Positions 1 through 64,000 of a DNA stretch of 64,000 nt are shown piece after piece; positions within the stretch are counted from its first letter, which is position 1, and each line of letters opens with the position of its first letter. The notes below the pieces were generated by a model. The model did not search any database. It had not been told where the DNA came from and saw only the letters and a list, made by a program, of their open reading frames with translations. Made by a program: the position numbers and the translations under genes. The DNA is taken from the IMG/VR virus record IMGVR_UViG_3300027899_000001, positions 186,001 through 250,000 of that record; one strand, written 5' to 3'.

Positions 1-1089
1 AAGTGCTATTCTTTTTGATTGTCTTTGCCACCCTCTTTCATATACGTCAAGATACGCATGATAAAGTTTATCTGTATCTAATCCTGTTATCAATACAGAC
101 CCACTTGATTCAATTTCTCTAAAAACTAAAGAAGATGGATTTTGTTGAATATCAAAAGCAAAAGATTTATTACTTATTGATGCATCTACATGAATATTTA
201 AATCTGCTTTTATTACACCAGGATCATATCCATCTATTAATCTAGTTAAATCCCAATATATTGATACTTCAGCAGTTCCATTATTTGCATAATATAAGTA
301 TGAAGAAGTGTCTGTACTACTATATCCATCATCATAAGTAAAAACTGGATCAACTAAATGATTCATTTTCATTTCATAATTAGTTAATACAGTACCTTCT
401 AATGTATTAGCATTAAAGAGATTATTTACATCTTTTGTAACTCTTAATGAACTAACATCAAATGTTATATTAACATTTCGTGTTAACCCATTTATATCAG
501 CATTTCCTATTCTAAAAATATTATCATTAATATCTCTTACTATTGCGATAGCTCTTATATCATCACCATCTGCTGAAGAAAATAAACTAAATGCATTATA
601 TTGAAAATTTTGATCTATATTTGTAAATTCTATTCTTGTAAAATATTTAGGAATAATTCCATATATTTCAGATGGATAATTAGCATACGGTTGAGCTACA
701 GTAGTCATTACATTATCTATAATATATCTAGGATTTGTATTGCTATATCTAGAAGCACCATTAATTGCAGTTTCTCCACTATCAGTGAAATATCCTGATA
801 TGTTTATAGACATAGTAGTTTCAACATACGTGTCTCCAATTATTTCATAAATTCTTCCTTCTGAAGATATAAAAAGATCCCCATCTTGATATGTTCTTCC
901 GTTTGGTAAAGGCACATCAGCACCAGACCATATCATATAATTGCCTAATATTTTTCCTTCAATGACAGTTCTACTAGTATCTGGATCAATATCTGAAAAA
1001 TACATAGATAATCCTGTACTACCTGCAGATCCATCTGCTCCTTGTGTTCCGTATCCTGGTAATCCAGGTGCATAATTAAATTTTGCCAT
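1..1089 (-). CDS. Virion structural protein, runs off the left window edge (>=363 aa)
   Basis: Absent from the ORF track. Read by hand: ATG at 1089, MAKFNYAPGLPGYGTQGADGSAGSTGLSMYFSD..., open to base 1. Short Gly-X-Y stretch at the N-terminus; preceded by the conserved promoter motif. Confidence 0.75.
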   Translation of the reverse strand, partial: MAKFNYAPGLPGYGTQGADGSAGSTGLSMYFSDIDPDTSRTVIEGKILGNYMIWSGADVPLPNGRTYQDGDLFISSEGRIYEIIGDTYVETTMSINISGYFTDSGETAINGASRYSNTNPRYIIDNVMTTVAQPYANYPSEIYGIIPKYFTRIEFTNIDQNFQYNAFSLFSSADGDDIRAIAIVRDINDNIFRIGNADINGLTRNVNITFDVSSLRVTKDVNNLFNANTLEGTVLTNYEMKMNHLVDPVFTYDDGYSSTDTSSYLYYANNGTAEVSIYWDLTRLIDGYDPGVIKADLNIHVDASISNKSFAFDIQQNPSSLVFREIESSGSVLITGLDTDKLYHAYLDVYERGWQRQSKRIAL

Positions 1090-1094
1090 GTTGG

Positions 1095-1108
1095 TTTATT
1101 TTATATAT
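1095..1108 (-). promoter_or_regulatory. Putative late promoter motif ATATATAAAATAAA (copy 1)
   Basis: Exact 14-mer seen six times in intergenic positions just upstream of starts. Confidence 0.6.
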
Positions 1109-1109
1109 T

Positions 1110-4100
1110 TTATTTTTCAAAGAGTGTAAACTTAACATAATAAGAATAATTTAAATTCTTAGGAATTGTTATCAAATATTTCCAATCTTTATTTTCAAAA
1201 GATAATTTAGTTGTATAATTTATTTTTATATTTTCTGAAAATTGAGTATCATATGTATAATATAATAATGAAGTAGCATAACTTTTTGTATAAAGATTTA
1301 ATTTAATTTTACTAATGCTTATGTTATAATATGAAATGATAGTGTCATTAATATAAGAATTTATAATTGCGTCTGTTGCTGCTAATCCTGCCCAGTTATT
1401 TAAAAATAGTTTGTTATCTTTAAATAAATTAGATATAATTTTAGTTAAATTATAACTTAAAATATAATTATTAGTATCAGTTATAACTGAAGCTACTGTT
1501 ACATCAAAGGAATCTAAAACTAAATAATCTGGAAGTTTTATTAATTTTGATCCAAAAAATGATGGTAATTCTAAAGATGATTCATAACCATTAATTAATG
1601 TAGATTCTTGTAATGTATAATAATTTGCATCCCAAAGAGCATTAAATACATTAAATTCTTCTTTATAATCAATAGCATTGGCAGCGCTAACATCTGTTTC
1701 AGAAACTCTAGTAGTAACTTTATTGTACCATAATTGATCAATATTTTTATATGAACGTAAATTTGTATTACTTAATGTAAAATCAAGATTCAATATATCC
1801 ATTAAATCTTTGTCTTCGTTAGATTTAAAATCTAATATAGAATCAAATTTAGGTGTATACCAGCCATTATATGTTGTTAAATTATTAAATTGTCGCGGAG
1901 TATTTAATGCAAAATAAAATGGACACGTTTTAAATGTAAGATTATCATATATTACATTTTCTCTAATAATATACGCCATAATGTAATCATTTTCATTATT
2001 AAGAAAACTAGTTAATGTATTTATATTACATGTATTATTTGCATATAAATTCCAGTTATTTTGATATAAATATCCGTAATTAACTATACTATCTCCATAT
2101 GTATTTACACTTCTGCTATATGAATAATCAACAGTTTTAGAAAAAGTATTATAAGAATATGGTGCATATAATGTATCGGGATAATTTATTAATGTATTTA
2201 AATTTGTAAATGCATTAAATGTAGTATCGAAACTTTTTAGTCCATGACTTAATTGTGCATACGGTCTTATTAAACTTACATCGTATGAAATAAAATCTTT
2301 ATATTCATACATGTTAACAAGAGGTTTATTTAAAACATCTGTTCTAACTATAAATGGAGTTTTTTCAAATGTCCAATTAGGACCATTTTTCAGTGATTTC
2401 CATTGTACACCAAGAGATACGTCATCCATTATTGATTTTCCGGTACCACCTCCATATGTAGGTGAACCATAAATGCCATTAGAATATCTTTTATTATAAT
2501 TTAATACATCTGCACCCTGGTACCATATCATTAAAACAGTTTTTGTGTTTTCATTTATAATAATTTCTATGGGTTTATTACTGTGTGCATTTCTTGAAGA
2601 AGTTGATATAAATGAAAATTTATATCTATTATAATCTTTAATATTTATAGTATTTTTAGCAACATCTTTAATACTTATAGATATGCTTAATCCCATAAAT
2701 AATATATCTATTGATTGTTTATAATCATTATAGTAACATAAAACAGAACGATTTATAGTATCATCAACTTCATTATTTGAAAATATTAATTTTGAAAAAA
2801 TATCATTATAGGGTTTTTCAAATATTAAATTTTTAATAGTTTTTCTATAAGTTATACCATCTTCTACATATTCCATTACATCATTAAGATCATGAAAAAT
2901 ATAACTTTGCCATGCTCTGGTTCCAGGTGTTAAATATTTAAATACGGGATATGTTATTTCTTGAGTATAATTATTTCCACTAGGAATAAAATTAGTAGGA
3001 AGTACAGAATCAAATATATTAGAATTAAATATTAATCTAAATGGATTATTTCGACAATCTGTGCCCAATCCTACCCATTTAGAAACAGTAGGAACCGTTA
3101 AACCATATTTTAAACGTGTAGTAGAATTATAATAATCATAAATGTTTTCTTCTGAATATGCTGAACCAGTTTTATAAGATGTATAATTATATGAGCCGTC
3201 TAATAAATTATATGTAATAAGAGTATCTGTAGTAGCTGATATATATGCACTAGAATTAAATGTGTTAAATCCCAATGGAAACATACTTGTATATCCAGAA
3301 TAATTTTGAGTTACATTACCTATAGTAATATATCCCGTGCCTGAAATAAGTTGATAAGAATCTTTAATTTCAATTACATTTGCGGTATTTGCTGGAACTG
3401 TTAAAAAATAAGTACTTATATCATCTTCTCTTTTATAAAAATATTCACTCGTAAAATTAAGAGTTGAAGAATCATACACGGTATAATCTATATCTTTTAC
3501 TGGATTTACTCCCATTAAAGAAATATTATAAGTTTGAATATCATAAGAATTCCAAAATCCTGTTACTGTTTGTATTTCTTCTGCAGTTTGAATTAAATAT
3601 CTATGTTCATGATAAGGATCTTGAATATATTGATATGAATCTATAAAATTAGAAGATATATCAAAGTTAATAATTAATTTATACCAATTATCTTTTCCTT
3701 GATATAAAGTATATTGACTTAAATTATCAGCTTCACTGGCATCGAAATTATATAATAAATTACTTCCTCTATTAAATAAATCTATAAATATTGTTCTTCT
3801 ATCTCCATATAATTCAAAATTTATTGGGCCATATTGCGCATCATAAGCGATTGTTTCAAAATTAGCATCTTCTGGCGTGAATCGACCAAAAAATGTTATA
3901 TCATCAGGACGTGCAGCACTATTAAATCCTGAACTGGCATTATTCCAATCATTCAAAGTTTGCGCTGTAATTCTTTGAAATTCCCAGCTTTCTGATGAAT
4001 CTGCAACATCATTAAGAAGAATAGCTGTCCAATTGCTTGCACTTAATCCAGTTGTAAAATAATTATCATTATAGTCTTCAAATCTATGAAATGCTTCTTT

Positions 4101-5846
4101 TATTGAATCTATTTGATCTTCTATACTTCCTGTTACTAAAAAGTTTGTTTGATAAATAGTAGGATAACCTCCAGGTTCAGTATATGTAGATACATATTTT
4201 TGGCAATTTGATACATCGGCTATACCATATGCTTCCCATATTTTATTTTGAGTTCTATTTATTATACGAAGATGTTCTCCTTGATGTAAATGATTATTAA
4301 TTCTTAATGTAATAAATGGAGTATATTCTTTTTTATTAACTACATTACTAAATATATTATTATTTGGATTACTTACATAATTATTTATATACCCTTCACT
4401 TCCATTTATTTGAGAAACAGATGTAATTCGTTTAAGAGTTTTTCCATCATTTATAACAAATAATCTATTTCTATATTCTGGCGAAATATCTCCCGCATTT
4501 GTAAATACAGATGAATTAATGAATGTGCTAAGATCTCTTCCATCAAGAGAAAGAATTCTTACATTTCCCGTTGAAAAATCATTATAATATGCTACTTTAT
4601 ATAAAATATTTTCAGTTAAATATAATCCAAAATAACGATTCATAGTATATGCACTAACATCATTATCATCAAAAATATATTCAATATTTAAAAGATTAGC
4701 GCTTAATAAATTATTTCTTTCAAACCCATTAGATACAAACGCATTTAATTCTGTAAAATTATTAATAGTTTTATTAAAATAATAAGGTGTTTCTGAACGT
4801 CCTGCTAATACACCTTTATCTACAGTAATTCCATACCATGTATTCGGATCTGCATCTGCGGTAGAAATACTTGGATCAGTTAAAGATAAAAATACTGGTG
4901 CAGGAAATTTAATTAAATCATTTCTATGAGTTTCTAAATATTTTCCTAATCCAGAATCATTTTTTAAACTCCATGTTTTAATAATGTCACTATTTTCAAA
5001 ATATTTTGACGCTAAGTATGAAAGAGAATCATTATTATATGTTTCTACATTATAAATACCCGGCATTCTAAACACACAAAAATAATCGGGGAGTTTACTA
5101 TTTATCCATATAGGAGCTAATAACGCATTATCTTCTGCATATAATTCATCTTCAAATAATCTTGCTCCATAATTATATGTCGTACGATACTGATCTTTAT
5201 ATTCTGTTTTAGGAATAGTTATATCTAAAGTATTTAAAGAATCTACTCTATAAAGTTCTCCTAAAGGAAGAGCGGTAAATACATTTCTAATATCGCTTGA
5301 TAATACGCTTTCAGAAGAAACACTTTGTTTTCTATATTTTTTATTTGACAAAATATCAGATACTTTAAACGTATCTAAATATAAATTTTCACTTACATCA
5401 ACTATAAGTTTTATGTTTCCTGTGAATTTAGGATTGGTTCTTAATACTAAATATGATGTTTCATTATCAACTAAAACTTCTTTGTTTTCATATGTATTAA
5501 ATCCGCCAGCAATTATTGTAGGTCTATTGAGAATAGTAACATAATCATTATAAAGAAAACTTCCCGTTGAATCACTAATATTAAATGATATCGTTATATC
5601 AAATTCAGAGACACTTCTTGTATAAATATGAAATGCAGCGCGAGTAGCAATATCATTTATTTGTAATCCATATAAATATACATTTGTACAACAATCATAA
5701 AGATCAATTCCATTTGCATATAATACATTTCTTTCGGAAATAGAATTAACAGTTATATAGTAGTCAGAAGCATCATGAACATAAGTTAAAATGGCTTCTG
5801 GGTTTTGTGAAGATAAAATTACTGTATCGTTAAAATATTTAAACAT
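1110..5846 (-). CDS. Large virion structural protein (tail/baseplate-associated), 1578 aa
   Basis: Long N/Y/S/T/D-rich, probably beta-rich ORF in the structural operon; many D-x-S motifs; no enzymatic motif recognised. Confidence 0.6.
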   Translation of the reverse strand: MFKYFNDTVILSSQNPEAILTYVHDASDYYITVNSISERNVLYANGIDLYDCCTNVYLYGLQINDIATRAAFHIYTRSVSEFDITISFNISDSTGSFLYNDYVTILNRPTIIAGGFNTYENKEVLVDNETSYLVLRTNPKFTGNIKLIVDVSENLYLDTFKVSDILSNKKYRKQSVSSESVLSSDIRNVFTALPLGELYRVDSLNTLDITIPKTEYKDQYRTTYNYGARLFEDELYAEDNALLAPIWINSKLPDYFCVFRMPGIYNVETYNNDSLSYLASKYFENSDIIKTWSLKNDSGLGKYLETHRNDLIKFPAPVFLSLTDPSISTADADPNTWYGITVDKGVLAGRSETPYYFNKTINNFTELNAFVSNGFERNNLLSANLLNIEYIFDDNDVSAYTMNRYFGLYLTENILYKVAYYNDFSTGNVRILSLDGRDLSTFINSSVFTNAGDISPEYRNRLFVINDGKTLKRITSVSQINGSEGYINNYVSNPNNNIFSNVVNKKEYTPFITLRINNHLHQGEHLRIINRTQNKIWEAYGIADVSNCQKYVSTYTEPGGYPTIYQTNFLVTGSIEDQIDSIKEAFHRFEDYNDNYFTTGLSASNWTAILLNDVADSSESWEFQRITAQTLNDWNNASSGFNSAARPDDITFFGRFTPEDANFETIAYDAQYGPINFELYGDRRTIFIDLFNRGSNLLYNFDASEADNLSQYTLYQGKDNWYKLIINFDISSNFIDSYQYIQDPYHEHRYLIQTAEEIQTVTGFWNSYDIQTYNISLMGVNPVKDIDYTVYDSSTLNFTSEYFYKREDDISTYFLTVPANTANVIEIKDSYQLISGTGYITIGNVTQNYSGYTSMFPLGFNTFNSSAYISATTDTLITYNLLDGSYNYTSYKTGSAYSEENIYDYYNSTTRLKYGLTVPTVSKWVGLGTDCRNNPFRLIFNSNIFDSVLPTNFIPSGNNYTQEITYPVFKYLTPGTRAWQSYIFHDLNDVMEYVEDGITYRKTIKNLIFEKPYNDIFSKLIFSNNEVDDTINRSVLCYYNDYKQSIDILFMGLSISISIKDVAKNTINIKDYNRYKFSFISTSSRNAHSNKPIEIIINENTKTVLMIWYQGADVLNYNKRYSNGIYGSPTYGGGTGKSIMDDVSLGVQWKSLKNGPNWTFEKTPFIVRTDVLNKPLVNMYEYKDFISYDVSLIRPYAQLSHGLKSFDTTFNAFTNLNTLINYPDTLYAPYSYNTFSKTVDYSYSRSVNTYGDSIVNYGYLYQNNWNLYANNTCNINTLTSFLNNENDYIMAYIIRENVIYDNLTFKTCPFYFALNTPRQFNNLTTYNGWYTPKFDSILDFKSNEDKDLMDILNLDFTLSNTNLRSYKNIDQLWYNKVTTRVSETDVSAANAIDYKEEFNVFNALWDANYYTLQESTLINGYESSLELPSFFGSKLIKLPDYLVLDSFDVTVASVITDTNNYILSYNLTKIISNLFKDNKLFLNNWAGLAATDAIINSYINDTIISYYNISISKIKLNLYTKSYATSLLYYTYDTQFSENIKINYTTKLSFENKDWKYLITIPKNLNYSYYVKFTLFEK

Positions 5847-5858
5847 ATTTATATTTTA

Positions 5859-7001
5859 TTAAGTTGTTATATCTAATACAAATTGATCATATATAGAAGG
5901 ATCTGTATTAATAATAGCTTGTAATAATTGTTGTAAGGTTCCTGTAATTTGAGGATATGCTCCTGCTTGAGAAGAAAGGGGATTTGCTAAAACTTGTACA
6001 TATGTATTTGCAGCTATTGTGTCTAATTGGCTTTGTAAATCAGTAGTATTAACAGTATTAATAACTCCGTATTTATCTTTTGTTTTAAGATCAAATGCAA
6101 GATTAACAGCTTGATGTTTAAAATATGTACCTGTTCCAGAATTTGGATTAGGAACGCTATCTGCTATATGTGTAGGAACACCCGCAGCAGATAAAGTTTG
6201 ATCTAACTTAATTGTTTCTTCTTCAACAGCTGCGTCACTTAATATATTTGCAACTTGATTCGATCCTTCAAGATTTGAAGGAAATTCAATAATAATGGGA
6301 TCAGACCAAGCTGATTTAAGTGGATTTAATGGCCAGCCAGCTTCAGATATTGATCTAATTTTAAGTTGTACTTTTTCTCCTTTTTGAATAGGAATATCTA
6401 TTTGATTTATATTTACTACTTCTCCATCTGCTATATTTTCAACAACCCATGTATATGTATTTGTAGATGCATCAAAAACTTTTTGTTTAACAGCAGAAGC
6501 AACAATTGTCCAATCTGTATAAACACCTCTAACAACTTGTTGAGTACTTGGATCTGTATATTCAAATGTATTTAAAGAAATTCCAGTATTATCTAATTTT
6601 AAATAGCGATAAGCATATTCAAATTGAATAATTTGTTGAGGTGGATTTCCTTTTGGTGCAGGAATAGGAAAAAATCCTCTTACACGATATTTAGGATCTG
6701 CAACTACGGCTGAATTTTCATACGCTACAGTAGCTAAAGATCTAACTAAGGATTGATATTCAATAGTAGCTTTCGATAAACTGTTATTGTTACTATCAAT
6801 TTTACTTTGAAGTGTTGCTCTATCTGCAACATTTATTAAAGATACTAATTCAGCTTTTTGCTGTGCAATAGTATCTTTTAAACTATTAATAATAGTTTTT
6901 GTTGATTCTATTTGCGTTTGTGTATTTTTAATAGCTTCAGTATCGAGAGCCGCATTTAACTGAGTATTTATTTGTACAACTTTAAAAAAATTGCTTGCCA
7001 T
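5859..7001 (-). CDS. Structural protein with coiled coil and FN3-like segment, 380 aa
   Basis: Heptad-like N-terminal segment (IKNTQTQIESTKTIINSLKDTIAQQKAEL); VQLKIRSISEAGWP...SAWSDP resembles an FN3 C-terminal strand. Confidence 0.55.
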   Translation of the reverse strand: MASNFFKVVQINTQLNAALDTEAIKNTQTQIESTKTIINSLKDTIAQQKAELVSLINVADRATLQSKIDSNNNSLSKATIEYQSLVRSLATVAYENSAVVADPKYRVRGFFPIPAPKGNPPQQIIQFEYAYRYLKLDNTGISLNTFEYTDPSTQQVVRGVYTDWTIVASAVKQKVFDASTNTYTWVVENIADGEVVNINQIDIPIQKGEKVQLKIRSISEAGWPLNPLKSAWSDPIIIEFPSNLEGSNQVANILSDAAVEEETIKLDQTLSAAGVPTHIADSVPNPNSGTGTYFKHQAVNLAFDLKTKDKYGVINTVNTTDLQSQLDTIAANTYVQVLANPLSSQAGAYPQITGTLQQLLQAIINTDPSIYDQFVLDITT

Positions 7002-7024
7002 AATTTTATTTTTTTATTTTTTAT

Positions 7025-8194
7025 TTAACTTATCACTGGTGCATCTGGAGTTATTCCAAAATATGCTGGAATAAATTTTTCTTTTGCTTGTCCTTCCATT
7101 TGTAATCCAAAATCTGATACATATAAATTATAATAATCATCTAATGTAGTAGATCCACCATTAATTATCAAGTCATTAGAATAAAAATTTATAGAATCAC
7201 TCCAATCATCTCCTATTATATTAAAATCATCATTAACACCCTTTAAAAACACAATATTACATTCGTCAAATCCTACAGGTATATCTAACATTTTTGTAGA
7301 AAATGGTGCATTATATATTTCAAATGAATGATTTATTGTGGGATGATCCATACCAACATTAGCAACAACATGTACTCTTTTTTCATTTAAATGTATATCA
7401 TCAATTTTCCATATTGAATTTTCATAACGTAATGTATCGCCTACTGATAATTGAATATCATTGATTACGGGAGCATCTGAAGTTACACCATAATTAGTTG
7501 TATCAAGATAAAACCATTGTTTTCCTTCTATTGTTCTAATATCTGTAATTACAAAATATCCAGTATAAGGTTCTGTTGATAAAGGAAGACTTTGTATTTC
7601 TTCGTCTTCCCAATATTGTTTTCCTTGTTCATTAAGATATGTAATAGTGTCATAATATGTTCTAGTAGTTGGTATAATATGATCTAAAAACCATTGCGTT
7701 TCTCCATCATCATAATTATCAAAAATCACTCTTTTAACTACTACTCTATCGGATCTATCATCAATTTTTCCTTTAAGATCAAAAGAAACTACAAGTTGTG
7801 GAAACATAATAGATTCAAAAAACCAATTACTTCGTGTTTTAAATTTTGTGGGCGCTAAAACATTTGTAATTTTAGATGGAGATATAGCTACTGGTATTGT
7901 TGTAACTTCTCTATAAGTACCATCATTAAGTAAAATTTTTCCTTCTCCTTTAACAAATGTATCCATTGTTTGCCCCAGCGCATTAACTTTATTAATTACA
8001 TTATTATATGAAGGTAATGAATAAGTAAATGTCGAAACATCTCCAGATATTGGGTCTGGTTGTTCAATTGTTAATGTTACACTATCAGATTGTGTAGTTA
8101 TGCTATCATTAAGTTTTACAACTGATTCCAACGCAATATTAACTTGCTCAACTAATTGATTTACAGTTTCAGTAAATGAATTTACATTTCCCAT
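7025..8194 (-). CDS. Structural protein, 389 aa (possibly N-terminal half of a split gene with 5859..7001)
   Basis: ORF track; operon context. Confidence 0.5.
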   Translation of the reverse strand: MGNVNSFTETVNQLVEQVNIALESVVKLNDSITTQSDSVTLTIEQPDPISGDVSTFTYSLPSYNNVINKVNALGQTMDTFVKGEGKILLNDGTYREVTTIPVAISPSKITNVLAPTKFKTRSNWFFESIMFPQLVVSFDLKGKIDDRSDRVVVKRVIFDNYDDGETQWFLDHIIPTTRTYYDTITYLNEQGKQYWEDEEIQSLPLSTEPYTGYFVITDIRTIEGKQWFYLDTTNYGVTSDAPVINDIQLSVGDTLRYENSIWKIDDIHLNEKRVHVVANVGMDHPTINHSFEIYNAPFSTKMLDIPVGFDECNIVFLKGVNDDFNIIGDDWSDSINFYSNDLIINGGSTTLDDYYNLYVSDFGLQMEGQAKEKFIPAYFGITPDAPVIS

Positions 8195-8223
8195 TTTTTA
8201 ATTATTATTTTTTTATTATATTA

Positions 8224-11200
8224 TTAAATTCCAGCATATGCAACTATATTTGATCTAATTAACATATTACCAGAAGAATCAAGATACATTAATTTTAATC
8301 CAGTTGTAGCTGATCTAAATACTAAACCAGATGTACCAGATGGTTCTAATGTAAATGATCCAATTCTTACTCTGTTAACACTAATATCACCTTGAACAAA
8401 TAAAGAACTATTAATTGTTAAATTACCTGTAAGAGTTCCTCCTGTAAGATTTAATTTAGTTGTAGATAAATTTGATATAGAAGTATCTCTAAATCCTAAT
8501 GATCCATCAGTATACGCTTTAGTTACATCTGGTGATGCTATACTTGGTTCAAGAATTCCTGCTACCCATTTAAATTTACTTGTATTCAAAGATGCATTTG
8601 GAATGTAAGTGGCTCTTACTGTAGCCAATGAAGCATCAGTAGTATTAACTCTAATTGTTAATGTTGATGTTGATGTATCATTGGTGCTAATTTTTAATGA
8701 TAATGTTGCAATAGAAACATCTCTTGTTAATAAAGAACTATCAACATAGGCTTTAGATACTCCTCCTGCAACTGTACTAACATCTACAATAACTTGATTT
8801 CCTACCCATGCAAATCCTGAGCCTAAAGAAGAGTTTGCAAGATAAGTAGCTTTTACTAAAACAATTGATGCATCAGATGATACGCTCTTTTTTGATAAAT
8901 TTGATATAGAAGTATCTCTTATAGATAAAGAACTATCTACATATAACTTACGATGATATAAAATATCTGCATTAGTAGTATCATTTAATGATGCTTCAAT
9001 TGCTGCTATACGAATATCTCTAACTAATAAAGAACCATCTACATATACTTTAGTAACATCTCCTGTTCCTCCACCTGCTCCAGCACTTGCATTTAAATAT
9101 CCACCACTCCAATAAAAACCTGTTCCTAAAGAAGTGTTTGGAATATATATGCCTTTTATGTATATTATAGAAGCATCTGTAGAGTTAAGTTTAACCGTAA
9201 GTGTTCCTACTGAAACTTCTGTAGTATTATGTCTTAAAGTTAAAGTATATAATGAAGCATCAGCAGTATTTAATTTTGTTGTTAATGTTCCTATTGAAGA
9301 ATCTTGTACTATACCTCTAGTATTTAAATAAGAAATTGATGTATCAAGTATAGATACTCTTGTTTGTACAAATTGATTAGTAGCAATTTGTGTACTTGCA
9401 TCATAAGGATTTGCATTTGTTACAGATCTTGGCGTTCCAGTTAATTGTGGATCTAATAAATTAGCTTTAGTTGATGCTAATGATGCTATAGTTATATCTC
9501 TTACTAATAATGAAGCATCTACATAAAGTTTAACATTTGCTATAGACACGTCTCTTAATGATAACGAACCATCTACATATACTTTAGTTGTTCCGCTACC
9601 TGAAATACTTGGTTCAAGATAACCGCCGACCCATGTAAAATAACTAACATTTAAAGAAGCATTTGGAATATAAGTAGCCTTTATTAAAACAATTGAAGCA
9701 TCTCGTATTGATAAACTTCCATCTGTATAAGGTTTCCAGTATTTAGTGCTTGCGTCAAGTTTATTTATTGAAACTTCTGATGCAGCAATAAGAGCATCTC
9801 TTGAAGCTAAAGATCCATCAACATATCCTATTGTAACTCCTCCTGCTGGTAAACTAACGTCTACATACCAAGTATTGTTTCCTGTATTCCATGAAAATCC
9901 TGCTCCTATTGAAGCACTGGGAACGTAAGTGGCTTTTATTAAAATAATTGATGCATCTGTATTATTAGCTCTTGCTGTAAGAGTTCCAACTGAAGTTTCT
10001 GTGATAACTCTTCGCGTATTTATGTATACCATAGATACATCTCTTACTAATAATGAACTATCAACGTAAGCTTTAGTTACGCCACCACTTAAACTACTTG
10101 GTTCAAGATAACCTCCAACCCATTTAAAATAACTAACATTTAAAGAAGCATTAGGAATGTAAGTAGCTTTTATCAAAGAAATAGAAGCATCTCGTATTAA
10201 TAAACTTGCGTCAACATAAGAAAATGTAGCATAAGAACTTCCGCCACTTCCACCAGCACATGCATCTAAATATCCATTATTCCATAATAAACCTACACCT
10301 AATGAAGCACTAGGTATGTAAGCAGCTTTTATATAATTATCTTGTGCATCAACATATGCTTTAGATACATCACCGCCACTTCCAGCACCAGTATAGCCTG
10401 CATTAAATACAACAGGCACTTCAAATGAAATTGAACCATCTCCAATAGTTAAATATGGAGTAATTGATCCTGAATAAAATGTTATTCCTCTATCATTAGT
10501 TTTACTACCAAATTGTAAAGGAGAACCGTATTCTAAAAGAACATTTCCACTAGTGTCTCTTATTGCATTTTCAAGTATAAGATCTTTAATTTTAACACTT
10601 ACATCAAATTGAGCAGGATATAAAGGATTATTTGTAAAAAATCCAAGATTTCCATATTTCATATAAATAGAACAGTCAACAAGCGTTTTTCCATTGTTAG
10701 AAAACATAGGAATAGCATTCGGTGTTCCAGATATTCCTAATGTACCGGTGTTTATTTGATATTGTAAATCAGATATTTGATTTTCAATTTCTGTTTGATT
10801 TGCTGTAATATCAAGATATTGTTCTGTAATATAACTAATTGTTCCTGTTTGTTGATTTAATATTACAAGAGTTTTATTTAAACTATCAAATACCTGAGAA
10901 AAATCTGTAAGTATTTCTTGTGATGATGTTGTATCAGTTACAATAGCCTGCGTATCATCTAACATATAATCAGACTTAATATTGAGTCTAAATGAATACG
11001 ATGTTCCAAATCCTGAAGGTCCACTTTGAAGTTTTGTTATTGATGGAAGTGTAATTTCATTTAATGGATAATTTTGTGTATTTCCACTTGGCGGATCTAA
11101 AAATAAAACTCCTAATAAATTAGTTGCTAATACTGTATCTAATGCTTTATTATAAACTGAATAATAAATCATGATTGCGTTAAAATCAAACGCATCATCT

Positions 11201-12249
11201 TCAGAATAACCATTAGGTGCAGGCAAAGCTAAACTATCAAATGTTAATGCAGAATCTCCAAAAATAGTTTTTAAATTATCAAGATTATATTCAATAGAAA
11301 GACAATCAACTTTAGAACGTTTAAATTGAATTCCCGGCTCAACATATTGAAGATTTATATTATAAATTCCAGATGCAATATATTCTGAACTATCAGTATA
11401 ATAATTATTATCATATGTTATTGGTAAATTTTCAAATGTCCACCACCAACCATTATTCCAGCTTCCTGTACTATTATCATATTGCATAGTATAGGTACTT
11501 ACATAATTAGTTACTGATAAACTTGAATCAGCTAAATCATAATAGGCAGTTATATCTAATGCATCTGGATGAGGTTTAAGATAAGATTCTCTTCCTAAAA
11601 TGTTTGTATTTCCATTGATTATTGATATGCCGTGTTTGTAATTATCATCTTCAACTTGTTTAAAATAAACTGGAGTTTGTCCAAAAGATGTAGGAACTAA
11701 AACATAAGTTTCGTTGTATGTTCCAAATGTATCAGTACGTACAGAACCGGCACTAATTTGACCAATGCATTTAACAACAGAATTATATCCTACTGAAGAA
11801 TCCGTATCAGTTTCTTCTTTCCAATATTTTCCAGCAGAAGTATCTATAGATGTCCAACGAATTGCGCCAGTTTCTTTTAACCATTTCCAAAATACTCTTT
11901 CAGAAATAGTTGTTTGTAATGAAGCGTTATAACTATTTTGACCTAATAAATTTGTTTCAAGGTTTAAAGCATAATTTTGAAAGGATTCGGCAACAATAAT
12001 TCTTCCATCTTTTATACTTGCACCAAACATTTCATACGCTCCCGGAATTGCAAGAACATTGAATCTATTTTGTTGCATATTATCAGGAGCATCAATAGAC
12101 GGAATATTCAACAAAGCAAAATGAGACATTTTAACAATGTTATTACGTTCATTGATGTTTAATCCAATGTCTTCAAGCGCAGAACTAAAAGTATAAATAG
12201 TTCCTCCTTGAGTTCGCATTCTTTTAACAAATGGTGTTATAGTTGCCAT
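8224..12249 (-). CDS. Tail-fibre-like protein: globular N-terminal domain plus repeated stalk, 1341 aa
   Basis: N-terminus MATITPFVKRMRTQGGTIYTFSSALED; coiled coil near residues 450-500; repeated KxYVDxSLxxRDxSI and YIPNASL..W.GGYLEPS units; LTGGTLTGNLTI fibre motif near the C-terminus. Confidence 0.65.
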   Translation of the reverse strand: MATITPFVKRMRTQGGTIYTFSSALEDIGLNINERNNIVKMSHFALLNIPSIDAPDNMQQNRFNVLAIPGAYEMFGASIKDGRIIVAESFQNYALNLETNLLGQNSYNASLQTTISERVFWKWLKETGAIRWTSIDTSAGKYWKEETDTDSSVGYNSVVKCIGQISAGSVRTDTFGTYNETYVLVPTSFGQTPVYFKQVEDDNYKHGISIINGNTNILGRESYLKPHPDALDITAYYDLADSSLSVTNYVSTYTMQYDNSTGSWNNGWWWTFENLPITYDNNYYTDSSEYIASGIYNINLQYVEPGIQFKRSKVDCLSIEYNLDNLKTIFGDSALTFDSLALPAPNGYSEDDAFDFNAIMIYYSVYNKALDTVLATNLLGVLFLDPPSGNTQNYPLNEITLPSITKLQSGPSGFGTSYSFRLNIKSDYMLDDTQAIVTDTTSSQEILTDFSQVFDSLNKTLVILNQQTGTISYITEQYLDITANQTEIENQISDLQYQINTGTLGISGTPNAIPMFSNNGKTLVDCSIYMKYGNLGFFTNNPLYPAQFDVSVKIKDLILENAIRDTSGNVLLEYGSPLQFGSKTNDRGITFYSGSITPYLTIGDGSISFEVPVVFNAGYTGAGSGGDVSKAYVDAQDNYIKAAYIPSASLGVGLLWNNGYLDACAGGSGGSSYATFSYVDASLLIRDASISLIKATYIPNASLNVSYFKWVGGYLEPSSLSGGVTKAYVDSSLLVRDVSMVYINTRRVITETSVGTLTARANNTDASIILIKATYVPSASIGAGFSWNTGNNTWYVDVSLPAGGVTIGYVDGSLASRDALIAASEVSINKLDASTKYWKPYTDGSLSIRDASIVLIKATYIPNASLNVSYFTWVGGYLEPSISGSGTTKVYVDGSLSLRDVSIANVKLYVDASLLVRDITIASLASTKANLLDPQLTGTPRSVTNANPYDASTQIATNQFVQTRVSILDTSISYLNTRGIVQDSSIGTLTTKLNTADASLYTLTLRHNTTEVSVGTLTVKLNSTDASIIYIKGIYIPNTSLGTGFYWSGGYLNASAGAGGGTGDVTKVYVDGSLLVRDIRIAAIEASLNDTTNADILYHRKLYVDSSLSIRDTSISNLSKKSVSSDASIVLVKATYLANSSLGSGFAWVGNQVIVDVSTVAGGVSKAYVDSSLLTRDVSIATLSLKISTNDTSTSTLTIRVNTTDASLATVRATYIPNASLNTSKFKWVAGILEPSIASPDVTKAYTDGSLGFRDTSISNLSTTKLNLTGGTLTGNLTINSSLFVQGDISVNRVRIGSFTLEPSGTSGLVFRSATTGLKLMYLDSSGNMLIRSNIVAYAGI
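8480..10370 (-). repeat. Imperfect coding repeats YVDxSLxxRDxSI...KATYIPNASL...W.GGYL
   Basis: Visible in protein and DNA, e.g. near-identical ~100-nt blocks at ~9610-9715 and ~10095-10200. Confidence 0.8.
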
Positions 12250-12260
12250 ATTATAATTCT

Positions 12261-12274
12261 TTTATTTTATATAT
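12261..12274 (-). promoter_or_regulatory. Putative late promoter motif (copy 2)
   Basis: GAATATATAAAATAAA just upstream of the ATG at 12249. Confidence 0.6.
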
Positions 12275-12288
12275 TCGATATTTTGATA

Positions 12289-15200
12289 TTATTCATTTAT
12301 GTAATATTTAAATGTTGCGCCTGCAGTATTAAATATGGATACTAAACTAGTTAAATGAGTATTCATTGAAGAATCTGTGGGAATCGAATTAGTTCCTTTA
12401 GATAAATTCAAAGTTAGTGAATTATAACTTGCAGGATTATGTGCAGTAAACCAAGTGTCTAATTTAGTAAGTACATCATCTACAGTAAATAAGTCTAGCC
12501 CACAACCAGAAGCATCAATTGTATCAAATCTACCCGCAAATGCAGGAAATAATATTCTTGTAAGATTTGGATTATTATGAACATTCATATAATTATTTAT
12601 ATTTGTCAATCCTGAAATATCTAATGTTCCTGTTAAATTACAATCCCATGCATTAAAATATTCCATATCTTGCGCTGAAGAATGAAATAAAATTTCTGTG
12701 AGATTTGGATTATTTTGAACTTCAAAATCGAAGCCTAATCTTTTAATTGGACGAAGATCTAATGTGTCAGTTAAATTACAACTCCACGCATTAAAATAAT
12801 CAAAAAGAGCATTTGTGCTTGCACAAATTATTTGTGTAAGTTTTGGATTATCATAAACTTCAAAATCTTCTAAAATAGAAAGAGTAGATACATCTAAAAC
12901 TCCAACTAAATTATCAGCATCCATATATAAATATCGTATAGATGCTGGACCGCTAGTAGTACCATTATACACATTAACTATCTTATTTCCTGGCGATGAA
13001 TATGAATGACTAAAACTATTTGCATTTTGTGTTGTCAAGTCTCCTAAATCCCAACTAAGAGTTCCAGAGGAAACTGTAACATTTGGATCAAATGCATTTG
13101 TAGAAGCTTCAGTTGTAAAACTTAAAAATCCAATAGGTGCTACACTTTCACAATTAACAATTATAGTTAACAGCCAACTAGCATTTGTAAATATAGATTG
13201 TAAATTAACTATATCCGAATTATACATACAATCAGTTGGTCCAGAACCTCTTCCACATGAAACATCAATATACAATTCACCTACAGGAGTATTTAAACTA
13301 AACCACGTATTAAGTTTAGCAAATATATCATCCATTGTGCTTGTATTTAATGAACAATTATGAACATCAAATGTATTAAAATGTTGATTTATTGTAGGCA
13401 ATAATATAGATGTAAGATTTGGATTATTGTAAACTTCAAAATATCCACTTAAATTTGTAAGTCCTGAAACATCTAAAGTTCCAGTTAAATTACAATCATA
13501 AGCATAATATCCTGTAAATACTTGAGACGAAACAGGATTAAGTATCTTAGTAAGATTTGAGTTAGAATCAACATCAAATTCTCCGCCTAATCCTGTAAGT
13601 CCTGTTAAATCCAAAGTTCCATTAAGACTACAATCATGCGCATAATACCAATTAAATACTTCAGATGAAATTGGATTAAGTATAGAAGTAAGATTTGGAT
13701 TAGTATCAACATCAAAATATCCACCTAATCCTGTAAGTCCTGATACATCTAGAGTTCCTATTAAATCAGACTGATATGCATAGTAAAAATTTGAAGCAAA
13801 CGATTGAGATGAAACTGGATTAATTATTGTATTAAGACTAGGATTAATAGCAGCTCTAAATTGATTTAAATTAGTAAGATTTGAAAGATCTAAAGTTCCT
13901 ACTACACCAGCATTTTCATTTAAATCAAATCCAGTGACATCGGTTGATCCTGCAGTTGTTCCTGGTAATAATCTAACATGTTTATCTCCAGGAAGAGAAT
14001 AAATATATTCAAAATTATTAAAATTCATATAAGTTGTATCTCCCATATCTGTTTCAACTGTTCCGCTTGAAGTAGTATATGCAAACCAAATATCATATGT
14101 ATGATATAAAGTACCATATGCATTAGTAGTAAATTCTACCATAGGTGCAAGATTAATATGAATTAAAAGACCTTGTCCCCAATTAGAAAATATAGTTTGT
14201 AAATTTACTATATTTGTATTAGACCATTCAGCTGTTGGAGGAGAATTAGTTCCTCTTTCTGCGTGAATTTCTAAACTTTGTGTAGGGCCATTAAGAGTAT
14301 ACCATGCGTCTAATTTTGCAAATATATCATCTATTGTAAATAAATCTAAAGCACAATTATGAACATCAAAAACTGAAAATTGCTGATTTATTGTAGGTAA
14401 CAATATAGTTGTAAGATTTGGATTATCATAAACATGAAATTGTTCGCTTAAATTAATAAGATTAGATACATCTAATGTTCCATTAAGACTACAATTATAT
14501 GCATAATAATTTGTAAATACTTGAGATGAATCTGGATTAAGTATCTGAGTAAGATTTGGATTACCACTAACAAGAAATTGTCCACCTAATCCTGTAAGTC
14601 CTGTTAAATTTAAAGTTCCAGTTAAATTACAATTAGTTGCCCAGTAATTTACAAACACCTGAGATGAAACAGGATTAAGTATCTGTGTAAGATTTGGGTT
14701 AGTATAAACAAGAAATTGTTCGCCCAATCCTGTAAGTCCTGAAACATCTAAAGTTCCAGTTAAATTACAATCATATGCATAATAAGCTACAAATACTTGA
14801 GATGATACGGGGTTAAGTATTTGTGTAAGATTTGGATTACCACTAACACGAAATTGTCCACCTAATCCTGTAAGTCCTAATACATCTAAAGTTCCATTAA
14901 GACTACAATCATACGCAGCATAATAGTCAAACGCTTGAGATGAATCTGGATTAATTATTTGAGTAAGATTTGGATTATTATTAACATCAAAATATCCGCC
15001 TAACCCTGTAAGTCCCGAAACATTTAAAGTTCCAGTTAAATTATTATTATTCGCATAATATGTACTAAATATTTGAGAAGATGTTGGATTAATTATTTTT
15101 GTAAGATCGTGATTTGTTACAATATTCACATATTGTAAATTAATCAAACATGAAATATCTAAAACACCTATGATACTATCTGTTCCTACTGTAACTTGCC

Positions 15201-18200
15201 AAACATCTTCTGGCCCATTAGCTGTTCCCGGCCACACATTAATTGTTTTATTTCCTGGATTAGCATAAATATGATTTATTACATTTGCATCTACTGAAGT
15301 AGAAGTATCACCTAAATCCCAATTAAGTGTTCCATAGACTGAAAAATTAGTACTAAATGCATTTGTTGAAGCATTAGTTCTAAATTGTAAAAATCCTACT
15401 GATGGTTCTGCACAATTTATATAACAAGTAAACGTTCTACCTGCTACTGTAAAGATAGATTGTAAATTATCTATATTTATATTATTCCAACAATCTGTAG
15501 GAGGCGAGTTAGTTCCACCAGCAACATTAATTTCTAAGTTTTGTGTTGGAGGATTAATACTATAATATGCATCCATTTTAGCAAATATATCATCAACAGT
15601 AAATAAATCTAATGCACAATTATCAGCATAAAAATTAATAAATTCTTGATTTATTGTTGGCAATAATATAGTTGTAAGATTTGGATTTTGGCTAGCTGCA
15701 AATTGACCACCTAATTCTGTAAGTCCTGATACATCTAATGTTCCTGTTAAATTACATTGATACACACTAAAATTTTCAAATATTTGAGATGAAACAGGAT
15801 AAAATATTTGTGTAAGAAGAGGATTATTGTATGCCTGAAACGTTCCACCCAATCCTGTAAGTCCTGTAAGATCTAAAATTCCAGTTAAATCACAATTATA
15901 TACAACATAATGTGTAAATATTTCTGATGAAATTGGATTAAGTATTTGATTAAGACTTGGATTATTATTAATAAAAAACGTGCCGCTTAATCTAGTAAGT
16001 CCCGAAACGTCTAATGTTCCTGTTAAATTACAATTATATGCCTGATACCCAGTAAATACTTGTGATGAATCTGGATTAAGTATATGAGTTAAATTTGGAT
16101 TATTATAAACATAAAAATTTCCTCCCAATCCAGTAAGTCCTCGTAAATCTAAAGTATCTGTTATATTACAGCCCGTTGCACCGTAATATGTAAATATTTC
16201 AGATGAATTAGGATTAAGTATTGTATTAAGATTTGAATTACCACTAACCCAAAATCCGCCTCCTAATCCCGTTAGTCCTGAAACATCTAAAATTCCATTA
16301 AGACTACAATTATATGCATAATAATTTGTAAATATCTGTGATGAAACTGGATTAAGTATTTGTGTAAGATTTGGATTATTATTAATATAAAAATTTCCAG
16401 CTAATCCAGTAAGTCCTCTTAAATCTAAAGTTCCAGTTAAATTACAATTCTGCGCATAATAAGTTGTAAACACCTGAGATGAATCTGGATTAAGTATTTG
16501 TGTAAGATTTGGATTATTATAAACCCAAAAATCTGTACCTAATCCTGTAAGTCCAGAAACATCTAGAGTTTCAGTTAAATTACAATCATACGCATAATAA
16601 GTAGTAAATATTTGAGATGAAACGGGATTAAATATATGAGTTAAATTTGCATTACTACCTACATCAAAATATCCACCTAATCCCGTGAGTCCTGAAACAT
16701 CTAAAGTTTCAGTTAAATCGCAGCCAGATGCAGAATAACTAGTAAATACTGTAGATGAAACAGGATTAATTATTTTAGTAAGACTTGGATTACCATCAAC
16801 TCGAAGTTGCCATAAGTTATTAAGTGAAGAAACATCTAAAATCCCAGTTAAATAATCAAACCATAATACTATAACTCTTAATCCACTACTTCCATCAGTT
16901 GTTCCCGGATAGACATTAATAGTTTTGTTTCCAGAATTAGTATATGTATGAGTAAAATTATTTGAATTTACATTATTTGATGCATCACCTAAATTAGAAT
17001 TAAGAATTCCTGACCAAACACCAAACTGTAATGCAATTTCATATGCGGGAGGAGCATTAGTTGTAAAACGTAAAAATCCTACTGATGGCTCTGGATTACA
17101 ATTTATATAATATGTAAATGTTTGTCCTGCTCCAGTAAATATAGATTCTAGATGAACTATATTAGCATTCATTGAACAATCTGTAGGTGCTGCATTAGTT
17201 CCACCTGCTAGATTAACATATAACCCGTTAGAAGGAGAGTTACTAGTAAACCACGTATCTAATTTTGTAAATATATCATCTACAGTAAATAAATCTAAAG
17301 CACAGTTATTTCCATTTATATAAGTAAATGGCATATTAAGAGTAGGTAATAATAATGTATTAAGATTTATATTATCGCTAAATAATAAATAATCGCTTAA
17401 ATTTATAAATCCAGATACATCTAATATTCCAGTTATATTACAATTATCTATTAAATATGAAGTAACAATTTCTGAAGAAGTTGGATTAAGTACACTAGTT
17501 AAATTTGAATTATAATTAAGATAAATGTCTCCGCCTAATCTAGTTAATCCTCTTAAATCTAAAGTATCAGTTAAATTACAATTACCTACATCATACATTG
17601 TAAATACTTGAGATGAATTAGGATTAAGTACTGATGTAAGATGTAAATTATTATAAACTTCAAAATCTCCACCTAATCCTGTAAGGCCTGATACATCTAG
17701 AATTCCAGTTAAATCACAATTATATGCATAATAATTTGTAAAAATTTGAGAAGAAGTTGGATTAAGTATCTGTGTAAGATTAGGATTAGTATGAACTTCA
17801 AAATCTCCACCTAATCCTGTAAGTCCTGTTAAATCTAAAGTTCCAGTTAGATTACATAGTTGTGCCCAATATCCTTGATCAAAGACTTGAGATGAATTCG
17901 GATTAAGTATATGCGTAAGATTAGGATTATCATCAGCATCAAATCCCGAACCTAATCCAGTAAGTCCCGTTAAATCTAACGTATCAGTAAGATCACAACT
18001 ATATACCCAATATCCTTGATCAAAGACTTGAGACGAATTCGGATTAAGTATATGTGTAAGAAGCGGGTTACTGTCAGCATCAAAATATCCTCCTAATCCT
18101 GTAAGTCCAGAAACATCCAATGTTCCAGTAATATTAGAATTGTATACATCATACGTTGTAAATATTTGTGATGAAACTGGATTAAGTACTCGTGTAAGAT

Positions 18201-21200
18201 TAGAATTATTACCTACTTCAAATGTTCCTCCTAAGCCTGTAAGTCCTGAAACATCTAAAGTTCCAGTTAAATCGCAATTAACAGCTCGATATCTTGTATA
18301 TGCTTGTGATGAAACAGGATTGATTATTTTATTAAGACTTGGATCATTAGCAGTATAAAAATCAGTTAAATTGGTGAGACAAGAAATATCTAAAGTTCCG
18401 ACTATACCACTATAATCATATAATTGCATAGCTGTAATATCAGCACTTCCATTTGTTGTTCCTTTACTTAATATAACAGTTTTATCTCCAGCAAGAGAAT
18501 AAGTATAATCAAAATTATTAGAATCTCTTGTATTACTATCACCTAAATCCCAATGAAGTGTTCCCGAGGAAACTGTAAAATTAAAGTAAACATCAAATGG
18601 ATAATAAACAGTTCCATATGCATTTGTAACAAATCTTAAAATTTCACCAGCATCACAATTTATATAATATATAAAGGTTCTTCCTGCACTATTAAATAAT
18701 GATGTTAAATGAACTATATTAGTATTTAATTCGCAATCTGTTGGCGACGTGTTAGTACCATCTGCAACATTAATTTCTAAATTTTGAGTAGGCGGATTAC
18801 TACTATAATAAGTATCAAATTTTGCAAATATATCATCTACAGTAAATAAATCTAAAGCACAATTATTTGCGTTAAAAAATGTAAATTCATTATTTATTGT
18901 AGGTAATAATATAGTTGTAAGATTTACATTATTTTCAACTCTAATTCTATTGCTTAATCCTGTAAGTCCAGATACATCTAGTATGCCAGTTAAATTATTA
19001 TCATTTACATCATATTCTGTGAATACTTGTGATGAAACTGGATTAAGTATTTGAGTGAGAAGCGGATTTACTGTAATTTCTAAATCTCCTCCTAATCCTG
19101 TAAGTCCTCTTAAATCTAAAGTATCTGTTAAATTACAATAATTAGCTAAATAATATGAAAAAGGCTGCGATGAATCGGGATTAAGTATATGTGTAAGATT
19201 TGGATTACGAGTAACACTAAATTGAAAAGCTAAACCTGTAAGTCCAGAAATATCTAACGTTCCTGTTAAATTATTCCATGGACAATAATATCCTGAACTA
19301 ATTACATTAGAAGTAATTGGATTAATTATTTGATTTAAGCTTGGGCAATAAGCAACTTGAATATAATCATTTATACCTATAAGATTAGATAAATTTAAAG
19401 TTCCAACTATATTATTTTCATAAAAATCAACTGCACTTATTGCACTGTATCCGCTAGTAGTTCCGTTATATACTTTAACAGTTTTATCTCCTGTTGATGC
19501 GTAAGTATGAGAAAATGTATTTGCATTTACATTATTAGATGCATCACCTAAATCCCAGTTAAGAATACCTGAATATGTGGATAAACTTGGCTGAAATGTA
19601 TGAGTTGAAGAGTTAGTTATAAATTCAAATATAAGATCGCAATTTATATAATATGTGAATGTATGGCCTGCACTATTGAATACTGATGTTAAATGAACTA
19701 TATTAGCATTCATTGAACAATCAGTAGGAGGAGAATTGGTTCCTCCTGCAACATCAATAGTTAAATTTTGTGTAGGAGTATTACTACTATACCAAGTATC
19801 CATTTTTGCAAATATATCATCAACTGTAAATAAATCTAAAGCACAATTGTTAGCAAGTAAAACAACATATTCTCTATTTACAGTAGGAAAAAGTACAGTT
19901 GTAAGATTTGGATTATCATTAATATTAACCCATCCGCCTAATCCTGTAAGTCCTGATAGATCTAAAGTTCCAGTTAAATTACAATAAGATACTATATATT
20001 CTATAAATACCTGAGATGAAACAGGATTAAGTATTTCAGTAAGATTATAATTACTATCAACTCGAAAATCTCCGCCTAAACCAGTAAGTCCTCTTAGATC
20101 TAATGTTCCTGTTAAATTATTATTATCTAGCCAATAAAGTGTAAATACTTGAGATGAATTTGGATTAAGTATTTTAGTAAGGTTATAATTATTATCAATT
20201 TGAAAATATCCGCCTAATCCCGTAAGCCCTGATACATCTAAAGTATCAGTTAAATTACAACCTTGTGCCATATAGTTTGTAAATATAGTAGATGAAACCG
20301 GATTAAGCACATGTGTAAGATTTGAATTAAAATTAACATTAAAATAACTTAAATTAACGAAACTTGAAATATCTAATGTGTTTATTACACCATCTGTATC
20401 TATAAAAACTCCACTAACGTCTATTGCGCCACTAGTTGTTCCTGGATATACCTTTACAGTTTTATTACCAAAATTAACATATGTATGATTAATACTATTT
20501 GCATTTACATTATTAGATGCATCGCCCAAATCCCAATTAAGTGTTCCAGAAGGACCTGTAAAATTAGCTGAAAGAGGCCCTGAATAAGCATAAGTTGTAA
20601 AAGTTAAAAATGGTTCTTGGGCTGGTGAAGTGCAATTTATAGCATATGTAAATGTTTGTCCATATAATAAGAATTGTGCTTCAAGACTAACAATATTCGC
20701 ATTTAAAGAACAGTCTGTTGGTCCAGCATTTTTTGTTCCTGACATATTAACATTTAATGGTCCTGTAGGAGGATTACTTAAATAATATGCATCTAATTTT
20801 GCAAATATACTGTCTGCAGTAGCCGTATTTATAGAACAATCTTGAACGTTGAATTGATCAAATGGCTGTGAAAATACTGTTGGAAAAATTATAACATTAA
20901 GATTAGGATTATTTGCAAGTGAAAAATATCCACCTAATCCGGAAAGGCCAGAAAGATCTAATGTTCCAGTTAAATCACAATTATACGCTTCATATTGAGA
21001 AAATACCTGAGATGAAACTGGATTAAGTATTTGAGTAAGACCATAATTACCGCTAGCCCAAAATGATCCTCCTAATCCTGTAAGTCCCGAGACATCTAAA
21101 ATTCCAGTTAAATTATTATCATTTACGTGATAATAGTTAAATACTTGTGAAGAAACAGGATTAAGTATTTCAGGAAGACTAAAATTATACGCAATATCAA

Positions 21201-24200
21201 CATAATTACCTAATCCAGTAAGTCCTCTTAAATCTAAAGTATTAGTTAATCCTGACATTATTATTTGATAATATGAAAATACTTGAGATGAATTAGGATT
21301 AAGTATTTCAGTAAGATTATAGTTATTATCACACTGAAATCCTCCACCTAATCCAGTGAGACCTGTTAAATCTAAAGTTCCAATTAAATTACAATTACTT
21401 ACAGAATAAGTTGTAAATATTTCAGACGAAACTGGATTAAGTATAGATGTAAGATTTGCATTGTCATCAACTATAAAATTTCCACCTAATCCAGTAAGTC
21501 CTGAAATATCTAAAATATCAGTTAAATTACAACCAGATACAGCATATTGTGTAAATATCTGAGATGAAACTGGATTAATTATCTGTGTAAGATACGGATT
21601 ACTATAAATATTAAATATTCCACCTAAATTACTAAGACTTGATATGTCTAAAGTTCCAGTTAAATTATCATTATTCATATCAATTTGAATAATACTTGTA
21701 TTTCCTGATGTTGTTCCTGCATATACATTAACAGTTTTATTTCCTGCACTTGTATATGTATGTTCAAAACTATTTGAATTTAATATTGATCCATCACCTA
21801 AATCCCAATTAAGAATTCCCGAAGAAGTTGTGAATGTTGGATCAAATGCATCCGTTGAAGCATTAGTAGTAAATTCAAGTATTTTAACAGGTGGCGTGCA
21901 ATCACTATTTATGTAATAAGTAAATGTTTGTCCTGCTCCAGTAAATATAGATTCAAGATGAACTATATTAGCATTCATAGAGCAATCTGTAGGTGCTGCA
22001 TTAGTACCTCCAGCAGTATTAATAGTTAAATCTTGTGTAGGTGTATTACTGCTATACCATGTATCTAATTTTGCAAATATATCATCAACTGTAAATAAAT
22101 TTAATGAACAATTATTAGCACGAAAATGTATAAATTCTTGATTTATTGTAGGTAATAATATAGTTGTAAGATTAAGATTATTATTAATATACATCCGCCC
22201 TCCTAAACCAGTAAGTCCAGATACATCTAATGTTCCAGTTAAATTACAGCTTTCAGCAGTATAATATGTAAATACTTGAGATGAATCTGGATTAAGTATC
22301 TGAATTAAATTTTGATTACCATCAACATTGAAATCTCCACCTAATCCTGTAAGTCCTCTTAAATCTAAAGTTCCATTAAGACTGCAATCATATGCATAAT
22401 AAAATGTAAATATTTGAGATGAAATTGGATTAAGTATATGTGTAAGATTTGGATTATTATTAACAATAAATTCTCCACCCAATCCAGTAAGTGACGATAT
22501 ATCTAAAGTTCCAATTAAATTACAATTATTTGCATAATAAGCTACAAATACTTGAGATGAAATTGGGTTAAGTATTGAAGTAAGATTTGGGTTAGTAGTG
22601 ACTTCAAAATCTCCACCTAATCCCGTAAGTCCTCTTAAGTCTAAAGTATCTGTTAAATCACAATTATATGCATAATAAGTATTAAATATTTGAGATGAAA
22701 TCGGATTAAGTATTGATGTAAGATTAGGATTACTATCAACATCAAAATAATTTAAATTTATAAGACTCGAAATATCTAATGTTCCTACTAAATTATCAGT
22801 ATTTATATCAATTTCAGTAATTCCTGTACTTCCTGATGTTGTTCCACTATACACATTTACAGTTTTATTTCCAACGCTTGTATATGTGTGTGTAAAATTA
22901 TTTGAATTTAATGTTGAGCCATCTCCTAAGTTCCAGTTGAGTGTCCCGGATGAAGTAGTAAATGTTGGATCAAATGCCAATGTTGAAGCATTAGTAGTAA
23001 ACTGAAGTACTTTTGCTCCAACAGGAACACTACCACAACTAGCATTAATATAAATATTTAAAGTTCTTCCGGCACTAGTAAATATAGATCGTAAATTAAC
23101 TATGTCTGTATTATCCCAACAATTTGTCGGTGCTGCATTAGTTCCGCCAATAGTATTTATTGTTAGATTACCAGTAGGAGTATTACTGCTATAATAAGTA
23201 TTAAATTTTGTAAATATATTATCTACTGTAAATTGATCTAATGCACATACACTTACATCAAATGATGTAAATTGTCTATTAATTGTAGGTAAAAGTATTC
23301 TTGATAAATTTGTATTATTTCCAGCTCTAAATACACCGCCCAAATTAATTAATCCTGAAACATCTAAAGTTCCATTTAAGCTACAATTATTTACATAATA
23401 ATTTGTAAATACTTGTGTTGAATTAGGATTAAGTATTTGTGTAAGATTTGGATTATATCGAGCTAAAAATTGTCCACCTAAACCTGTAAGTCCTCTTAAA
23501 TCTAATGTTCCAGTTAAATTACAATCACGTACAGTATATAGTGTAAATAGTCGTGATGAAACTGGATTAAGTATTTGTGTAAGATTTGACTGAGCAGAAG
23601 TTGCAAATGATCCACCTAATCCCGTAAGTCCCGAAACATCTAAAGTTCCATTAAGACTACAATTTTGTACACTATATGCTATAAAATTTTGAGATGAAAC
23701 AGGATTAAGTATCGATGTAAGATTTGGATTATTATCAACAGTAAAAACTCCTCCTAATCCTGTAAGTCCTTTTAAATCTAATGTTCCTGTTAAATTACAA
23801 TCATTTACTTGATAAACCGAAAATGTTCGTGATGTAGTAGGATTAAGTACATTAGTAAGATTTGGATTACTATAAACTATAAGTTGTCCACCAAAGTTTG
23901 TAAGTCCTGAAATATCTAATACTCCATTAAGACTGCAATTATATGCATAATAATTTGTAAATATTTGAGAAGAAACCGGATTAAGTATTTTAGTAAGTTT
24001 ACTATTATTATATACCAAAAATTGTCCTCCTAATCCTGTAAGTCCTGAAACATCTAAAGTTCCAGTTAAACTACAATCATATGCATGATAAGTAGTAAAT
24101 GCTTGTGATGAAACAGGATTAACTATTTGTGTAAGAAGTGAATTACCATAAACAGAAAAAGCTCCACCTAAATTGCTAAGACTTGATATATCTAAAATTC

Positions 24201-27200
24201 CAACTAGATTATCATTATACATCTGTATAGTAGTTATTCCTGTACTTCCTGATGTTGTTCCACTATATACATTTACAGTTTTATTTCCAACACTTGTATA
24301 TGTATGTACAAAATTATTTGCATTTAATATTGAACCATCTCCTAAATCCCAATTTAAAATTCCAGAAGAAACTGCAATTGATGGGTCAAATGCCAATATT
24401 GAAGCATTAGTTGTAAATTGAAGTACTTTTGATCCAACAATATCACAATTTATAAAATATATAAATGTAAATTCTGATTCTGCAAATATAGATTCAAGAT
24501 GAGCTATATTAGCATTCATAGAACAATCTGTAGGCGGTGAGTTAGTTCCGTTTGCTACGTTGACTGTTAAATTTTGATTAGGTGAATTACTACTATAATA
24601 TGTATCTAATTTTGCAAATATATCATCAACTGTAAATAAATCTAAATCACAATTATCCGCATCAAAATCAATAATTTGTTGATTTATTGTAGGTAATAAT
24701 ATAGTTGTAAGATTTGGATTGTTATAAGCATAGAAATATCCGCCTAATCCTGTAAGCCCTGTTAAATCTAATGTATTACTTAAATTACATTCATATGCCC
24801 AATAATATGTAAATACTTGAGATGAATCTGGATTAAGTATCTGTGTAAGATTTGAATTACTATAAACATAAAAACTTCCACCTAATCCTGTTAATCCTGA
24901 AACATTTAAAGTTCCTGTTAAATCACAACTATATGCACTATAATTTTCAAATATTTGTGTTGAAACTGGATTAAGTATTGATGTAAGATTTGGATTAACA
25001 TCAACACTAAAACTTCCACCTAATCCTGTAAGTCCTGAAACATCTAAAGTTTCTGTAAGATTACATTCATCTATATAATATGAATGGAATATCTCAGATG
25101 AAACAGGATTAAGTACATGTGTAAGAAGAGGATTATAACTAAGTGAAAATACTCCACCCAATCCAGTTAATCCTCTTAAATCTAACGTATCAGTTAAATT
25201 ACAATTATATACTTGATATGAAGAAAATGCCTGAGATGAAACTGGATTAAGTATATGTGTAAGAAGTGGATTATAACTAAGATCAAATCCTCCACCCAAT
25301 CCAGTAAGTCCTGAAACATCTAAAGTTCCAGTAATATTAGATAATTCTACATGATAAGTATTAAATACCTGAGATGAAACTGGATTAAATATTTGTGTAA
25401 GTGTAGAATTACTATAAACACTAAGTGATTGTAAATTTATAAGACTTGAAATATCTAAAAGTCCTACTAAATTATCTCCATTCATATTAATGCTAGTTAT
25501 TCCAGTACTTCCTGATGTTGTTCCAGTGTATACACTAACAGTCTTGTTTCCTACACTTGTATATGTATGAGTAAAACTATTTGAATTTACATAAGATGAC
25601 CCATCTCCTAAATCCCAATTTAAAACTCCTGAAGAAACTGTAAATGCTGGATCAAACGATAATGTTGAGGCATTAGTTGTAAATCTAAGTACCTGTGATC
25701 TAACGATATCGCAATTTATATAATACGTAAATATTTGTCCAGCTGAATCAAATATAGATTCAAGATGAACTATATTCGTATTTAATGAACAATCGGTTGG
25801 CGGAGTATTAGTACCACCAGCAACATCAACAGTCAAACTTTGATTCGGGGAATTAGAAGAATACCAAGTATCAAATTTAGAAAATATCCCATCTACTGTT
25901 AGTAAATTTAATGAACAATTATTAGCATTAAATATGTTGAATTCTCCTGATAATGTAGTGGGTAAAAGTATTGATGAAAGATTAGGATTATTATAGACTT
26001 CAAATCCTGATGTTAAATTTATAAGCCCCGATACATCTAATGTGCCTGTTAAATTACAATCATTAGCAGCATAATAATCAATAATTTGAGTTGAAGAAGG
26101 ATTAAGTATTGTTGTTAAATTTGTATTATTTCCTGCATAAAAAATACCTCCTAGATTTGTAAGTCCTTGTAAATCTAAAGTTCCAGTTAAATCGCAATCA
26201 TTTACATAATAACCAGTAAATACTTGAGATGAAACCGGATTTAATATAGTATTTAAATGTGGATTATAATTAACCCAAAACATTCCACCTAATCCGTCAA
26301 GTCCTGAAACATCTAATATTCCTGTAAGATTACAATTACCCGCACTATATGTATTAAATGAACGCGAAGAATCTGGGTTAAGTATTTTAGTAAGATTTAA
26401 ATTATAATCAGCAGAAAAATTACCGCCTAATCCTGTAAGTCCTGAAACATCTAATATTCCTGTTAAATTACAGTTATCAACTTCATAATGACTAAACGCT
26501 TGAGAAGAAACTGGATTACGTATTGATGTAAGATTTACGTTATTCTTAACATCAAAAACTCCTCCTAATTCAGTAAGTCCTCTTAAATCTAATGTATCTG
26601 TTAAATTACACTCAAATGCAAGATACGCGTTAAAAGGATGTGTTGAAACTGGATTAAGTATATGTGTAAGATTTGGATTTTTAGAAACTTCAAACCATCC
26701 ACTTAATCCTGTAAGTCCTGATACATCTAAAGTATCAGTTAAATCACACGTTTGCACATTATATTGTGTAAATACTTGAGATGAAATTGGATTAAGTATA
26801 TGTGTAAGATTAACATTTCCTATTGCTGTAAAATTGCCACCTAAATTTGTTAATCCACTAATATCTAATGTACCTGTTAAATTACAATAATTTGCATTAT
26901 ATAAATTAAATATTTGCGATGAGACGGGATTAATTATTCTATTAATTCCATAATTCTCATTAACAGTTAATTGTGTTAAAGAAATAAGAGAAGATATATC
27001 TAATACTCCTACTATATTATCATTACCCATATCTATTTGAGTAATACCTGTGCTTCCTGAAGCAGTACCTTTATACACTTCAACTGTTTTGTTTCCTACT
27101 AATGTATATGTATGTGAAATACTATTTGCATTTACATTACTTGATATATCACCCAAATTCCAACTAAGAATACCCGATGTAACATTGATTGCTGGATCAA

Positions 27201-27297
27201 ATATTAAAGTGGACGCATTAGTTATAAATCTAAATATAGGCATTCCGGGATGCCTATATTGAGATACTATTCCATGAGTGAGTATAGGGTTATTCAT
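12289..27297 (-). CDS. Giant modular PKD-like + leucine-rich-repeat protein, 5002 aa (putative adhesin/receptor-binding protein)
   Basis: 12 modules, each with a PKD-like domain (WDLGD...HTY...GNKTVxVY), tandem 46-aa double-LRR units (TGTLDVSGLTGLGGxFxVxxNPNLTxILNPVSSQxFxxYxAxxCNL) and a cap (VDDIFAKLDTWY...GGTNxPPTDC...YYINC). Confidence 0.8.
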   Translation of the reverse strand: MNNPILTHGIVSQYRHPGMPIFRFITNASTLIFDPAINVTSGILSWNLGDISSNVNANSISHTYTLVGNKTVEVYKGTASGSTGITQIDMGNDNIVGVLDISSLISLTQLTVNENYGINRIINPVSSQIFNLYNANYCNLTGTLDISGLTNLGGNFTAIGNVNLTHILNPISSQVFTQYNVQTCDLTDTLDVSGLTGLSGWFEVSKNPNLTHILNPVSTHPFNAYLAFECNLTDTLDLRGLTELGGVFDVKNNVNLTSIRNPVSSQAFSHYEVDNCNLTGILDVSGLTGLGGNFSADYNLNLTKILNPDSSRSFNTYSAGNCNLTGILDVSGLDGLGGMFWVNYNPHLNTILNPVSSQVFTGYYVNDCDLTGTLDLQGLTNLGGIFYAGNNTNLTTILNPSSTQIIDYYAANDCNLTGTLDVSGLINLTSGFEVYNNPNLSSILLPTTLSGEFNIFNANNCSLNLLTVDGIFSKFDTWYSSNSPNQSLTVDVAGGTNTPPTDCSLNTNIVHLESIFDSAGQIFTYYINCDIVRSQVLRFTTNASTLSFDPAFTVSSGVLNWDLGDGSSYVNSNSFTHTYTSVGNKTVSVYTGTTSGSTGITSINMNGDNLVGLLDISSLINLQSLSVYSNSTLTQIFNPVSSQVFNTYHVELSNITGTLDVSGLTGLGGGFDLSYNPLLTHILNPVSSQAFSSYQVYNCNLTDTLDLRGLTGLGGVFSLSYNPLLTHVLNPVSSEIFHSYYIDECNLTETLDVSGLTGLGGSFSVDVNPNLTSILNPVSTQIFENYSAYSCDLTGTLNVSGLTGLGGSFYVYSNSNLTQILNPDSSQVFTYYWAYECNLSNTLDLTGLTGLGGYFYAYNNPNLTTILLPTINQQIIDFDADNCDLDLFTVDDIFAKLDTYYSSNSPNQNLTVNVANGTNSPPTDCSMNANIAHLESIFAESEFTFIYFINCDIVGSKVLQFTTNASILAFDPSIAVSSGILNWDLGDGSILNANNFVHTYTSVGNKTVNVYSGTTSGSTGITTIQMYNDNLVGILDISSLSNLGGAFSVYGNSLLTQIVNPVSSQAFTTYHAYDCSLTGTLDVSGLTGLGGQFLVYNNSKLTKILNPVSSQIFTNYYAYNCSLNGVLDISGLTNFGGQLIVYSNPNLTNVLNPTTSRTFSVYQVNDCNLTGTLDLKGLTGLGGVFTVDNNPNLTSILNPVSSQNFIAYSVQNCSLNGTLDVSGLTGLGGSFATSAQSNLTQILNPVSSRLFTLYTVRDCNLTGTLDLRGLTGLGGQFLARYNPNLTQILNPNSTQVFTNYYVNNCSLNGTLDVSGLINLGGVFRAGNNTNLSRILLPTINRQFTSFDVSVCALDQFTVDNIFTKFNTYYSSNTPTGNLTINTIGGTNAAPTNCWDNTDIVNLRSIFTSAGRTLNIYINASCGSVPVGAKVLQFTTNASTLAFDPTFTTSSGTLNWNLGDGSTLNSNNFTHTYTSVGNKTVNVYSGTTSGSTGITEIDINTDNLVGTLDISSLINLNYFDVDSNPNLTSILNPISSQIFNTYYAYNCDLTDTLDLRGLTGLGGDFEVTTNPNLTSILNPISSQVFVAYYANNCNLIGTLDISSLTGLGGEFIVNNNPNLTHILNPISSQIFTFYYAYDCSLNGTLDLRGLTGLGGDFNVDGNQNLIQILNPDSSQVFTYYTAESCNLTGTLDVSGLTGLGGRMYINNNLNLTTILLPTINQEFIHFRANNCSLNLFTVDDIFAKLDTWYSSNTPTQDLTINTAGGTNAAPTDCSMNANIVHLESIFTGAGQTFTYYINSDCTPPVKILEFTTNASTDAFDPTFTTSSGILNWDLGDGSILNSNSFEHTYTSAGNKTVNVYAGTTSGNTSIIQIDMNNDNLTGTLDISSLSNLGGIFNIYSNPYLTQIINPVSSQIFTQYAVSGCNLTDILDISGLTGLGGNFIVDDNANLTSILNPVSSEIFTTYSVSNCNLIGTLDLTGLTGLGGGFQCDNNYNLTEILNPNSSQVFSYYQIIMSGLTNTLDLRGLTGLGNYVDIAYNFSLPEILNPVSSQVFNYYHVNDNNLTGILDVSGLTGLGGSFWASGNYGLTQILNPVSSQVFSQYEAYNCDLTGTLDLSGLSGLGGYFSLANNPNLNVIIFPTVFSQPFDQFNVQDCSINTATADSIFAKLDAYYLSNPPTGPLNVNMSGTKNAGPTDCSLNANIVSLEAQFLLYGQTFTYAINCTSPAQEPFLTFTTYAYSGPLSANFTGPSGTLNWDLGDASNNVNANSINHTYVNFGNKTVKVYPGTTSGAIDVSGVFIDTDGVINTLDISSFVNLSYFNVNFNSNLTHVLNPVSSTIFTNYMAQGCNLTDTLDVSGLTGLGGYFQIDNNYNLTKILNPNSSQVFTLYWLDNNNLTGTLDLRGLTGLGGDFRVDSNYNLTEILNPVSSQVFIEYIVSYCNLTGTLDLSGLTGLGGWVNINDNPNLTTVLFPTVNREYVVLLANNCALDLFTVDDIFAKMDTWYSSNTPTQNLTIDVAGGTNSPPTDCSMNANIVHLTSVFNSAGHTFTYYINCDLIFEFITNSSTHTFQPSLSTYSGILNWDLGDASNNVNANTFSHTYASTGDKTVKVYNGTTSGYSAISAVDFYENNIVGTLNLSNLIGINDYIQVAYCPSLNQIINPITSNVISSGYYCPWNNLTGTLDISGLTGLAFQFSVTRNPNLTHILNPDSSQPFSYYLANYCNLTDTLDLRGLTGLGGDLEITVNPLLTQILNPVSSQVFTEYDVNDNNLTGILDVSGLTGLSNRIRVENNVNLTTILLPTINNEFTFFNANNCALDLFTVDDIFAKFDTYYSSNPPTQNLEINVADGTNTSPTDCELNTNIVHLTSLFNSAGRTFIYYINCDAGEILRFVTNAYGTVYYPFDVYFNFTVSSGTLHWDLGDSNTRDSNNFDYTYSLAGDKTVILSKGTTNGSADITAMQLYDYSGIVGTLDISCLTNLTDFYTANDPSLNKIINPVSSQAYTRYRAVNCDLTGTLDVSGLTGLGGTFEVGNNSNLTRVLNPVSSQIFTTYDVYNSNITGTLDVSGLTGLGGYFDADSNPLLTHILNPNSSQVFDQGYWVYSCDLTDTLDLTGLTGLGSGFDADDNPNLTHILNPNSSQVFDQGYWAQLCNLTGTLDLTGLTGLGGDFEVHTNPNLTQILNPTSSQIFTNYYAYNCDLTGILDVSGLTGLGGDFEVYNNLHLTSVLNPNSSQVFTMYDVGNCNLTDTLDLRGLTRLGGDIYLNYNSNLTSVLNPTSSEIVTSYLIDNCNITGILDVSGFINLSDYLLFSDNINLNTLLLPTLNMPFTYINGNNCALDLFTVDDIFTKLDTWFTSNSPSNGLYVNLAGGTNAAPTDCSMNANIVHLESIFTGAGQTFTYYINCNPEPSVGFLRFTTNAPPAYEIALQFGVWSGILNSNLGDASNNVNSNNFTHTYTNSGNKTINVYPGTTDGSSGLRVIVLWFDYLTGILDVSSLNNLWQLRVDGNPSLTKIINPVSSTVFTSYSASGCDLTETLDVSGLTGLGGYFDVGSNANLTHIFNPVSSQIFTTYYAYDCNLTETLDVSGLTGLGTDFWVYNNPNLTQILNPDSSQVFTTYYAQNCNLTGTLDLRGLTGLAGNFYINNNPNLTQILNPVSSQIFTNYYAYNCSLNGILDVSGLTGLGGGFWVSGNSNLNTILNPNSSEIFTYYGATGCNITDTLDLRGLTGLGGNFYVYNNPNLTHILNPDSSQVFTGYQAYNCNLTGTLDVSGLTRLSGTFFINNNPSLNQILNPISSEIFTHYVVYNCDLTGILDLTGLTGLGGTFQAYNNPLLTQIFYPVSSQIFENFSVYQCNLTGTLDVSGLTELGGQFAASQNPNLTTILLPTINQEFINFYADNCALDLFTVDDIFAKMDAYYSINPPTQNLEINVAGGTNSPPTDCWNNINIDNLQSIFTVAGRTFTCYINCAEPSVGFLQFRTNASTNAFSTNFSVYGTLNWDLGDTSTSVDANVINHIYANPGNKTINVWPGTANGPEDVWQVTVGTDSIIGVLDISCLINLQYVNIVTNHDLTKIINPTSSQIFSTYYANNNNLTGTLNVSGLTGLGGYFDVNNNPNLTQIINPDSSQAFDYYAAYDCSLNGTLDVLGLTGLGGQFRVSGNPNLTQILNPVSSQVFVAYYAYDCNLTGTLDVSGLTGLGEQFLVYTNPNLTQILNPVSSQVFVNYWATNCNLTGTLNLTGLTGLGGQFLVSGNPNLTQILNPDSSQVFTNYYAYNCSLNGTLDVSNLINLSEQFHVYDNPNLTTILLPTINQQFSVFDVHNCALDLFTIDDIFAKLDAWYTLNGPTQSLEIHAERGTNSPPTAEWSNTNIVNLQTIFSNWGQGLLIHINLAPMVEFTTNAYGTLYHTYDIWFAYTTSSGTVETDMGDTTYMNFNNFEYIYSLPGDKHVRLLPGTTAGSTDVTGFDLNENAGVVGTLDLSNLTNLNQFRAAINPSLNTIINPVSSQSFASNFYYAYQSDLIGTLDVSGLTGLGGYFDVDTNPNLTSILNPISSEVFNWYYAHDCSLNGTLDLTGLTGLGGEFDVDSNSNLTKILNPVSSQVFTGYYAYDCNLTGTLDVSGLTNLSGYFEVYNNPNLTSILLPTINQHFNTFDVHNCSLNTSTMDDIFAKLNTWFSLNTPVGELYIDVSCGRGSGPTDCMYNSDIVNLQSIFTNASWLLTIIVNCESVAPIGFLSFTTEASTNAFDPNVTVSSGTLSWDLGDLTTQNANSFSHSYSSPGNKIVNVYNGTTSGPASIRYLYMDADNLVGVLDVSTLSILEDFEVYDNPKLTQIICASTNALFDYFNAWSCNLTDTLDLRPIKRLGFDFEVQNNPNLTEILFHSSAQDMEYFNAWDCNLTGTLDISGLTNINNYMNVHNNPNLTRILFPAFAGRFDTIDASGCGLDLFTVDDVLTKLDTWFTAHNPASYNSLTLNLSKGTNSIPTDSSMNTHLTSLVSIFNTAGATFKYYINE
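12300..27240 (-). repeat. Nested repeats: 138-nt LRR units inside 12 supermodules of about 0.8-1.7 kb
   Basis: 138-nt period seen in DNA (e.g. 23891 vs 24029). Module starts near 27240, 25700, 24430, 23010, 21885, 20615, 19635, 18645, 17080, 15400, 14140 and 13135. Confidence 0.85.
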
Positions 27298-27300
27298 ATC

Positions 27301-30300
27301 TTAAGTTAAATCTCCAAATAATGTCCAGTTTGTTCCAGAAATTGTATATGCACTTGCTGCACCGTACAAATCTACTATTGAAGTAAAAGAATCTCTTGAA
27401 CGAATAGTTACACCGCTGCCAGGCACTATAGTTAAAACGCCAGTACCTGTATTTACAATAGTTATTTGTGCATTTGTTACAGAAGAAGGTAATATACAAC
27501 TCTTGGCACTACTTGAACTAAATTCTATTATTCTATTATTATCACTTTGAAGTACAGTATATGATGCGCCAGTTTGTAAATTAACAGAAGCTTCTAATAC
27601 TTGAGCAGTTCCTTGAATTCCTTGAGCACCTTGAACGCCTTGAACTCCTTGTGATCCAAGTATTCCTTGAATACCTTGTGCTCCATCTGAAGGACCTTGT
27701 GTTCCTTGAGTTCCTTGAACACCTTGCAATCCTCCCTGAGGACCTTGAGGGCCTTGAATACTTTGAATACCTTGAATACCTTGTGGTCCAAGTATTCCTT
27801 GTATACCTTGAATTCCAATTATTCCTTGAATTCCTTGAGCACCATCTATTCCTTGAATTCCTTGAGCACTTTGAATTCCTTGAGCACCTTGAGCTCCAAG
27901 TATTCCTTGAGAACCAGTTACTCCTTGAATTCCTTGAGAACCTTGAACTCCTTGAGTTCCTTGAGAACCTTGAATTCCTTGTACTCCATTTATACCTTGT
28001 ATACCAGCAATACCTTGTATTCCTTGTGTACCTTGTATTCCTTGTGTACCCTGAGTACCTTGTGTGCCTTGAGTACCTTGTATTCCTTGAGTTCCTTGTA
28101 TTCCTTGACGTCCTTGAGATCCTTGAGCACCTAATGTACCTTGAATTCCTTGACTGCCTTCAATTCCTTGAGAACCTGTTATACCTTGACGTCCCTGTGT
28201 TCCTTGTGTACCTTGAACTCCTTGAGTTCCTTGAACTCCTTGAATTCCTTGAGTACCTTCTAATCCTTGTGTTCCTTGACGACCTTGAATTCCTTGAGCT
28301 CCTTGAGAACCTTGAAGTCCTTGAGAACCTTGAAGTCCTTGAGAACCTTGAATTCCTTGTGTTCCTTGTGTTCCTTGACGACCTTGAATTCCTTGAGCTC
28401 CTTGAAGTCCTTGTGTTCCTTCTAATCCTTGTATACCTTGAGTACCTTGAGTACCTTGAATTCCTTGACGTCCTTGAGCTCCTTGACTACCTTGAATTCC
28501 TTGACTACCTTGAACTCCTTGAACTCCTTGAATTCCAGTTGTTCCTTGCGTTCCTGTTATTCCCTGACGTCCTTGAATTCCTTGAGTACCTTGAGTTCCT
28601 TGTATTCCTTGTGTGCCAGTTAATCCTTGAATACCCTGAGAACCTTCTATACCTTGAATACCTTGAGAACCTTCAGTTCCTTGAATACCTTGAATTCCTT
28701 CTCCTTGAATTCCTTGAATTCCTTGAGAACCTTGAATTCCTTGAGAACCTTGAATTCCTTGTGTGCCTTGAGAACCTGTTACTCCTTGAATTCCTTGTGT
28801 TCCTTGAAGTCCTTGAGCACCATCTATACCTTGAATACCTTGAACACCAGTTATTCCTTGACGTCCTTGAGATCCTTGAGCACCTTGTATTCCTTGAGAA
28901 CCACCAATTCCTTGAATTCCTTGAGCACCTTGAGCACCACTAGTTCCTTGAGATCCTTCAGGACCTTGAGCACCATCAGCACCTTGTACTCCTTGCATTC
29001 CTTCTCCTTGAATTCCTTGTACACCTTGTGTTCCTTGTATTGCTATTCCTTGTATACCTTGAACTCCTACTCCTTGAGGACCTTGAATACCTTGTGCTCC
29101 ATCTGAAGGGCCTTGCGTTCCTTGAGCACCTTGAACACCTTGCAATCCTCCTTGAGGACCTTGTGGCCCCTGTACACTTTGAATTCCTTGAATTCCTTGA
29201 ACACCATCTATACCTTGAACTCCACTTATACCTTGAATACCTTGTAATCCTGTTATTCCTTGTATTCCTTGAGTTCCTTGAGCTCCTTCTATTCCTTGAG
29301 CACCCTCTATTCCTTGAATTCCTTGAACACCATCTAAACCTTGAATACCTTGAATACCATTAATTCCTTGAATACCTTGAGCTCCTTCTATTCCTTGAGC
29401 ACCATCTATTCCTTGTATTCCTTGTATACCATCTATTCCTTGAATTCCTTGAGTTCCTTGTGTTCCTTGAATACCGTATATACCTTGAATTCCTTGTACT
29501 CCTTGAGTTCCTTGAGTTCCTTGAGTTCCCTGTGTTCCTTGTATTCCTTGAAGACCATCAGTTCCTTGAATTCCTTGAATACCATCAATACCTTGTGTTC
29601 CTTGAGTTCCCTGTGTTCCTTGAGTACCATCTATACCTTGTATTCCTTGAGTACCAGTTATACCTTGCGAACCTTGAATTCCTTGAGTACCTTGAGTTCC
29701 TTGTGTTCCTTGACTACCTTGAATACCCTGAGTACCTGTTATTCCTTGACGTCCTTGTATTCCTTGAGCACCTTGTAATCCTTGAGCTCCATCTATTCCT
29801 TGTATTCCTTGAGCTCCATCTATTCCTTGAGTTCCTTGAGTTCCAATTGTTCCTTGAGCTCCATCTATACCTTGAATTCCTTGAGTACCCGTTATTCCTT
29901 GAGTACCTTGTGTTCCTTGTGTTCCTTGAGAACCTTGAATTCCTTGTGTTCCTTGAGTTCCTTGAGCACCTTGAATTCCTTGACGTCCTTGTATTCCTTG
30001 AGCACCTTGTAATCCTTGAGCTCCATCTATTCCTTGTATTCCTTGAGTACCTGTTATTCCTTGTGAACCTTGAATTCCTTGAGCACCTTGTGTTCCTTGA
30101 AAACCCGTTATACCTTGTATTCCTTGAGTACCTTGTGTTCCTTGTGCTCCTTGAGCACCTTGAATTCCTTGAGTACCTTGAATTCCTTGAGTTCCTTGAG
30201 AACCTTGAATTCCTTGACGTCCTTGTATTCCTTGTGTACCTTGTGATCCCTGAGCTCCATCTATACCCTGAATTCCTTGAGTACCAATTATTCCTTGTGA

Positions 30301-32556
30301 ACCTTGAGTTCCTTGAATTCCTTGAGTTCCCAGCGTACCTTGAATTCCTTGTGTTCCTTGTAAACCCGTTATTCCTTGCGAACCTTGAATTCCTTGAGTA
30401 CCATCAGTTCCCTGAATACCTTGAATACCTTGTACACTAACCCCTTGTATTCCCTGAACTCCTACTCCTTGAGGACCTTGAATACCTTGCGCTCCATCTG
30501 AAGGGCCCTGCGTTCCTTGAGCACCTTGAACACCTTGTAATCCTCCCTGAGGACCCTGAGGACCTTGTATACTTTGAATTCCCTGTATTCCTTGAACTCC
30601 ATCTATACCCTGAACTCCACTTATTCCCTGAATTCCTTGAATTCCTTGAGCACCAGTTCCGGTTATTCCTTGTATTCCTTGAGCACCTATTATTCCTTGA
30701 GAACCTATTATTCCTTGAATTCCTTGACCACCTTGAATTCCCTGACTTCCTTGAGAACCTGTTATTCCTTGACGGCCTTGAGTTCCTTGAATTCCTTGGC
30801 CTCCTTGAGAACCAGTTATTCCTTGATCACCTTGAATTCCCTGACTTCCTTGAGAACCTGTTAATCCTTGTGTTCCTTGAGTACCATCTATTCCTTGAGT
30901 TCCTTGAGAACCAGTTATTCCTTGAGCACCTTGAGTTCCTTGAATTCCTTGAGCACCTTGAGAACCAGTTATACCTTGAGTTCCTTGAGAACCAATTATT
31001 CCTTGAGCACCCTGTGTTCCTTGAATTCCTTGACTTCCTTGATCGCCTTGAATTCCTTGACTTCCTTGATCACCTTGAATTCCTTGAGTTCCTTGAGAAC
31101 CATCTATTCCTTGTGTTCCTTGAGAACCTGTTATACCTTGTGTTCCTTGAGAACCTGTTATTCCTTGAGCACCCTGTGTTCCTTGAATTCCTTGAGAACC
31201 TGTTATGCCTTGTGTTCCTTGAGAACCTGTTATACCTTGACGACCTTGAGTTCCTTGAATTCCCTGACTTCCTTGATCACCTTGAATTCCTTGACTTCCT
31301 TGATCACCTTGAATTCCTTGACTTCCTTGATCACCTTGTATTCCTTGACTTCCTTGAGAACCCGTTATGCCTTGAGTTCCTTGAGAACCTGTTATTCCTT
31401 GAGGACCTTGAGAACCTTGAATTCCTTGAGAACCTTGAATTCCCTGAGTTCCTTGAGAACCTGTTATTCCTTGACGACCCTGAGTTCCTTGAATTCCTTG
31501 AAGTCCTTGATCACCTTGAATTCCCTGACTTCCTTGAGAACCTGTTATTCCTTGAGGACCTTGAGATCCTTGAATTCCTTGAGAACCTTGAATTCCTTGA
31601 ATTCCCTGATTTCCTTGAACACCTTGAACACCTTGACGACCCTGAATTCCTTGAACTCCTTGAGTTCCTTGAACTCCTTGAACTCCAGAAGAACCAATTG
31701 ATCCTATTGTTCCTTGAATTCCTTGAACACCTTGTGTTCCTTGTATTCCTTGACGTCCCTGTACACCTTGTACACCTTGAATTCCTTGTGCACCAATTGA
31801 TCCTTGAGTACCTTGACGACCTTGAGCACCTTGTGTTCCTTGAGCACCCTGAATTCCTTGACGTCCTTGAACTCCTTGAGTTCCTTGAGGACCACTTGGA
31901 CCTTGTGCACCTGATATTCCACTGCCACCTCCACCGCCGCTTTCATTTAATCCATATTTATATGTTATCCATGAAGAACCCCATGAAGGATCATATTCAA
32001 TTGCTATAAATTCAACATATGCAAATCCTGCTTCACTTGTATCAACTACAAACGTTGATCCAGTAGAAATATCTAATAAAATTGTAAAAGGATTAGTACC
32101 AACTAAAGAACTATCAAAATAAATACCTACAACCTGAGATAAATTATCATTTTTTAATTGAATAGGAGAAGCATTAGTAATTCTGTAATATGCTTTATTA
32201 ACATCTATCTGTTTATATGATGGATTTTCATATGGCCAATTATCTCCTGCTGTACATGCATCTCTGCCAATTGTTATATCATCGATATACATTCTATAAT
32301 AATTATAATCAGCAATATTACTATTATCATATAAATTAGTATATTGATTTTTTACAACTAAATTATCAACGATTGCTGTTACAAATTCTCCAGTAGCTCC
32401 TTTTACTCGTCCCGTTGTATTAATAGGAACAACAACTACTCCAGAAGATTCATTGTAAATAAGATCCAAATAACGTTTAAATGCCTGATTATTATAATTA
32501 TAGATAGCAGGAAACTCAGGTATGAACGTAGACAGATATACATTTTTTAAATCCAT
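27301..32556 (-). CDS. Collagen-like long fibre protein, 1751 aa
   Basis: ~210-aa N-terminal domain; ~1,440 aa of Gly-X-Gln triplets; C-terminal phage fibre domain (YTVLQSDNNRII...VTIRS...WTLFGDLT). Confidence 0.85.
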   Translation of the reverse strand: MDLKNVYLSTFIPEFPAIYNYNNQAFKRYLDLIYNESSGVVVVPINTTGRVKGATGEFVTAIVDNLVVKNQYTNLYDNSNIADYNYYRMYIDDITIGRDACTAGDNWPYENPSYKQIDVNKAYYRITNASPIQLKNDNLSQVVGIYFDSSLVGTNPFTILLDISTGSTFVVDTSEAGFAYVEFIAIEYDPSWGSSWITYKYGLNESGGGGGSGISGAQGPSGPQGTQGVQGRQGIQGAQGTQGAQGRQGTQGSIGAQGIQGVQGVQGRQGIQGTQGVQGIQGTIGSIGSSGVQGVQGTQGVQGIQGRQGVQGVQGNQGIQGIQGSQGIQGSQGPQGITGSQGSQGIQGDQGLQGIQGTQGRQGITGSQGTQGIQGSQGIQGSQGPQGITGSQGTQGITGSQGSQGIQGDQGSQGIQGDQGSQGIQGDQGSQGIQGTQGRQGITGSQGTQGITGSQGIQGTQGAQGITGSQGTQGITGSQGTQGIDGSQGTQGIQGDQGSQGIQGDQGSQGIQGTQGAQGIIGSQGTQGITGSQGAQGIQGTQGAQGITGSQGTQGIDGTQGTQGLTGSQGSQGIQGDQGITGSQGGQGIQGTQGRQGITGSQGSQGIQGGQGIQGIIGSQGIIGAQGIQGITGTGAQGIQGIQGISGVQGIDGVQGIQGIQSIQGPQGPQGGLQGVQGAQGTQGPSDGAQGIQGPQGVGVQGIQGVSVQGIQGIQGTDGTQGIQGSQGITGLQGTQGIQGTLGTQGIQGTQGSQGIIGTQGIQGIDGAQGSQGTQGIQGRQGIQGSQGTQGIQGTQGIQGAQGAQGTQGTQGIQGITGFQGTQGAQGIQGSQGITGTQGIQGIDGAQGLQGAQGIQGRQGIQGAQGTQGTQGIQGSQGTQGTQGTQGITGTQGIQGIDGAQGTIGTQGTQGIDGAQGIQGIDGAQGLQGAQGIQGRQGITGTQGIQGSQGTQGTQGTQGIQGSQGITGTQGIQGIDGTQGTQGTQGTQGIDGIQGIQGTDGLQGIQGTQGTQGTQGTQGVQGIQGIYGIQGTQGTQGIQGIDGIQGIQGIDGAQGIEGAQGIQGINGIQGIQGLDGVQGIQGIEGAQGIEGAQGTQGIQGITGLQGIQGISGVQGIDGVQGIQGIQSVQGPQGPQGGLQGVQGAQGTQGPSDGAQGIQGPQGVGVQGIQGIAIQGTQGVQGIQGEGMQGVQGADGAQGPEGSQGTSGAQGAQGIQGIGGSQGIQGAQGSQGRQGITGVQGIQGIDGAQGLQGTQGIQGVTGSQGTQGIQGSQGIQGSQGIQGIQGEGIQGIQGTEGSQGIQGIEGSQGIQGLTGTQGIQGTQGTQGIQGRQGITGTQGTTGIQGVQGVQGSQGIQGSQGAQGRQGIQGTQGTQGIQGLEGTQGLQGAQGIQGRQGTQGTQGIQGSQGLQGSQGLQGSQGAQGIQGRQGTQGLEGTQGIQGVQGTQGVQGTQGTQGRQGITGSQGIEGSQGIQGTLGAQGSQGRQGIQGTQGIQGTQGTQGTQGTQGIQGTQGIQGIAGIQGINGVQGIQGSQGTQGVQGSQGIQGVTGSQGILGAQGAQGIQSAQGIQGIDGAQGIQGIIGIQGIQGILGPQGIQGIQSIQGPQGPQGGLQGVQGTQGTQGPSDGAQGIQGILGSQGVQGVQGAQGIQGTAQVLEASVNLQTGASYTVLQSDNNRIIEFSSSSAKSCILPSSVTNAQITIVNTGTGVLTIVPGSGVTIRSRDSFTSIVDLYGAASAYTISGTNWTLFGDLT
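27605..31920 (-). repeat. 9-nt period coding repeat, (Gly-X-Gln)n
   Basis: ccttg recurs every 9 nt on the plus strand. Confidence 0.95.
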
Positions 32557-32580
32557 GATAGATAAAGTATTTTTTATTTA

Positions 32581-32594
32581 TTTATTTTATATAT
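32581..32594 (-). promoter_or_regulatory. Putative late promoter motif (copy 3) for the fibre operon
   Basis: Exact motif ~25 nt upstream of the ATG at 32556. Confidence 0.6.
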
Positions 32595-32622
32595 CTCTAA
32601 AATTTGAAACAATATACTTGTC

Positions 32623-32654
32623 GTGAAAAAATTGTAAATATATGTTTTTTTCAC
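32623..32654. promoter_or_regulatory. Inverted repeat GTGAAAAAA-N14-TTTTTTCAC in the divergent intergenic region
   Basis: Perfect 9-bp arms between divergent genes; low complexity, so may be chance. Confidence 0.3.
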
Positions 32655-32697
32655 CAAATATATAGAATATAATTTAACCTTTTAAACTAAAATAAAT

Positions 32698-33915
32698 ATG
32701 AGTGAAAAATCAATAGGCGACTTCAATTGGGATATATTTGAAGACGGGTATAATGGAAGTACTAAATTAGTTCCAAATCGATCAATCAACGGTAATAACG
32801 AAAAAAATAAATGTTTCTCTCGAGAGCCTTACGCTCAACAACTCTTCGATATCTATACTGAACAAAATTCTGAAATCATCAAAAAAGATCTAAAACCTGG
32901 CGACGTTGTACGGGTAATAGATATTTTCAATATTAAAGATTCATTTATAGATATTGAACTTGCGGGAGGATTAACAATTACAATCGATTTACTAAGAGAG
33001 AAAAAATTCATACAAGTTTTTGGATACACAAGTGCTAAACAATTTACTGACTCATTAAGAGAATATGGTGCTATACGTAATTTTCTTAATAAAGGTTTAA
33101 ACGCTTATATACTTGAAGCTAGTCCTTCAGTTAAAGTTTCATTATGGCAAGGACATCTTAAATCTGTAAGAGATGAATTCATGCAAGAAATTAATAATCC
33201 AACACAAGCATATACTGCAAAAATAGTTGAAGCAAATAAAGGAGGATTTTTTGTTGAGGTTCAAGGAATTGATGCATTTATGCCAGGTTCACTTGCTGCT
33301 CCTAATAAAATAATAGACTTTCAATCTTACATAGGAAAAGAAGTTGTAGTTATGATAGAGGATTTCTTAAAAGAAATGAATTCATTTATAGTATCTCATA
33401 AAAAATATTTGGCTCATATACTTCCAATTAAAATTCAAGAATTAAATACAAGTAAAAAATATATCGGCAATGTAACTGGATGTTCTAAATATGGTATATT
33501 TATTGAATGGGAAATATTTACAGGTTTATTACACACCTCAAAAATGGATGCAGAAACAAAAGTTCAATTTAATGCTCGTAATATTAAGCCGGGTGATCCT
33601 ATTGAATTTTTTATATCTGAAATTACAAAGGATCTTCGCATAATTCTTACGAAAGAAAGTCCAGAAGATAAGTTAAATAAAATTCAAAATTTCATAGTTA
33701 GTTCAAAAGATAAGATTGTAGAATCTTCAGTTGCAGCAGTTATGAATTTTGGAGTCATAGTTAACATAGGAGATATTAACGGATTGATTCCTATTAAGGA
33801 ATTTAAGAAAAATAAAATCATGGCAAATAACTTCGTTTCAGGAGATAAAATAAATGTAATGTTCGATGAGTTTAAAGACGAGCGTATTGTGTTCAAATTA
33901 CCATTTAAAGAATAA
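32698..33915 (+). CDS. rpsA: Ribosomal protein S1 (bS1) homolog, 405 aa
   Basis: Tandem S1/OB motifs (AKIVEANKGGFFVEVQGIDAFMPGS; GNVTGCSKYGIFIE...GLLHTS; VAAVMNFGVIVNIGDINGLIP). N-terminal DFNWD resembles Bacteroidota bS1. Confidence 0.8.
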   Translation: MSEKSIGDFNWDIFEDGYNGSTKLVPNRSINGNNEKNKCFSREPYAQQLFDIYTEQNSEIIKKDLKPGDVVRVIDIFNIKDSFIDIELAGGLTITIDLLREKKFIQVFGYTSAKQFTDSLREYGAIRNFLNKGLNAYILEASPSVKVSLWQGHLKSVRDEFMQEINNPTQAYTAKIVEANKGGFFVEVQGIDAFMPGSLAAPNKIIDFQSYIGKEVVVMIEDFLKEMNSFIVSHKKYLAHILPIKIQELNTSKKYIGNVTGCSKYGIFIEWEIFTGLLHTSKMDAETKVQFNARNIKPGDPIEFFISEITKDLRIILTKESPEDKLNKIQNFIVSSKDKIVESSVAAVMNFGVIVNIGDINGLIPIKEFKKNKIMANNFVSGDKINVMFDEFKDERIVFKLPFKE

Positions 33916-33919
33916 AAGT

Positions 33920-33941
33920 AAAGGAGCCTTAGAGCTCCTTT
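33920..33941 (+). terminator. Intrinsic terminator-like hairpin after the S1 gene
   Basis: AAAGGAGC-cttaga-GCTCCTTT. Confidence 0.65.
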
Positions 33942-33949
33942 CGCGTTGA

Positions 33950-33963
33950 ATATATAAAATAAA
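33950..33963 (+). promoter_or_regulatory. Putative late promoter motif (copy 4)
   Basis: Exact motif between the hairpin and the ATG at 33974. Confidence 0.6.
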
Positions 33964-33973
33964 TGTGTAAATA

Positions 33974-35332
33974 ATGCAAGCACACTATATCAGCGAAAAA
34001 TTTACAGAAGAATCAACAGATCCAATTAGTGATCTTGGTATAGGTATAATAAATGTGAGGAAAGAGTTTAAAACAGAAGAAGAATTTCTTCCTTATCTTT
34101 ATAAAATTTCACCAATGATAATAAATATCAAAGATCCTATAGAAATAATATACGAAGGTGATAAAGACTGGATTTTAAAGCCAAGATTCTTTAATAAAAT
34201 AGAAAAATATTGTGCAAAATATATTACAATAAATGGTGAAAGAGGTGATTTTGGATTTAATCCAGGGAATTTTAAAAGATATATCTTAAAGAAAGCAAGA
34301 AAAAAAATACATGAAGCATTTCGAGAAGAATCTGATCCTACAGAAGATTTAGGAATTGGAAAAGTTCGTTGGTTTAACAAAGTAAAAGATTTTTATATAA
34401 ATCAAGTTTTTGGATATGAAGAAGATGCGGAGCTTTTCATGGAAATCGCTGATGATGAATTAGAAGAAATGTTTCAAAATCAAATAGAGCCCGATGATGC
34501 AGCAGACGAATGTTATAGTGATATTAATTTATATAACAAATGGCGTGAAATGTCGGGTATTGATGAATCTTTAAACGAAAAATTTACAGATGAATCCGAT
34601 CCTATACGTGATATGGGAATAGGCGGAGTTTTTCGTAAAAAAGATTTTCAAACTAAAGAAGAAATATTAGATTTTCTTCTATTATATATACCTAGTATTT
34701 TTAAAACAGAAGAAATTCCAGATGATATTGTATATCCTAAAGAAGCGCATCAAGGCGCATTTAAATATAAATATTGGTACGCTTTAACAGATTATTGTAA
34801 AAAATATATTACTTTAAGAAAAAAAGAAGTAATATTTGATAATCTTCTTTGTATAGATTTATGGATAAAGTTAATAAAAATGGGATATCCTAAAGTAGAA
34901 CAAACTGAAAAAAATCATGATTATGGGCGAGAAATAATAATAGAATCGTTAAACGAAAAGTTTAAAGAACAATCAGATCCTATACATGATATGGGTATTG
35001 GGTGGGATGAAAATACTATTGAAGGGTATCTTAAACTACACGGATATTCTAAAATAAATATTGATCGTAGAAAACGAGGACATATACCCGCTATTAACGT
35101 AGAATTTTCTAAAAATGATGTGAATTTTGAATTTGAGATTGTGTTAGACGATGATTGGGCGTCTTGGAGACATCAATTAGATTGGTGGGATGACAATGAT
35201 AAAAATTATGATTGTCAAACAGAGAGATGGACATTGGGAGATAAAAACGGAGAAATAGACGACGAGAAATTTATAGTGTCTATATTAAAACGAAGATTAA
35301 ATAAATATAATAAACAACATGCGCAAACCTAA
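33974..35332 (+). CDS. Four-module SDP-GIG-tagged polyprotein (putative internal head protein precursor), 452 aa
   Basis: Tag copies at 33974-34045, 34307-34360, 34571-34624 and 34949-35002, each preceded by (I/L)xE. Confidence 0.7.
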   Translation: MQAHYISEKFTEESTDPISDLGIGIINVRKEFKTEEEFLPYLYKISPMIINIKDPIEIIYEGDKDWILKPRFFNKIEKYCAKYITINGERGDFGFNPGNFKRYILKKARKKIHEAFREESDPTEDLGIGKVRWFNKVKDFYINQVFGYEEDAELFMEIADDELEEMFQNQIEPDDAADECYSDINLYNKWREMSGIDESLNEKFTDESDPIRDMGIGGVFRKKDFQTKEEILDFLLLYIPSIFKTEEIPDDIVYPKEAHQGAFKYKYWYALTDYCKKYITLRKKEVIFDNLLCIDLWIKLIKMGYPKVEQTEKNHDYGREIIIESLNEKFKEQSDPIHDMGIGWDENTIEGYLKLHGYSKINIDRRKRGHIPAINVEFSKNDVNFEFEIVLDDDWASWRHQLDWWDDNDKNYDCQTERWTLGDKNGEIDDEKFIVSILKRRLNKYNKQHAQT

Positions 35333-36752
35333 GTCATATTCAGTTTTAGAAGTATTAAATTACGCAGATATCGGACTTACTTTTGAGTTCTATTCTACTA
35401 AAGAATCGAATTTCATAGTGAACGATCTCTCTAATCGTACTTCTAAAAACGTGTTATTAACTAATGAAACTAAATATTATCCTACGTATTCAGATGCGAT
35501 ATTATTGAAAGAATACGAAGCTAAAAGATCTCGCTATAAATTTTTATTAGCTCCTCAGAATTATCATTCGATTCTCCCAATTATTGATAGTGTTACTCAA
35601 TGGATATCAGAAAGCGCTGAGACTGCCCATGATACAGTATTAAAGATATCTCTATCCTTTAATCATCACCAATTAGAAACACTTTCTACAATTTCAAACA
35701 TGAGTCCTACGAAGTTAATGCTAAAATTTGATGAAAGCTTTGTGTATTCAAGATTTCCAGAACAAAAACATTCACCGTACGCGCTATCTATAAAAACATT
35801 AACACCCGTATCCACTTATGTTAATGAAACTGAAATTGCTCAAAATATAGACTATATTTTAACTTTACCTTCTGCAACTTATTATGGAATAGATTTTTCT
35901 AATTATACAAGAGGAATTCTTGAATGTAATTATATTGGTGGAAAAAATTATGCAAATAAGCCTAAAGAAATAAAAGATTTGTTAGAATATTTCATTCTTA
36001 AAACTTATCAAAGCTTAAATGAAGAAGAATATACTTTATTTGAAATTGAAGAAATGAAAAGGTTAACTGAAGATTTTGTAAAAATTCAAATGAGTTATTA
36101 TGATCCTGAAATATTCTTGAAAGAATTTCAAAATATAAAAGTATATGTTGATTTAAAAATGGCAAATCAAACTCTTAAAACGTATTGGAATTTAATAAGA
36201 AAGCCTTTATTTGAAATGATATTGAATGGACATTTAAGAGAAGGACAATTTAATTATGATACTGAGGTTGGAAGATTTCAATTGAGAAAAGGTTATATAG
36301 GAGGAACATTATTAAAGAATTTAGATTTTGTTAAATGTGAAATTACAGGAGTTATGGAAAATTGCACATTCACAGATTGTAATGTAGTTAATTCTAGAGT
36401 ATATAATTCAAAATTTGTTCAAGGAAATAAAGCTATAAATTCATATCTTGAAGGTGTAAGTATCAATAAACAAAACGAAGTTATTAAATCTTATATAATT
36501 AATAATGAAGAAATTGTGAATTGCGCTATTAAAGAAAGTGTAATTAAATTTGCAACACCTGGTAAAAATATTACCCTTGATGAAGATAGCACAATGGTTA
36601 CTAAAAAAGAAAGACTTCCTGAAAAAACAGAAGCTGTTCAAGTAGAAGAAATCCGGGACTATAGTTGGATAAAAAAGATGAATAAGAAATCGGATGATAT
36701 AGGTTATGGAAATCTTTATGATAGAACAAAATATCTAAAAAAAGAAGAATAA
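35319..36752 (+). CDS. Amidoligase-like (COOH-NH2 ligase fold) protein, probably degenerate, with C-terminal beta-helix-like region, 477 aa
   Basis: IGLTFEFY, YYGIDFS and LECNYIGGKNY echo the GxExE, Y..(I/V)N and EFR motifs of phage amidoligases; short hydrophobic periodicity at the C-terminus. Confidence 0.45.
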   Translation: MRKPKSYSVLEVLNYADIGLTFEFYSTKESNFIVNDLSNRTSKNVLLTNETKYYPTYSDAILLKEYEAKRSRYKFLLAPQNYHSILPIIDSVTQWISESAETAHDTVLKISLSFNHHQLETLSTISNMSPTKLMLKFDESFVYSRFPEQKHSPYALSIKTLTPVSTYVNETEIAQNIDYILTLPSATYYGIDFSNYTRGILECNYIGGKNYANKPKEIKDLLEYFILKTYQSLNEEEYTLFEIEEMKRLTEDFVKIQMSYYDPEIFLKEFQNIKVYVDLKMANQTLKTYWNLIRKPLFEMILNGHLREGQFNYDTEVGRFQLRKGYIGGTLLKNLDFVKCEITGVMENCTFTDCNVVNSRVYNSKFVQGNKAINSYLEGVSINKQNEVIKSYIINNEEIVNCAIKESVIKFATPGKNITLDEDSTMVTKKERLPEKTEAVQVEEIRDYSWIKKMNKKSDDIGYGNLYDRTKYLKKEE

Positions 36753-37487
36753 ATGACTAAACAAGAAGTTGTACAATATGTTAATGGAGAAATCACAGCA
36801 TCGTGCTCTATTCCATTTTCTGTACCAGAAGCTGAAATATTAAGATTAATAGATTTAGAATCTAAATGGCTTTACCGTGAATATCGAGACGCAGTACAAG
36901 ATGGTTATTATGTGTTAGATAAAAAGTATTATCAAACATCTGAATGGAGGTCAACAAGAACATTTCAATTACCTGATTGCGTTATGGCAATTAAATATAT
37001 TTACGAAATGACTTCAGGCCAAAGAGTTTTTGGTATTCATGACCCAGATATGAATTTTGATAGATTAATGGCAGCTGATTTATATTTGACTCCTCTTTCT
37101 TCAGATCAAATAACATACAGAACAATTCAATGGAGTTTTTGGGATTTGGCAAAGCAATTTAACTTAAGAGATATTAATCATCATTTTAGTATAAATACAA
37201 AAAGATTAATAATTACAGGTAGAGATCCAGTAGAATCTCTTTGGCTTACAACATTAAATGCAATTCCAAATGAAGATCTTTATGATGATCCTGTTTTTAT
37301 ACGTTGGATAATAGCAAAAGCAAAAGTACAATTAGCAAGAATTATTGGAACATTTAACTATACACTTATTGGAGGCATTCAAATAAATTATAATGATATA
37401 AGAATAGAAGGACAAGAAGAATTAAAAGAATTAAAAGATAAAATTAAGAGCGATTCACCAGCTGATTGGTTCATGATGTTTTCATAA
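36753..37487 (+). CDS. Neck/head-tail adaptor protein, T4 gp13-like, 244 aa
   Basis: C-terminal AKAKVQLARIIGTFNYTLIGGIQINYNDIRIEGQEELKEL matches the gp13-type LPGGVxxN...E..E..L pattern. Confidence 0.65.
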   Translation: MTKQEVVQYVNGEITASCSIPFSVPEAEILRLIDLESKWLYREYRDAVQDGYYVLDKKYYQTSEWRSTRTFQLPDCVMAIKYIYEMTSGQRVFGIHDPDMNFDRLMAADLYLTPLSSDQITYRTIQWSFWDLAKQFNLRDINHHFSINTKRLIITGRDPVESLWLTTLNAIPNEDLYDDPVFIRWIIAKAKVQLARIIGTFNYTLIGGIQINYNDIRIEGQEELKELKDKIKSDSPADWFMMFS

Positions 37488-37503
37488 TGAACCACTTATG
37501 AAT

Positions 37504-38871
37504 ATGAAATTAATTAGAGAAAATATAATAAACGAAAAATTTAGAGAAGAATCTGATCCTATTAAAGATATGGGTATAGGAATGAAACGTATATATTATT
37601 CTTTTGCACCTCAAGAAACTCAATATATTTTATTACTTCGTTGTGAAAAAATGTCTGAAAAATTAGAAGATTTTTTCATACGTCATTCTTTTTTTTGGTA
37701 TAATAAGAATAATGCATGGGAATCATCTTGGGCATATCCAAAAGATAGATGTATAAGAGAAGCTTCAAAAATATTTAAACAAATAGAAAAACTTAAAACT
37801 TACAAAGTTGTATTAGACAGAGACGAAGAAGTCTTTTTTACAGTTCCTGGCTATAATGTAAATGAAGGTGTAGCAGATAAATATACGAGACAAGATCCAC
37901 ATTTATCTCGTGTTCCTGTAGAACATGAAGATTTTGAAAGAGGATATGAGGAAAAAGAAGCTGAAGGAAAACAAAAAGAAGATAGAGATAAAATTGTATA
38001 TAAGGTTAGTAATCATGTATACGTAATGAAAAATCCCACTTCTTTAGAAAAATTCTCTCCCGATTCACGTGCAATTGTAAATAAAAATGGAGATTTATAT
38101 GTTACTACATATAATGTTATGACTCATGATGAAATGGCTCGAAGATTGGAAAAATTAGGAGAATTAAAATATCAAGATAAATGGTGGCAAAAATCTCCAA
38201 CAGAATTTATCACTATTCAAAGAATGTATAAAGAAAATAAATTTGTATTAGGAGAATCTAATGAAGCTATTATGTATTATGTAGATGCTAGTAGAAGAGC
38301 GATATATAATATGCCTGATACTGTTGAATCTGCTAAAAAAGCATTTATACCTTTTCTTGAAAAAGCGAAAAAAGTAAATCCTCAATATCAATTTATTGAT
38401 AAATCTTTAGATGATTTACTTTATTATGCTCCACATCCTGTTAAAGAAAGTTTAATTAATGAGCCTAAATCAATTACACAAGCAGAAAAACAGTTAGCAA
38501 AAGATAGAGAAATGCCCGGACTTAATAAAAGAATATTAAAAACTATTAAAGATAGAGGTGGTGATATCGTCAAAATTTATGCTGTTAATGCAGATTATGT
38601 AAGAGATAAAAAACCAGGATTAAATTTCGATGGATTCACAGATGGAGGACATCATTATGTAACAAGCTTACCCGGATATAAAAAATGGATACCGGAAAAT
38701 GAAATTTGGATAGATGATGTATTTATGATGAAACCGAATGATTTACGAGCAATACTACAACATGAATTTACAGAAAGAAATCTAATGAAGTATAAACATT
38801 GGTCTTATGATAAGGCTCACGATTATGCAAATAAAAAAGAATCAGAATACAGAGAAAGAGTTAAAAAATAA
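37504..38871 (+). CDS. SDP-GIG-tagged multi-domain protein with C-terminal HExxE...H putative metal site
   Basis: MKLIRENIINEKFREESDPIKDMGIG (start likely the second Met at 37504); internal VNE and ESLINE junction-like sites; QHEFTERNLM...YDKAHDYA. Confidence 0.65.
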   Translation: MKLIRENIINEKFREESDPIKDMGIGMKRIYYSFAPQETQYILLLRCEKMSEKLEDFFIRHSFFWYNKNNAWESSWAYPKDRCIREASKIFKQIEKLKTYKVVLDRDEEVFFTVPGYNVNEGVADKYTRQDPHLSRVPVEHEDFERGYEEKEAEGKQKEDRDKIVYKVSNHVYVMKNPTSLEKFSPDSRAIVNKNGDLYVTTYNVMTHDEMARRLEKLGELKYQDKWWQKSPTEFITIQRMYKENKFVLGESNEAIMYYVDASRRAIYNMPDTVESAKKAFIPFLEKAKKVNPQYQFIDKSLDDLLYYAPHPVKESLINEPKSITQAEKQLAKDREMPGLNKRILKTIKDRGGDIVKIYAVNADYVRDKKPGLNFDGFTDGGHHYVTSLPGYKKWIPENEIWIDDVFMMKPNDLRAILQHEFTERNLMKYKHWSYDKAHDYANKKESEYRERVKK

Positions 38872-38897
38872 GGGAGAATTTTTCTCCCTTTCGTTTT
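38870..38897 (+). terminator. Intrinsic terminator-like hairpin
   Basis: AAGGGAGA-atttt-TCTCCCTT followed by TCGTTTT. Confidence 0.65.
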
Positions 38898-38904
38898 ATA
38901 GAAG

Positions 38905-38918
38905 ATATATAAAATAAA
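38905..38918 (+). promoter_or_regulatory. Putative late promoter motif (copy 5)
   Basis: Exact motif between the hairpin and the ATG at 38928. Confidence 0.6.
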
Positions 38919-38927
38919 AAGTATTTA

Positions 38928-39290
38928 ATGATAAAGGATATTTATATACGCTCTGTAGACGATCCCAATTTTCAATACGGTGTTTTAGAACATTCAGATG
39001 CAATAGAATCAATTATCGCAAAAATAAAAATGTTATTTGGAACTCGTCCTGGACAAGTAATGGGTGATATCGCATTTGGATTAGGTATAGAAGATTTAAT
39101 TTTTGAAACACGCGTAAATAAAATTCAATTAGAAGAAAAAATAAAATCCCAATTTGATATTTATATATCAGAAACAAAAGATTTTAAAATAACGCCTACA
39201 GTTTCATTTGGACGTGCTGATGGATATGATTATGCTATTATAGATGTTTTTGTAGATGATCAAAGATTGATAGGAATATTAGTTAAATAA
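38928..39290 (+). CDS. Baseplate wedge subunit, gp25-like, 120 aa
   Basis: IKMLFGTRPGQVMGDIAFGLGIEDLIFE matches the gp25 T..GE....P.FG..L..LLFE pattern; size and context fit. Confidence 0.75.
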   Translation: MIKDIYIRSVDDPNFQYGVLEHSDAIESIIAKIKMLFGTRPGQVMGDIAFGLGIEDLIFETRVNKIQLEEKIKSQFDIYISETKDFKITPTVSFGRADGYDYAIIDVFVDDQRLIGILVK

Positions 39291-39565
39291 TGAAAGCAAA
39301 AAGAGTATTTGAAAAATTTGAAGAAGGAACTGATCCTATTGATGATATGAACATAGGAAAGGTAGTATGTCCTTATTGTAAAGGCCATGGATATACAGAT
39401 GAACACGATCCTCTTTGTTATGATCCAAGAACAGGAGAACATGATTGTTATGGATGTCCTATACAAGTTCCATATGATTATTGCAATGGAACTGGAGAAA
39501 TATTAAAAAAGGATATTGCTAGACATCAAGCAGAAGAACAAAATTGGGACGATTTGCCCTTTTAA
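39290..39565 (+). CDS. Tagged small Zn-finger protein with SSB-like C-terminal tail, 91 aa
   Basis: MKAKRVFEKFEEGTDPIDDMNIG; CPYCKGHG, CYGCP, YCNGTG; ends WDDLPF. Confidence 0.65.
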   Translation: MKAKRVFEKFEEGTDPIDDMNIGKVVCPYCKGHGYTDEHDPLCYDPRTGEHDCYGCPIQVPYDYCNGTGEILKKDIARHQAEEQNWDDLPF

Positions 39566-39581
39566 AAATAAAATATAAAAA

Positions 39582-40286
39582 ATGGAATATTTTGTATATA
39601 TAACAACCAATTTAATTAACGGAAAACAATATGTTGGAGAACATTCAACTGATAACTTAAAAAAAGATAAGTATTTAGGAAGCGGTAATTTTACAAACGC
39701 AAAAAAGAAATATGGAATACATAATTTTGAAAGAAAAATTCTTGAGTTTTTTCCAACAAAACAAGAAGCATTTGCTGCTCAAGCAAAATATATAATTGAA
39801 TTTAATACATTAGTTCCTAATGGATATAATATAAGCCCAACTGGTGGATGGGGAGCTAGTGGGTGTATTTCAAAGGAAGGAAGATTAAGAATAAGTAAAG
39901 CTAATAAAGGTCATAAAAGATGGTTAGGAAAAACTCATACTGAAGAATCAAAAAAGAGAATGAGTAAATCACACGAAGGAATATTACACACAAAAGAAGC
40001 TAAACAAAAAATAAGTAATTCTACCTCAGGAGAAAAAAATGGAATGTATGGAAAACATCATAATGAAGAAACAAAACAAAAAATAAGAAAAAAGGCTGAA
40101 GGACAAATATGGCCAGAGGAAAGAAAAAAAAGAGTAAGTGAAAAAAATAAAGGAAGAAAATATATAGGTGAATTATATGAAATGAGATATAAAAAAATAG
40201 AATGTCTATACTGTAAAACATTAGTAGATAAAGCTAATTATTCAAGATGGCATGGAGAAAATTGTAAAAAGAAAATAAAAATATAA
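39582..40286 (+). mobile_element. Freestanding GIY-YIG homing endonuclease with NUMOD3-type repeats
   Basis: YFVYITTNLINGKQYVG, YLGSG, GYNI; repeated H(T/N)EE(S/T)K.K(I/M)S motifs. Confidence 0.85.
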
Positions 40287-40287
40287 T

Positions 40288-42186
40288 ATGGAATTATTTC
40301 AGACTACTCGCGTGAGAATGTCAGAGCTTTATCAAGATGCTCTTACATTTATCACAAATACCTATGGAGACCTTGGACAATATTTCACAATGGCTTCTCC
40401 TATGGGACAATTACTTCAAGTAATTCTTCATTATGGAAGAATGATTTTATTTTATGTTGAAGATTCTGTAACTGAATTAAACATTAAAACTGCATCAAGA
40501 CCACAAAGTATAAAAGGTCTTGCAAGTTTAACTGGTCATAATCCTTCAAGAGCTATGGCAGCAAGAGGAACATTAACATTATCATATAATGGTTCTAAAC
40601 TTCCTACATATGCAAATGTAATTTCTATTCTTAATTATACTCAACTTACAAATAGTCAAAATGGCTTAACATATACTATTATTCTTCCGGGACAAGAAAC
40701 ACGATTAGATTTAACAAATATTACAAATTATATTGAAGTTAATATCGTTCAAGGAAAAATAGAATTTCAACAAGCAACTGGAACAGGAGATGCATTACAA
40801 TCATTTAATTTTCAAAATAAAAAGGGTGCATTTATTGATAATTATTACGTAAATGTTTATGTTGATGGAGTTAAATGGGCTATTGTAGATTCTATTTTAG
40901 ACATGACTATACAACAACCTGCAGTTATGGTTAAAACAGGACAAACAGGAGGAATAGACATTTTCTTTGGAAATGGTTATAACGGTGCTGCTCCAAGAAT
41001 GGGTTCAACTATATTAGTTGAACATCTTATTACTGATGGAGAAACTGGAAATATAAACAGTATGACTACTCCTACTACAAATATATGGAAATTTATAACT
41101 AAAGGATATGCACTTAATGGAGAAGAAATTGATATTAATAAATATGTTTCAATTGCAATAAAAAATGATATAATGTTTGGTGCTCAAGAAGAACCGCTTT
41201 ATCTAACAAGATTATTAGCTCCAAATATGTCAAGGAGTTTTGTTCTTGCAAACACAAACAATTATATTTATTTTCTTAGAAGATTAAATATGTTTACTGT
41301 TATAGATGCTATTCCTGGGTTTGCAACATTTGAAGATCAATATACGCTGGACAAATATAATCAAGCTCAAACAACATATGAAAAAATAAGTACAGAATAT
41401 AGAAATTTAACTGCAACATACGGAGTAACTTCAACACAAGCAACTGCTAAAAAAGTTGAATTAGATAATGCTCAACAACAATTATATACTTATCAAGCAG
41501 CACTTGAAAAACAAAAACAAGATGATAATACAGTTTACTTATTTTTAGTTCCTGATATAAATAAAAGAATACAACCCGGAGAAAATTATTATAATTGTAA
41601 TATGGCTGCATTTTCATTATCAGATGGAGAAAAATTAGCAATATTAGATTTAATAGAACAAAGTGGTCAAAGAATTTTAACAGTTGATAATGTAATATTA
41701 GATTTACAATTTCCAAGATTCACTTTAAATATGTCTCTTATATTATGGGAAGGAGCTTCTTTTGATACCGTAAGACAAAATATTATTTCAGCAACTTCTG
41801 ATTATTTTTTACAAAATACAAGAAGAGACAGAATTCCTGTTTCTGATTTAGTAAGAATTATTGAAGGATTAGATGGAGTGGATTCTGTAAATGTATGGTT
41901 TGATGCAGCAAAAGAAAATTTTGATAAAGTATATAAAAATCATTATGGAATTGATGATTATGGTGATATTATTCTTGAAAGATATGTTAAAGATGCATTT
42001 GGAAATGAAGTGTCTATAAAAGATGTATATCCTATTATTAGAGGAGGGTTTGAAAATGTATCTGGCGTATTTTACGAAGATAGTTTAACAAAAAATAAAT
42101 TATCATCATTAAATATTCAAGTTAGAGGCTATACAGCCAAAAACTTAAATTCAGAACATAATATAGCAATTGTTAATAATCTATGA
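40288..42186 (+). CDS. Baseplate wedge subunit, gp6-like, 632 aa
   Basis: ELNIKTASRPQSIKGLASLTGHNPSR, IFFGNG..G..P and Y/HLITDGETGN are gp6/baseplate-J-like motifs; follows the gp25-like gene. Confidence 0.75.
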   Translation: MELFQTTRVRMSELYQDALTFITNTYGDLGQYFTMASPMGQLLQVILHYGRMILFYVEDSVTELNIKTASRPQSIKGLASLTGHNPSRAMAARGTLTLSYNGSKLPTYANVISILNYTQLTNSQNGLTYTIILPGQETRLDLTNITNYIEVNIVQGKIEFQQATGTGDALQSFNFQNKKGAFIDNYYVNVYVDGVKWAIVDSILDMTIQQPAVMVKTGQTGGIDIFFGNGYNGAAPRMGSTILVEHLITDGETGNINSMTTPTTNIWKFITKGYALNGEEIDINKYVSIAIKNDIMFGAQEEPLYLTRLLAPNMSRSFVLANTNNYIYFLRRLNMFTVIDAIPGFATFEDQYTLDKYNQAQTTYEKISTEYRNLTATYGVTSTQATAKKVELDNAQQQLYTYQAALEKQKQDDNTVYLFLVPDINKRIQPGENYYNCNMAAFSLSDGEKLAILDLIEQSGQRILTVDNVILDLQFPRFTLNMSLILWEGASFDTVRQNIISATSDYFLQNTRRDRIPVSDLVRIIEGLDGVDSVNVWFDAAKENFDKVYKNHYGIDDYGDIILERYVKDAFGNEVSIKDVYPIIRGGFENVSGVFYEDSLTKNKLSSLNIQVRGYTAKNLNSEHNIAIVNNL

Positions 42187-42662
42187 AACTAGTTAGAGAA
42201 CATATAAACGAAAAATTTACAGAAAATACTGATTCTATTTGGGATATGGAAATAGGCTTGCCTAAGACAATGAATAATATTATAGAAAAGATATTAGACT
42301 TAGATATGCAAGAAAAATTAATTGAAAGTGGTACTACTAATAAAGGAAATATAAATCATATTATTGTAAGTAAAGGCAATCTTATAATTAGATATTATAG
42401 TAATCCATTTAAAAAAGGAGAAACACTAAAACAAAAAATACGAATAAGAAAACAATATTATATAGATCTTATAAAAAGAGCTGGTATTAGTGACATGGTA
42501 GAGAAGGGCATAGATACTCCTTTAAGATATAGAATAACTTTTAAGATAAAACAACCTTATATTAGATTTTTTCCAGAAGGATATGACTATGATGAACTAG
42601 ATTATGACTACTTTAAAAATGGCAATATAAGAACATATAAAAGTAAATATACAGGAGAATAG
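42183..42662 (+). CDS. Tagged protein (cargo family B), 159 aa
   Basis: MKLVREHINEKFTENTDSIWDMEIG; ATGA overlap with the gp6-like gene. Confidence 0.7.
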   Translation: MKLVREHINEKFTENTDSIWDMEIGLPKTMNNIIEKILDLDMQEKLIESGTTNKGNINHIIVSKGNLIIRYYSNPFKKGETLKQKIRIRKQYYIDLIKRAGISDMVEKGIDTPLRYRITFKIKQPYIRFFPEGYDYDELDYDYFKNGNIRTYKSKYTGE

Positions 42663-42667
42663 TAATT

Positions 42668-42934
42668 ATGGCAGAAAGAAGAAAATTATATACGATAAGA
42701 CCATCTTATTTATATCAAGCAAAACATCATAGTGATGTATTTTTAAATCTTGGTTATAAATACAGGGGTAACATTCTTAAAAATGGAACCTCTCCGGAAT
42801 TGTATGCCAACCCTTTACAAGTGGGCATGTTAAGTACAATTGAGGGATTTCTTAATTTTTTAGTTGAACAAGCAAAATATGTTAAAAAATGGTTTTCGAT
42901 CGCGCATGACAAAAACACGACAAATATAAATTAA
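42668..42934 (+). CDS. Hypothetical protein (probably baseplate-associated), 88 aa
   Basis: Fills the gap between baseplate genes. Confidence 0.5.
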   Translation: MAERRKLYTIRPSYLYQAKHHSDVFLNLGYKYRGNILKNGTSPELYANPLQVGMLSTIEGFLNFLVEQAKYVKKWFSIAHDKNTTNIN

Positions 42935-42938
42935 ATCG

Positions 42939-45900
42939 ATGAATTTATCACAGTGGAAAATATATGATAAGGCTGGTGACTACATCAATTGGACGCCTGC
43001 TTCTAATATAAAATTAAGTTTTAACTCAGCTACAGGCATAGGTGCAGAGGGGTACCTAGTTACCGATCCTAGCGGATTTGCTATATATGCAAAAATAACT
43101 GATGGTGGATATTTGTATGATGATGTTATAACAGCTTATTATACATACGCGTTTAGCACTGGCGGAGAAATATTATTAACGCCTACAGATGCATCTATAT
43201 TAACCACAGATGTTTCGATATTTAGTCCTGATGGAATGAATACTAAAAGTATTAGTGGTCTTGCATTGGATCTAGATGCTAGTTTTTCTTATCCCTCTGT
43301 TACTTATGCTGCAGCTATTTTCTTAAAACCCATTTCAGTAGGATTAGTCGAAACAGAAACTCTTTATATTTTCCAAGAAATTGCAACTGATACATATATA
43401 CGCCCATATGATGCAAGCAACTCCACTATATTATTTAGATTCGAAGGAGATGATGTAGAAATTCAATTTTTTACAGTAGATGAAGATACAACAGAAATAA
43501 CTTGGACACGTCAATTACAATTTGATTTATCATTATACACTTTAGATACTCCTATAACTCTTAATATAGGATTTAGAGCAGAAACTGAAGGAGTATTTGA
43601 AAGAATATTAAGAGCATATCATAAAGTTGGAGATGAATATTTTATTTTAGCTGATATTCTTGTTAATGCCGAATCAGTTGGAGAAGATGAAAGATTTAGA
43701 ACACTTATAACAAACTTTGGTCTTCCAGATCCAAAAGATATTCCACAAATTTTTAAGGAAACAGATATTAACGAAGATTTGCCCGATTGGGATGTTCTTA
43801 ATTATAAATCAAAACATCTTATACTTGAGTATGATCAAATAATGCCATATATAGGAACCTATAAAGCGTTAATAAATGCAATTAAATGGCTGGGCTATGA
43901 TGATATTTATGTGCGTGAATGGTTTAAAAACGTTAAAGATAATACTAAATTATCTGTAATTGTTTCTTATGATGCTAAAGATAGAACACAAACAATGTTA
44001 AGATTTGATGCTAATCAAAGAAAAACACTTAAAAAATTAAATCAATTATCTTTAGTTTATTGTTTAACACGCGAAACAGGAGAAATAGATGATTGGGGAA
44101 CACCATTAACTGAAAATTGTTATTCTTATAACATTAAAGAGGTGTTTATAAAATTAATGGCATTAAAACAATGGCTAGAAAGAAATATTATAGGAATAAA
44201 TTGTAGAATAGTAGATCTTACCGGTGAAGGCGTTTATTTTGAAAGAATACAAAATCTTATTTATACAACTGATAATATTGGATTTGAATATAATGTTTCA
44301 CAAACATTAACTCCATATGGACCAGATCATGATAGTGAATTAGTAACTGGAGATGCCAGTGTAAGATTAACATTTTTAGAATTAACTAATACAGCTGTAC
44401 AGGATCTTAAATATCGATTTATAGATATGGCAGAAACTGCTTGGAATCCAAATGATCCAAATATATATTATTCTTTAGATGATCCATCATATCTAGCAGA
44501 TCCAAGTAGCTTTTTAATTATGGGAGCAACTTTTGATTATCCCTTTGTTAACATTGCTGATATTATGTATAAATTATCAGTTCAAAAGGAATTAGGCGGT
44601 GTTATAGGAGAAACTCTTGTTACAAATCCATTATTTGTTTATGAAAATGAAATTAGATTTTATAATACATACGACACATCTTCTATATTTTATGATGTTT
44701 CAACTGATTTAACAATTTTACTTGAAAAAGCATATTTAAGAGATCCAAGTATTGATGAATGGGTTAATTCAATTGCATATACTATTTATCACGAACCTTC
44801 TAATTATTATGATTATGTTTTAGAAACATCAGCAGGTTTTAAAACATATACTAGTGGATATGTTACATTTACTCCTGATACATCAGCAAAATTACAATAT
44901 GCAGTAGATTCTAATTATAAAGTTCCTTTATTAACTTTTCAATATTTTAGTTATACAGATGCTAGTGGATATAATCAAAATTTTGGAGATAAAGAATATA
45001 TTCTTGATATTGTAGATGGAAAAATTTATATGAATTCAGGAATAACAGATAGTTCTGATAATTTAGAAATGTATATCAATTTTAATTATGATACAAGTTT
45101 AATAGAACAACAAATTACTGTTAATGCTGTTTATCAATCTCCTCGAATGAGACTTTTTCAAGTAGACCCGAGTATATATTATTGGGCAGATCCTTCAGGA
45201 TTATCAGGAGGAAACGACCCGAGTATTTATATTATTGATAATAGTATTTATACATTTAATATTCATCATATTGGAGATTATAATATTGATATGTATGCGT
45301 GGGATTCATATAATACAATGATGTATAATCCTGCAAGAGAACCGTATCCAGTATGGGTTAAATATCCTACAATATATTTCTTAGTAGATAATTCAAGTTA
45401 TATGGGATATGATGTTAGTAAATATATGTCCTATTGGGAAGTAAGTACATTAATATCTAATCATCCATTTCCTATTTATGATAGAGATATTCCATTACAA
45501 GGATTACAATTTTTAATTGATGCGAGTGGAAATCCATATATAGAAGTTCCTTCTATCACATATTTTCAAGATGTGCCAGAACCTAATTCATATAATAGAT
45601 TTTTTAATTTAACTGAAAGAGTTGTATCGATATCAGGAACTTCTCTTGTGATAGATGATGATTTTCAAAAATTTTATACAGGTGATAACATTGCAATCGT
45701 TAAATTTGATAAAGGAAAATATGCATTAATATCTGAAGTAAGTTCTAATATACTTACATCAAGTTATTTACCAACATCTAATCCAACATTAATTACAGTT
45801 GATAATATACCCGCTGATTTTATAATAGATCCTTCAACAGATATTTACATTCTAAACGATACATATAGATATGTAACAAATTCAAGTAATAATAATAATA

Positions 45901-46547
45901 ATTTTATAACAGATGTAAGCGGCTATATATTTCAAGTAAATCAAGCAGTAGGAGTAATTGTATCTGATGGAATTACTGGTTATTCTTGGGGATCTACATA
46001 TAGAGTTATTGATGTTAGTGGAGTTACTCATAGATTTAAAGATACTATTCCTGATTTTTTCCTTGATGATCCTAGTAGATATACTATTACTGTTAAACAT
46101 GCTTTTTCAACATATTCAGAATTTACTGCTCCTACATATTTTGCATCAGAATCAGATAACAAATTTAGCGTTTATTTAAAAACTTCATATTGTCAAGAAT
46201 ATTATGTAGACAACACATTTGTTTATATGAATAATATTTTTGATCATGATCATATAAATTTTCAGTGGTATGATCCTTCTTTAGATTTAGTAAACAGCGA
46301 ATTTTATTATTATAAAAAACCTATTTGGGTTGATACTGGTACACTAGTTATTTTAAGAGCTGAATATGATCCAAGTAATTATATGTTAGATCAAAAAAAT
46401 ATTTGGACAGCCAGATTCAATGATAATGATGCAGTATATTTTAAAGTTTATAATGAAAGTGTGCCTATATTATTTGGATTTACTACACACTTTAAGATAA
46501 ATGTTGAAAGTTATGATAAATATGGAAATATAAGTAAGACAGAATAA
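42939..46547 (+). CDS. Large baseplate protein, gp7-like core, 1202 aa
   Basis: YIGTYKALINAIKWLGY resembles the KGT..(A/S)I..L...LG tail-protein-I/gp7 motif; downstream of the gp6-like gene. Confidence 0.55.
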   Translation: MNLSQWKIYDKAGDYINWTPASNIKLSFNSATGIGAEGYLVTDPSGFAIYAKITDGGYLYDDVITAYYTYAFSTGGEILLTPTDASILTTDVSIFSPDGMNTKSISGLALDLDASFSYPSVTYAAAIFLKPISVGLVETETLYIFQEIATDTYIRPYDASNSTILFRFEGDDVEIQFFTVDEDTTEITWTRQLQFDLSLYTLDTPITLNIGFRAETEGVFERILRAYHKVGDEYFILADILVNAESVGEDERFRTLITNFGLPDPKDIPQIFKETDINEDLPDWDVLNYKSKHLILEYDQIMPYIGTYKALINAIKWLGYDDIYVREWFKNVKDNTKLSVIVSYDAKDRTQTMLRFDANQRKTLKKLNQLSLVYCLTRETGEIDDWGTPLTENCYSYNIKEVFIKLMALKQWLERNIIGINCRIVDLTGEGVYFERIQNLIYTTDNIGFEYNVSQTLTPYGPDHDSELVTGDASVRLTFLELTNTAVQDLKYRFIDMAETAWNPNDPNIYYSLDDPSYLADPSSFLIMGATFDYPFVNIADIMYKLSVQKELGGVIGETLVTNPLFVYENEIRFYNTYDTSSIFYDVSTDLTILLEKAYLRDPSIDEWVNSIAYTIYHEPSNYYDYVLETSAGFKTYTSGYVTFTPDTSAKLQYAVDSNYKVPLLTFQYFSYTDASGYNQNFGDKEYILDIVDGKIYMNSGITDSSDNLEMYINFNYDTSLIEQQITVNAVYQSPRMRLFQVDPSIYYWADPSGLSGGNDPSIYIIDNSIYTFNIHHIGDYNIDMYAWDSYNTMMYNPAREPYPVWVKYPTIYFLVDNSSYMGYDVSKYMSYWEVSTLISNHPFPIYDRDIPLQGLQFLIDASGNPYIEVPSITYFQDVPEPNSYNRFFNLTERVVSISGTSLVIDDDFQKFYTGDNIAIVKFDKGKYALISEVSSNILTSSYLPTSNPTLITVDNIPADFIIDPSTDIYILNDTYRYVTNSSNNNNNFITDVSGYIFQVNQAVGVIVSDGITGYSWGSTYRVIDVSGVTHRFKDTIPDFFLDDPSRYTITVKHAFSTYSEFTAPTYFASESDNKFSVYLKTSYCQEYYVDNTFVYMNNIFDHDHINFQWYDPSLDLVNSEFYYYKKPIWVDTGTLVILRAEYDPSNYMLDQKNIWTARFNDNDAVYFKVYNESVPILFGFTTHFKINVESYDKYGNISKTE

Positions 46548-46548
46548 T

Positions 46549-49047
46549 ATGATAATAGAAGTAATAGAAGGAAGCATATATAGATCAGCGTCTAAGACGC
46601 CTCCAATAGTATTGTTTATTCCTGCGCCAATTGCTTTAGCAGCAACAAATATTGGGCTTCATCAATTTGATGCCAATTGGGTATTTGATTCATCTATAGA
46701 AGGATATTATCTTGATGTTGCTGATAATAGTACATTTTCTTCTTTTGTATATAATAATTTAAATGTAGGAGACGTAAGTACTTATACTGTACTTGGTTTA
46801 AATTCTTCAACTAATTATTATTATAGACTTCGTGCTTATGTTGGTTTTATAAGTAGTCCTAATTCTAATATTATAGATACATCAACACTTACATTAGCTG
46901 CTCCTGTTGCAACTGCAGCTACAGATGTATCAACAAATTCATTTGTATCTAATTGGAATGATGTTTCAGAAGCTAATGGTTATTATCTTTATGTTTCTGA
47001 TAATAGTACATTTAGCTCATATGTTACAGGTTTTAATGGATTAAACGTAGCAAATGTATCAACATATTTAGTAACTGGAATTAGTGCTAATACAACTTAT
47101 TATTATCGTTTAAAAGCTTATGATAATGCTAGAACCAGTGATTATTCAAATATAATAAATACTAGTACAAATATAATGATGTACACGGCGTGTGCTACTT
47201 ATTCTCCATATTTTGTTTCAGTATCATCTTCTAGTGGATTCTTAAGTGTAGGCGCTTTAAATTCTAGTGTTGGAACAATAGGTAATTATGTAATAGAATG
47301 GAGATTAAATTCAAGTACGGGTTCTACAGTATTTGTTTCTGGATACGGAGTTGATCCTTCAATTCAATCACAACATCCTGTTGTAAATGAAGTAGTATTT
47401 GCAGGAACTCTTTATCCTATAATAAAATATACATATATAAATTCAGTAAAATATACTCTTGATTTTACTCCAGGCGCACGTTATAGTCCTGATTTTATAA
47501 ATTGCTTAAATCCAGTAGTAATTACTCCTATAGATTGCTGTACAGCTTTAGGAGTTGATCCAATATATCCTTATTATCTTTCATATAATAATGCTGCAGA
47601 TTTTGGTGTAAATAAATCTAGAAGTCTTAAATATGATATATGTCCTAGCGTAGCATACTTAGCTTGGGAATTTGATGCTTTTACAGTTCCAGAACAAATA
47701 AGATTCTATTATTGTACATCAACAAACTTTACTGGTATTTTATTAGATAATTTTATTCATGGCGCATTTCCTTTAACAACTAATTTATATCCTGCGAATT
47801 ATCCTGATGGAAGTGCAAGAACATATCAGAGACAATATAGAGGTGTTTATGGAATAAAATATATTACAGATCTTACAGATGTATCTCATAACACTGGTGA
47901 TTATGTAAGAATAGACATTACTGGTAGCGTATATGATCCAAGTAATAATAATACAAACTGGGATCTAAAAGTAAAATCGTTATATTCTATTGATCCTAGT
48001 TTTTATGATAGCAGTATTTCTAAAATTGCTTCTATAGATCCTTCATTATATTATTATGCAGATCCCGCATGTAGATATGATGTAAGTTATAATACATTAG
48101 AAATTTCACCATCATTCTCTAAAACTTCTCCAGCATCGCCGTTTATATGGAAATATATGGATGTATACACATATGTATTAAATCAAACAGGAAATAGTTT
48201 CATTAATCCTATAAATGATTCACTTAGATGGCAAAATATTACTAATTCAGCTTGGTTGTGGTATGGTGCTGGTGTAACTACAAATATGAATTTAAGTTCT
48301 GGACAAACAATAACAGCAACAAAAGATTCAAGCTATATGACATTTACATTTACAGATATAGCTGATTATAATAAATTTGCTTCTAATATCGCATCTATAA
48401 AAGCAGAACCAAATTACACTATTTGGCAAGGATTATCAAATACAAATGTACGATATTATGCATATTATCAAGTTCAATGTCCTAGTGCAGCAAGTGTAGG
48501 AGATAATTTACAAGATTATGCATTTCAGTTTCATTTATCAGCTGATATTTCATATAATGTTATTAATAAAACTATAGGTTTTCAATTTGTATCTCTTGTT
48601 AATAATATAACAGATTCTTCATGTGATAATTCATACGAACAAGCAGTATCAAGTATCAGTTCTATAAATAATATGAAAATTACGCCATGGCTTCCTATAA
48701 CAACACACGTAAGAAAAGTCGATCCTGTAACTGCTTTATGGTATAATACTACACTTACACATGAGATGACTAGAGAATCATTTACAGAATTTGATATACC
48801 AGGACCAATGACAAACAATTTAGTAGATTTAGCTGCTTTAGGATTTGTTTGGAATCCTATAGGATGGTCAAATTTCACAAATAAATGGACATTATTTAGA
48901 AACTGGGATAGAGTTAATTTTACTGGTAATGCATCTACTCATGATTATAGAATGAAACACTGGAATTTACAAAGAAAAATGTTCTTAAGAACTGATGTTA
49001 GCGCAGATACTGCATGGGAAGTTGTATATGATACGAGCATTGCATAA
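46549..49047 (+). CDS. Fibronectin type III domain virion protein, 832 aa
   Basis: Two tandem FN3 repeats (W...GYYL.V...Y.V.GL...T.YYYRL.AY...S..SN). Confidence 0.75.
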   Translation: MIIEVIEGSIYRSASKTPPIVLFIPAPIALAATNIGLHQFDANWVFDSSIEGYYLDVADNSTFSSFVYNNLNVGDVSTYTVLGLNSSTNYYYRLRAYVGFISSPNSNIIDTSTLTLAAPVATAATDVSTNSFVSNWNDVSEANGYYLYVSDNSTFSSYVTGFNGLNVANVSTYLVTGISANTTYYYRLKAYDNARTSDYSNIINTSTNIMMYTACATYSPYFVSVSSSSGFLSVGALNSSVGTIGNYVIEWRLNSSTGSTVFVSGYGVDPSIQSQHPVVNEVVFAGTLYPIIKYTYINSVKYTLDFTPGARYSPDFINCLNPVVITPIDCCTALGVDPIYPYYLSYNNAADFGVNKSRSLKYDICPSVAYLAWEFDAFTVPEQIRFYYCTSTNFTGILLDNFIHGAFPLTTNLYPANYPDGSARTYQRQYRGVYGIKYITDLTDVSHNTGDYVRIDITGSVYDPSNNNTNWDLKVKSLYSIDPSFYDSSISKIASIDPSLYYYADPACRYDVSYNTLEISPSFSKTSPASPFIWKYMDVYTYVLNQTGNSFINPINDSLRWQNITNSAWLWYGAGVTTNMNLSSGQTITATKDSSYMTFTFTDIADYNKFASNIASIKAEPNYTIWQGLSNTNVRYYAYYQVQCPSAASVGDNLQDYAFQFHLSADISYNVINKTIGFQFVSLVNNITDSSCDNSYEQAVSSISSINNMKITPWLPITTHVRKVDPVTALWYNTTLTHEMTRESFTEFDIPGPMTNNLVDLAALGFVWNPIGWSNFTNKWTLFRNWDRVNFTGNASTHDYRMKHWNLQRKMFLRTDVSADTAWEVVYDTSIA

Positions 49048-49436
49048 TGAAAACAAACAAATTAATACAAATTAATTCAGAATCCCTCGACAAATCTAGT
49101 GTATTTGTCGAGGTAAATTCTTTTAGATGGAGATCTTCATATCAATTATCTTTAGAAGAATTGTTAAAAGGAACTTCTGGAAATTATGATATATCTCAAG
49201 ATATTGATAATACTACTTTAATAATAGATGAAAATACGTTAAAGGTTAAAGTAAATCCTGTACATTTTAGTGCACCGAGTGTCTTCGCTGAGAAATTTAT
49301 TGATCAAAATATATCATATTATTCGCCGCCTAAAGATTCATCCACGTTATCGGGGATGCACATGATGACTGACAGCAACTATTTATATATATGGGTAGGA
49401 AATAGATGGAAGAGAACTCCGCTTTCAGAATGGTAA
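49047..49436 (+). CDS. Small fibre-associated structural protein, 129 aa
   Basis: C-terminal DSNYLYIWVGNRWKRTPLSEW, a motif common at phage fibre protein ends. Confidence 0.5.
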   Translation: MKTNKLIQINSESLDKSSVFVEVNSFRWRSSYQLSLEELLKGTSGNYDISQDIDNTTLIIDENTLKVKVNPVHFSAPSVFAEKFIDQNISYYSPPKDSSTLSGMHMMTDSNYLYIWVGNRWKRTPLSEW

Positions 49437-50060
49437 TTAAATATATTTATGAAGAGTTGCAGATCTGTTATCAATTATCTTTGAGCCCTGAATTAAAATT
49501 TTATTATCATTAATATATTCACGAATATATTTATCTGACATACCAGTGTCAAAGCATATAAAATCCCCCCATATTTCTTGAGGCATATATTCTAAAGACG
49601 TCAATTCTTTATTATGAGATATATTAAAATTATCTTTTATTATTCTTGGACAATTTTTTAAAGATAATAGCTTATTTTCAAAAAGCATTATAGATAATCC
49701 TATTTCTTTTGGTATACCTTCTAATGACGTAAGTTGATTTTTTCCAATATACAAATTAAAATCTACTTTTTTTGGAAATCCTTTAAAATTTTTTAATCCG
49801 CTTTCATACATTGATATTGTGCCGTGAATCTCATTAAATTTAATAAATTCAGGAAATTCTCCATTTGGTAAAGGTATGGCATGAAAATTTATACCTCTTG
49901 CATTAATAGTAAAATCATCATTTATAGTAGGCTCATATACATTTTTCTCATATTTTTCTAGCCATTCTTTAATTAACTTGCGAGATCCTATACCCATATC
50001 TCTTATAGGATCAGAATCTTCTCTAAATTTCTCATTTATGTGTTCTCTTACTATTTTCAT
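49437..50060 (-). CDS. Tagged LRR-like protein, 207 aa
   Basis: MKIVREHINEKFREDSDPIRDMGIG; repeats LKNFKGFPKKV, LTSLEGIPKEI, LLSLKNCPRII, LTSLEYMPQEI. Confidence 0.75.
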   Translation of the reverse strand: MKIVREHINEKFREDSDPIRDMGIGSRKLIKEWLEKYEKNVYEPTINDDFTINARGINFHAIPLPNGEFPEFIKFNEIHGTISMYESGLKNFKGFPKKVDFNLYIGKNQLTSLEGIPKEIGLSIMLFENKLLSLKNCPRIIKDNFNISHNKELTSLEYMPQEIWGDFICFDTGMSDKYIREYINDNKILIQGSKIIDNRSATLHKYI

Positions 50061-50377
50061 TGTATTAAATATCTTTCATTCATATCTACACGATAAACAA
50101 CATAACTATTATCATAAAAATTTACCCTTTCACCGCCATTATAACTTTCAAAACTATCTATAATACAAGAACGTTTTTTACCTCCAATAAATACACCTGT
50201 TATTTTTTTACCTTTTAAAGAATTTAAAAAATCCAACCACGAAGATAACCAAAAATTATTACCGCTTACATAATATTTAGAACGTTCTTCTTCAAAATTA
50301 ATACCTCCTATTCCCAGATCATGTATAGGATCTGATTCTTCTTTGAATAATTCATTTATATGTTCTCTTACTATCAC
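50057..50377 (-). CDS. Tagged hypothetical protein, ~106 aa
   Basis: Likely GTG start at 50377 overlapping the upstream TAG: (M)IVREHINELFKEESDPIHDLGIG. Confidence 0.7.
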   Translation of the reverse strand: MIVREHINELFKEESDPIHDLGIGGINFEEERSKYYVSGNNFWLSSWLDFLNSLKGKKITGVFIGGKKRSCIIDSFESYNGGERVNFYDNSYVVYRVDMNERYLIQ

Positions 50378-51183
50378 TAATTCCAATTTATTTTTATAGT
50401 ATATTTAAATCTACGATATCCATTTGGATAACTTTTTATAAATTCTTTAGAATGTTCTATACTTTTTATTGAATTAAAAACATTTAAATATTCAGTTTTT
50501 GGTGCGAACGCCCAACGAGATGAAAAGAGGCCAGAAGATATTTTATAACGTTGTTCTGATAAATACTCCATCATTCCAGATTCTTTTAACCAATAATCTA
50601 CATTATTTTTAAACGCAACATTATATGGAGGATATTCCACAGCAATTTGAAGATTACTTCCATCTATCTCATATTTATATAAATTTATAAAATGGTGGTC
50701 TGTCATTAAATCTGTAAACTTCTGCAGTGAATCTTCAATAGCTTTTCGTATTCCTATTCCTAAATCATATACTGGGTCAGATTCTTCTGAGAATTTTTCA
50801 TTTAGATTGCGATTCCATGTCTTATACCCCATTTTTTCTAATTTATTGAAAAGTTTTGTTATTACAAATGATGTAGTTTGGTCAAATCCTTTCATAGAAG
50901 GTATTTTAATATATTTACTAACATATTTACATAAATCTTCATATTTATCGTTATCTAAATGGTCTTGTGCTGTAAATTCTTTAAAAGACTTTGTATATAT
51001 TTTTAGAATATTATCTGGAATTTTATTAGTTTTATAAATAATAGGAATTACTTTTAATAAAAAATCTGCAGCGCCTTCTAACGTATCAAACGATCTTTCT
51101 ACATAAATACCAATTCCTAAATCACGAATAGGATCTGATTCTTCTATAAATTTCTCATTTATATGTTCTCTTACTATTTTCAT
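50377..51183 (-). CDS. Two-module tagged polyprotein, 268 aa
   Basis: N-terminal tag plus internal LNEKFSEESDPVYDLGIG at 50752-50805. Confidence 0.75.
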   Translation of the reverse strand: MKIVREHINEKFIEESDPIRDLGIGIYVERSFDTLEGAADFLLKVIPIIYKTNKIPDNILKIYTKSFKEFTAQDHLDNDKYEDLCKYVSKYIKIPSMKGFDQTTSFVITKLFNKLEKMGYKTWNRNLNEKFSEESDPVYDLGIGIRKAIEDSLQKFTDLMTDHHFINLYKYEIDGSNLQIAVEYPPYNVAFKNNVDYWLKESGMMEYLSEQRYKISSGLFSSRWAFAPKTEYLNVFNSIKSIEHSKEFIKSYPNGYRRFKYTIKINWN

Positions 51184-51524
51184 CTTTCAAATCCCATCTT
51201 TTTAAATCTCTCCATTAATAGCTCTGGCCAATAATATACTCTACATGCCTGCTCTCCTGTAGAAATTCCTTCAAACGAAATATATTCTGTTAAAAATTTT
51301 TGTATAATTAAAAAATATGTATGATTTATAGCTCCACCATATCTTAAAATATCATCAGGAATTTTTGATGTTTTTAAAAGTTGCGGAATAATAGTTATTA
51401 AATAATCTAAAAATTTGTCTACATTTACAAAATCTCGATGCGCATATAATCCAATATTCATATCTCTTATGGGATCCGATTCTTCTTTGAATGCTTCATA
51501 TATATGTTCTCTAACTAATTTCAT
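51180..51524 (-). CDS. Tagged protein (cargo family A), 114 aa
   Basis: MKLVREHIYEAFKEESDPIRDMNIG; IP....T.KIPD.I...Y...KMG motif shared with paralogs. Confidence 0.75.
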   Translation of the reverse strand: MKLVREHIYEAFKEESDPIRDMNIGLYAHRDFVNVDKFLDYLITIIPQLLKTSKIPDDILRYGGAINHTYFLIIQKFLTEYISFEGISTGEQACRVYYWPELLMERFKKMGFER

Positions 51525-51990
51525 GCCGAATGTTCTCCCATTATGATAGTAAAATATTCAATTACACTGGGTTTTATTTTAAAAATTACTTCTGAACAAT
51601 TAAATTCAGTAGGAGGTGCACTAGACGAATTTGATTTAATATCTACCTCGTCTTCCATAAAATACAAAATGCCAGCATGTTTTAAAAGATTTTTAGAATA
51701 CTCAATTTTATTTAAAGGTTTTCCATCAAGAGTTTTAAATAAATTAGAATATGTAAGAACTCTTAATTGTTCGTTGGCTAAATCTATAATTAAACCTCTT
51801 ATATTTTTTTATCACTTATATGCCAATTATTATTCATAGTAGATAGATATTCAAATTTGAAAGTGGTATCATATTTTATTATATCTTCAGGAGATTTTTC
51901 TATATTTTTTACAATGCCAATGCCTAAATCATGAACAGGATCTGATTCTTCTCTGAATTTCTCGTTAATATGTTCTCGTACTATTTTCAT
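51521..51990 (-). pseudogene. Tagged gene (cargo family B) interrupted by a frameshift at an A7 tract
   Basis: The 63-aa ORF stops just after A7 (T7 at 51804-51810). Adding one A gives a 156-aa ORF ending in an ATGA overlap at 51521 and resembling 42183..42662. Confidence 0.7.
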
Positions 51991-52144
51991 ATAGTTTATA
52001 TATTTAGATTTTTATAAACCCTAATGATAAAGAAAATTTAACAAAATTTTAACACCAAAATTAAAAACTATGTTTCTATTAATGAATATATAATTATGAA
52101 TTTGATCTGACGACAAATTTAAATTAAACTAAAATAACTATCTT

Positions 52145-52151
52145 AGGAGGT
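52145..52151 (+). promoter_or_regulatory. Strong Shine-Dalgarno AGGAGGT of the Hsp20 gene
   Basis: 7-nt spacing to the ATG at 52159. Confidence 0.7.
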
Positions 52152-52158
52152 TAAAACT

Positions 52159-52596
52159 ATGACAAACTTAGTAAAATTTTTAGACCACAACGAAATGGAA
52201 CCTTGGGACGTACTATTTCGTGATTTTTTTAATAGAGATTCTTTCTTTATGCCTGCATTAAATTCTACAATCAAATATCCAGTAGATATTCATGAAGATG
52301 ATAAATCTTTAAACATTGAAATTGCGTGTGCAGGAATAGATAAAAAAGATATTCAAATTGAAGAACAAGATGGAATTCTTCGTGTATCTTATGAAAAACA
52401 AGAAGAAGAAAATAATGAAGGAAAACATTACATTCAGAGATCAATTGCGAAAAGATCTTTTAATCATGGATGGAAAATTTCTGATAAATTTGATCCTAAA
52501 CAAATTGAAGCTTCTATGGATAAAGGAATTTTAAAAATTTCAATTCCACGATCAGAAGAAAAACAAATAATCAAAAACACAATTAAAATTAAGTAA
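52159..52596 (+). CDS. Small heat-shock protein (Hsp20/alpha-crystallin family), 145 aa
   Basis: YPVDIHED, AGIDKKDI, RSF and ASMDKGILKISIP motifs; C-terminal IKIK. Confidence 0.92.
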   Translation: MTNLVKFLDHNEMEPWDVLFRDFFNRDSFFMPALNSTIKYPVDIHEDDKSLNIEIACAGIDKKDIQIEEQDGILRVSYEKQEEENNEGKHYIQRSIAKRSFNHGWKISDKFDPKQIEASMDKGILKISIPRSEEKQIIKNTIKIK

Positions 52597-52623
52597 AAAA
52601 ACAATCAAACGTCAGATCATATA

Positions 52624-52655
52624 AAAGGGAGCAAAATAGCTCCCTTTGCTTTTTG
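52624..52655 (+). terminator. Intrinsic terminator after Hsp20
   Basis: AAAGGGAGC-aaaata-GCTCCCTTT followed by GCTTTTT. Confidence 0.7.
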
Positions 52656-52691
52656 CGCATTATATGGTAGTTAACTAGGTAATCAGTATGA

Positions 52692-52705
52692 ATATATAAA
52701 ATAAA
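52692..52705 (+). promoter_or_regulatory. Putative late promoter motif (copy 6)
   Basis: Exact motif abutting the ATG of the HNH gene. Confidence 0.5.
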
Positions 52706-53554
52706 ATGAATCATCAAAAAATTTATGAAGCTATAATAACTAAAGCAAAACTAGAAAATAGAAAAAAACTTATAAAAAATAATTTAAATTATATATATTA
52801 TGAAAATCATCATATAATTCCTCGATGCTTAGACGGAACAAATGATGAATATAATTTAGTTTTATTAACTGCTAAAGAACACTATATATGTCATAAATTA
52901 TTAACTTATATTTATAAAGGAAACAGAAAAATTGCGTGTGCATTTTATCGAATGGCCTTTAATAAAAAAGAAAAATACAAAATTTCATCAAGAGACTATG
53001 CATATGCAAGAGAACTAATTAGTAATACTCCTGTATCAGAAGAAACAAGAAAAAAAATAAGTAAAAAAAGCAAAGAACATAAAACATTTTTAGGAAAAAA
53101 ACATACAGAAGAATCTAAGAAAAAAATAGGATTAGCACAAAAAAATAAAATTGTTTCAGCGAAAACTAAACAAAAACAAAGAGAAGCTAATTTAGGAGAA
53201 AAAAATCCGATGTATAAAAAATGCAGTCATTTTAAAGGAACCCATTTATCTGAAGAAAAAAAGAACCACTTAAGGAATTTATATTTAGGAAAAACCCTTG
53301 AAGAATTATATGGAAAAGAACGTGCAAAAGAAATAAAACAAAAAAATAGTAAAAATAATAAAGGAAAAAATTTAGGAAAAATAAAATCAAAACAAGAGCG
53401 AAAAATTATATCAGATTCTGTTAAAGAATATTATAAGTCTTCTAAAGCTAAAATAAAAACTAGTGAAACTACAAAATTAGCAATGCAAAGACCAGAGGTT
53501 AAAGAGAAACAAAAATTAGCATGGATAAAACGAAAAGAAAACAAACAATTATAA
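52706..53554 (+). mobile_element. Freestanding HNH homing endonuclease (T4 Mob-like) with NUMOD3-type repeats
   Basis: YYENHHIIPRCLDGTNDEYNLVLLTAKEHYICHKLL; Lys-rich HTEESKKKI repeats. Confidence 0.85.
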
Positions 53555-56500
53555 AGATGGTAAAGGCCACTGACCTGGAAAACCATATGTTTTCGCACCA
53601 GTTGGCACAAAATCTTTATATAAAAATTTTAACCAAGCAATATTAGTAGGCCTAAGTAATTGATAACTTGGAAAAGGATCGTTTGTAGTAATCAATGACA
53701 TCGATGCTATTAGAGTATTTTTATATGCTTTATAATCAAGAACAGTGCCTTTCAATTTAGTTTCATAGTTAGAAGATAAAAGATCTGCGTTTTTTAGTTT
53801 AAATTTATCTGTTATATTATTTAATACATTATAATTTATATTATCATCCAAATCACCTGCAATATTTATTACTGGTTTAGGATTTTTTGCAGTTAATCCA
53901 AAATTTGCTGTGTCTGGGCTTATCGCTATAGGTAATGCAGCAATACTTTTATTAACATTATCAGCCATAGAATTTAAAGTATTCATTTGATTGTTAATAG
54001 ATTTTTCTGTTGAATCTAAAGAACTTGTAATACCTTTTACTGATTTGCCTCCTGAATATGCATCTCGTAAAATAGCATATTCAGTTTGATATTTCCATAA
54101 TTTTCCACTTTCGGTTGCTATTGCTTCATAATATATTGCAACGCCTTCAACCCAATTTCCATACGCTTTCGCATATTCTAAAGACGTTGTTGTATATTTT
54201 GTAGGTTTATTAGCTTTAAGATTTTTAAGTTCACTTTTTAATCTTTTAACAGTTTCTTTAGATTTATCTACATTTTCTTTAGCTTTATCCATAAGGGGTT
54301 TTATGCTAATTTTTTTCAAATTTGCTATCTGATCCGATATTTCTTTTTTGAGTGCTTGTATTTCATTTTTTAATGCAATCGTAGGATCTCCAAACGGCGT
54401 TACAAAATTTGTATTAAGATTTACAAATAAACTCCAAGGAAATAAATAAATTCCGCATATAGTTAATCCCAATAATATAACTCCATAAGACGTACTTATG
54501 GGTTTTATTGGAACATACACAACTGGAAAAGGAATGGGGGTTGGAAATATCCAGCCTGTTGACCAACCCATTGCAGGATTTGTTACACTTGCTAATGTAG
54601 CATATGAACAATATTTTAACCAATATTGAATATCACCATATCCATATTTTGATTTAGGATTCATATAAGGATCAATTTCTTCTGATTCACAGGTTCTTGG
54701 TTCTGCAATTGAATATAATCTTGCTTGTTTTCCGTTATATTCTGTAATAGAATATGTAGTAAACATGGAAATACTATCAATAAGTTTTTGCAATTCTTCT
54801 ATTTCTACAGGCAATTTTAAATATTCTTTCCATAGAGCTTCAACAAACGTAAAAAGATAATTTCCTTCTTTAACAGTTTCTGTTCGTTGTGTAGTTTCTT
54901 TTTTAATTAAATTATATTTTTTAACTATCGTATCAGCATTTAAATATAATTCGAATAAAAACATAACTCTATTAACAGCAATTAATTTATCATTTCCTTC
55001 CAATTTTCTATTATCATTTGCCAATCCCATTAACCAAGATTTAAGATCAGATAATTTTTTATTTTGTGAATAAACAGCCATCGCTTTTTTAAACCAATCA
55101 CCCAATGATAATCCTTTTTCAATTTCTTTTATTCCTTCATTTATTTTTTGTGCAAGTTTATCTTTATTGTATCCATCAAGAACATATCTTTTTCTTATAA
55201 ATTCATTTATTTTATCTCGTATTTCTATTTCTAATTTAGTTGGATTTTCTATACCATTAAATACTGGACCTAAATTTAATGAATAATATTCAAATAAATC
55301 ATATTCATTTGATTTAGCTTTTGTTAACTTAGCAGCATTTTGTGCCATATCTCTTAAGAGATTTAAATGTTTATAAAATTTTTCGTCTTCTGTTTCTATT
55401 TGTTTTTTTATTTCATTTAATGTTTCATTTTTTGCATGTTTTTCAACATTATCTTGTCCAGCTATTTGTTTAATTTTATTATCGTGTTCTTCATTAATTA
55501 AATTATATGTTAATAATAATCCTGCATATTGTTTGTTAATTCCTGTATATTGATCATGAGTAGATGCATCATCTACAATAGAAATTGACAACATTATAGG
55601 ATATAGTGTTTTAATATAATAATATTTTAAAAATACTTTTGCACTGTTTAAAGTTGCATATTTTTCATTCAAAGAATTAATTAATGATGTTAAGTAATCT
55701 TCAGGAGGCTCCGATATATCTCTAAGAACTATTTTATTGGTAGTTATTTCATCTATGTATCCTGGAATAGGAGAAAAAATAGATTGTGTTCCTAAATTAG
55801 CAATTTTAGTCTTTTGATCTACAAAAGAATCTTTAGGAAGAAATGAAATTAATGCATCAGTTTTTCTATTATTTTGTATAATAGCCATAGTAACTAAATC
55901 CTCATTAACTGTAGCTTCAACTGTAGTTTCTTCGTTTTGAATAATTTCACATGATGTATTTTTTAATCTTTCTTCCAATGGTCTGTGTGGCACGATGACA
56001 TCATCGATGACGACTGGACAATTAAAAGTCGATGTAAAAGGAATCTTATTAATAGAAACATTAAATGGCTCAAAATCACTCTGACATATAGCATCTGTAG
56101 CTATCACTTTTAAAGTTTGAGAAGAGTGTTTATGTAATTTTTTTCTATTAATTAAATATAATGAAGTTATTACTGTAATTGCTATTAAAATATCATCAAT
56201 ATTTTTAAAAGAATTCATTAAATCTTCAAATTGTTTTTTAGTTGAAGATAATCTTTTATCTGTTGAATCTTTTATTTCTTCGTATTCACTTTTTATTAAT
56301 GCATATGTATTACGAATTAATTTTTGAATATATTTGGTTCTATATTTTGAGGGATGAACAGTTTTAGTTAATAAATCTTTAGTCATATCAACATTATGTT
56401 GAAGTAAATATTTATATGTTTGTAGTTTTTCTTGAAATTGATTTGTTTGTAGTTTCAATGCTTCTTTCTCAGCATTTATTCCTTCTTTAATATTTATGTC

Positions 56501-57001
56501 TTTAATAAAATTGTATGTTAAATATGCTCCAGCAGCAATAACTAATGCTGAATTAATTTGTAATTTTAATTGTTGCACTTTATTTTTATTAATTTCTTTT
56601 TCTATATTATTTAAACTGCTTATCGTATTTAAGATTTCTGGCGCAGTTAAATTATCATTTAGAATAGGAATATTATCTATTGATGCTTCATTATGACATG
56701 CTAATAATATTTGTGATAAATTTGAATTGTCGATTTCTTTAGCTGTAAACTTTAATATTGTTTTTGCTCTTATATCAGTTCTTAAAAATTTTGCAGTATC
56801 TTCTTTACTATATCCACCTTTTAAAATCTTACTAAGTATTAATGCTAAAGCTGCCATGGCAGCTATTTTTAATAAATCTATTTTCTTAGGAATACTCGCA
56901 AATAATTTTTCTAATTCCAAATTAATTTTAAATTTGGCATCAGCTTTAGCCATTTCTGTTTTTTTCTTGACTAATAATTTTGCTTTATTTAATAATCCCA
57001 T
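53549..57001 (-). CDS. Large helical protein with hydrophobic segments, 1150 aa, function unknown
   Basis: Coiled-coil-like stretches and four hydrophobic segments; same operon as the gp5-like gene. Confidence 0.5.
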   Translation of the reverse strand: MGLLNKAKLLVKKKTEMAKADAKFKINLELEKLFASIPKKIDLLKIAAMAALALILSKILKGGYSKEDTAKFLRTDIRAKTILKFTAKEIDNSNLSQILLACHNEASIDNIPILNDNLTAPEILNTISSLNNIEKEINKNKVQQLKLQINSALVIAAGAYLTYNFIKDINIKEGINAEKEALKLQTNQFQEKLQTYKYLLQHNVDMTKDLLTKTVHPSKYRTKYIQKLIRNTYALIKSEYEEIKDSTDKRLSSTKKQFEDLMNSFKNIDDILIAITVITSLYLINRKKLHKHSSQTLKVIATDAICQSDFEPFNVSINKIPFTSTFNCPVVIDDVIVPHRPLEERLKNTSCEIIQNEETTVEATVNEDLVTMAIIQNNRKTDALISFLPKDSFVDQKTKIANLGTQSIFSPIPGYIDEITTNKIVLRDISEPPEDYLTSLINSLNEKYATLNSAKVFLKYYYIKTLYPIMLSISIVDDASTHDQYTGINKQYAGLLLTYNLINEEHDNKIKQIAGQDNVEKHAKNETLNEIKKQIETEDEKFYKHLNLLRDMAQNAAKLTKAKSNEYDLFEYYSLNLGPVFNGIENPTKLEIEIRDKINEFIRKRYVLDGYNKDKLAQKINEGIKEIEKGLSLGDWFKKAMAVYSQNKKLSDLKSWLMGLANDNRKLEGNDKLIAVNRVMFLFELYLNADTIVKKYNLIKKETTQRTETVKEGNYLFTFVEALWKEYLKLPVEIEELQKLIDSISMFTTYSITEYNGKQARLYSIAEPRTCESEEIDPYMNPKSKYGYGDIQYWLKYCSYATLASVTNPAMGWSTGWIFPTPIPFPVVYVPIKPISTSYGVILLGLTICGIYLFPWSLFVNLNTNFVTPFGDPTIALKNEIQALKKEISDQIANLKKISIKPLMDKAKENVDKSKETVKRLKSELKNLKANKPTKYTTTSLEYAKAYGNWVEGVAIYYEAIATESGKLWKYQTEYAILRDAYSGGKSVKGITSSLDSTEKSINNQMNTLNSMADNVNKSIAALPIAISPDTANFGLTAKNPKPVINIAGDLDDNINYNVLNNITDKFKLKNADLLSSNYETKLKGTVLDYKAYKNTLIASMSLITTNDPFPSYQLLRPTNIAWLKFLYKDFVPTGAKTYGFPGQWPLPSL

Positions 57002-57558
57002 TACAATTTAACTTTTATCTCTTGTCTTTGTTTTCCTTTATTATATGTATAAACTACAGTATCAAATTTAACTTTAAAGGGCTTAATTTTTTTTGTGTAT
57101 TTTTTTCCTGTTTTTGGAAGAACATAAGCAAGAGTCATATGAGGATGATAGTCTGGAAAAGATTGAGTATTTGGAAATCTTCTTTCAAGCAAATCATGAT
57201 ACATTTGAAGTTCTTCAGATATAGGAACATCATATTTTACAACATCATAATCATCACATTTAAATATGGAAATTTCTTTAATAGTAGATTCAACAGGTTC
57301 AAAAGTTTTCATAAATTCTTTAACATCATTTGGATCGACTTCATTTAGATGAAGTCCAAATAATAAAGTGCAATGAGGTTTATGTTCTAAACCAAAATCT
57401 TTAAATTCATCATCATAAATATCATCTTTTTCAATAATAGATAAGTGCTCATTCCAGTTTGGAACATCTGCATATAACATAACACAACCATAATCTAATT
57501 TTTTAGATTGCGTTTTTTCTTCTGATAGCCAATTTTTAAAAGTTATAAATTTATGCAT
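57001..57558 (-). CDS. 2H phosphoesterase, T4 gp57B/Acb1-like, with capsid-targeting-like leader, 185 aa
   Basis: Two HxT motifs (PHCTL, PHMTL); SFPDYHPHMTLAY parallels the Acb1 DFDDYTPHITLSY segment as I recall it; leader MHKFITFKNWLSE. Confidence 0.75.
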   Translation of the reverse strand: MHKFITFKNWLSEEKTQSKKLDYGCVMLYADVPNWNEHLSIIEKDDIYDDEFKDFGLEHKPHCTLLFGLHLNEVDPNDVKEFMKTFEPVESTIKEISIFKCDDYDVVKYDVPISEELQMYHDLLERRFPNTQSFPDYHPHMTLAYVLPKTGKKYTKKIKPFKVKFDTVVYTYNKGKQRQEIKVKL

Positions 57559-57955
57559 CTTCCCAGTATTTTTTTAATATTTTTTCATGCTGCTTTTTTC
57601 CTAAATCTGGCAAATCTTCAAACTTTTTAATACCTTGCCGTTTAAATTTTTTAAATTGATATGTATATGCAACTCTTTCTGTATTATTAGTAGGATATTC
57701 TTTACCATCATCTTTAGAACCTTTTTTATATAAAAGATAATGAATTAATTCATGTTTCATCCAATTAAGAGGGTCTTTTTTATAATCATAGTCACTTCTA
57801 ATTCTTACTACATTATCATCAGAATCAAATTCAGTAGGATCATTTTTTCCTTCTGGCCAATCTTCCTTTTTAACTATAACAATAGGTAAATCATAATTAT
57901 CTACTTTAATAAGTCGTGATTCATTTAACCAATTTTTATAACTTTTAAATTTCAT
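57551..57955 (-). CDS. HExxH zincin-like metalloprotein with capsid-targeting-like leader
   Basis: Start probably at the second Met (MKFKSYKNWLNE); KHELIHYL with downstream ExxAY. Confidence 0.6.
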   Translation of the reverse strand: MKFKSYKNWLNESRLIKVDNYDLPIVIVKKEDWPEGKNDPTEFDSDDNVVRIRSDYDYKKDPLNWMKHELIHYLLYKKGSKDDGKEYPTNNTERVAYTYQFKKFKRQGIKKFEDLPDLGKKQHEKILKKYWEDA

Positions 57956-57968
57956 TATATTTTTTATT

Positions 57969-58748
57969 TTATACACTTATAAGAACATTAGTTGATAAAA
58001 TAGTTTGTTTAGTTGCTTCAACAAGCCCTACGTTTACTCCAGGTGTTGCCGGAAATTTTTGATCTAAACTTGCAGCCATTGTTGATAATAACGCAATTAA
58101 AGGTTCTCCTCCAACTGCTGTTTGATATGGGCCTGGACCAATTTTAGTTTTTTGACTTCCATTAACTATAACTTCATCAGCAGTAACTTCTGCTAATGCT
58201 GCTGCAGCTATATGAACTTCATTTTTCGTAGTTACATTAATAACATCACCATCCATTTGAATAATTGAATCATTATTAGGAGTTGATAAAGTTATTAACG
58301 TATCTGGTGTTATTTGAATATATGATTCTTTAAAATAAATTTGAAATCCACTTTTAACTTGAAATATAACAGTAAGTTCTTGTTCAGGATCATATAGAAG
58401 AACATGAGTTCCTTGATAATCATCTTTAATTTTTTTAATAAGTTCAGTGTCAATATTTTGAATAGTTGTATATTCTGGCGCATACATATCACCATTATTA
58501 AATTGAATTCTTACAAATTGGCCAACTTTAGGAACAGAAAGAGATCCAGCGCCATCACCGGCAAATATTGTAGAATTTATAGGAACAGCCCATGGTAAAT
58601 ATTTATCTTCTATTCCATCAAATAAACCCAATACTTTAACTTGACATCTTCCTGAAAATGTAGTATCTTTAGTGTTAACTACAATTCCAATCCAGTCATT
58701 ATCGTGATAATCATGTTGAATAAAATCTATATCAGATGTATATGGCAT
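57969..58748 (-). CDS. Baseplate central spike, gp5/gpV OB-fold, 259 aa
   Basis: WIGIVVNTKD...GRCQVKV...LPWA...SVPKVGQFVRIQFNNGD..P.Y; no lysozyme domain. Confidence 0.8.
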   Translation of the reverse strand: MPYTSDIDFIQHDYHDNDWIGIVVNTKDTTFSGRCQVKVLGLFDGIEDKYLPWAVPINSTIFAGDGAGSLSVPKVGQFVRIQFNNGDMYAPEYTTIQNIDTELIKKIKDDYQGTHVLLYDPEQELTVIFQVKSGFQIYFKESYIQITPDTLITLSTPNNDSIIQMDGDVINVTTKNEVHIAAAALAEVTADEVIVNGSQKTKIGPGPYQTAVGGEPLIALLSTMAASLDQKFPATPGVNVGLVEATKQTILSTNVLISV

Positions 58749-58749
58749 A

Positions 58750-59451
58750 TTAATGTATTAGTTTATATTTTTGTAATAATTTTATTATTCGTATTCTTCT
58801 ATTTTTTACTTTCCAATAAAGAAGATTACGAGATAAATTAGAATTCACTGTTGCTCCAAGTTTTATAATAAATTCAGCAGTTTTAATTTTTCCATTATAA
58901 CAAGCTGTTGCTAAAGAATTACTTAATACTTCAGGAGTTAATTGTATTCCATTGTCTATTAATAATTGAAGTATATGAACATGATCAGTTTTAGCTGTCA
59001 TATAAAATGCTCTTGAATTTTCTAAGTTTACGTCTGCTCCATGATCTATCATAAATTTAACCATTAAGGAATTACCTTTAGTACAAGCTTGCACAAGAAA
59101 TTTTCCATTAGACATATTTAAATCAACGCCTTCTTCAACTAATATTTTAAGTATTTCTAAATTATTATATACAATTGTGTATCTTAAATAATCACTATCT
59201 TGATAATTACTACGTGTAATAGATTTTTTTGCTTGTCTATATAAATAAGAAACAAATTCAGGTTTATTAGATGATATGCATGCTAATAATTTAGAATGAG
59301 CAGAAGAACTTGCATTTGGATAACTACGGCCGCTTTTTTCAAACCAAGTATTAATAGCGTGTTCCATTCCAATTCCCATATCTTGTATAGGATCGGATTC
59401 TTCTGAAAATTTTTCATTTATCCATTTTCTATATGCTGAAAATTTTGTCAT
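58750..59451 (-). CDS. Tagged ankyrin-repeat protein, 233 aa
   Basis: MTKFSAYRKWINEKFSEESDPIQDMGIG; ANK motifs (LKILVEEGVDLN, VKFMIDHGADVN, AEFIIKLGATVN). Confidence 0.8.
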   Translation of the reverse strand: MTKFSAYRKWINEKFSEESDPIQDMGIGMEHAINTWFEKSGRSYPNASSSAHSKLLACISSNKPEFVSYLYRQAKKSITRSNYQDSDYLRYTIVYNNLEILKILVEEGVDLNMSNGKFLVQACTKGNSLMVKFMIDHGADVNLENSRAFYMTAKTDHVHILQLLIDNGIQLTPEVLSNSLATACYNGKIKTAEFIIKLGATVNSNLSRNLLYWKVKNRRIRIIKLLQKYKLIH

Positions 59452-59453
59452 CG

Positions 59454-60500
59454 TTAAAATAATTCATATTTTTTTAATAAGTCATAAACTCTTATTCTTC
59501 TACGTTGTTGAGACCATTTTTTCAATAACATTTTTAAAAGACTATTTACTTTTGCGCCTTTTTCTACTAAAAATTCTATCATTTTCAAATCTCCTCTGTC
59601 ACAAGCACTAGTTAATGCAGCATCTAAAATTTCTTTATCTATATCTATATTATCTAACAGATATTGTATAACATTTTTATGTCCAGCATTAACTGCTACT
59701 AAAAATAAATCTCTATTATATCCAATGCCAGTATTTGCGCCATTGTTAATTAAATATTCTAACATAGGTATATTGTCATATACCGTTGTATTTCTAAGTA
59801 TACAAGGATTTGCATTTACATTTGCTCCTGCTTCAACTAACATTTTAACTATTTCAAAGTTATTATAATTTACTGCTGTTTCTAAATAATCACCATAATT
59901 ATAATTTAAATTAGGAACTTTTGGTATAAGATATTTAACGAATTCTATTTTATTATCTACAATACTTTGTCTTAATCTTGAGCGAATATCATTAAAATAT
60001 AAAGGATATAATTTATCTCTAAAATAATCATCCATTATTCTTTCAATTCCAATACCCATATCATGAACTGGATCTGATTCTTCTTTAAATTTTTCATTTA
60101 CTGACGTATTTGGCGAAATGTTTGTATGATATTTACTATTTAATAATTTAATAACTTGTTCAACCATATCTATTACTTTAATATTTTCCCATTCATGACT
60201 ATATGCGTTTTCAGTATGTTCGAATGCATTTTTAAATGCTATATTATCATTTGCGTTAATTGTCAGTTCTTTTAAAGTAAAATAAAGAAGCATAACACAT
60301 ATAGTTTTTTCAGCATCTGTTTTCTTTTTATCTCGAAAATTTTTATTATAGAACGTTGTTGTACTTATAGGCCCCATTCTTTTTATTTCCTCTTTCCATA
60401 AATTTTGTAAATAAGGACGGCCTATACCCAAATCTTTTATTGGATCAGATTGATCAGAAAACTTTTCATTTAACCATTTTCTATATGCGTAGAATTTCAT
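59454..60500 (-). CDS. Two-module tagged polyprotein, second module ankyrin repeats, 348 aa
   Basis: N-terminal tag; internal VNEKFKEESDPVHDMGIG at 60048-60101; VKMLVEAGANVN, IEFLVEKGAKVN. Confidence 0.8.
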   Translation of the reverse strand: MKFYAYRKWLNEKFSDQSDPIKDLGIGRPYLQNLWKEEIKRMGPISTTTFYNKNFRDKKKTDAEKTICVMLLYFTLKELTINANDNIAFKNAFEHTENAYSHEWENIKVIDMVEQVIKLLNSKYHTNISPNTSVNEKFKEESDPVHDMGIGIERIMDDYFRDKLYPLYFNDIRSRLRQSIVDNKIEFVKYLIPKVPNLNYNYGDYLETAVNYNNFEIVKMLVEAGANVNANPCILRNTTVYDNIPMLEYLINNGANTGIGYNRDLFLVAVNAGHKNVIQYLLDNIDIDKEILDAALTSACDRGDLKMIEFLVEKGAKVNSLLKMLLKKWSQQRRRIRVYDLLKKYELF

Positions 60501-62653
60501 TGTTCTAATTTACTATTAGTTGCTTGACTTACTTTAGGTTGTTTTAAAAGATCGCCTTCTATTTTATTATTTAATATAGTTGATGGTGTTGCTTCTATTA
60601 TTCTAGTTGTAGGTATTGTTTTTGTTCTAACATTTGGTGTTTCCATTTTAATTGCTGCGCCATCTGCAATTTCATTAGACAAACCTGTTGATGATTTTTG
60701 TAATTTCATTCCGCCATCTACATTTTCTGATAAATGATCAGATGCTTTTCCTCTAGTAACACCTGATCCTTCTGTAGTTGAAGATAAACGTTCAGACGCT
60801 TTTCCTTCATTTAAAGCAGAACCTTCTGTATTTGAATCTAAACGTTCTGATGATGTTCCACGATTAATATCAGATACTAATGATTGATCATTTAGATTAC
60901 TTGATGCAGTTCCTCTTAACATTGTTGGTTCTTCATTTAAATTTCCTGATACTGCATTAGGAGCTACATGAGGTATACCCGCATTATTATCTAATGGTCT
61001 ATTAGTAGATGATAATAAAGATTGCTCGATTACTGCAGCTCTATATTGAGCAGCGCCTTCAACACTTTTAAGTATATTGATTTCACCTTGTCCAGTTAAA
61101 TTTGTAGCCATAGAATAATCTTTTATTTTTTCCCAAACTCCTTTTTCATTTAATACAATATTTGCAGCTTCTATTAATGCTATTGTATTTTCATCTGTTG
61201 CATCTGATTTAGAAATTTTAGAAAGTTCAGTTATAAATTGTCTCATTATCATATCTGTTTGAATGGGCTGTTCAAGACGAGAAGACGGCGCATTATTATA
61301 TTCATTCGCTACTTCATTTATTCCTTTTCTAATTAAACCTAATGCAGAAACTATGTTTTTTGATTGAAGAGCTGTTGTAATTTCTGTTAAAGAAACTCCT
61401 AAATTTGGAATCGTTGTTATTTTTGCTTTATCAATAATTTTCTTTACAAAATTTGTTCCTAATGCTTTTCCTATATCAATTGCGTTACCCACCCATGTTT
61501 CTGGTCTTACAGCATCTTGATTTTCTGGAATTCTATCATTATATGCATTACTTTGAGTATATCTTGTATCGCCTGTAGTATTTTGATTTATTCTTTCATT
61601 ATATGGTCTCCCAGATTTATGTTGAGTTAAAGGACTTCCAGGATCTCTATCTTGTGCTAATTGTAGAGCTACGGGATATTGATACGCATTTATAGGATTT
61701 TCACTTAGTGTTGAAATTTCATCCTTTGATCTATTAACACCATTTAATTTTCTATCACTTAAAAACATATGTTTAAATACAGGATATGTTTGTAATTCTT
61801 TAATGTTACCAATTTTAACTCCAAATTTTATAGCACCGGGTGTTGGATCGCCTGCAATTGTTAAACCATTTAAATGTTCATATGTTACATCTGTAATATC
61901 AAACTCGCACATTTCACACGTAATTTCCCATGTAGGTAATATATCATCAAGTATAGTTAAAAATAAAGGTGAATCTGATGCAGCACTTTTTAAATTATCT
62001 CCGTATCCAGAAGCTGTTGCACTTTCTGATAATTTAGCTAAATGAAAAGTTCTAAATTCACTAAGATAAATTTTTAATGTAAAATATCTCATCATATCAG
62101 GAAGAACCCATCTTTGATAAACATCATCCCAAGCAATTTTTTTATAAAGATTCATTAAATAACTCATTCTTCCATCTAATCCTTCAAGACATGTGATATT
62201 TATTCTTTTATCATTAAGAATTCTTTGGCCTTTAGTAGGATCAACTTTTAACAATTCGTTAACACCATCAATTGATTGAAAATAATAAGGAAAATCATAT
62301 TGTAAATTTTCAAATTTTAATATAAATTCTCTTAACATTTCAGCACGTGTTGGTTCATTAGCATTTTCTAAATACGAAACAGCAGAATAAGAATTTTCAG
62401 GAGTAAAAGAGCTATAAACAGAATTTCCAGTAAATCCACCAATAGTTTTAAGTGTATCTGCAATAAAAAATAAAGGATGTGGCATTACATCATATAATGC
62501 ACTGTTAGATGCACTATTATAATTTACATCTGATTGAGATCCGAATATTAATTTAAAAGAATAGTATGTTGGTTCATCAAAACGTTTTGATAAAGTATAT
62601 TTTTCAGCTATCTTTGGAGATGCGCCTCTAAATTGATTATACATAGTTTTCAT
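60497..62653 (-). CDS. Putative tail/baseplate protein with low-complexity repeated C-terminus, 718 aa
   Basis: Lies between hub-like and spike genes; ~19-aa repeats (RGTSSERLDSNTEG, EGKASERLSSTTEG, RGKASDHLSENVDG). Confidence 0.45.
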   Translation of the reverse strand: MKTMYNQFRGASPKIAEKYTLSKRFDEPTYYSFKLIFGSQSDVNYNSASNSALYDVMPHPLFFIADTLKTIGGFTGNSVYSSFTPENSYSAVSYLENANEPTRAEMLREFILKFENLQYDFPYYFQSIDGVNELLKVDPTKGQRILNDKRINITCLEGLDGRMSYLMNLYKKIAWDDVYQRWVLPDMMRYFTLKIYLSEFRTFHLAKLSESATASGYGDNLKSAASDSPLFLTILDDILPTWEITCEMCEFDITDVTYEHLNGLTIAGDPTPGAIKFGVKIGNIKELQTYPVFKHMFLSDRKLNGVNRSKDEISTLSENPINAYQYPVALQLAQDRDPGSPLTQHKSGRPYNERINQNTTGDTRYTQSNAYNDRIPENQDAVRPETWVGNAIDIGKALGTNFVKKIIDKAKITTIPNLGVSLTEITTALQSKNIVSALGLIRKGINEVANEYNNAPSSRLEQPIQTDMIMRQFITELSKISKSDATDENTIALIEAANIVLNEKGVWEKIKDYSMATNLTGQGEINILKSVEGAAQYRAAVIEQSLLSSTNRPLDNNAGIPHVAPNAVSGNLNEEPTMLRGTASSNLNDQSLVSDINRGTSSERLDSNTEGSALNEGKASERLSSTTEGSGVTRGKASDHLSENVDGGMKLQKSSTGLSNEIADGAAIKMETPNVRTKTIPTTRIIEATPSTILNNKIEGDLLKQPKVSQATNSKLEQ

Positions 62654-62661
62654 ATCTTCTT

Positions 62662-64000
62662 CTAAATTTTTGTTTTATTAACTGCTTGCACGGGTAAAGG
62701 TGGTGGCCATTCTCTTCTTGTTAAAATAAATTCTTGTGTAAAATTACTAAAACTAATTTCATCACTTTTGCTAGTACTACTCCATGATAAAACAAAACCT
62801 TTAACAATGTACCATCCACTATAAAATCTATCTAACATATCATTAAACTCTGCGTCAGGATTTATTTTCATATTTTCAATAGAATCTACTTTAATTATAG
62901 CCATAGGTAATTTATCTCCTCGTATTATATTAAAATTATTTCCATTAACTTCTACATGTACATTTAATTTATCAAGTTCTTTGTTATTAATTAAATTTTG
63001 AACTTTAGCAAGCTGATAACTCTTATGATGATTTCCTGTCCATTGTAAATTATCATTATCAGGATTACTAATAGTATATTGTACTCCTAACCAAGGATAT
63101 TTTTCATAAATATCTGTATAACTATAATTAGCACGTTTTAAATCTTTAGTATTAGTAGAAGCATCAAATTTAGCGCGGCCTCTTAATAAAATCATTTTAT
63201 TTGATTTATCTTCATCATATGTAGGTTCTACTGTTATTGCCCAATAATTTTTATTTTTTTCCGTTTTTGGATTTTCATATACATCTTTATTATGTTCAAA
63301 CATCTCACATGTCATTTTTGTTCCAATTTGAAATGTTATATTTGATGATTTATTTATTGGTCTCCAAGTTATAATATAAAAGGGCGTAGTTCTAAAACTT
63401 AAATAATTTGAAAAAACTTTTACCATTGGCCTAGTTTTTTCTTCTTCTGTATTAGCACCATAATTCCAGTTTTTATCAAAATTTGAAATTAACGCCGCAA
63501 CATCTACTTCTGATTCTGCTGACATTAATTGTTTATTAAGATTAATAAAATTTAGATTATAATACACGTCTATCCAACATGCGTAAAAAGATTTATTATC
63601 TCTCCATGCTCTTTCAATTAAATTATTAATAAAAATATCTCCTGCTATATTAGCTTTGAGCCAAATTTGTTTATCATTAGTATCATCTTCATTAGATGAA
63701 AATCCTAATTTATATCTTTTTGCAAAATCTTTAGCTGCTTCAAGTGTAGTTCCTTCAAAATGATAGTCATTTTTTTGACTTTTAAGTCCTGGAATAAATA
63801 ATTCTCCATAAAAAGACATTCTAATTAGTTCTTTTCTTTCAGTTGAAGTTGGTAATACATGTACTCCAGTAATAACATAATCATTGCGAATAATTTTTAA
63901 TGTATCTGTTTTATTACGTATAGCAACTGAAATTATATCTCCATCTTTTGGCATTTCTTTTGCTAAAAATAATTGACTTATAAATGCACAATCTAATGAA
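62662..64000 (-). CDS. Baseplate hub protein, gp27/gpD-like, 5' end beyond the window
   Basis: Frame stays open upstream of 63954 to the edge (SLDCAFISQLFLAKEMPKDGD); C-terminal VEVNG.NF.I.RGD...YSGWYIV......F.QE..L.R hub-type motif. Confidence 0.6.
   Translation of the reverse strand, partial: SLDCAFISQLFLAKEMPKDGDIISVAIRNKTDTLKIIRNDYVITGVHVLPTSTERKELIRMSFYGELFIPGLKSQKNDYHFEGTTLEAAKDFAKRYKLGFSSNEDDTNDKQIWLKANIAGDIFINNLIERAWRDNKSFYACWIDVYYNLNFINLNKQLMSAESEVDVAALISNFDKNWNYGANTEEEKTRPMVKVFSNYLSFRTTPFYIITWRPINKSSNITFQIGTKMTCEMFEHNKDVYENPKTEKNKNYWAITVEPTYDEDKSNKMILLRGRAKFDASTNTKDLKRANYSYTDIYEKYPWLGVQYTISNPDNDNLQWTGNHHKSYQLAKVQNLINNKELDKLNVHVEVNGNNFNIIRGDKLPMAIIKVDSIENMKINPDAEFNDMLDRFYSGWYIVKGFVLSWSSTSKSDEISFSNFTQEFILTRREWPPPLPVQAVNKTKI

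What the first reader, a model, noticed from the sequence alone, without database searches (positions are those of the whole stretch)
39290..39565. Tagged mini-protein ending in an SSB-tail mimic (WDDLPF)
Seen: tag, DnaJ-like CxxCxGxG Zn-finger elements (the last has Tyr where Cys is expected) and an acidic C-terminus EEQNWDDLPF. Established: bacterial SSBs recruit repair and replication enzymes via a C-terminal DD(I/L)PF. No OB fold is evident. Inference: an injected decoy or adaptor that occupies SSB-tail pockets of host nucleases/helicases or of defence sensors.
Basis: partly seen in the sequence, partly recalled or inferred. Interest (0 to 1): 0.65.

Follow-up and report, generated by a model that had tools for sequence, protein, structure and literature searches.

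The report
Phage zinc mini-protein with SSB tail
A 91-residue protein of a 405-kb freshwater phage joins a small acidic zinc-binding module to the exact C-terminal peptide (DDLPF) that bacterial SSB uses to recruit repair and replication enzymes, and a third of its phage-only relatives keep that peptide, so it probably plugs into those host enzymes, although no binding has been shown.

Summary
The ORF at 39290-39565 (+) encodes 91 aa with three parts.

1. **N-terminal tag.** It is 21 residues long and occurs 14 times in the window and 88 times in the complete 405-kb genome.
2. **Zinc module.** It is DnaJ-like and acidic. Its last CxxC reads YxxC, the only such case among 90 relatives.
3. **C-terminus.** A helix is followed by ...WDDLPF.

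An exhaustive HMMER search found about 90 representative relatives, all from uncultured phages. Of these, 29 end in [ED]-D-D-L-P-F-type tips, always 24-33 residues after the last Cys. A real Bacteroidota SSB ends in the same DDLPF. The phage's own SSB is of the gp32 type, and no other ORF in the genome carries this tip.

Every core is acidic, so this is not a DNA binder. I read it as a competitor or adaptor for SSB-tail pockets.

The "injected" part is weaker. The tag resembles a T4 capsid-targeting and protease-processing signal ([ILV]-x-E at residue 8-13), the genome encodes a gp21-type protease, and the tag is fused to ankyrin and other small bodies. That evidence is circumstantial.

No binding was shown: the co-folding job gave no answer. 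This looks like an undescribed family and a testable lead.

The parts
39290..39565 (+). ORF of the 91-aa tagged zinc mini-protein (stop included)
   Evidence: Orthologs at 47-53% identity keep the same gene position.
39296..39358 (+). N-terminal tag, residues 3-23 (AKRVFEKFEEGTDPIDDMNIG). It is the most divergent copy of the genome's 21-residue tag.
   Evidence: alignment A1; 88 copies in the genome; selected at the protein level
39305..39313 (+). V6-F7-E8, at the position of the tag's [ILV]-x-E. Putative cleavage site of the gp21-type prohead protease (inferred).
   Evidence: The Glu sits at residue 8-13 in nearly all tagged ORFs. The genome has a Peptidase_S77. T4 CTS rules are from PMC9026906.
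39368..39391 (+). CPYCKGHG, residues 27-34, an exact CxxCxGxG knuckle (C27, C30 and G34 invariant in the family)
39404..39418 (+). H39 (invariant) to C43. C43 is an extra Cys at the place where 59 of 90 relatives have a second His, so it is the probable fourth ligand of the second zinc site.
39446..39463 (+). CYGCPI, residues 53-58. CxxCP knuckle (C56 and P57 invariant, C53 at least 90% conserved).
39473..39496 (+). YDYCNGTG, residues 62-69. Degenerate last knuckle, with Tyr62 in place of the Cys found in at least 90% of relatives; C65 is invariant.
39506..39550 (+). Predicted helix, residues 73-87, forming a spacer of constant length between zinc module and tip
   Evidence: AF2 model. In all 29 tail-bearing relatives the tip lies 20-41 residues after the last Cys, mostly 24-33.
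39548..39562 (+). DDLPF-COOH, residues 87-91, an SSB-Ct-type tip
   Evidence: PMC5872125, PMC5531588
38928..39290 (+). Upstream gene, a gp25-like baseplate wedge protein (120 aa). Its stop overlaps the start of the mini-protein gene.
   Evidence: PF04965 at E 6e-4, below the cut-off. A 120-aa gene holds the same position in the relatives L002 and L021.
39582..40286 (+). GIY-YIG/NUMOD3 homing endonuclease inserted between the mini-protein gene and the baseplate wedge gene
   Evidence: It is absent at this place in relative L021, which has a 115-aa ORF there.
40288..42186 (+). Baseplate wedge subunit (632 aa, gp6/J-like)
   Evidence: phrog_219 at E 5.7e-22; the only stretch with DNA similarity to Lak phages
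37498..38871 (+). Neighbouring tagged ORF (457 aa, one tag) in the same operon
33974..35332 (+). Tagged ORF with three tags (452 aa) in the same operon
49437..51990 (-). Cluster of five small tagged ORFs on the opposite strand (six tag copies)
58750..60500 (-). Two further tagged ORFs (233 aa, ankyrin repeats; 348 aa, two tags)

Best explanation
The gene encodes a member of an uncharacterised family of small, strongly acidic, two-zinc proteins known only from phages. The fold is DnaJ-cysteine-rich-like and the ligand pattern is C2-H-(H/C)-C2-C2.

About one third of the family, including this protein, continue after the zinc module with a short helix and then [ED]-D-D-L-P-F-COOH. That is the same C-terminal tip by which bacterial SSB docks onto its partner enzymes (exonucleases, RecQ/PriA-type helicases, RecO, primase and others).

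Most likely mechanism (inferred): the tip inserts into the SSB-tail pockets of host genome-maintenance or SSB-sensing proteins. The conserved acidic zinc module supplies a second, tail-independent contact. The protein would then work either as a competitor that uncouples those enzymes from SSB-coated DNA, or as an adaptor that couples them to whatever the core binds.

In this 405-kb phage lineage the protein has also been given the lineage's 21-residue N-terminal tag and sits in the late baseplate operon. The tag most likely acts as a virion (prohead) targeting and gp21-type protease processing signal, so the protein would be made late, carried in the particle and delivered at the next infection (also inferred).

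Shown: the ORF, the tag family, the zinc-module family, the conservation and constant spacing of the tail, its identity to real SSB tips, its uniqueness in the genome, and the conserved synteny. Inferred: binding to SSB partners, competitor versus adaptor, packaging and injection.
For: Tail. 29 of 90 representatives end in an [LI]PF-type tip and 25 are strict. The profile is F28/29, P27, L25, D22, D15, E/D18 from -1 to -6. The spacing is constant at 24-33 residues, predicted as a helix. Tail-bearers fall in at least 8 places on the core tree, yet the label is clustered, with 0 of 500 shuffles as low. Real SSBs end ...EEDDLPF (Tenacibaculum)...NQLPF (Prevotella) and ...EEIPF (Sporomusa). A C-terminal LPF is rare and SSB-specific: 3 proteins in the S. 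mutans genome, 2 of them SSBs (PMC5143411). SSB-Ct is the docking peptide for many enzymes (PMC5872125; PMC5531588).

This genome. It is the only ORF of about 487 with such a tip. The phage SSB is of the gp32 type with a different tail, and there is no PF00436 match. One ordinary phage carries both a zinc protein ending GLPF and an OB-type SSB-like protein ending DDMPF.

Core. It is acidic in all 90 members, with a mean net charge of -5.5, so it is not a DNA binder. Residues beyond the ligands are invariant. The nearest folds are the protein-binding DnaJ CR, BSD2 and Anti-TRAP modules.

Context. Untagged relatives lie in early or replication regions, next to NinG, a DEAD/ResIII helicase or an HTH gene.

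Tag. 88 copies. The Glu of [ILV]-x-E sits at residue 8-13. The genome has a Peptidase_S77 at 61 bits, with a tagged ORF next to the protease and major head protein genes. The tag is fused to ankyrin and unknown bodies and to no recognisable enzyme. T4 CTS rules come from PMC9026906.
Against: - No binding evidence of any kind. The one co-folding job (E. coli ExoI with residues 24-91) gave no answer.
- The host is unknown. The conserved host-like gene I tried matched every phylum equally.
- Two thirds of the family lack the tail, so the core's own function, which is unknown, may be the main one.
- The spacer is a short helix, not a long disordered linker as in SSB.
- Conserved synteny and translational coupling with the gp25-like gene would also fit a structural or assembly role in the baseplate.
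- The tag's Glu motif in this protein is V-F-E, not I/L-x-E. Many tagged genes lie beside replication genes such as gp32, so they need not be late or packaged.
- Tyr62 removes one zinc ligand, and this copy may be partly degenerate.
Confidence: 0.45

Rival explanations
1. Baseplate component or assembly factor. The zinc module is a small structural or chaperone-like part of the baseplate, made together with the gp25-like wedge protein, and in this lineage the tail has no role towards host SSB partners.
For: The gene order gp25-like, zinc protein, 632-aa wedge subunit is kept in three relatives at 47-53% identity, with abutting or overlapping starts and stops. The 632-aa ORF is a baseplate wedge subunit. 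DnaJ CR and BSD2 modules act in protein assembly.
Against: Untagged relatives sit among early or replication genes of 34-44-kb phage contigs, not in tail modules. The tagged orthologs P0002, P0003 and P0004 all keep the DLPF tip, which a purely structural role does not explain. Other tagged genes of unrelated body type are interspersed in the same operon.
Confidence: 0.15
2. The tail addresses a phage-encoded partner, not host enzymes. It would work like the acidic, Phe-ending tail of T7 gp2.5 or the clamp-binding tails of T4 gp33/gp55 (both from my own knowledge, not tested here), and the zinc module could touch RNA polymerase as the Q antiterminator zinc ribbon does.
For: There are weak PHROG matches of 17 and 11 family members to 'anti-termination protein Q-like' families and weak Q-lambda fold matches. 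Tail-bearing relatives lie near phage helicase and nin-region genes. The phage has a T4-like replication and head toolkit.
Against: The tip matches the bacterial SSB consensus residue for residue over six positions. It recurs in phages of very different size and GC content (29-47%), which are unlikely to share one phage-encoded receptor. No common neighbour gene was seen.
Confidence: 0.15
3. The C-terminal LPF is a degradation signal. Host ClpXP would recognise it, either giving the protein a short life or saturating the protease.
For: In S. mutans UA159 the last three residues LPF of SsbA suffice for ClpXP degradation of GFP (PMC5143411).
Against: The same paper shows that this recognition is strain-dependent and absent in E. 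coli and other streptococci. The family conserves the acidic residues at -4 to -6 as well, and these belong to the SSB-Ct motif, not to the three-residue degron.
Confidence: 0.07
4. Chance resemblance: the ending has no specific function in this protein.
For: The motif is short. Two thirds of the family lack it. This copy has lost a zinc ligand.
Against: 25 of 90 relatives have a strict [LI]PF ending, against 1 of about 487 ORFs in the genome. The spacing is constant and the label is clustered on the tree.
Confidence: 0.05

Closest known systems
Bacterial SSB C-terminal tip (SSB-Ct, DDDIPF / DDDLPF)
   Same: The last six positions of the family profile ([ED]-D-D-L-P-F-COOH) equal the SSB-Ct consensus. 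The window protein's DDLPF is identical to the tip of a Tenacibaculum SSB (PMC5531588).
   Different: There is no OB fold and no PF00436 match. The body is acidic, so it is not an ssDNA binder. The spacer is a helix of about 15 residues, not a long disordered linker.
DnaJ cysteine-rich domain, BSD2 and Anti-TRAP (DnaJ-type zinc modules)
   Same: It has CxxCxGxG knuckles. Six of the only seven PDB chains with Z of 2 or more are of this class. 69 of 82 members give sub-threshold PF00684 hits. Anti-TRAP is likewise a protein of about 53 residues that acts by binding another protein.
   Different: Only one exact CxxCxGxG is present. The second knuckle is replaced by EH...(H/C). Scores are far below the Pfam cut-offs (14.9 against 32.7 bits; 16.2 against 32). 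There is no J domain. Z is at most 3.5.
T4 internal proteins with a capsid targeting sequence (IPI-III), cleaved by the gp21 prohead protease
   Same: There is a short conserved N-terminal address shared by proteins with unrelated bodies. The Glu preceded by I/L/V two residues earlier sits at residue 8-13, as with positions 8 and 10 of the T4 CTS (PMC9026906). The genome has a gp21-family protease.
   Different: The conserved motif runs 13 residues past the putative cut (KFxEESDPIxDMGIG). It occurs 88 times in at least 52 genes and also inside long ORFs every 110-135 residues. Neither packaging nor cleavage has been shown.
Phage proteins that take over host DNA metabolism through mimicry, such as lambda Gam, T7 gp5.9 and Ocr (from my own knowledge, not tested here)
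   Same: It is small, acidic, phage-encoded and, in ordinary phages, placed among early genes. It would act by occupying a binding site meant for a host ligand.
   Different: Those proteins mimic DNA. Here the mimicked element would be a short linear peptide of a host protein, carried on a zinc scaffold. I found no such case in the literature searches.

Membership tests
Bacterial SSB (PF00436) | OB-fold ssDNA-binding domain | tested here: not met
   No Pfam hit. The AF2 model is zinc knuckles plus one helix. The genome-wide PF00436 search was empty while the controls matched.
Bacterial SSB (PF00436) | Acidic C-terminal tip D-D-[DE]-[IL]-P-F-COOH | tested here: met
   The protein ends WDDLPF. 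The family profile is, and real SSB tips read from genomes are.
Bacterial SSB (PF00436) | Long disordered Gly/Pro-rich linker before the tip | tested here: not met
   There are 26 residues after the last Cys, predicted helical at 73-87.
DnaJ cysteine-rich domain (PF00684) | Four CxxCxGxG repeats forming two zinc sites | tested here: not met
   One repeat is exact, one is YxxCxGxG, one is CxxC without GxG, and the second repeat is replaced by EH...C.
DnaJ cysteine-rich domain (PF00684) | Score above the Pfam gathering threshold | tested here: not met
   14.9 bits against a cut-off of 32.7. The best family member reaches E 4.9e-5.
DnaJ cysteine-rich domain (PF00684) | V-shaped two-hairpin zinc fold | tested here: inconclusive
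   The top fold matches are DnaJA2, BSD2, Anti-TRAP and DnaJ CR, but with Foldseek E of 0.58 or more and VIA Z of 2.3-3.5.
Anti-TRAP (PF15777) | Score above the Pfam gathering threshold | tested here: not met
   16.2 bits against a cut-off of 32. 34 of 82 members give sub-threshold hits.
Phage zinc mini-protein family (unnamed; alignments A2 and A3) | Invariant C27, C30, G34, H39, C56, P57 and C65, plus the GxT.EH and CP[IV]Q motifs | tested here: met
   phmmer E values to relatives run from 2.8e-22 down to 1e-3.
Phage zinc mini-protein family (unnamed; alignments A2 and A3) | Cys at the first position of the last CxxC (at least 90% conserved) | tested here: not met
   Tyr62, unique among 90 relatives. 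It rests on a single assembly.
T4-type CTS-bearing, protease-processed head proteins | Short N-terminal address ending in [IL]-x-E about 10 residues from Met | tested here: inconclusive
   The tag family has [ILV]-x-E with the Glu at residue 8-13. This protein has V-F-E8. The resemblance is by pattern only.
T4-type CTS-bearing, protease-processed head proteins | gp21-family prohead protease in the same genome | tested here: met
   PF03420 at 61 bits, above the cut-off. phrog_207 at 6e-40, next to the major head protein.
T4-type CTS-bearing, protease-processed head proteins | Presence in the virion and cleavage at the motif | not testable with these tools
   The phage is uncultured and there are no proteomic data. 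Only one DNA run holds the locus.

The most novel reading that the evidence does not exclude
A clade of freshwater huge phages uses one 21-residue N-terminal address, cut by its gp21-type protease, to load more than 50 different small effector-like proteins (ankyrin repeats, zinc modules, unknown folds, some as multi-tag polyproteins) into the virion. One of these cargoes is an acidic zinc mini-protein that carries the host SSB's own docking peptide. It would be delivered with the DNA and would disarm or redirect SSB-dependent nucleases, helicases or defence sensors in the first moments of infection. More generally, SSB-tip mimicry on non-OB scaffolds would be a widespread, unrecognised phage strategy.
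Probability: 0.2. Interest if true: 0.85.

Novelty: new variant of a known kind. Interest (0 to 1): 0.62.

Why it matters
The SSB C-terminal tip is the hub peptide of bacterial genome maintenance, and more than a dozen enzymes dock on it. A phage-only protein family that displays this peptide on a non-DNA-binding zinc scaffold would be a new way for viruses to interfere with, or borrow, host replication restart, recombination and nuclease pathways, and possibly SSB-linked defence sensing. It would also provide a natural, compact probe or inhibitor of the SSB interactome.

Separately, the 88-copy N-terminal tag makes a testable prediction about how a 405-kb phage addresses dozens of accessory proteins. 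If it is a packaging and processing signal, it defines the phage's injected proteome directly from sequence.

Tried and rejected
- **Co-folding.** The job paired E. coli exonuclease I (EX1_ECOLI) with residues 24-91. The verdict was 'no answer': score 0.00, controls not run, the partner's own fold uncertain. This is no evidence either way.
- **Word-indexed homolog search.** It found only the protein itself.
- **tblastn against 50,697 GenBank phage records.** The window protein, P0086 and P0120 gave nothing meaningful.
- **Pattern scan of about 185,000 bacterial and archaeal genomes for the core.** No confirmed relative. The broad alignment A2 was too diverse to scan with. As a result, the planned comparison of each homolog's tail with the SSB tail of its own host genome could not be made.
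- **Host inference from a GDP-mannose-dehydratase-like phage gene.** It was uninformative, at 52-57% identity to all phyla. Bacteroidota-style signal peptides in some phage ORFs are only a hint.
- **Lak-B1.** This megaphage, the nearest DNA relative by one baseplate gene, has neither the tag nor the zinc family, so this is not a Lak feature.
- **Tag as a DNA element (promoter or repeat).** Rejected on the codon evidence.
- **Zinc module as a DNA-binding finger or non-OB SSB.** Rejected, because all 90 cores are acidic.
- **Alternative genetic code.** Not used. TAG, TGA and TAA all serve as stops (41, 89 and 357 of 487 ORFs), and this gene ends in TAA.
- **Sequencing runs.** Only one DNA run was found, probably the source sample, and no RNA run. 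Read laying was therefore not run, since contigs from the same reads would add nothing.
- **Source names.** The names given to relatives ('DnaJ-class molecular chaperone', 'RecJ-like exonuclease', 'hypothetical protein') are automatic and were not used as evidence.

Full report
**What is in the sequence.** The ORF at window 39290-39565 (+) is real. It has 91 codons, and its ATG overlaps the TAA stop of the upstream 120-aa gene (TAATG). It ends in TAA under the standard code. The protein has three parts. Residues 3-23 are the 'tag'. Residues 27-69 are rich in Cys and His: CPYCKGHG, then EH..LC, then CYGCP, then YDYCNGTG. Residues 73-87 are predicted to form a helix, and the protein ends in DDLPF (AF2 with an 82-sequence alignment: mean pLDDT 83, core blocks 86-93).

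**The genome.** The window lies on a 133-kb contig that is a 100% identical sub-stretch of a 405,016-bp IMG/VR record with direct terminal repeats, rated complete. GC content is 29%. The only DNA similarity to known phages is about 70% identity over one baseplate gene of the Prevotella Lak megaphages. The single sequencing run that holds the locus is a freshwater metagenome and is probably the source sample. TAA, TGA and TAG all serve as stops, so I used no other genetic code. The phage has a T4-like toolkit: a gp21-family prohead protease (PF03420 at 61 bits; phrog_207 at 6e-40) next to its major head protein, and a gp32-type SSB (PF08804 at 55.9 bits) whose tail ends differently. It has no bacterial-type SSB.

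**The tag.**
- The motif RExINEKFxEESDPIxDMGIG occurs 14 times in the window, 21 times in the contig and 88 times in the complete genome. It is found in at least 52 ORFs.
- It is selected as a peptide, not as DNA. Invariant residues use many synonymous codons, and third codon positions vary most.
- In almost every tagged ORF the conserved Glu, which has I, L or V two residues before it, is residue 8-13.
- Some ORFs carry three to five copies spaced 110-135 residues apart.
- The bodies behind the tag differ: ankyrin repeats in 3 of 10 tested, this zinc module, and many with no known domain. None is a recognisable enzyme.
- One tagged ORF lies immediately upstream of the protease and major head protein genes.
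- Lak-B1 lacks the tag.

The layout matches the T4 capsid targeting sequence. That sequence is the first 10 residues of IPIII, its processing determinants are at positions 8 and 10, it is removed by gp21, and it can carry foreign proteins into the head (PMC9026906). I therefore read the tag as a probable virion-targeting and processing signal. This is inference. The conserved part extends 13 residues beyond the putative cut, many tagged genes lie beside replication genes, and there are no proteomic data.

**The zinc module is a family of its own.** The exhaustive HMMER search gave 146 hits in two classes. Long multi-tag proteins match only residues 1-25. About 90 small proteins match the Cys-rich body.
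- In the 82-sequence alignment, C27, C30, G34, H39, C56, P57 and C65 are invariant, and G32, C53, Q59, C62 and G69 are at least 90% conserved.
- The ligand pattern is C2-H-(H or C)-C2-C2, which means two zinc sites in which the second DnaJ knuckle is replaced by EH...H.
- The window protein is the only one of 90 with Tyr at the C62 position. It is one of four with an extra Cys (C43) where most relatives have the second His. One site is therefore complete (H39, C43, C53, C56) and the other has only three Cys.
- Matches to curated families are all below threshold: DnaJ_CXXCXGXG in 69 of 82 members, Anti-TRAP in 34 and Lar in 17. The PHROG matches are weak Q-like families and families of unknown function.
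- By structure, only 7 of 48,161 PDB representatives reach Z of 2, and six of them are DnaJ-type zinc modules, but Z is at most 3.5 (Foldseek E of 0.58 or more).
- The nearest ESM Atlas clusters are viral 'hypothetical proteins'.
- No member was found in about 185,000 bacterial and archaeal genomes by pattern scan, or in 50,697 GenBank phage records. The family is known only from uncultured phages.
- All cores are acidic, with a mean net charge of -5.5. The window protein as a whole is -9. It is not a DNA-binding finger, and a protein-binding role or a nucleic-acid-like surface is more likely.

**The tail.**
- Of the 90 representatives, 29 end in an [LIVA][PL][FYW] tip and 25 in strict [LI]PF.
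- Their last six positions read E/D, D, D, L, P, F (18, 15, 22, 25, 27 and 28 of 29).
- The tip always lies 20-41 residues after the last Cys, mostly 24-33. This fits the predicted helix plus a short acidic stretch.
- On a weakly resolved tree built from the core columns alone, tail-bearers fall in at least eight places. The label is nevertheless clustered: 13 changes against a shuffled mean of 24.5, with 0 of 500 shuffles as low. The tail is therefore inherited and retained across cores only 30-50% identical.
- The tagged orthologs P0002, P0003 and P0004 all keep DLPF.
- For comparison I read real SSB C-termini from genomes: Tenacibaculum ...EEDDLPF, Prevotella ...NQLPF, Sporomusa ...EEIPF.
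- The literature states that DDDIPF/DDDLPF is the conserved docking peptide of SSB (PMC5872125, PMC5531588). It also reports that only three proteins of the whole S. mutans genome end in LPF, and two of them are SSBs (PMC5143411).
- In the 405-kb phage, this is the only ORF with such an ending.
- In one ordinary phage (IMG/VR 3300023181_000044) a zinc protein ending GLPF coexists with a 121-aa OB-type SSB-like protein ending DDMPF.

**Context.** In three tagged relatives the order gp25-like gene, zinc protein, about 630-aa baseplate wedge gene is kept, with abutting or overlapping reading frames (L002, L021, L022). In the window, a GIY-YIG/NUMOD3 homing endonuclease has been inserted after the zinc gene. 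Untagged relatives instead sit among small early genes of 34-44-kb phage contigs, near NinG, a DEAD/ResIII helicase or an HTH gene. The family therefore looks like an early-acting accessory protein that this huge-phage lineage has tagged and moved into a late structural operon. That is what one would expect if the protein is pre-made and carried in the particle.

**Mechanism.** Best-supported reading, confidence about 0.45: the tip docks into SSB-tail pockets of host genome-maintenance or SSB-sensing proteins. The conserved acidic core contributes a second contact, giving either a competitor or an adaptor. In this lineage the protein is probably delivered with the virion. Two thirds of the family lack the tail, so the core must have a function of its own, and that favours 'adaptor or bipartite inhibitor' over a bare peptide decoy.

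The rivals are a baseplate structural or assembly role (0.15), a phage-encoded receptor for the tail in the manner of T7 gp2.5 or T4 gp33 (0.15), a ClpXP degron (0.07) and chance (0.05).

**Limits.** No binding is shown. The only co-folding job returned 'no answer' and counts as nothing. The host is unknown. Tyr62 rests on one assembly. The fold assignment is weak. The tree has few columns. Literature searches found no earlier description of an SSB tip on a non-OB phage protein or of this tag, but the library is not complete.

Noticed in passing
window, 14 sites (e.g. 33980-34045, 34562-34624, 34940-35002, 37519-37581 on +; 49986-51978 and 59368-60482 on -); 88 sites in G001: A 21-residue peptide tag (RExINEKFxEESDPIxDMGIG) sits at the N-terminus of at least 52 ORFs and repeats inside some long ORFs every 110-135 residues. 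It is fused to ankyrin, zinc and unknown bodies and is absent from Lak-B1. It may be a capsid-targeting and protease-processing signal, and it deserves a study of its own.
   Followed up: partly
window 12289-27297 (-): A single 5002-codon ORF rich in N, L, T and S, with leucine-rich-repeat-like units. The region holds diverged copies (about 74% identity) of a unit of roughly 4 kb. It is probably a giant fibre or adhesin.
   Followed up: no
window 27301-32556 (-): A 1751-codon ORF made largely of collagen-like G-x-Q triplets (G 29%, Q 23%), with 41% GC in a 29% GC genome. This composition explains the unusually long antisense ORFs on the + strand, such as 27651-28943 and 30870-32009.
   Followed up: partly
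window 39582-40286 (+): A GIY-YIG/NUMOD3 homing endonuclease is inserted inside the baseplate operon, between the zinc gene and the wedge gene. Relative L021 has an unrelated 115-aa ORF at that place.
   Followed up: partly
G001 306658-309003 (-) (L043:6661-9003): The gp21-type head maturation protease domain (first 333 residues or so) is fused to a C-terminal extension of about 450 residues, possibly a scaffold. It lies directly upstream of the 590-aa major head protein.
   Followed up: no
G001 164587-167937 (L049 1075-2073, -): The phage SSB is of the T4 gp32 type, with a long Asn/Asp/Gly-rich tail ending ...DALNSI. A cluster of tagged ORFs lies immediately upstream, at 167659-171474.
   Followed up: no
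L027 1384-1749 (-) (IMG/VR 3300023181_000044): A 121-aa OB-like protein with only a weak SSB match (13 bits) carries a classical acidic tip ending DDMPF. It lies next to a 390-aa coiled-coil ORF, in the same phage that carries a zinc mini-protein ending GLPF.
   Followed up: partly
G001 313265-320585 (-): Several phage ORFs start with Bacteroidota-style signal peptides (hydrophobic stretch ending ...FAQ or ...FGQ). This hints at a Bacteroidota host but was not tested further.
   Followed up: no
hits P0005, P0053, P0068: Three very long proteins (2319-4304 aa) match residues 35-70 of the query in up to 18 stretches. They are probably repeated zinc-knuckle or low-complexity arrays unrelated to the phage family, and I did not examine them.
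   Followed up: no

Follow-up and report, generated by a model that had tools for sequence, protein, structure and literature searches.

Several systems are known in which a short peptide marks small proteins for a capsid or in which a conserved module carries exchangeable cargo. In phage T4, the internal proteins IPI, IPII, IPIII and Alt carry a capsid-targeting sequence (CTS), the 10-residue MKTYQEFIAE, and the prohead protease gp21 cuts after L/I-x-E (PMC9026906). The inner-body and ejection proteins of the giant phages phiKZ, 201phi2-1 and SPN3US are processed by a gp21-like protease at S/A-x-E, a diverged homologue that needs few determinants beyond Glu. In encapsulins, cargo targeting peptides (native NTGGDLGIRK, consensus DGSLGIGSLKG) are usually C-terminal and bind a dedicated shell protein, with two hydrophobic residues separated by glycine anchoring the cargo in a pocket of an HK97-fold shell. 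Finally, polymorphic toxin systems join a conserved N-terminal part to interchangeable C-terminal modules, arranged in tandem arrays and diversified by recombination (PMC3482391).

In this context, we analyzed an array of tagged genes in a stretch of 64,000 nucleotides, referred to here as the window. It is 100% identical to part of IMGVR_UViG_3300027899_000001, a complete Lak-related huge phage genome (405,016 bp, terminal repeats, CheckV 100%). An earlier note had described five head-to-tail minus-strand genes with six tags, coupled by ATGA or TAG/GTG overlaps and meeting the baseplate operon. This observation is confirmed. The features of the array and of the tagged genes elsewhere in the window are as follows; F1, F2 and F4 denote cargo families, and G001, L007 and L008 are labels of sequences compared here.

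51521..51990, minus strand: array gene 1, with the tag at 51916-51990 followed by a 63-aa frame ending at 51799; the gene is broken by a frameshift at the A7 run 51804-51810, and the downstream frame 51521-51805 encodes a module homologous to the third module of G001 136298-137590.
51994..52006, minus strand: promoter-like AAATATATAAAC, a variant of the genome-wide upstream motif GAATATATAAAATAAA, lying only 5 nt before the ATG against the usual 15-18 nt.
51180..51524, minus strand: array gene 2, 114 aa, tag (51450-51524) plus helical cargo family F2, with ATGA overlaps at both ends.
50377..51183, minus strand: array gene 3, 268 aa, two modules, tag (51109-51183) plus F2 cargo, then an internal tag (50752-50805) plus a unique cargo.
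50057..50386, minus strand: array gene 4, 109 aa from TTG at 50386 or 106 aa from GTG at 50377 overlapping the upstream TAG, tag plus cargo family F4.
49437..50060, minus strand: array gene 5, 207 aa, tag (49986-50060) plus leucine-rich-repeat (LRR) cargo of family F1, ending back to back with the plus-strand tail operon.
49047..49436, plus strand: conserved 129-aa last gene of the baseplate/tail-fibre operon, the left border of the variable slot in all relatives.
52159..52596, plus strand: Hsp20 gene, the right border of the slot in G001, L007 and L008.
33974..35332, plus strand: tagged 452-aa gene with three tags (F2-F2-unique) inside the neck/baseplate operon.
37498..38871, plus strand: tagged 457-aa gene directly after the head-tail adaptor-like gene.
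39290..39565, plus strand: tagged 91-aa gene with a Cys-rich cargo.
42183..42662, plus strand: 159-aa gene with a degenerate tag (TDSIWDMEIG), overlapping the end of the gp6-like baseplate wedge gene by 4 nt.
58750..60500, minus strand: two tagged ankyrin-repeat genes (233 aa; 348 aa with two tags) directly upstream of the gp5-like baseplate hub gene (57969-58748).

The ATGA overlaps lie at 51180-51183 and 50057-50060, and a TAG/GTG one-base overlap lies at 50375-50379. As the note had stated, the first 36 nt of the genes starting at 51183 and 50060 differ at one base while their cargoes are unrelated, a helical F2 domain and an LRR, respectively. The promoter-like sequence TAAATATATAAAC at 51994-52006 belongs to the upstream motif GAATATATAAAATAAA, which is 20-fold enriched before about 70 genes. 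Nevertheless, the description needs three corrections. The first gene is not a 63-aa gene followed by a 274-nt gap but one gene split by the frameshift, as the downstream frame is homologous to another tagged module (E 2e-12) and ends in an ATGA overlap with the next gene. The 114-aa gene and the first module of the 268-aa gene are paralogues. Last, the 35/36-nt identity is not above expectation: at identical residues, tag pairs share the codon in 64.8% of cases against 61.3% expected from codon usage, and 3% of the 3,403 tag pairs share an exact run of 20 nt or more.

The note saw one array of what is a genome-wide family. The array is one of about ten, and the genome holds 61 tagged ORFs with 83 tags, 58 N-terminal and 25 internal, plus one further variant. 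The tag reads MK[IL]V[RK]EHINE-KFxEESDPIxD[LM]GIG. A tag profile hits 1,652 representative protein clusters in metagenomes at E<=1e-3, and none in Pfam or cultured phages; proteins carry up to 10 tags with a median spacing of 126 aa. DNA and protein searches of 50,697 phage records found no match to the locus or to either of the two tag types described below. Literature searches for the motif strings returned nothing relevant, and the huge-phage papers we checked do not mention such a tag. An AF2 model of the 268-aa protein shows the tag as coil plus one helical turn in front of a confident cargo domain. Cargo modules have a median size of about 110 aa, fall into 45 clusters and are basic, with a median pI of 8.8 against 6.85 for other proteins. 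They include LRR, ankyrin and unknown folds. Foldseek searches of the 268-aa model against PDB and BFVD gave no credible match, and ESM Atlas leads for the 114-aa protein were weak. Clustering of 649 metagenomic modules collapsed by single linkage and was discarded.

The comparison with T4 is the closest. The phage encodes T4-type head genes, with Peptidase_S77 (PF03420, E 2.4e-15) in a 781-aa gp21-type protease-scaffold protein and a Gp23 capsid protein (PF07068, E 1.2e-38). In 82 of 83 tags [ILV]-x-E is found in register, at residues 6-10 in N-terminal tags, and 56 of these are [ILV]NE. This is also the most over-represented tripeptide in the protease-scaffold protein, where it occurs 10 times against 0.78 expected, the strongest enrichment in the proteome (P about 1e-8). 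All 120 homologues of that protein carry 6-13 copies, and N is 4-fold enriched at P2. The capsid protein contains HALNE|AAMGG, resembling T4 gp23 FLTE|AEIGG. The leader MKIVREHINE matches the T4 CTS at five of 10 positions (M1, K2, E6, I8, E10), too short a stretch to show homology, and internal and type-B tags lack the leader. As in T4, the cargo is small, basic, diverse and dispensable-looking, and the loci are hypervariable between relatives. In contrast to T4, there are about 62 genes instead of about 4, the tag is 25 residues long with most of its conservation after the putative cut, tags also occur internally so that the products would be polyproteins, and the cargo includes LRR and ankyrin domains, considered here as binders.

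The other systems share fewer traits. Like phiKZ, 201phi2-1 and SPN3US, which carry many processed head-internal proteins, this is a giant phage, but the inferred protease motif is [ILV]NE, the lineage is Lak/Mahaphage-related, and we found no common conserved tag or repeated tag-cargo unit described for them. The tag ends in a nearly invariant D[LM]GIG, a hydrophobic-Gly-hydrophobic core like that of encapsulin peptides in a region that is flexible in the model, and the phage capsid protein also has the HK97 fold; yet the similarity covers 4-5 residues and may be chance. The likeness to polymorphic toxins proposed in the note fails, although recombination between a conserved region and downstream cassettes is seen in sister-lineage phages. 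The array genes overlap by 1-4 nt with no ORFs, and hence no immunity genes, between them. No toxin domains were detected, as Pfam finds only LRR-like and ankyrin domains or nothing, every cassette has its own start and tag without promoterless orphan cassettes, and the system is phage-encoded and appears tied to virion assembly.

Our favored explanation, which we consider somewhat more likely than not, is that the tag is a protein-level address and processing signal, a greatly expanded version of the T4 CTS and internal-protein system. Each unit is a flexible, acidic tag of about 25 residues followed by a small, basic cargo domain of about 90-140 aa, and units occur as single genes, as translationally coupled tandem genes or fused into multi-tag ORFs. 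In this view, the first half of the tag ends in [ILV]-N-E, the motif we infer the gp21-type prohead protease cuts, and the second half, KFxEESDPIxD[LM]GIG, would dock the unit to a phage-encoded partner in the prohead, either the scaffold core or the inner capsid face. Tagged proteins would be loaded into the prohead, cut at every tag into single small domains, kept in the head with the DNA and injected as early host-manipulating or anti-defence binders. The family, the tag anatomy, peptide-level selection, lineage-specific tag types, the T4-type head genes, the motif concordance and tag-to-tag indels in relatives rest on the analysis itself, whereas cleavage, packaging, injection and cargo function are inferred from sequence without any proteomic or cleavage evidence.

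Further support comes from the position of tagged genes inside late structural operons, some overlapping structural genes, and from the use of a single tag type in each lineage. Type A occurs 83, 2 and 8 times in its three sources with no type B, and type B (FERGxDPKxxMxIG) occurs 1-16 times per locus with no type A, which fits co-evolution with one shared receptor. Other findings speak against this reading. Unlike in the T4 CTS, most of the conserved tag lies C-terminal to the proposed cut. In type-B relatives [ILV]NE is replaced by INFE, and many type-B tags start directly with MNFERG. Sixty-two genes and about 84 modules would be a very large load of internal proteins, and tagged genes cluster with baseplate and neck genes as much as with head genes. 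Moreover, no such tag was found in 958 kb around other gp21-type protease homologues (80 loci, including two homologues at 54-62% identity), in one NCBI 376-kb relative near its protease, or by a tag-profile search of Prevotella phage Lak-A2, the last of which does not show absence; a T4-type head does not therefore require this tag. A complex prediction of the tag peptide with the 781-aa protein returned no answer (score 0.00), which is no evidence either way.

If the explanation holds, about one gene in eight of this 405-kb phage and more than 1,600 protein clusters in metagenomes, most of them currently ‘hypothetical’, would gain a common explanation. It would show that huge phages scale the T4 internal-protein idea up to dozens of injected binder domains organised as protease-cut polyproteins, and would provide a natural, portable tag for loading foreign proteins into large capsids. 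A bolder and rather unlikely version, though of great interest if true, is that the tag is a bipartite capsid-loading signal in which a prohead-protease site is followed by an encapsulin-like D[LM]GIG peptide that docks each module to the inner face of the HK97-fold capsid protein. Huge phages would then use the encapsulin solution to pack, separate and inject an arsenal of about 80 small LRR, ankyrin and novel binder domains, renewed by tag-to-tag cassette exchange as a heritable, combinatorial anti-defence library. Such a possible link would bear on how capsid-derived compartments acquired cargo loading.

Among the alternatives, the one that survives best, though only as a tentative possibility, is that the tag is a shared docking or processing motif for a partner outside the virion, such as a cytoplasmic protease that matures polyproteins, a phage or host hub protein, a chaperone, or a degradation or timing system, so that the cargo would act inside the infected cell without being packaged. 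The motif sits as a flexible linker before every module, lineage-specific tag types fit any single co-evolving partner including host-encoded ones, many arrays lie far from structural genes, and other phages with T4-type heads lack the tag. This is countered by the in-register [ILV]NE, which equals the motif most enriched in the prohead scaffold and found at the likely capsid-protein maturation site, by the small and basic cargo resembling known internal proteins, and by the tagged genes embedded in late structural operons. Less likely, tagged proteins could be loaded on or in the contractile tail (hub, spike or tube), like type VI secretion effectors with N-terminal loading markers. Two tagged ankyrin genes lie directly upstream of the gp5/VgrG-like hub gene, tagged genes follow the gp6-like wedge gene in all relatives, and the array abuts the tail-fibre operon. 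However, no PAAR, adaptor or other known loading domain was detected, the tube lumen of myoviruses is occupied by the tape-measure protein, and the protease-motif concordance points to the prohead, where gp21-type proteases act. That the conserved sequence is primarily a DNA-level recombination or cassette-capture site, with peptide conservation secondary, is very improbable: although crossovers map inside the tag in relatives and a tandem duplication starts at the tag core, synonymous positions are essentially random, mean nt identity is 66% with typical exact runs of 5-15 nt, the peptide is conserved across the 1,652 diverged clusters, and no integrase or site-specific recombinase is linked to the arrays. 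An RNA-level or translational role for the conserved 5' ends is rejected, since synonymous sites are random and tags also occur internally.

The note had inferred that tag-coding DNA doubles as a recombination anchor for gaining, losing and fusing cargo cassettes, as in the hypervariable T4 internal-protein locus, and this interpretation is partly supported. Tag DNA is not homogenised, and the tag is kept by protein-level selection, with recombination as a by-product. Because every unit starts with the same peptide, the tag-coding DNA would, in our model, also serve as the junction where cassettes are duplicated, deleted, swapped and fused, making such slots hypervariable. No such event could be seen in the window's own array: one set of assembled contigs, uninformative about rare variants, reproduces the locus exactly, with all apparent joints being cross-matches of paralogous tags, and a metagenome scan gave no relative above 61% identity. 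The comparison across relatives that the note had called for shows that the slot between the tail-operon end and Hsp20/p1150 holds different tagged genes in every relative examined (five genes, one gene, one 5-tag fusion, two to five others), and cargo families recur in different module positions and with different partners. Direct support comes from a sister lineage, in which near-identical phages differ by exactly one tag-bounded cassette. The states are tag-Y, tag-LRR-tag-Y and tag-Ank-tag-Y, and the crossover lies inside the tag, at its D-P codons, a clear natural case of a peptide signal that also acts as a cassette-exchange junction. In L008, the string KFTDILKPLS was first considered a third tag type, but it is more likely the start of one ankyrin cargo family carrying only the MKLVREHINE leader.

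The region 49437-51990 holds five minus-strand ORFs of 63, 114, 268, 109 and 207 aa. All of them begin with MK[IL]VREHI[NY]E.F.E[ED]SDP[IV].D[LM].IG, and the 268-aa protein carries a second, internal copy, which makes six tags. Neighbouring genes overlap by ATGA at 51180-51183 and 50057-50060, while at 50375-50379 a TAG stop shares one base with a GTG start, the start called by JGI. The array ends back to back with the plus-strand tail operon at 49436/49437. The arrangement described in the earlier note is thus real, and, as it stated, the first 36 nt of the genes starting at 51183 and 50060 differ at one base.

The 63-aa ORF and the 274-nt 'gap' that follows it are, however, one gene. Downstream of an A7 run (51804-51810), the frame shifted by -1 stays open to 51521. 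It is homologous to the last module of another tagged protein of the same phage (E 2e-12) and to metagenomic relatives, and ends in an ATGA overlap with the 114-aa gene. The array was therefore once a fully coupled chain of five genes, whose first member (51521-51990) is now either a pseudogene or depends on transcriptional or ribosomal slippage at the A run. The opposite-strand ORF annotated by JGI at 51543-51839 is probably spurious.

The window lies within JGI contig Ga0031658_1000001 (133,176 bp, 28% G+C), which is 100% identical to positions 176029-309204 of IMGVR_UViG_3300027899_000001, a 405,016-bp genome with terminal repeats and a CheckV completeness of 100%, hereafter G001 (window coordinate + 186000). 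G001 is a tailed phage with a gp6-like wedge, a gp5-like hub, gp32, an Hsp20, a gp21-type prohead protease (Peptidase_S77) at the N-terminus of a 781-aa protein, and a gp23-type major capsid protein. The capsid protein is 48% identical to those of the Lak megaphages of Prevotella, which belong to the 'Mahaphage' clade predicted to infect Bacteroidetes (PMC7162821). Translation with table 11 gives 94% coding density, so no other genetic code is needed. Tagged genes outside the array and other features of the window are as follows.

1110-32556, minus strand: a run of giant ORFs of 1578, 1341, 5002 and 1751 aa, containing internally repeated DNA at about 74% identity that is shared with other parts of the 405-kb genome; many long spurious ORFs lie on the opposite strand at 27651-32009.
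32698-33915, plus strand: a 405-aa protein with three S1 RNA-binding domains (PF00575, E 1e-22), a ribosomal-protein-S1-like gene of the kind reported for huge phages.
33974-35332, 37498-38871, 39290-39565 and 42183-42662: tagged genes inside the neck/baseplate operon.
39582-40286 and 52706-53554, both plus strand: homing-endonuclease genes inside the baseplate operon and beside Hsp20, respectively.
57001-57558, minus strand: a 185-aa protein of the 2H-phosphoesterase / 2',5' RNA ligase family (PF13563, phrog_755) with a faint Acb1 hit, a candidate anti-CBASS cyclic-nucleotide phosphodiesterase lying next to the baseplate hub genes.
58750-60500: tagged genes next to the hub.

The array noticed in the earlier note is one part of a genome-wide family. 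G001 has 61 ORFs with 83 tag copies, 58 within the first 30 residues and 25 internal, and a 62nd ORF carries a DAI variant, which together amount to about one in eight of roughly 485 ORFs. Many tagged genes lie in tandem arrays, at 77.6-80.5, 135.8-138.5, 152.6-155.0, 169.6-171.9 and 235.4-238.0 kb among others. The conserved core is [ILV]-[N/Y/F]-E-K-F-x-E-E-S-D-P-I-x-D-[LM]-G-I-G, in which E, F, D and the last G are invariant. N-terminal copies add a short leader, either MK[IL]V[RK]EH or M[KR]A[QKHW][YFR], whereas internal copies have no conserved leader. A profile built from the 82 aligned copies finds 1,652 representative clusters at E<=1e-3 among 1.84 billion proteins, and 642 at E<=1e-10. 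These proteins carry up to ten tags with a median spacing of 126 aa, and the first tag is usually at the N-terminus. Pfam and PHROGs have no model for the tag, searches of cultured or deposited phages, including Lak-A2, gave no match, and a literature search found no paper describing it.

Selection acts on the peptide and not on the DNA. Over all 3,403 tag pairs, positions with the same residue use the same codon in 64.8% of cases, where genome codon usage alone predicts 61.3%. Mean nucleotide identity is 66%, with a maximum of 89%, and exact runs are mostly 5-15 nt. The match of 35 of 36 nt is thus what an A+T-rich codon bias gives for twelve identical residues, and there is no sign of gene conversion. 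In an AF2 model of the 268-aa protein both tags are predicted as coil with one helical turn at DPIx, leading into cargo, and the first cargo domain is a confident helical domain with pLDDT above 90.

Splitting the G001 proteins at the tags yields 85 modules in 45 similarity clusters. The large families are LRR (15 members, including the 207-aa gene, for which ESM Atlas gave pTM 0.81 with LRR neighbours), a helical family F2 (11 members, including the 114-aa gene and module 1 of the 268-aa gene), ankyrin (10 members) and F4 (3 members, including the 109-aa gene), while 36 modules are singletons. Modules are small, typically 90-140 aa with a median near 110 aa, and basic: their median pI is 8.8 and 73% exceed pI 8, against a median of 6.85 and 41% for the other proteins. 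The same family appears alone, first or last, and with different partners. For example, F2-F4 is fused in G001 169560-170207, but F2(-x) and F4 are neighbouring genes in this array, and LRR follows ankyrin, unknown modules or nothing. Some tagged proteins (G001 167659-169563, outside the window, and the protein P0080) start with a nucleotidyltransferase-like domain (GSFKPMHIGH), preceded by a different leader (MKFSSYISWLNE) and followed by tags, so enzymes can also be cargo.

Several lines of evidence lead us to read the tag as a head-loading and processing signal. T4 internal proteins carry a 10-residue capsid-targeting sequence (CTS), MKTYQEFIAE, which the prohead protease gp21 removes by cutting after L/I-x-E, and the scaffold protein gp22 is cut at many such sites. 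In G001, 82 of 83 tags have [ILV]-x-E in the same register, and 56 of these are [ILV]NE. This is the most over-represented motif of that kind in the proteome, and the enrichment is in the protease-scaffold protein, with 10 sites against 0.78 expected (P about 1e-8). All 120 homologues of that protein keep 6-13 such sites, and N is 4-fold enriched at the middle position. The protein (G001 306658-309003, outside the window; L025:6658-9003, minus strand, in our numbering of loci) fuses the prohead protease to a scaffold-like region of about 560 aa with Trp-containing repeats. As a whole it is 55-82% identical across more than 4,000 metagenomic proteins, so this phage clade is very abundant. The capsid protein has HALNE followed by AAMGG, close to the T4 gp23 maturation site FLTE|AEIGG. 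The conserved 1150-aa and 718-aa proteins flanking the tagged genes (53549-57001 and 60497-62653, both minus strand) are themselves enriched in [ILV]NE (6 against 1.15 expected and 5 against 0.72), and may be further substrates of the prohead protease, meaning ejection or internal proteins.

The tag therefore carries what looks like this phage's own prohead-protease site, and cutting at every tag would release single modules of about 10-16 kDa. The basic charge of the cargo, its small size and its diversity match T4 internal proteins, as does the position of several tagged genes inside late structural operons, some overlapping structural genes. The AAATATATAAAC upstream of the array, at 51994-52006, is a variant of the motif GAATATATAAAATAAA, which lies 15-18 nt before about 70 start codons genome-wide, a 20-fold enrichment, and in the window also upstream of 33974 and 52706. 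It is probably a phage promoter class with very short leaders. The genes it precedes include large structural genes and 14 tagged genes or arrays, but also homing endonuclease genes, among them the two in the window, so that this is weak support.

Phages with a syntenic baseplate region (wedge protein 65-75% identical) fall into groups that use one tag type only. Type A, the type found here, occurs 83, 2 and 8 times in G001 and the related loci L007 and L031, with no type B. Type B, ...INFERGxDPKxxMxIG, occurs 1-16 times per locus in nine loci, with no type A. Both types share D-P, four residues, then [LM]-x-I-G. Dozens of paralogues changing together is what one expects of a signal read by a single co-evolving partner. 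A hint to its identity comes from the D[LM]GIG end of the tag, which equals the core of encapsulin targeting peptides (native NTGGDLGIRK, consensus DGSLGIGSLKG). This suggests the inner capsid face as the partner and would explain why conservation extends beyond the putative cut. The resemblance is a lead rather than a result, and a complex prediction of the tag against the protease-scaffold protein returned no answer.

On this evidence, the system works most like the T4 CTS and internal-protein system. It shows every defining feature that could be tested from sequence, whereas cleavage, packaging and injection are inferred, and we regard the packaging and processing model as only somewhat more likely than not. 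It differs from the T4 system in scale (about 62 genes), in having internal tags (polyproteins), in a longer tag conserved mainly after the putative cut, and in its LRR and ankyrin cargo. The main rival, a shared partner outside the virion, is possible but clearly less likely. Loading onto the tail is improbable, and a primarily DNA-level role can be all but dismissed. The array is also not a polymorphic-toxin system, the analogy drawn in the earlier note, as no toxins and no immunity genes were found.

The earlier note further proposed that tag-coding DNA doubles as a recombination anchor for cargo cassettes, an interpretation that is partly supported. The slot between the 129-aa tail-operon gene and Hsp20/p1150 is conserved in position but not in content: the window has five genes, L007 has one (F2), L031 has one 668-aa ORF with five tags (ankyrin, F2 and three others), L008 has two genes, L136 five, and the type-B phages two to five. 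For the window's own array no exchange of cassettes at tags could be seen, as the one sequencing run compared consisted of contigs identical to the window and no relative closer than 61% exists in the collections. Fine-scale evidence comes instead from the type-B lineage, at the gene just before the homologue of the 129-aa gene, which takes the following forms.

L043, L033, L034 and L133: tag-Y (110 aa).
L037 and L137 (370 aa) and L038 (410 aa): tag-LRR-tag-Y.
L036: tag-ankyrin-tag-Y.

In a three-way alignment, L043 is identical to tag 1 of L037 up to the D-P codons, and from there follows tag 2 of L037 at about 95% identity. L036 shows the same junction. Both breakpoints of the cassette gain, loss or swap therefore lie inside the tag. 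A neighbouring gene loses its third module from the start of tag 3 onward, and within G001 a tandem duplication in the 754-aa protein runs from tag core to tag core. So tags do act as exchange junctions, although with only about 66% DNA identity this is probably microhomology plus selection for in-frame products, and not efficient homologous recombination. The LRR cassette of the type-B relatives (L037:4061-5173 and L038:4066-5298) is itself a perfect 20-residue tandem repeat (NTQITSLPDNL...), whose copy number differs between these near-identical phages and accounts for the two protein lengths of 370 and 410 aa.

What the first reader, a model, noticed from the sequence alone, without database searches (positions are those of the whole stretch)
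57001..57558. Acb1-like anti-CBASS phosphodiesterase with a capsid-targeting-like leader
Seen: two HxT motifs and a 13-aa extension MHKFITFKNWLSE resembling the leaders of its neighbours (MKFKSYKNWLNE, MTKFSAYRKWINE); it sits in the spike operon. Established: T4 Acb1 (gp57B) is a 2H phosphoesterase that degrades cyclic-nucleotide immune signals. Inference: the enzyme may be pre-loaded in the head and act on entry, which would support reading the leader-bearing genes as a counter-defence payload.
Basis: partly seen in the sequence, partly recalled or inferred. Interest (0 to 1): 0.75.

Follow-up and report, generated by a model that had tools for sequence, protein, structure and literature searches.

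The report
Phage 2H phosphodiesterase with capsid-targeting-type leader
A giant freshwater phage encodes, among its tail-spike genes, a small phosphodiesterase of the kind some viruses use to destroy bacterial alarm nucleotides; it starts with a short tag, shared with unrelated neighbouring genes, that looks like phage T4's signal for packing proteins into the virus head, so the enzyme may be delivered ready-made with the DNA.

Summary
Window 57001-57558 (-) encodes a 185-aa 2H phosphoesterase. Both His-x-Thr motifs (H62/T64, H140/T142) are invariant in 47 aligned homologues, and the AlphaFold model is confident.

Residues 1-13 (MHKFITFKNWLSE) lie outside the fold. Its three best N-terminal matches among 128 other genes of the phage record are three unrelated neighbours: a zincin-like HExxH protein and two ankyrin proteins.

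The Acb1 label is only partly supported. Pfam Acb1 scores below its threshold, PDB fold searches cannot separate Acb1, LigT, Usb1 and poxvirus cGAMP PDE, and the nearest viral models are another phage 2H clade. The substrate is unknown.

The leader reading is strengthened. About 105 of 111 homologues keep a hydrophobic-x-Glu about 8 residues before the first strand, and position P3 is Leu/Ile in 81 of 86. That is the I/LxE specificity of T4 prohead protease, and the leader resembles T4's MKTYQEFIAE. The leader's flavour co-varies with non-2H proteins of the same genome. The phage has a T4-type prohead protease with its catalytic His and Ser.

Packaging and cleavage remain untested. Rivals are an N-terminal catalytic lid (as in PDE-9), tail loading, and a plain late cytoplasmic enzyme.

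The parts
57001..57558 (-). Gene for a 185-aa 2H phosphoesterase of a phage-specific 'YGCxML' clade
   Evidence: ORF. Pfam 2_5_RNA_ligase2 38.1 bits (GA 27), Acb1 24.7 bits (below GA 27). 112 homologue clusters. AF2 model pLDDT 89.6. 2H fold at Z 12-14.6.
57520..57558 (-). Leader, residues 1-13 (MHKFITFKNWLSE), ending in L-S-E
   Evidence: Lies outside the fold: pLDDT is below 50 for residues 1-20, and structural alignments start at residues 19-22. Shared with three neighbours. Conserved across the family with E14 in at least 90% of sequences, and P3 is L/I in 81 of 86.
57367..57375 (-). First catalytic motif, H62-C-T64
   Evidence: Read. H62 and T64 are invariant in alignment A1.
57133..57141 (-). 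Second catalytic motif, H140-M-T142, inside PDYHPHMTLAY
   Evidence: Read. H140 and T142 are invariant. This is the only stretch that aligns with true Acb1 by hhalign.
57551..57955 (-). Upstream neighbour: 134-aa zincin-like protein (HELIH...E) with the same leader, MKFKSYKNWLNE
   Evidence: H68, E69, H72 and E93 are invariant and leader residue E12 is at least 90% conserved in 15 homologues. AF2 pLDDT 90. Most of the top 50 VIA matches are zinc metallopeptidases, but all are weak (best Z 5.5, VgrG2b effector domain; ArdC 4.8).
57969..58748 (-). gp5-type OB-fold baseplate spike or hub gene
   Evidence: Pfam Phage_base_V E 8.4e-9. PHROG 37871 and 430, baseplate hub.
58750..59451 (-). 233-aa ankyrin-repeat protein with a two-part leader, MTKFSAYRKWINE-KFSEESDPIQDMGIG
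   Evidence: Pfam Ank_2 E 2e-23. Leader.
59454..60500 (-). 348-aa ankyrin-repeat protein with a two-part leader and a second, internal copy (..VNEKFKEESDPVHDMGIG..)
   Evidence: Pfam Ank_2 E 8e-17. Sequence. Leader.
53549..57001 (-). 1150-aa protein directly downstream (start overlaps the 2H stop codon); function unknown, has hydrophobic segments
   Evidence: ORF. No Pfam or PHROG hit. The order spike, then 2H, then a protein of about 1130-1170 aa is kept in L006 and L019; in L017 the same position is held by a gene cut by the contig end.
60497..62653 (-). 718-aa protein of the same co-oriented, overlapping gene string; part of the conserved hub module
   Evidence: ORF. Counterparts of 597, 715 and 476 aa with the same N-terminal sequence in L006, L017 and L019.
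49437..51524 (-). Three consecutive genes (114, 268 and 207 aa) that start MK(L/I)VREHI(N/Y)E-(K/A)FxE(E/D)SDPIRD(M/L)xIG: the long form of the leader
   Evidence: No Pfam family.
33974..42662 (+). Stretch holding four more long-leader genes (33974-35332, 37498-38871, 39290-39565, 42183-42662) among tail and baseplate-like genes
   Evidence: No Pfam family.

Best explanation
The gene encodes a small 2H (His-x-Thr twice) phosphoesterase of a phage-specific clade. It is related to, but not a member of, the T4 Acb1 family.

Shown:
- The fold and the intact catalytic motifs.
- A 13-residue N-terminal leader that is not part of the fold.
- The same leader on three unrelated neighbouring proteins.
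- Conservation of a hydrophobic-x-x-hydrophobic-(L/I)-x-E leader throughout the 2H clade.
- A T4-type prohead protease in the same phage record.
- A fixed gene position between the spike gene and a gene of about 1150 aa in relatives down to 42% identity.

Inferred mechanism:
1. The protein is made late, together with the baseplate hub and spike genes.
2. The leader acts like the T4 capsid-targeting sequence and takes the protein into the assembling prohead.
3. The prohead protease clips the leader after Glu13 (L-S-E|E).
4. The mature enzyme, about 20 kDa, travels in the virion and is ejected with the DNA.
5. In the next host cell it hydrolyses a nucleotide messenger or an RNA end as soon as infection starts. 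Candidates are cyclic di- or trinucleotides of CBASS or type III CRISPR, 2'-5' oligoadenylates, and 2',3'-cyclic phosphate ends.

The leader-bearing neighbours (a zincin-like peptidase and the ankyrin proteins) would be co-delivered cargo.
For: - **Enzyme.** Pfam 2_5_RNA_ligase2 scores 38.1 bits, above its cut-off. H62/T64 and H140/T142 are invariant. The AF2 model has pLDDT 89.6, and every 2H family in the PDB matches at Z 11-14.6.
- **Leader detached from the fold.** pLDDT is below 50 for residues 1-20, and alignments start at residues 19-22.
- **Leader is modular.** The three top-scoring N-termini in the record belong to the zincin-like and ankyrin neighbours, and the strict motif is expected 0.0003 times at N-termini. 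Conservation is at protein level, because codons and upstream DNA differ.
- **Family-wide conservation.** 86 of 111 homologues carry the strict leader, and all but about six carry hydrophobic-x-E. P3 is L in 57, I in 24 and V in 5. The Glu lies a median 8 residues before strand 1.
- **Match to T4.** IPII and IPIII start MKTYQEFIAE, and gp21 cleaves after Glu in I/LxE (PMC12991175). A distant 2H homologue starts MKKLPTFQEFINE, and five small unrelated neighbours in that contig start the same way.
- **Flavour co-varies with the genome.** The 2H leader scores 23, 17 and 15 against non-2H leaders of its own genome in three lineages. Overall the mean is 16.1 within a lineage and 3.8 between lineages.
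- **Protease present.** Peptidase_S77 scores 61 bits, with GELDHP and SISSR aligned to the catalytic His85 and Ser140 of T4 gp21 (residues named in PMC12991175). A gp23-type capsid protein is also present.
- **Late structural context kept.** The gene order is the same in L006, L017 and L019.
- **Precedent.** 2H domains are fused to MuF or portal proteins in phage polyvalent proteins (PMC5512222). BFVD matches include such large structural proteins.
- **Anti-defence neighbour.** A 36%-identical family member directly adjoins a Tad3 Thoeris inhibitor, E 1.6e-34.
Against: - There is no direct evidence of packaging or cleavage, and no cultured relative with a virion proteome was found.
- Distant family members with leaders lie in replication or early-type gene modules, and in three contigs no neighbour shares the leader. 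There the extension could have another role.
- N-terminal extensions of about 15 residues act as catalytic lids in phage PDE-9 and in the penguinpox PDE, and lids are also modelled with low confidence (bioRxiv 10.1101/2025.08.21.671373).
- Most leader-bearing proteins of this phage also carry a second conserved block (KFxEESDPIxDMGIG) that the 2H enzyme lacks. If that block is the real targeting element, the 2H enzyme may not be targeted.
- The gene's position next to the spike would fit tail loading as well as head loading.
- The alignment of the capsid protein with T4 gp23 shows no conserved I/LxE site at the T4 position.
- Some viral 2H structural groups cleave none of 18 tested messengers, so the substrate is open.
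- The Maribacter phage Molly homologue has no leader although that phage has an S77-like protease.
Confidence: 0.45

Rival explanations
1. The N-terminal extension is a catalytic lid of the 2H enzyme, not a targeting signal. It would fold over the bound nucleotide, as the 15 N-terminal residues of phage PDE-9 (PDB 9Q2G/9Q2Y) and the N-terminal lid of the penguinpox cGAMP PDE do. The enzyme would work in the cytoplasm.
For: An N-terminal lid is shown for PDE-9, and the same paper says lids are modelled with low confidence (bioRxiv 10.1101/2025.08.21.671373). The extension is conserved in almost the whole 2H clade, including contigs where no neighbour shares it. The best Foldseek PDB match is the penguinpox PDE, and its VIA alignment starts at model residue 12.
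Against: The same 12-13 residues head a zincin-like protein and two ankyrin proteins that have no 2H active site. In another lineage, five small non-2H neighbours carry that lineage's version of the leader. Leader flavour follows the genome rather than the enzyme. The near-invariant (L/I)-x-E fits a protease site.
Confidence: 0.2
2. The leader loads the enzyme and its neighbours into the tail or baseplate (tube lumen or hub, with the spike and the 1150-aa protein) rather than into the head. This would resemble the N-terminal loading signals of payloads of contractile injection systems, or cargo carried by VgrG spikes.
For: The gene order spike, cargo genes, 2H, then a large gene of about 1150 aa where complete is kept down to 42% identity. 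The genes overlap as if translationally coupled. The zincin-like neighbour's best structural match, though weak, is the effector domain of VgrG2b (Z 5.5).
Against: The leader's form matches the T4 head-targeting sequence and the I/LxE protease site. At least 14 further leader-bearing genes are scattered over the record, not only at the spike. Distant leader-bearing 2H genes lie far from tail genes. No loading signal of this form is known to me for phage tails (own knowledge).
Confidence: 0.15
3. The enzyme is an ordinary cytoplasmic enzyme made late. The shared N-termini are a by-product of gene shuffling, through recombination at conserved 5' ends or duplication of a 5' cassette, and have no targeting role. 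Late expression could suit an enzyme that counters defences triggered by late phage proteins.
For: T4 prohead protease activity triggers a CBASS system late in infection (PMC12991175), so late expression alone could be adaptive. T4 Acb1 itself lies next to the internal-protein gene ipI without being known as a virion protein (own knowledge).
Against: Codons and upstream DNA of the four leaders differ, so conservation is at protein level. The motif is kept across 112 clusters down to 35% identity, with a fixed distance to strand 1. It is always at the extreme N-terminus.
Confidence: 0.1
4. On the question of substrate only: the enzyme is not an anti-CBASS nuclease. It would be an RNA-end enzyme, either a 2',3'-cyclic phosphodiesterase for RNA repair or a Usb1-like RNase or 2'-5' phosphodiesterase.
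For: The best VIA matches are human Usb1 (Z 14.6), plant CPDase (13.6) and LigT (13.4), ahead of Acb1 (12.5). Pfam's best model is 2_5_RNA_ligase2. PMC5512222 proposed RNase or 2'-5' phosphodiesterase roles for phage 2H domains fused to MuF or portal proteins. Two viral 2H groups cleaved none of 18 messengers.
Against: No RNA ligase was found in the 133-kb record, which is about a third of the genome, nor within 10 kb of any of the nine homologues inspected on other contigs. The Z-score differences are too small to decide. One family member adjoins Tad3, an anti-defence gene. 46 of 47 members also match the Acb1 model at E <= 0.01.
Confidence: 0.3

Closest known systems
T4 Acb1 (gp57B; Pfam PF23474; PDB 7T26/7T27)
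   Same: Both are small single-domain phage 2H phosphoesterases with two HxT motifs. The second motif region is alike (PDYHPHMTLAY against DDYTPHITLSY in T4; hhalign probability 94.6% over 51 columns). In T4 the gene lies directly next to an internal-protein gene with a capsid-targeting sequence (ipI) and a few kb from gene 5.
   Different: The Pfam score is below threshold (24.7 against 27). There is no alignment over the first half. The protein is about 30 residues longer and has its own conserved blocks (YGCVML, DIY, GLExxPH). No C-terminal lid sequence is seen. Acb1-labelled models rank only 23rd and 41st in BFVD. True Acb1 proteins have only about 8 residues before strand 1 and no (L/I)xE site. 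Activity was not tested.
[quoted passage not shown]
   Same: It sits at the extreme N-terminus, is 10-13 residues long, follows the pattern M-K-..-aromatic-x-x-aromatic-(I/L)-x-E, and occurs on several unrelated proteins of one phage. The genome encodes an S77 protease.
   Different: This lineage has K-N-W in place of Q-E-F. Most bearers here add a second conserved block (KFxEESDPIxDMGIG) after the Glu, which T4 lacks. Here the signal sits on an enzyme family (2H) that keeps it over wide divergence. Targeting and cleavage are not shown.
Phage 2H PDE-9 of Burkholderia phage BCSR5 (PDB 9Q2G/9Q2Y) and the penguinpox cGAMP PDE (9BKQ/9CIW)
   Same: They are viral 2H phosphodiesterases with an N-terminal extension of about 15 residues that predictions model poorly.
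   Different: In those enzymes the extension is a lid that closes over the ligand. Here the same extension is shared with non-2H proteins and ends in a protease-type site. The sequence relation is weak (E 0.04 with the family profile).
2H domains fused to MuF or portal proteins in phage 'polyvalent proteins' (Iyer et al. 2017, PMC5512222)
   Same: A 2H phosphoesterase predicted to travel in the virion and act on entry against host nucleotide-based defences or RNA.
   Different: There the link to the virion is a covalent fusion to a head protein. Here it would be a short removable leader on a stand-alone enzyme.
Ejection or inner-body proteins of giant phages (phiKZ, 201phi2-1, SPN3US), processed by a T4-related prohead protease
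   Same: Both involve a large phage with many head-internal proteins whose N-terminal propeptides are removed after Glu (PMC5694885).
   Different: Those propeptides are long and not a common short motif, and the cleavage motif is (A/S/G)xE rather than (L/I)xE.

Membership tests
2H phosphoesterase superfamily | Two His-x-Thr/Ser motifs | tested here: met
   H62-C-T64 and H140-M-T142, invariant in 47 homologues.
2H phosphoesterase superfamily | Two-lobed alpha+beta 2H fold | tested here: met
   AF2 pLDDT 89.6. VIA Z 10-14.6 to Usb1, CPDase, LigT, Acb1, VP3 and AKAP18 over 130-160 residues.
2H phosphoesterase superfamily | Sequence-family threshold | tested here: met
   Pfam PF13563 scores 38.1 bits against a cut-off of 27.
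Acb1 (PF23474) | Score over Pfam's gathering threshold | tested here: not met
   24.7 bits against 27. 46 of 47 family members match at E <= 0.01, best 3.9e-8.
Acb1 (PF23474) | Full-length profile similarity to bona fide Acb1 | tested here: not met
   hhalign aligns only 51 columns around the second HxT motif. The family profile scores 7T26 at E 0.033.
Acb1 (PF23474) | Nearest structural neighbours are Acb1 proteins | tested here: not met
   In BFVD, Acb1-labelled models rank 23 and 41 (TM about 0.43), while other phage 2H proteins reach TM 0.68-0.84. In the PDB, Acb1 scores Z 12.5, below Usb1, CPDase and LigT.
Acb1 (PF23474) | Short C-terminal lid that orders over the ligand | tested here: inconclusive
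   The modelled C-terminus is a beta hairpin (E156-174, E177-184). No counterpart of the T4 lid residues 145-152 was aligned.
Acb1 (PF23474) | Hydrolysis of 3'3'-cGAMP and other CBASS signals, and rescue from CBASS | not testable with these tools
   This needs enzyme assays and infection assays.
T4-type capsid-targeting sequence (CTS) | Extreme N-terminal peptide of 10-13 residues of the form aromatic-x-x-aromatic/hydrophobic-(I/L)-x-E | tested here: met
   MHKFITFKNWLSE compared with T4 MKTYQEFIAE. In the family, P3 is L/I in 81 of 86 and the Glu is at least 90% conserved.
T4-type capsid-targeting sequence (CTS) | Carried by several unrelated proteins of the same phage | tested here: met
   It heads a zincin-like protein and two ankyrin proteins here. 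The same holds in L006, L008, L007 and L018, and the flavour co-varies by genome.
T4-type capsid-targeting sequence (CTS) | The phage encodes a gp21-type (S77) prohead protease with its catalytic His and Ser | tested here: met
   PF03420 scores 61 bits at G000:C1:199-615. GELDHP and SISSR align with T4 gp21.
T4-type capsid-targeting sequence (CTS) | The leader directs the protein into the prohead and is removed there | not testable with these tools
   This needs virion mass spectrometry or reporter fusions. The complex prediction of protease with the 2H protein gave no verdict.
LigT-type RNA-repair 2H enzymes | Linked to an RNA ligase or polynucleotide kinase | tested here: not met
   No PF09414 RNA ligase in the 133-kb record, which is a third of the genome. 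None within 8-10 kb of the nine homologues inspected on other contigs.
2H PDEs with an N-terminal lid (PDE-9 type) | N-terminal extension of about 15 residues that closes over the active site | tested here: inconclusive
   An extension is present, but it is modelled as a free helix at pLDDT below 50. The N-terminal sequence of PDE-9 could not be retrieved for comparison.

The most novel reading that the evidence does not exclude
A widespread clade of stand-alone phage 2H phosphodiesterases (at least 112 clusters at 90% identity) carries a T4-type capsid-targeting and protease-cleavage leader and is delivered pre-made in virions. This giant freshwater phage would use a two-part leader (hydrophobic-x-x-hydrophobic-(I/L)-N-E plus KFxEESDPIxDMGIG) on at least 16 of its roughly 130 genes in this fragment. 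Those genes include a zincin-like peptidase, ankyrin proteins and the 2H enzyme, so the phage would pack a diverse counter-defence payload into its head. If so, packaged cargo could be read directly from phage sequence.
Probability: 0.35. Interest if true: 0.8.

Novelty: new variant of a known kind. Interest (0 to 1): 0.6.

Why it matters
Enzymes that destroy bacterial alarm nucleotides are known as proteins the phage makes after entry. A version carried in the virion would act before any phage gene is expressed, which changes how signalling defences such as CBASS, type III CRISPR, Thoeris-like systems or Panoptes could be beaten or triggered.

If the short leader is validated, it would be a sequence tag that marks injected proteins in uncultured T4-like and giant phages. 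Cargo, and likely many anti-defence proteins, could then be listed from metagenomes alone. The tag would also extend T4's protein-packaging tool to other phages.

The finding also separates this clade from true Acb1, which matters for annotation.

Tried and rejected
- **Complex prediction.** The prohead protease domain (L001:202-720) with the 2H protein gave no verdict, score 0.00. This is not evidence either way.
- **Capsid protein alignment.** Aligning this phage's capsid protein with T4 gp23, to find a conserved I/LxE maturation site, failed because the N-terminal part aligns too poorly to say.
- **Promoter and terminator scans.** The sigma-70 scan and the T4 late-promoter word TATAAATA were uninformative in this 28% GC DNA: 37 found against 27 expected, and none placed tellingly in the operon.
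- **Search for close relatives.** Megablast of the 14-kb operon against isolated phages found nothing. tblastn found only distant homologues, in huge uncultured phages, Maribacter phages Molly and Colly, and Rhodococcus phage Weasels2.
- **Leader against protease presence.** I tried to relate leader presence to the presence of an S77 protease. Molly has the protease at the threshold (27.1 bits) but its 2H gene has no leader, and the metagenome contigs could not be searched whole.
- **PDB searches.** The sequence search with the family profile gave only weak, mixed hits: PH0099 at 3e-3 and Acb1 at 0.03. Fold searches cannot assign a subfamily.
- **ESM Atlas look-ups.** The look-ups for a long-leader protein and for the zincin-like neighbour gave only compositional or unnamed hits.
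- **Phage G.** Its Acb1 homologue was not detected in that phage's proteome and is a different protein from the BFVD hit gp240, so it does not bear on this case.
- **PDE-9 N-terminus.** The first 14 residues were not retrievable, so its lid could not be compared with this leader.
- **Sequencing runs.** Only one DNA run, a freshwater metagenome, holds the region.
- **Alternative genetic code.** None is needed. Table 11 gives 96% coding density.
Full report
**What is there.** Window 57001-57558 on the minus strand is an intact 185-codon ORF with an ATG start. Its start overlaps the stop of the upstream gene by 8 nt, and its stop overlaps the start of the downstream 1150-codon gene by 1 nt. It belongs to a co-oriented string of genes running from 64000 down to 53549. 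That string holds a gp5-type OB-fold spike or hub gene at 57969-58748 (Pfam Phage_base_V E 8e-9; PHROGs 'baseplate hub'). The two HxT motifs are H62-C-T64 (nt 57367-57375) and H140-M-T142 (nt 57133-57141).

**The source genome.** The window comes from a 133-kb viral record, 28% GC, estimated to be one third complete. The same protein also lies on contigs of up to 405 kb. The only sequencing run that holds the region is a freshwater metagenome. The source is therefore a giant freshwater phage. It has a T4-type major capsid protein (Pfam Gp23, 102 bits) and a T4-type prohead protease (Peptidase_S77, 61 bits).

**The enzyme.**
- Pfam places the protein in the 2H superfamily. The score is 38.1 bits for 2_5_RNA_ligase2 (cut-off 27), 24.7 bits for LigT_PEase (cut-off 23.3, no single stretch passing), and 24.7 bits for Acb1 (cut-off 27, so below threshold).
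- A word-indexed search found 112 clusters of homologues, nearly all 175-200 aa.
- In an alignment of 47 of them, H62, T64, H140 and T142 are invariant. So are family-specific positions that true Acb1 lacks: G56, F99, V106, K108, P139, Y145, Y154, and the blocks YGCVML, DIY and GLExxPH.
- AlphaFold2 on this alignment gives a confident model (pLDDT 89.6, pTM 0.81), except for residues 1-20, which fall below 50.
- Foldseek and VIA-align against the PDB find every 2H family at about the same level: Usb1 Z 14.6, plant CPDase 13.6, LigT 13.4, Acb1 12.5, penguinpox cGAMP PDE 12.3, rotavirus VP3 12.0. The fold is certain and the subfamily is not resolved.
- Among predicted viral structures, the nearest are other phage proteins labelled 'cyclic phosphodiesterase-like' or '2'-5' RNA ligase' (TM 0.68-0.84; Maribacter phage Colly, Tenacibaculum phage PTm1, phage G gp240). 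Acb1-labelled models rank only 23rd and 41st.
- A profile-profile comparison with an alignment of true Acb1 proteins (T4, FBB1 and relatives) gives 94.6% probability, but only over 51 columns around the second HxT motif.

I therefore file the protein as a member of the 2H superfamily and of a distinct phage clade. It is not a member of the Acb1 family.

**The substrate is open.** A recent survey showed that viral 2H phosphodiesterases fall into structural groups with different substrate ranges, and that two groups cleaved none of 18 messengers (bioRxiv 10.1101/2025.08.21.671373). Two hints favour an anti-defence role over RNA repair:
- No RNA ligase is present in the record or near any inspected homologue.
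- One family member, 36% identical, directly abuts a Tad3 Thoeris inhibitor gene (E 1.6e-34).

**The leader is real and modular.**
- Residues 1-13, MHKFITFKNWLSE, lie outside the fold. Structural alignments begin at residues 19-22.
- The pattern [FYWLIVM]xx[FYW][KRN][KRNQ]W[LIVM]xE occurs five times in all six frames of the 133-kb record. Four of the five are the N-termini of adjacent genes: the 2H enzyme, a 134-aa HExxH protein (57551-57955, taking ATG 57955 as its start), and ankyrin-repeat proteins of 233 and 348 aa. From composition, 0.0003 such N-termini are expected.
- Scored with BLOSUM62 against the N-termini of 128 other genes, the 2H leader's three best partners are exactly these neighbours (42, 36 and 34, against mean 3.8 and sd 7.5).
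- The codons and the upstream DNA differ among the four genes, so conservation is at protein level.
- The HExxH neighbour is a small zincin-like protein. H68, E69, H72 and E93 are invariant in 15 homologues, which also keep the leader. Its confident model matches mostly zinc metallopeptidases, though all weakly (best Z 5.5, the effector domain of VgrG2b; ArdC 4.8).

**The leader is conserved across the enzyme family.**
- 86 of 111 homologues carry a strict hydrophobic-x-x-hydrophobic-(L/I/V)-x-E leader.
- Most of the rest carry a looser hydrophobic-x-E. Three look like miscalled starts, and one lacks a leader.
- The residue two before the Glu (P3) is Leu in 57, Ile in 24 and Val in 5.
- The Glu lies a median 12 residues from the start and 8 residues before strand 1. 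It is at least 90% conserved in the alignment.

**The leader matches the T4 capsid-targeting sequence.** The T4 internal proteins IPII and IPIII both begin MKTYQEFIAE. This sequence takes them into the scaffolding core (PMC3012670). The prohead protease gp21 cuts after Glu in I/LxE motifs (PMC12991175).

Distant members of the 2H clade have leaders very close to T4's, for example MKKLPTFQEFINE. In that contig (L008), five small unrelated neighbours begin MFKKYHEFLNE, MRNIPSYDEFVNE, MQKFTEFVKE, MKNILTFEGFINE and MKNLKSFEDFVRINE.

**Leader flavour follows the genome.** The flavours are KNW-L-x-E here and in L006, QEF-I-N-E in L008, and LIDLIKE in L007. In each case the non-2H leaders of the same genome share the flavour. 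The 2H leaders score 23, 17 and 15 against non-2H leaders of their own genome; overall the mean is 16.1 within a lineage and 3.8 between lineages. This is a small, hand-collected sample. Such co-variation is what a common partner in each phage, such as a scaffold or protease, would produce. A contact inside the 2H active site would not produce it.

**The protease.** The phage's S77 protease keeps the motifs around the catalytic His and Ser of gp21 (GELDHP, SISSR). It is fused to an extension of about 600 residues rich in charged repeats, which may be scaffold-like.

**Genomic context.** The order spike, optional small leader-bearing genes, 2H, then a large downstream protein (about 1130-1170 aa where complete) is kept in relatives at 61%, 56% and 42% identity (L006, L017, L019). 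In L017 the downstream gene is cut by the contig end. In this lineage, then, the enzyme is a fixed part of a late structural module.

More distant members lie among replication and nucleotide-metabolism genes of T4-like phages (gp32, UvsX-like, DnaB, family B polymerase). In three of those contigs no neighbour shares the leader.

**Most likely mechanism.** Shown: the enzyme class, the detachable modular leader, the protease, and the late structural context. Inferred: the leader takes the protein into the prohead as the T4 CTS does, the protease removes it after Glu13, and the mature enzyme of about 20 kDa is ejected with the DNA and removes a nucleotide signal or processes an RNA end at the very start of infection. 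There is precedent for virion-borne 2H domains. They occur fused to MuF and portal proteins in phage polyvalent proteins (PMC5512222), and BFVD matches include large proteins labelled structural or capsid-morphogenesis. Giant phages pack dozens of protease-processed ejection proteins (PMC5694885). I put this whole chain at about 0.45.

**Rivals.**
1. *Catalytic lid (about 0.2).* Phage PDE-9 and the penguinpox PDE have N-terminal lids of about 15 residues that close over the ligand, and such lids are poorly modelled. This would explain the family-wide conservation. It does not explain the same peptide on ankyrin and zincin-like proteins, nor the co-variation by genome.
2. *Loading into the tail or hub rather than the head (about 0.15).* The conserved position next to the spike favours this. 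The T4-like form of the leader, and leader-bearing genes scattered elsewhere, count against it.
3. *No targeting role (about 0.1).* The enzyme would be a late cytoplasmic protein with a shuffled 5' cassette. Late expression could itself be useful, since prohead protease activity triggers a CBASS system late in T4 infection (PMC12991175).
4. *Different substrate (about 0.3, independent of the leader question).* The substrate may be an RNA end or 2'-5' oligoadenylate rather than a CBASS signal.

**A complication and a wider pattern.** Fourteen genes of the record begin with a longer, two-part leader: M-K-(L/I)-V-R-E-H-I-N-E followed by K-F-x-E-E-S-D-P-I-x-D-(M/L)-G-I-G. The two ankyrin proteins carry the W-flavoured first part plus this second block. 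The 348-aa ankyrin protein has a second, internal copy. The 2H enzyme and the zincin-like protein have only the first part. No Pfam family covers the block. If the second block is the real targeting element, the 2H enzyme might not be targeted. If the first part is the T4-like CTS, as in L008 where no second block exists, then about one gene in eight of this fragment is candidate cargo.

**Novelty and verdict.** The enzyme class, the T4 CTS, and the idea of virion-delivered 2H domains are each known. A removable T4-type leader on a stand-alone 2H phosphodiesterase clade, conserved over 112 clusters and shared with unrelated cargo-like genes, was not described in the library searches I ran. I rate it a new variant of a known kind. 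The 'Acb1-like' label should be loosened to '2H phosphodiesterase of a separate phage clade'.

Noticed in passing
window 33974-35332, 37498-38871, 39290-39565, 42183-42662 (+); 49437-50060, 50377-51183, 51180-51524, 58750-59451, 59454-60500 (-); also G000:C1 41450, 42322, 126587, 128848, 131538: Fourteen genes of the 133-kb record start with a two-part motif, MK(L/I)VREHINE followed by KFxEESDPIxD(M/L)GIG. They range from 91 to 457 aa, are otherwise unrelated, and match no Pfam family. The motif is also present in the related contigs L006 and L018, where a variant reads NFER..DP..T(L/M)(R/K)IG.
   Followed up: partly
window 59454-60500 (-): The 348-aa ankyrin protein carries a second, internal copy of the leader block (..SVNEKFKEESDPVHDMGIG..) about 135 residues in. 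This suggests a fusion of two leader-bearing units, or a second processing site.
   Followed up: no
window 57551-57955 (-): This small zincin-like protein has invariant HELIH..E and carries the leader. Its weak structural matches are nearly all zinc metallopeptidases, led by the VgrG2b effector domain and the ArdC antirestriction protease domain. It is a candidate injected peptidase.
   Followed up: partly
G000:C1:202-2547 (outside the window): The T4-type prohead protease domain (about 170 aa, with His and Ser conserved) is fused to an extension of about 600 aa with repeated NxWTxxIAK-like units. It may be a protease-scaffold fusion.
   Followed up: partly
L005:7953-8411 and 7592-7879 (T4 genes 57B and ipI): T4 Acb1 starts MMEFKDFST, and relatives start MKFQDFS or MNNFKEFS. 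This resembles the start of the adjacent internal protein IPI (MKTFKEFTST) and the first half of the CTS, but without an (I/L)xE site. It may be a vestige or chance.
   Followed up: partly
L013:10554-11150: A Tad3 (type I Thoeris inhibitor) gene, E 1.6e-34, directly follows a leader-bearing 2H homologue (P0088) in a T4-like contig. The pair may form a small anti-defence gene cluster.
   Followed up: partly
window 12289-27297 (-) and 27301-32556 (-): These are giant ORFs of 5002 and 1751 codons. The stretch 28001-32000 has 43% GC against about 28% elsewhere, strong negative GC and AT skews, and many long overlapping ORFs on the other strand. That pattern suggests a repetitive, compositionally odd coding region, perhaps a fibre.
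   Followed up: no
window 52706-53554 (+); G000:C1 37389-38069 and 51271-51918; L017:5991-6776: Paralogous genes start MNHQK(I/V)YE..I...K.ENR and contain ..YYENHHI(I/L)P(R/K)C. They look like HNH-type homing endonucleases. One copy in L017 is inserted on the opposite strand between the spike gene and the genes that precede the 2H gene.
   Followed up: no
window 52159-52596 (+): A small heat-shock protein (Hsp20-like by its sequence) lies just beyond the 1150-aa gene. A Pfam HSP20 gene holds the same position in the related contig L006.
   Followed up: no
L007:6534-7082 and 10001-10558: A 167-kb T4-like contig carries two paralogous leader-bearing 2H genes, both starting MIKLIDLIKE, 3 kb apart in its replication module.
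   Followed up: no

Follow-up and report, generated by a model that had tools for sequence, protein, structure and literature searches.

Ankyrin-repeat proteins encoded beside the spike gene of a freshwater megaphage belong to a large cassette-bearing family and are candidate packaged, protease-released binders

Two adjacent genes located directly upstream of the spike gene of a 405,016-bp freshwater phage encode paralogous ankyrin-repeat proteins, ANK233 and ANK348, which carry an N-terminal cassette common to a large and previously undescribed protein family. We propose that these ankyrin proteins are binders packaged in the virion, released by a protease and delivered with the DNA, a tentative reading to which we give a probability of about 0.45. 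A role of these candidate binders against host defence is plausible.

Two ankyrin proteins in the spike operon

The window, namely the whole 64,000-nucleotide stretch of DNA that we analysed, belongs to a phage genome related to Lak megaphages (48% identity between major capsid proteins) and comes from a free-living freshwater metagenome. Its sequence was contained in a single sequencing run, of freshwater DNA (probably from the source sample), and in no RNA run; a protein identical to ANK233 is encoded in other samples, on contigs of 378 kb and 405 kb. Searches against deposited phages yielded no match for the region 57969-62653 (blastn) or for a 63-aa tagged ORF (tblastn, E ≤ 1), and p430 alone was detectable in a synteny comparison with Lak-C1, too little to be informative. 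The ankyrin-spike region contains the following features.

60497..63954, minus strand: p718 and p430, upstream genes of the ankyrin-spike operon
59454..60500, minus strand: ANK348, two-module protein of 348 aa (ORF; Pfam Ank_2, E = 8e-17; AlphaFold)
60465..60500, minus strand: leader of ANK348, MKFYAYRKWLNE, residues 1-12, with the putative cleavage site L-N-E at its end
60420..60464, minus strand: tag 1 of ANK348, KFSDQSDPIKDLGIG, residues 13-27, predicted to be disordered (alignments, AlphaFold)
60102..60419, minus strand: module 1 of ANK348, residues 28-133, helical (low-confidence helices)
60048..60101, minus strand: internal cassette of ANK348, VNE-KFKEESDPVHDMGIG, residues 134-151, putative internal cut site and tag 2
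59457..60047, minus strand: ankyrin domain of ANK348, residues 152-348 (AlphaFold, pLDDT 86-97; Foldseek)
59460..59501, minus strand: C-terminal motif of ANK348, RRIRVYDLLKKYEL (helix 336-344, pLDDT 91-93)
58750..59451, minus strand: ANK233, stand-alone cassette plus ankyrin protein of 233 aa (ORF; Pfam Ank_2, E = 2e-23)
59413..59451, minus strand: leader of ANK233, MTKFSAYRKWINE, residues 1-13
59368..59412, minus strand: tag of ANK233, KFSEESDPIQDMGIG, residues 14-28
58759..58800, minus strand: C-terminal motif of ANK233, RRIRIIKLLQKYKL
57969..58748, minus strand: spike/baseplate central hub protein with gp5-type OB domain, 259 aa (Pfam Phage_base_V, E = 8e-9; PHROG baseplate, baseplate hub)
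57551..57955, minus strand: p141, 134 aa from Met8, with leader MKFKSYKNWLNE and no tag, then a small HExxH...E zincin-like domain
57001..57558, minus strand: p185, a 2H phosphoesterase containing two HxT motifs behind leader MHKFITFKNWLSE, without tag (Pfam 2_5_RNA_ligase2, E = 2e-9)
53549..57001, minus strand: p1150, final operon gene, encoding a large coiled-coil protein that includes a hydrophobic segment

Both ankyrin proteins matched the Pfam model Ank_2 (83 bits for ANK233 and 62 bits for ANK348, with a gathering cut-off of 27.3 bits), and the Ank, Ank_3 and Ank_4 models likewise scored above their own cut-offs. Residues 11-231 of ANK233 aligned with residues 134-347 of ANK348 (38% identity, E = 2e-46). 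This alignment covers ANK348 only from its internal cassette onward, so that ANK233 is stand-alone and its counterpart forms module 2 of the two-module ANK348, as a first-pass annotation of this DNA had stated; ANK233 is thus the tandem paralogue of module 2 of ANK348. The latter consists of a cassette, a helical module, a second cassette and the ankyrin domain. In its AlphaFold model, the ankyrin domain forms one stacked solenoid made of one post-tag helix and six helix pairs (pLDDT >90 at residues ~150-348, <50 at residues 1-142), and the top Foldseek matches of this domain were ankyrin and DARPin structures. The leader was modelled as a short helix (residues 3-13), whereas the cassettes were predicted to be disordered and to lie between folded modules; the internal one sits in a linker with pLDDT <50 and lacks an upstream Met, so that it has no independent start. 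Module 1 had no match in Pfam or PHROG and no usable feature match in an Atlas query, and by structure it retrieved only helical-bundle look-alikes.

The two proteins have a common ending, similar to the second helix of the ankyrin-repeat consensus. It had been described as (K/R)RRIR(I/V)..LL.KY.L. The portion RRIR(I/V)..LL.KY.L is indeed found in both, but the residue preceding RRIR is R in ANK348 and N in ANK233, so that the (K/R) position is true of the former only. Moreover, the motif is no tag but an integral part of the ankyrin fold, as in the ANK348 model it closes the ankyrin stack with its last two paired helices (residues 320-332 and 336-344, pLDDT >90).

The assertion that ankyrins are uncommon in phages holds for deposited genomes, where only 5 of 50,697 phage records matched (four from Wolbachia WO, the fifth from an uncultured huge phage), but not for the clade of the 405-kb phage. 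Identity to the WO ankyrins was ~29%, that is, generic, and the sole non-self match in a word search was eukaryotic.

The ankyrin genes do lie directly upstream of the spike gene, as first annotated: the spike ORF, with its gp5/VgrG OB domain, begins 1 nt past the stop of ANK233, and throughout this tight operon stops and starts abut or overlap. Upstream, p430 is a baseplate-type protein common to Lak and Flavobacteriia phages (27% identity with Lak phages over 98% of the protein). On the other side, the order spike, p141, 2H, p1150 is kept in a relative, and the same spike gene is flanked by three different tagged genes in a relative. A spike homologue and Peptidase_S77 were not found in four related contigs, which are fragments only 6-40% complete.

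Orthologues of p141 retain the leader, and H68, E69, H72 and E93 are invariant in 15 of them. The best structural neighbours of its model (AlphaFold, pLDDT 90) were all zincin metallopeptidases with weak scores (Z ≤5.5), the closest being VgrG2b, through its metallopeptidase effector domain (Z 5.5), and Foldseek gave no match at E ≤ 0.001. For p185, the generic 2H family 2_5_RNA_ligase2 passed at 38 bits, whereas the model of Acb1, an anti-CBASS phosphodiesterase, reached 24.7 bits, under its 27-bit cut-off, with both HxT motifs present. These two neighbours, which share the leader variant of the ankyrins, provide the only hints of a link with defence. In the 405-kb genome, this variant, MKF..Y..W, is limited to 5 ORFs, four of which flank the spike.

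A family defined by a short cassette

In the cassette, a short leader is followed by an [I/L/V]-N-E site and then by the tag KFxEESDPIxD(M/L)GIG, and the members of the family either begin with it or are punctuated by internal copies. The leader is helical, 10-12 residues long and usually MK(I/L)V(R/K)E(H/Y); in the ankyrin pair, which uses the MKF..Y..W variant, it has 12-13 residues and ends in L-N-E or I-N-E. The tag is acidic and has 15 residues. We detected 21 copies on the 133-kb contig of the window and 88 in the complete 405-kb genome by profile search; a separate HMM recovered 87 copies in 63 of the ~490 ORFs (13%). The ankyrin pair, first presented as two isolated oddities, is therefore part of a much larger set, which in public metagenomes extends to 1,641 clusters of cassette-bearing proteins (at 50% identity). 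The same cassettes are found elsewhere in the window, in two islands where no Pfam family was recognised.

49437..51990, minus strand: second cassette island, with ORFs of 207, 109, 268, 114 and 63 aa
33974..39565, plus strand: third cassette island, with a 452-aa polyprotein containing four cassettes and tagged ORFs of 457 and 91 aa

Most tagged modules are ORFans of ~100 aa, and in polyproteins they are spaced regularly at ~127 aa, with up to 10 modules per protein. Ankyrin was the only recurrent recognisable cargo in the metagenome clusters (38 of 100 scanned), and all 11 Ank_2 matches of the genome are located behind a cassette.

The site preceding the tag is nearly invariant. Of the 87 copies in the 405-kb genome, 86 have Glu immediately ahead of the tag, and 86 have I, L or V two positions before that; among 468 cassettes from 150 unrelated metagenome proteins, the corresponding values are 466 and 449. 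The 27 internal copies that act as linkers in polyproteins retain [ILV]NE and the tag but not the MK.V.E part, which argues that the site is selected where an N-terminal signal is impossible. This pattern, read from the sequences, fits what would be expected of a cleavable linker.

Third codon positions vary among cassettes, indicating that selection acts on the peptide; the leader and tag noticed initially are thus real and beyond chance. The same variation (58% identity) led us to reject a nucleotide repeat such as a promoter or recombination site. We also discarded a double-glycine or RiPP-type leader and an adenain- or SUMO-protease-type polyprotein, as the cargo can be as long as 450 aa and neither Peptidase_C39 nor Peptidase_C48 had a match in the complete 405-kb genome (control genomes did match). 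Finally, the cassette has no hydrophobic core: by inspection, the first 28 residues of the ankyrin proteins are charged and devoid of any hydrophobic stretch, so that they are not Sec or Tat signal peptides. A search of Lak-C1 and Lak-A2 with the cassette profile produced no match, whereas the same kind of search gave the 88 copies of the 405-kb genome. Our literature searches on the motif strings, on ankyrins of huge phages and on ankyrins injected to counter defence found nothing relevant.

Prohead protease and proposed release of the cargo

The contig of the window encodes a T4 gp21-type prohead protease (Peptidase_S77, E = 2e-17, 61 bits with a 27-bit cut-off) fused to a scaffold-like region with 10 [LIV]NE sites. 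The protease is the N-terminal domain of this 781-aa ORF (genome positions 306658-309003), which is the most enriched in [LIV]NE of the 427 untagged ORFs (Poisson p = 1e-7). The 405-kb phage also encodes a T4 gp23-type major capsid protein, whose propeptide residues 7-19 align with the same residues of T4 gp23. The final Glu ahead of its conserved core occurs in A-L-N-E, followed by AAMGG, and this LNE at the propeptide boundary occupies the same column in Lak-A2. The presence of [LIV]NE both in the protease-scaffold ORF and at the capsid boundary makes the cassette site hard to explain without cleavage. A predicted complex between the protease domain (residues 1-165) and residues 1-40 of ANK233 spoke neither for nor against it. 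In the cargo parts, [LIV]NE occurred 10 times for 14.2 expected (p = 0.16), and the depletion of [LIV]NE or [LIV]xE was not significant.

These data bear on an alternative that we judge unlikely but worth weighing, in which the cassette would stay uncut and serve as a docking or linker motif for one common partner (a component of the phage factory or scaffold, or a host protein). The tagged proteins would then act in the infected cell after ordinary expression and not as virion cargo, and each polyprotein would be a multivalent string of beads. Such a function agrees with the location of the strongest conservation in KFxEESDPIxDMGIG and not in the leader, with the regular ~127-aa spacing of up to 10 modules per protein, with the position of some tagged genes among replication genes and with the cargo not being depleted in [LIV]NE. 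However, a docking motif does not readily account for a Glu in 553 of 555 cassettes and an aliphatic residue two positions before it in 535 of 555, nor for the concentration of the same tripeptide in the protease-scaffold ORF and its presence at the propeptide boundary of the capsid protein. In addition, p141 and p185 retain the leader and the site without the tag.

According to the packaging reading, the tagged proteins would be made together with the products of the hub and spike genes, and the leader would bring them into the assembling prohead, like the T4 capsid targeting sequence. The T4 gp21-type protease would cleave after the Glu of every (I/L/V)-N-E, stripping the leader and dividing ANK348 into two products, the helical module (~124 aa) and the ankyrin module (~212 aa). 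The released modules would remain in the virion and reach the host along with the DNA, where the ankyrin groove may bind a host protein, possibly a defence protein, and block or redirect it. The initial suggestion that these proteins are delivered and not secreted thus receives indirect support from the absence of a Sec or Tat signal, the [I/L/V]-x-E site (of the type that T4-family prohead proteases cut), the S77 protease, the concentration of [LIV]NE in its scaffold and its occurrence at the capsid propeptide boundary, and the hub-spike operon. Several observations count against packaging: 63 ORFs (13% of those in the genome) represent a large load for one head, some tagged genes on other contigs sit among replication genes, and the cargo shows no significant loss of [LIV]NE sites. 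Conservation of the cassette is highest after the presumed cut, unlike in the T4 targeting sequence, which counts against T4-like packaging, and Lak-A2 and Lak-C1 have the same capsid lineage without the cassette, which counts against the link with the protease.

Phage T4 and the phiKZ group offer precedents for head loading by a short leader and release by a prohead protease. In T4, the capsid targeting sequence consists of a ~10-residue peptide, MKTYQEFIAE, with a single cut after it and retention of the cargo (PMC8442874), and the T4 protein IPI is injected and inhibits GmrSD (PMC9958956). As in T4 IPI, IPII, IPIII and Alt, the leader of the 405-kb phage has ~10 residues and ends in (I/L)-x-Glu (MKIVREHINE), and both genomes combine a gp21-family (Peptidase_S77) protease with a gp23-type capsid protein. 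The two leaders share 5 of 10 residues, several of them forced by the site, a stretch too short to establish homology, and no homology to IPI, IPII, IPIII or Alt was found in the Pfam and PHROG scans, which listed only ankyrin families. In T4, the cargo remains in the head and is injected, IPI blocking a host restriction enzyme, whereas cleavage and packaging are predicted for the 405-kb phage. The latter also differs by its 15-residue acidic post-cut tag, better conserved than the leader, by its internal cassettes and polyproteins of up to 10 modules, by its 87-88 cassettes per genome instead of a handful of proteins, and by its ankyrin and ORFan cargo instead of small basic proteins.

The proteases of T4, phiKZ, 201phi2-1 and SPN3US all cleave after Glu, and giant-phage heads contain large paralogue families of ejection proteins (PMC5694885). 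Phages of the phiKZ group (phiKZ, 201phi2-1 and SPN3US, with gp175/gp245 proteases) resemble the 405-kb phage in being giant phages with large families of head-protein paralogues (20 members in one SPN3US family), and their propeptides are removed after the Glu of a three-residue motif and their head proteins enter the cell with the DNA, as we propose for the tagged proteins. In contrast, their motif is (S/A/G)-x-E, their propeptides often exceed 100 residues, and they have no common tag, ankyrin cargo or beads-on-a-string polyproteins.

The existence in giant phages of big families of abundant inner-head paralogues processed by the prohead protease (PMC5694885), together with the ~100-aa ORFan nature of most tagged modules, would also suit head-internal proteins of purely structural function, namely a scaffold, or a mass resembling an inner body, that would organise the 405-kb DNA or determine the size of the head, without host effectors. 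We find this improbable, as ankyrin repeats serve for binding, the 1,641 clusters (at 50% identity) reveal a highly diversified family and the gene content beside the spike varies among close relatives; such diversification and variation fit arms-race cargo better than a conserved structural core.

Alternative compartments and targets, and implications

The gene context recalls type VI VgrG-side effectors and MuF polymorphic toxins, which combine a conserved N-terminal trafficking part with variable C-terminal cargo and, in the case of VgrG, have their cargo genes clustered at the spike gene; in the 405-kb phage, the trafficking part is a 25-residue peptide and not a folded domain. By analogy with type VI effectors, which ride on the VgrG beside which they are encoded, the four spike-flanking genes could encode tail-tip cargo that travels on or inside the hub-spike complex and is the first to be released, with the MKF..Y..WLNE leader addressing that compartment. 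The near restriction of this leader variant to the flanks of the spike (four of 5 ORFs), the conserved order of spike, p141, 2H and p1150 in a relative and the weak structural similarity of p141 to the VgrG2b effector domain favour this idea. We nonetheless regard it as quite improbable: both ankyrins also bear the full tag common to ~60 ORFs scattered genome-wide, a T4-type protease works in the prohead and not in the tail, and no PAAR, MuF or adaptor domain was detected in the proteins of the spike region with Pfam and PHROG.

Phage-encoded ankyrin repeats are also a feature of Wolbachia WO and of the sponge-symbiont "ankyphages"; the WO-phage and "ankyphage" ankyrins are presumably exported by the bacterium and act on a eukaryotic host, and they differ from ours in having no cassette and only generic similarity (~29% identity). 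That our ankyrins similarly target a eukaryote (a protist or animal hosting or grazing the bacterial host) is very improbable, since the restriction of similar ankyrins in deposited phages to WO and one uncultured huge phage and the single eukaryotic word-search match are outweighed by the lack of a signal peptide or secretion domain, the free-living freshwater origin of the sample, the generic nature of the WO similarity (29%) and a cassette that points to the phage's own protease.

Returning to virion-packaged, protease-released binders, a broader and rather doubtful extension is that the cassette is a compact, reusable and previously undescribed signal to load cargo and cut it free. With it, a freshwater megaphage clade would deliver small ankyrin binders (in effect natural DARPins) as a diversified library, together with a few enzymes (a zincin-like protease and a 2H phosphodiesterase) as ready-made counter-defence proteins, acting before phage gene expression, and the leader variants (MKIVREHINE and MKF..Y..WLNE) might address different parts of the particle.

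If our proposal is correct, the head loading known from T4 and phiKZ would be scaled up in uncultured megaphages into a modular cassette system, with dozens of different cargo modules per genome, many of them as polyproteins, and a cargo dominated by ankyrin binding domains. The cassette would supply a sequence rule to predict the injected proteome of unculturable phages, as well as over 1,600 candidates for host manipulation that could be screened against defence systems, and it might serve as a portable tag to package foreign proteins. A purpose would thereby be found for a sizeable share of megaphage "dark matter", amounting to 13% of the ORFs in the 405-kb genome.

The ankyrin pair and its genomic setting

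Positions 59205-123204 of a metagenome contig (133,176 bp, 28% G+C) give the window when reverse-complemented. The contig runs colinearly with the 176-309 kb stretch of a 405,016-bp IMG/VR record, which carries terminal repeats and has a completeness rated at 100%; hence the window belongs to a phage of ~405 kb. One sequencing run, from a freshwater metagenome, contains the stretch. The phage has a major capsid protein of the T4 gp23 type, which shares 48% identity with its counterpart in the Prevotella Lak megaphages, and p430, the first gene product of the operon described below, matches proteins of Lak and Flavobacteriia phages. The capsid ORF of Lak-A2 (L069:4429-6414) becomes longer upstream with TAG read-through, consistent with the stop-codon recoding on record for Lak phages; no sign of recoding was found in the window's phage.

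Two ankyrin-repeat proteins, ANK348 and ANK233, are encoded in a single operon of eight genes running from 63954 down to 53549, in which stops and starts abut or overlap. The gene order is p430, p718, ANK348, ANK233, spike, p141, p185 and p1150.

Genes 3 to 7 of the operon
59454-60500, minus strand, ANK348, 348 aa (ORF reading)
58750-59451, minus strand, ANK233, 233 aa (ORF reading)
57969-58748, minus strand, spike, next downstream of ANK233, with a gp5/VgrG OB domain (Phage_base_V, 8e-9; baseplate hub in PHROG)
57551-57955, minus strand, p141, start at Met8 according to the Atlas record and orthologues
57001-57558, minus strand, p185, 2H phosphoesterase with both HxT motifs

Pfam Ank_2 matched ANK348 (E 8e-17) and ANK233 (E 2e-23), and the Ank, Ank_3 and Ank_4 models were likewise above their cut-offs for both. 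Residues 134-347 of ANK348 align with residues 11-231 of ANK233 (38% identity, E 2e-46), an alignment from which the two are judged to be tandem paralogues; ANK348 has an additional N-terminal module. A protein identical to ANK233 is also found on a 378-kb contig and on the 405,016-bp record. The first-pass annotation, which described a paralogous pair just upstream of the spike gene, one member stand-alone and the other the second module of a larger protein, is confirmed with two small corrections. Its C-terminal motif, RRIR(I/V)..LL.KY.L, is indeed shared by both proteins; it is not a free tag, since it forms the closing helix pair of the ankyrin stack in an AlphaFold model of ANK348 built from an eight-row paralogue alignment. 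In this model, residues ~150-348 form one helix and six helix pairs (pLDDT 86-97), for which Foldseek returned ankyrin and DARPin structures, while residues 1-142 are helices of low confidence.

Other genes of the window include a small heat-shock protein and several very large ORFs.

Other window genes
1110-5846, minus strand, 1578-aa ORF, in a row of giant ORFs with the next two
8224-12249, minus strand, 1341-aa ORF
12289-27297, minus strand, 5002-aa ORF
27301-32556, minus strand, 1751-aa ORF, largely collagen-like Gly-x-Gln triplets (9-nt period, about 476 copies)
32698-33915, plus strand, 405-aa ORF containing three stretches of S1 RNA-binding domain (E 1e-22); a polyprotein with four cassettes follows directly downstream
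52159-52596, plus strand, phage-encoded small heat-shock protein of the HSP20 family (Pfam)
52706-53554, plus strand (opposite to the operon), 282-aa ORF with an HNH-like motif and repeated basic GKKHTEESKKKI-like units, recognised by eye

The collagen-like ORF, probably a fibre protein, accounts for both the 43% G+C and the strong skew seen at 28-32 kb, and the 282-aa ORF has the look of a homing endonuclease.

A recurrent cassette and its ankyrin cargo

At the N-terminus of each ankyrin protein is a leader (MKFYAYRKWLNE and MTKFSAYRKWINE), after which comes KF(S)(E/D)(E/Q)SDPI.D(M/L)GIG, and ANK348 contains a second copy at residues 134-151 (VNE-KFKEESDPVHDMGIG); both copies in ANK348 had pLDDT below 50. 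We call cassette the combination of leader, [I/L/V]-N-E site and acidic tag (KFxEESDPIxD(M/L)GIG), and tagged the ORFs that bear it. There are 15 copies in the window and 21 on the 133-kb contig; in the complete ~405-kb genome, a profile search found 88, and our own ORF set searched with an HMM gave 87 in 63 of 490 ORFs, with up to six per protein. Sixty of the 87 lie at the very N-terminus, typically as MK(I/L)V(R/K)E(H/Y)INEKF. The remaining 27 occupy internal positions, in linkers of predicted disorder, and keep [ILV]NE and the tag without the MK.V.E part. Glu precedes the tag in 86/87 cassettes, with I, L or V two positions earlier also in 86/87. Third codon positions are variable (58% identity), so that it is the peptide, rather than the DNA, that is conserved.

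No Pfam or PHROG family spans the cassette, and its motif strings were not found in the searchable literature. A DNA-pattern scan of IMG/VR detected it in six samples, and a profile run against 1.84 billion cluster representatives retrieved 1,641 proteins at E ≤ 0.001 (700 at E ≤ 1e-10), annotated at source as nothing beyond "hypothetical protein". These carry up to 10 cassettes each, spaced at a median of 127 residues; the best 150 proteins together hold 468 cassettes, of which 466 keep Glu and 449 I/L/V.

Ankyrin is the characteristic cargo of the cassette. Pfam ankyrin repeats occur in 8 of the 63 tagged ORFs, the remainder having no recognisable Pfam family except for one weak DUF match. 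All 11 Ank_2 matches from a six-frame search of the genome fall within tagged ORFs, and ankyrin repeats occur in 38 of 100 scanned tagged metagenome proteins, among which no second family recurred. ANK348 and ANK233 are therefore typical tag-plus-ankyrin members and not isolated oddities. Similar ankyrins were found in only 5 of 50,697 deposited phage genomes.

Variable genes around the spike

A leader variant, MKF..Y..W(L/I)(N/S)E, is restricted to five ORFs of the genome: ANK348, ANK233, p141, p185 and a 634-aa ORF elsewhere. In p141 and p185, leader and site are present and the tag is absent. An HExxH motif with a Glu 21 residues downstream is invariant in 15 orthologues of p141, which also keep the leader. 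The structural neighbours of its confident model (pLDDT 90) are all zincin metallopeptidases, the VgrG2b effector domain and ArdC first, a likeness that is a lead only because Z was at most 5.5. The score of p185 was slightly below the cut-off for Acb1 (anti-CBASS).

The position of p141 next to the spike is conserved in relatives. In one of them, after the spike come three different small tagged ORFs and then orthologues of p141 (62% identity), the 2H protein and p1150, with a tagged ankyrin polyprotein and a polyprotein of at least seven cassettes further on. The spike region is therefore a variable island in which tagged cargo surrounds a core that is conserved, which fits the proposal that the ankyrin genes were inserted beside the spike. 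On a related contig (L072:6310-8607), the p1150 orthologue is separated from a tagged ankyrin polyprotein by a Fib_succ_major-domain protein and a protein resembling staphylococcal nuclease.

A proposed signal for capsid loading and cleavage

We read the cassette as a putative capsid-loading and cleavage signal. The T4 capsid targeting sequence, MKTYQEFIAE, has ~10 residues and is cut once at its end, the cargo being kept in the head (PMC8442874). Compared with it, MKIVREHINE has equal length, shares M1, K2, E6, I8 and E10, and has the same I-x-E end. The T4 protease gp21 prefers (L/I)-x-E. The proteases of T4, phiKZ, 201phi2-1 and SPN3US cut after Glu within a three-residue motif (PMC5694885). 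A protease of the gp21 family (Peptidase_S77, E 2e-17) is encoded on the contig of the window, outside the window itself, as the N-terminus of a 781-aa ORF (G001:306658-309003, minus strand); no C39 or C48 peptidase was found in the genome. The rest of this ORF holds 10 [LIV]NE sites against an expectation of about one, and no other of the 427 untagged ORFs is as enriched (Poisson p 1e-7; significance survives correction for 427 tests). This region is scaffold-like, with the appearance that would be expected of a scaffold dismantled by the protease. Two genes upstream lies a tagged ORF with two cassettes, with one plus-strand ORF in between. The runner-up in enrichment, an untagged 181-aa ORF with five sites (G001:157439-157984, minus strand; p 5e-6), is a candidate core or scaffold protein.

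A propeptide of 65 residues is removed from T4 gp23 (PMC9958956). In our phage, the capsid propeptide aligns over residues 7-19 with the same residues of gp23, and the final Glu ahead of the conserved core lies within A-L-N-E, followed by AAMGG, residues 44-88 being devoid of Glu; Lak-A2 keeps this LNE at the equivalent alignment column. The internal cassettes also support the reading as a cleavage site, since they keep the site where an N-terminal signal would be meaningless.

Against this reading, cargo parts are not depleted in [LIV]NE (10 observed, 14.2 expected), some tagged genes on other contigs lie among replication genes, and Lak phages share the capsid lineage without the cassette, which was absent from Lak-A2 and Lak-C1. 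In addition, the tag that follows the presumed cut is better conserved than the leader, unlike in T4. Leader form, S77 protease, scaffold and capsid site converge as indirect sequence evidence in support of the earlier suggestion that these proteins would be delivered rather than secreted. The putative anti-defence role proposed with it is a reasonable guess.

Giant-phage heads contain large families of paralogous ejection proteins, such as the family of 20 in SPN3US (PMC5694885). T4 injects IPI, an inhibitor of a restriction enzyme (PMC9958956). The system described here would be best filed as a variant of the protease-processed, capsid-targeted internal proteins of T4 and giant phages, new with respect to them in its conserved tag, polyprotein architecture, scale and ankyrin cargo.
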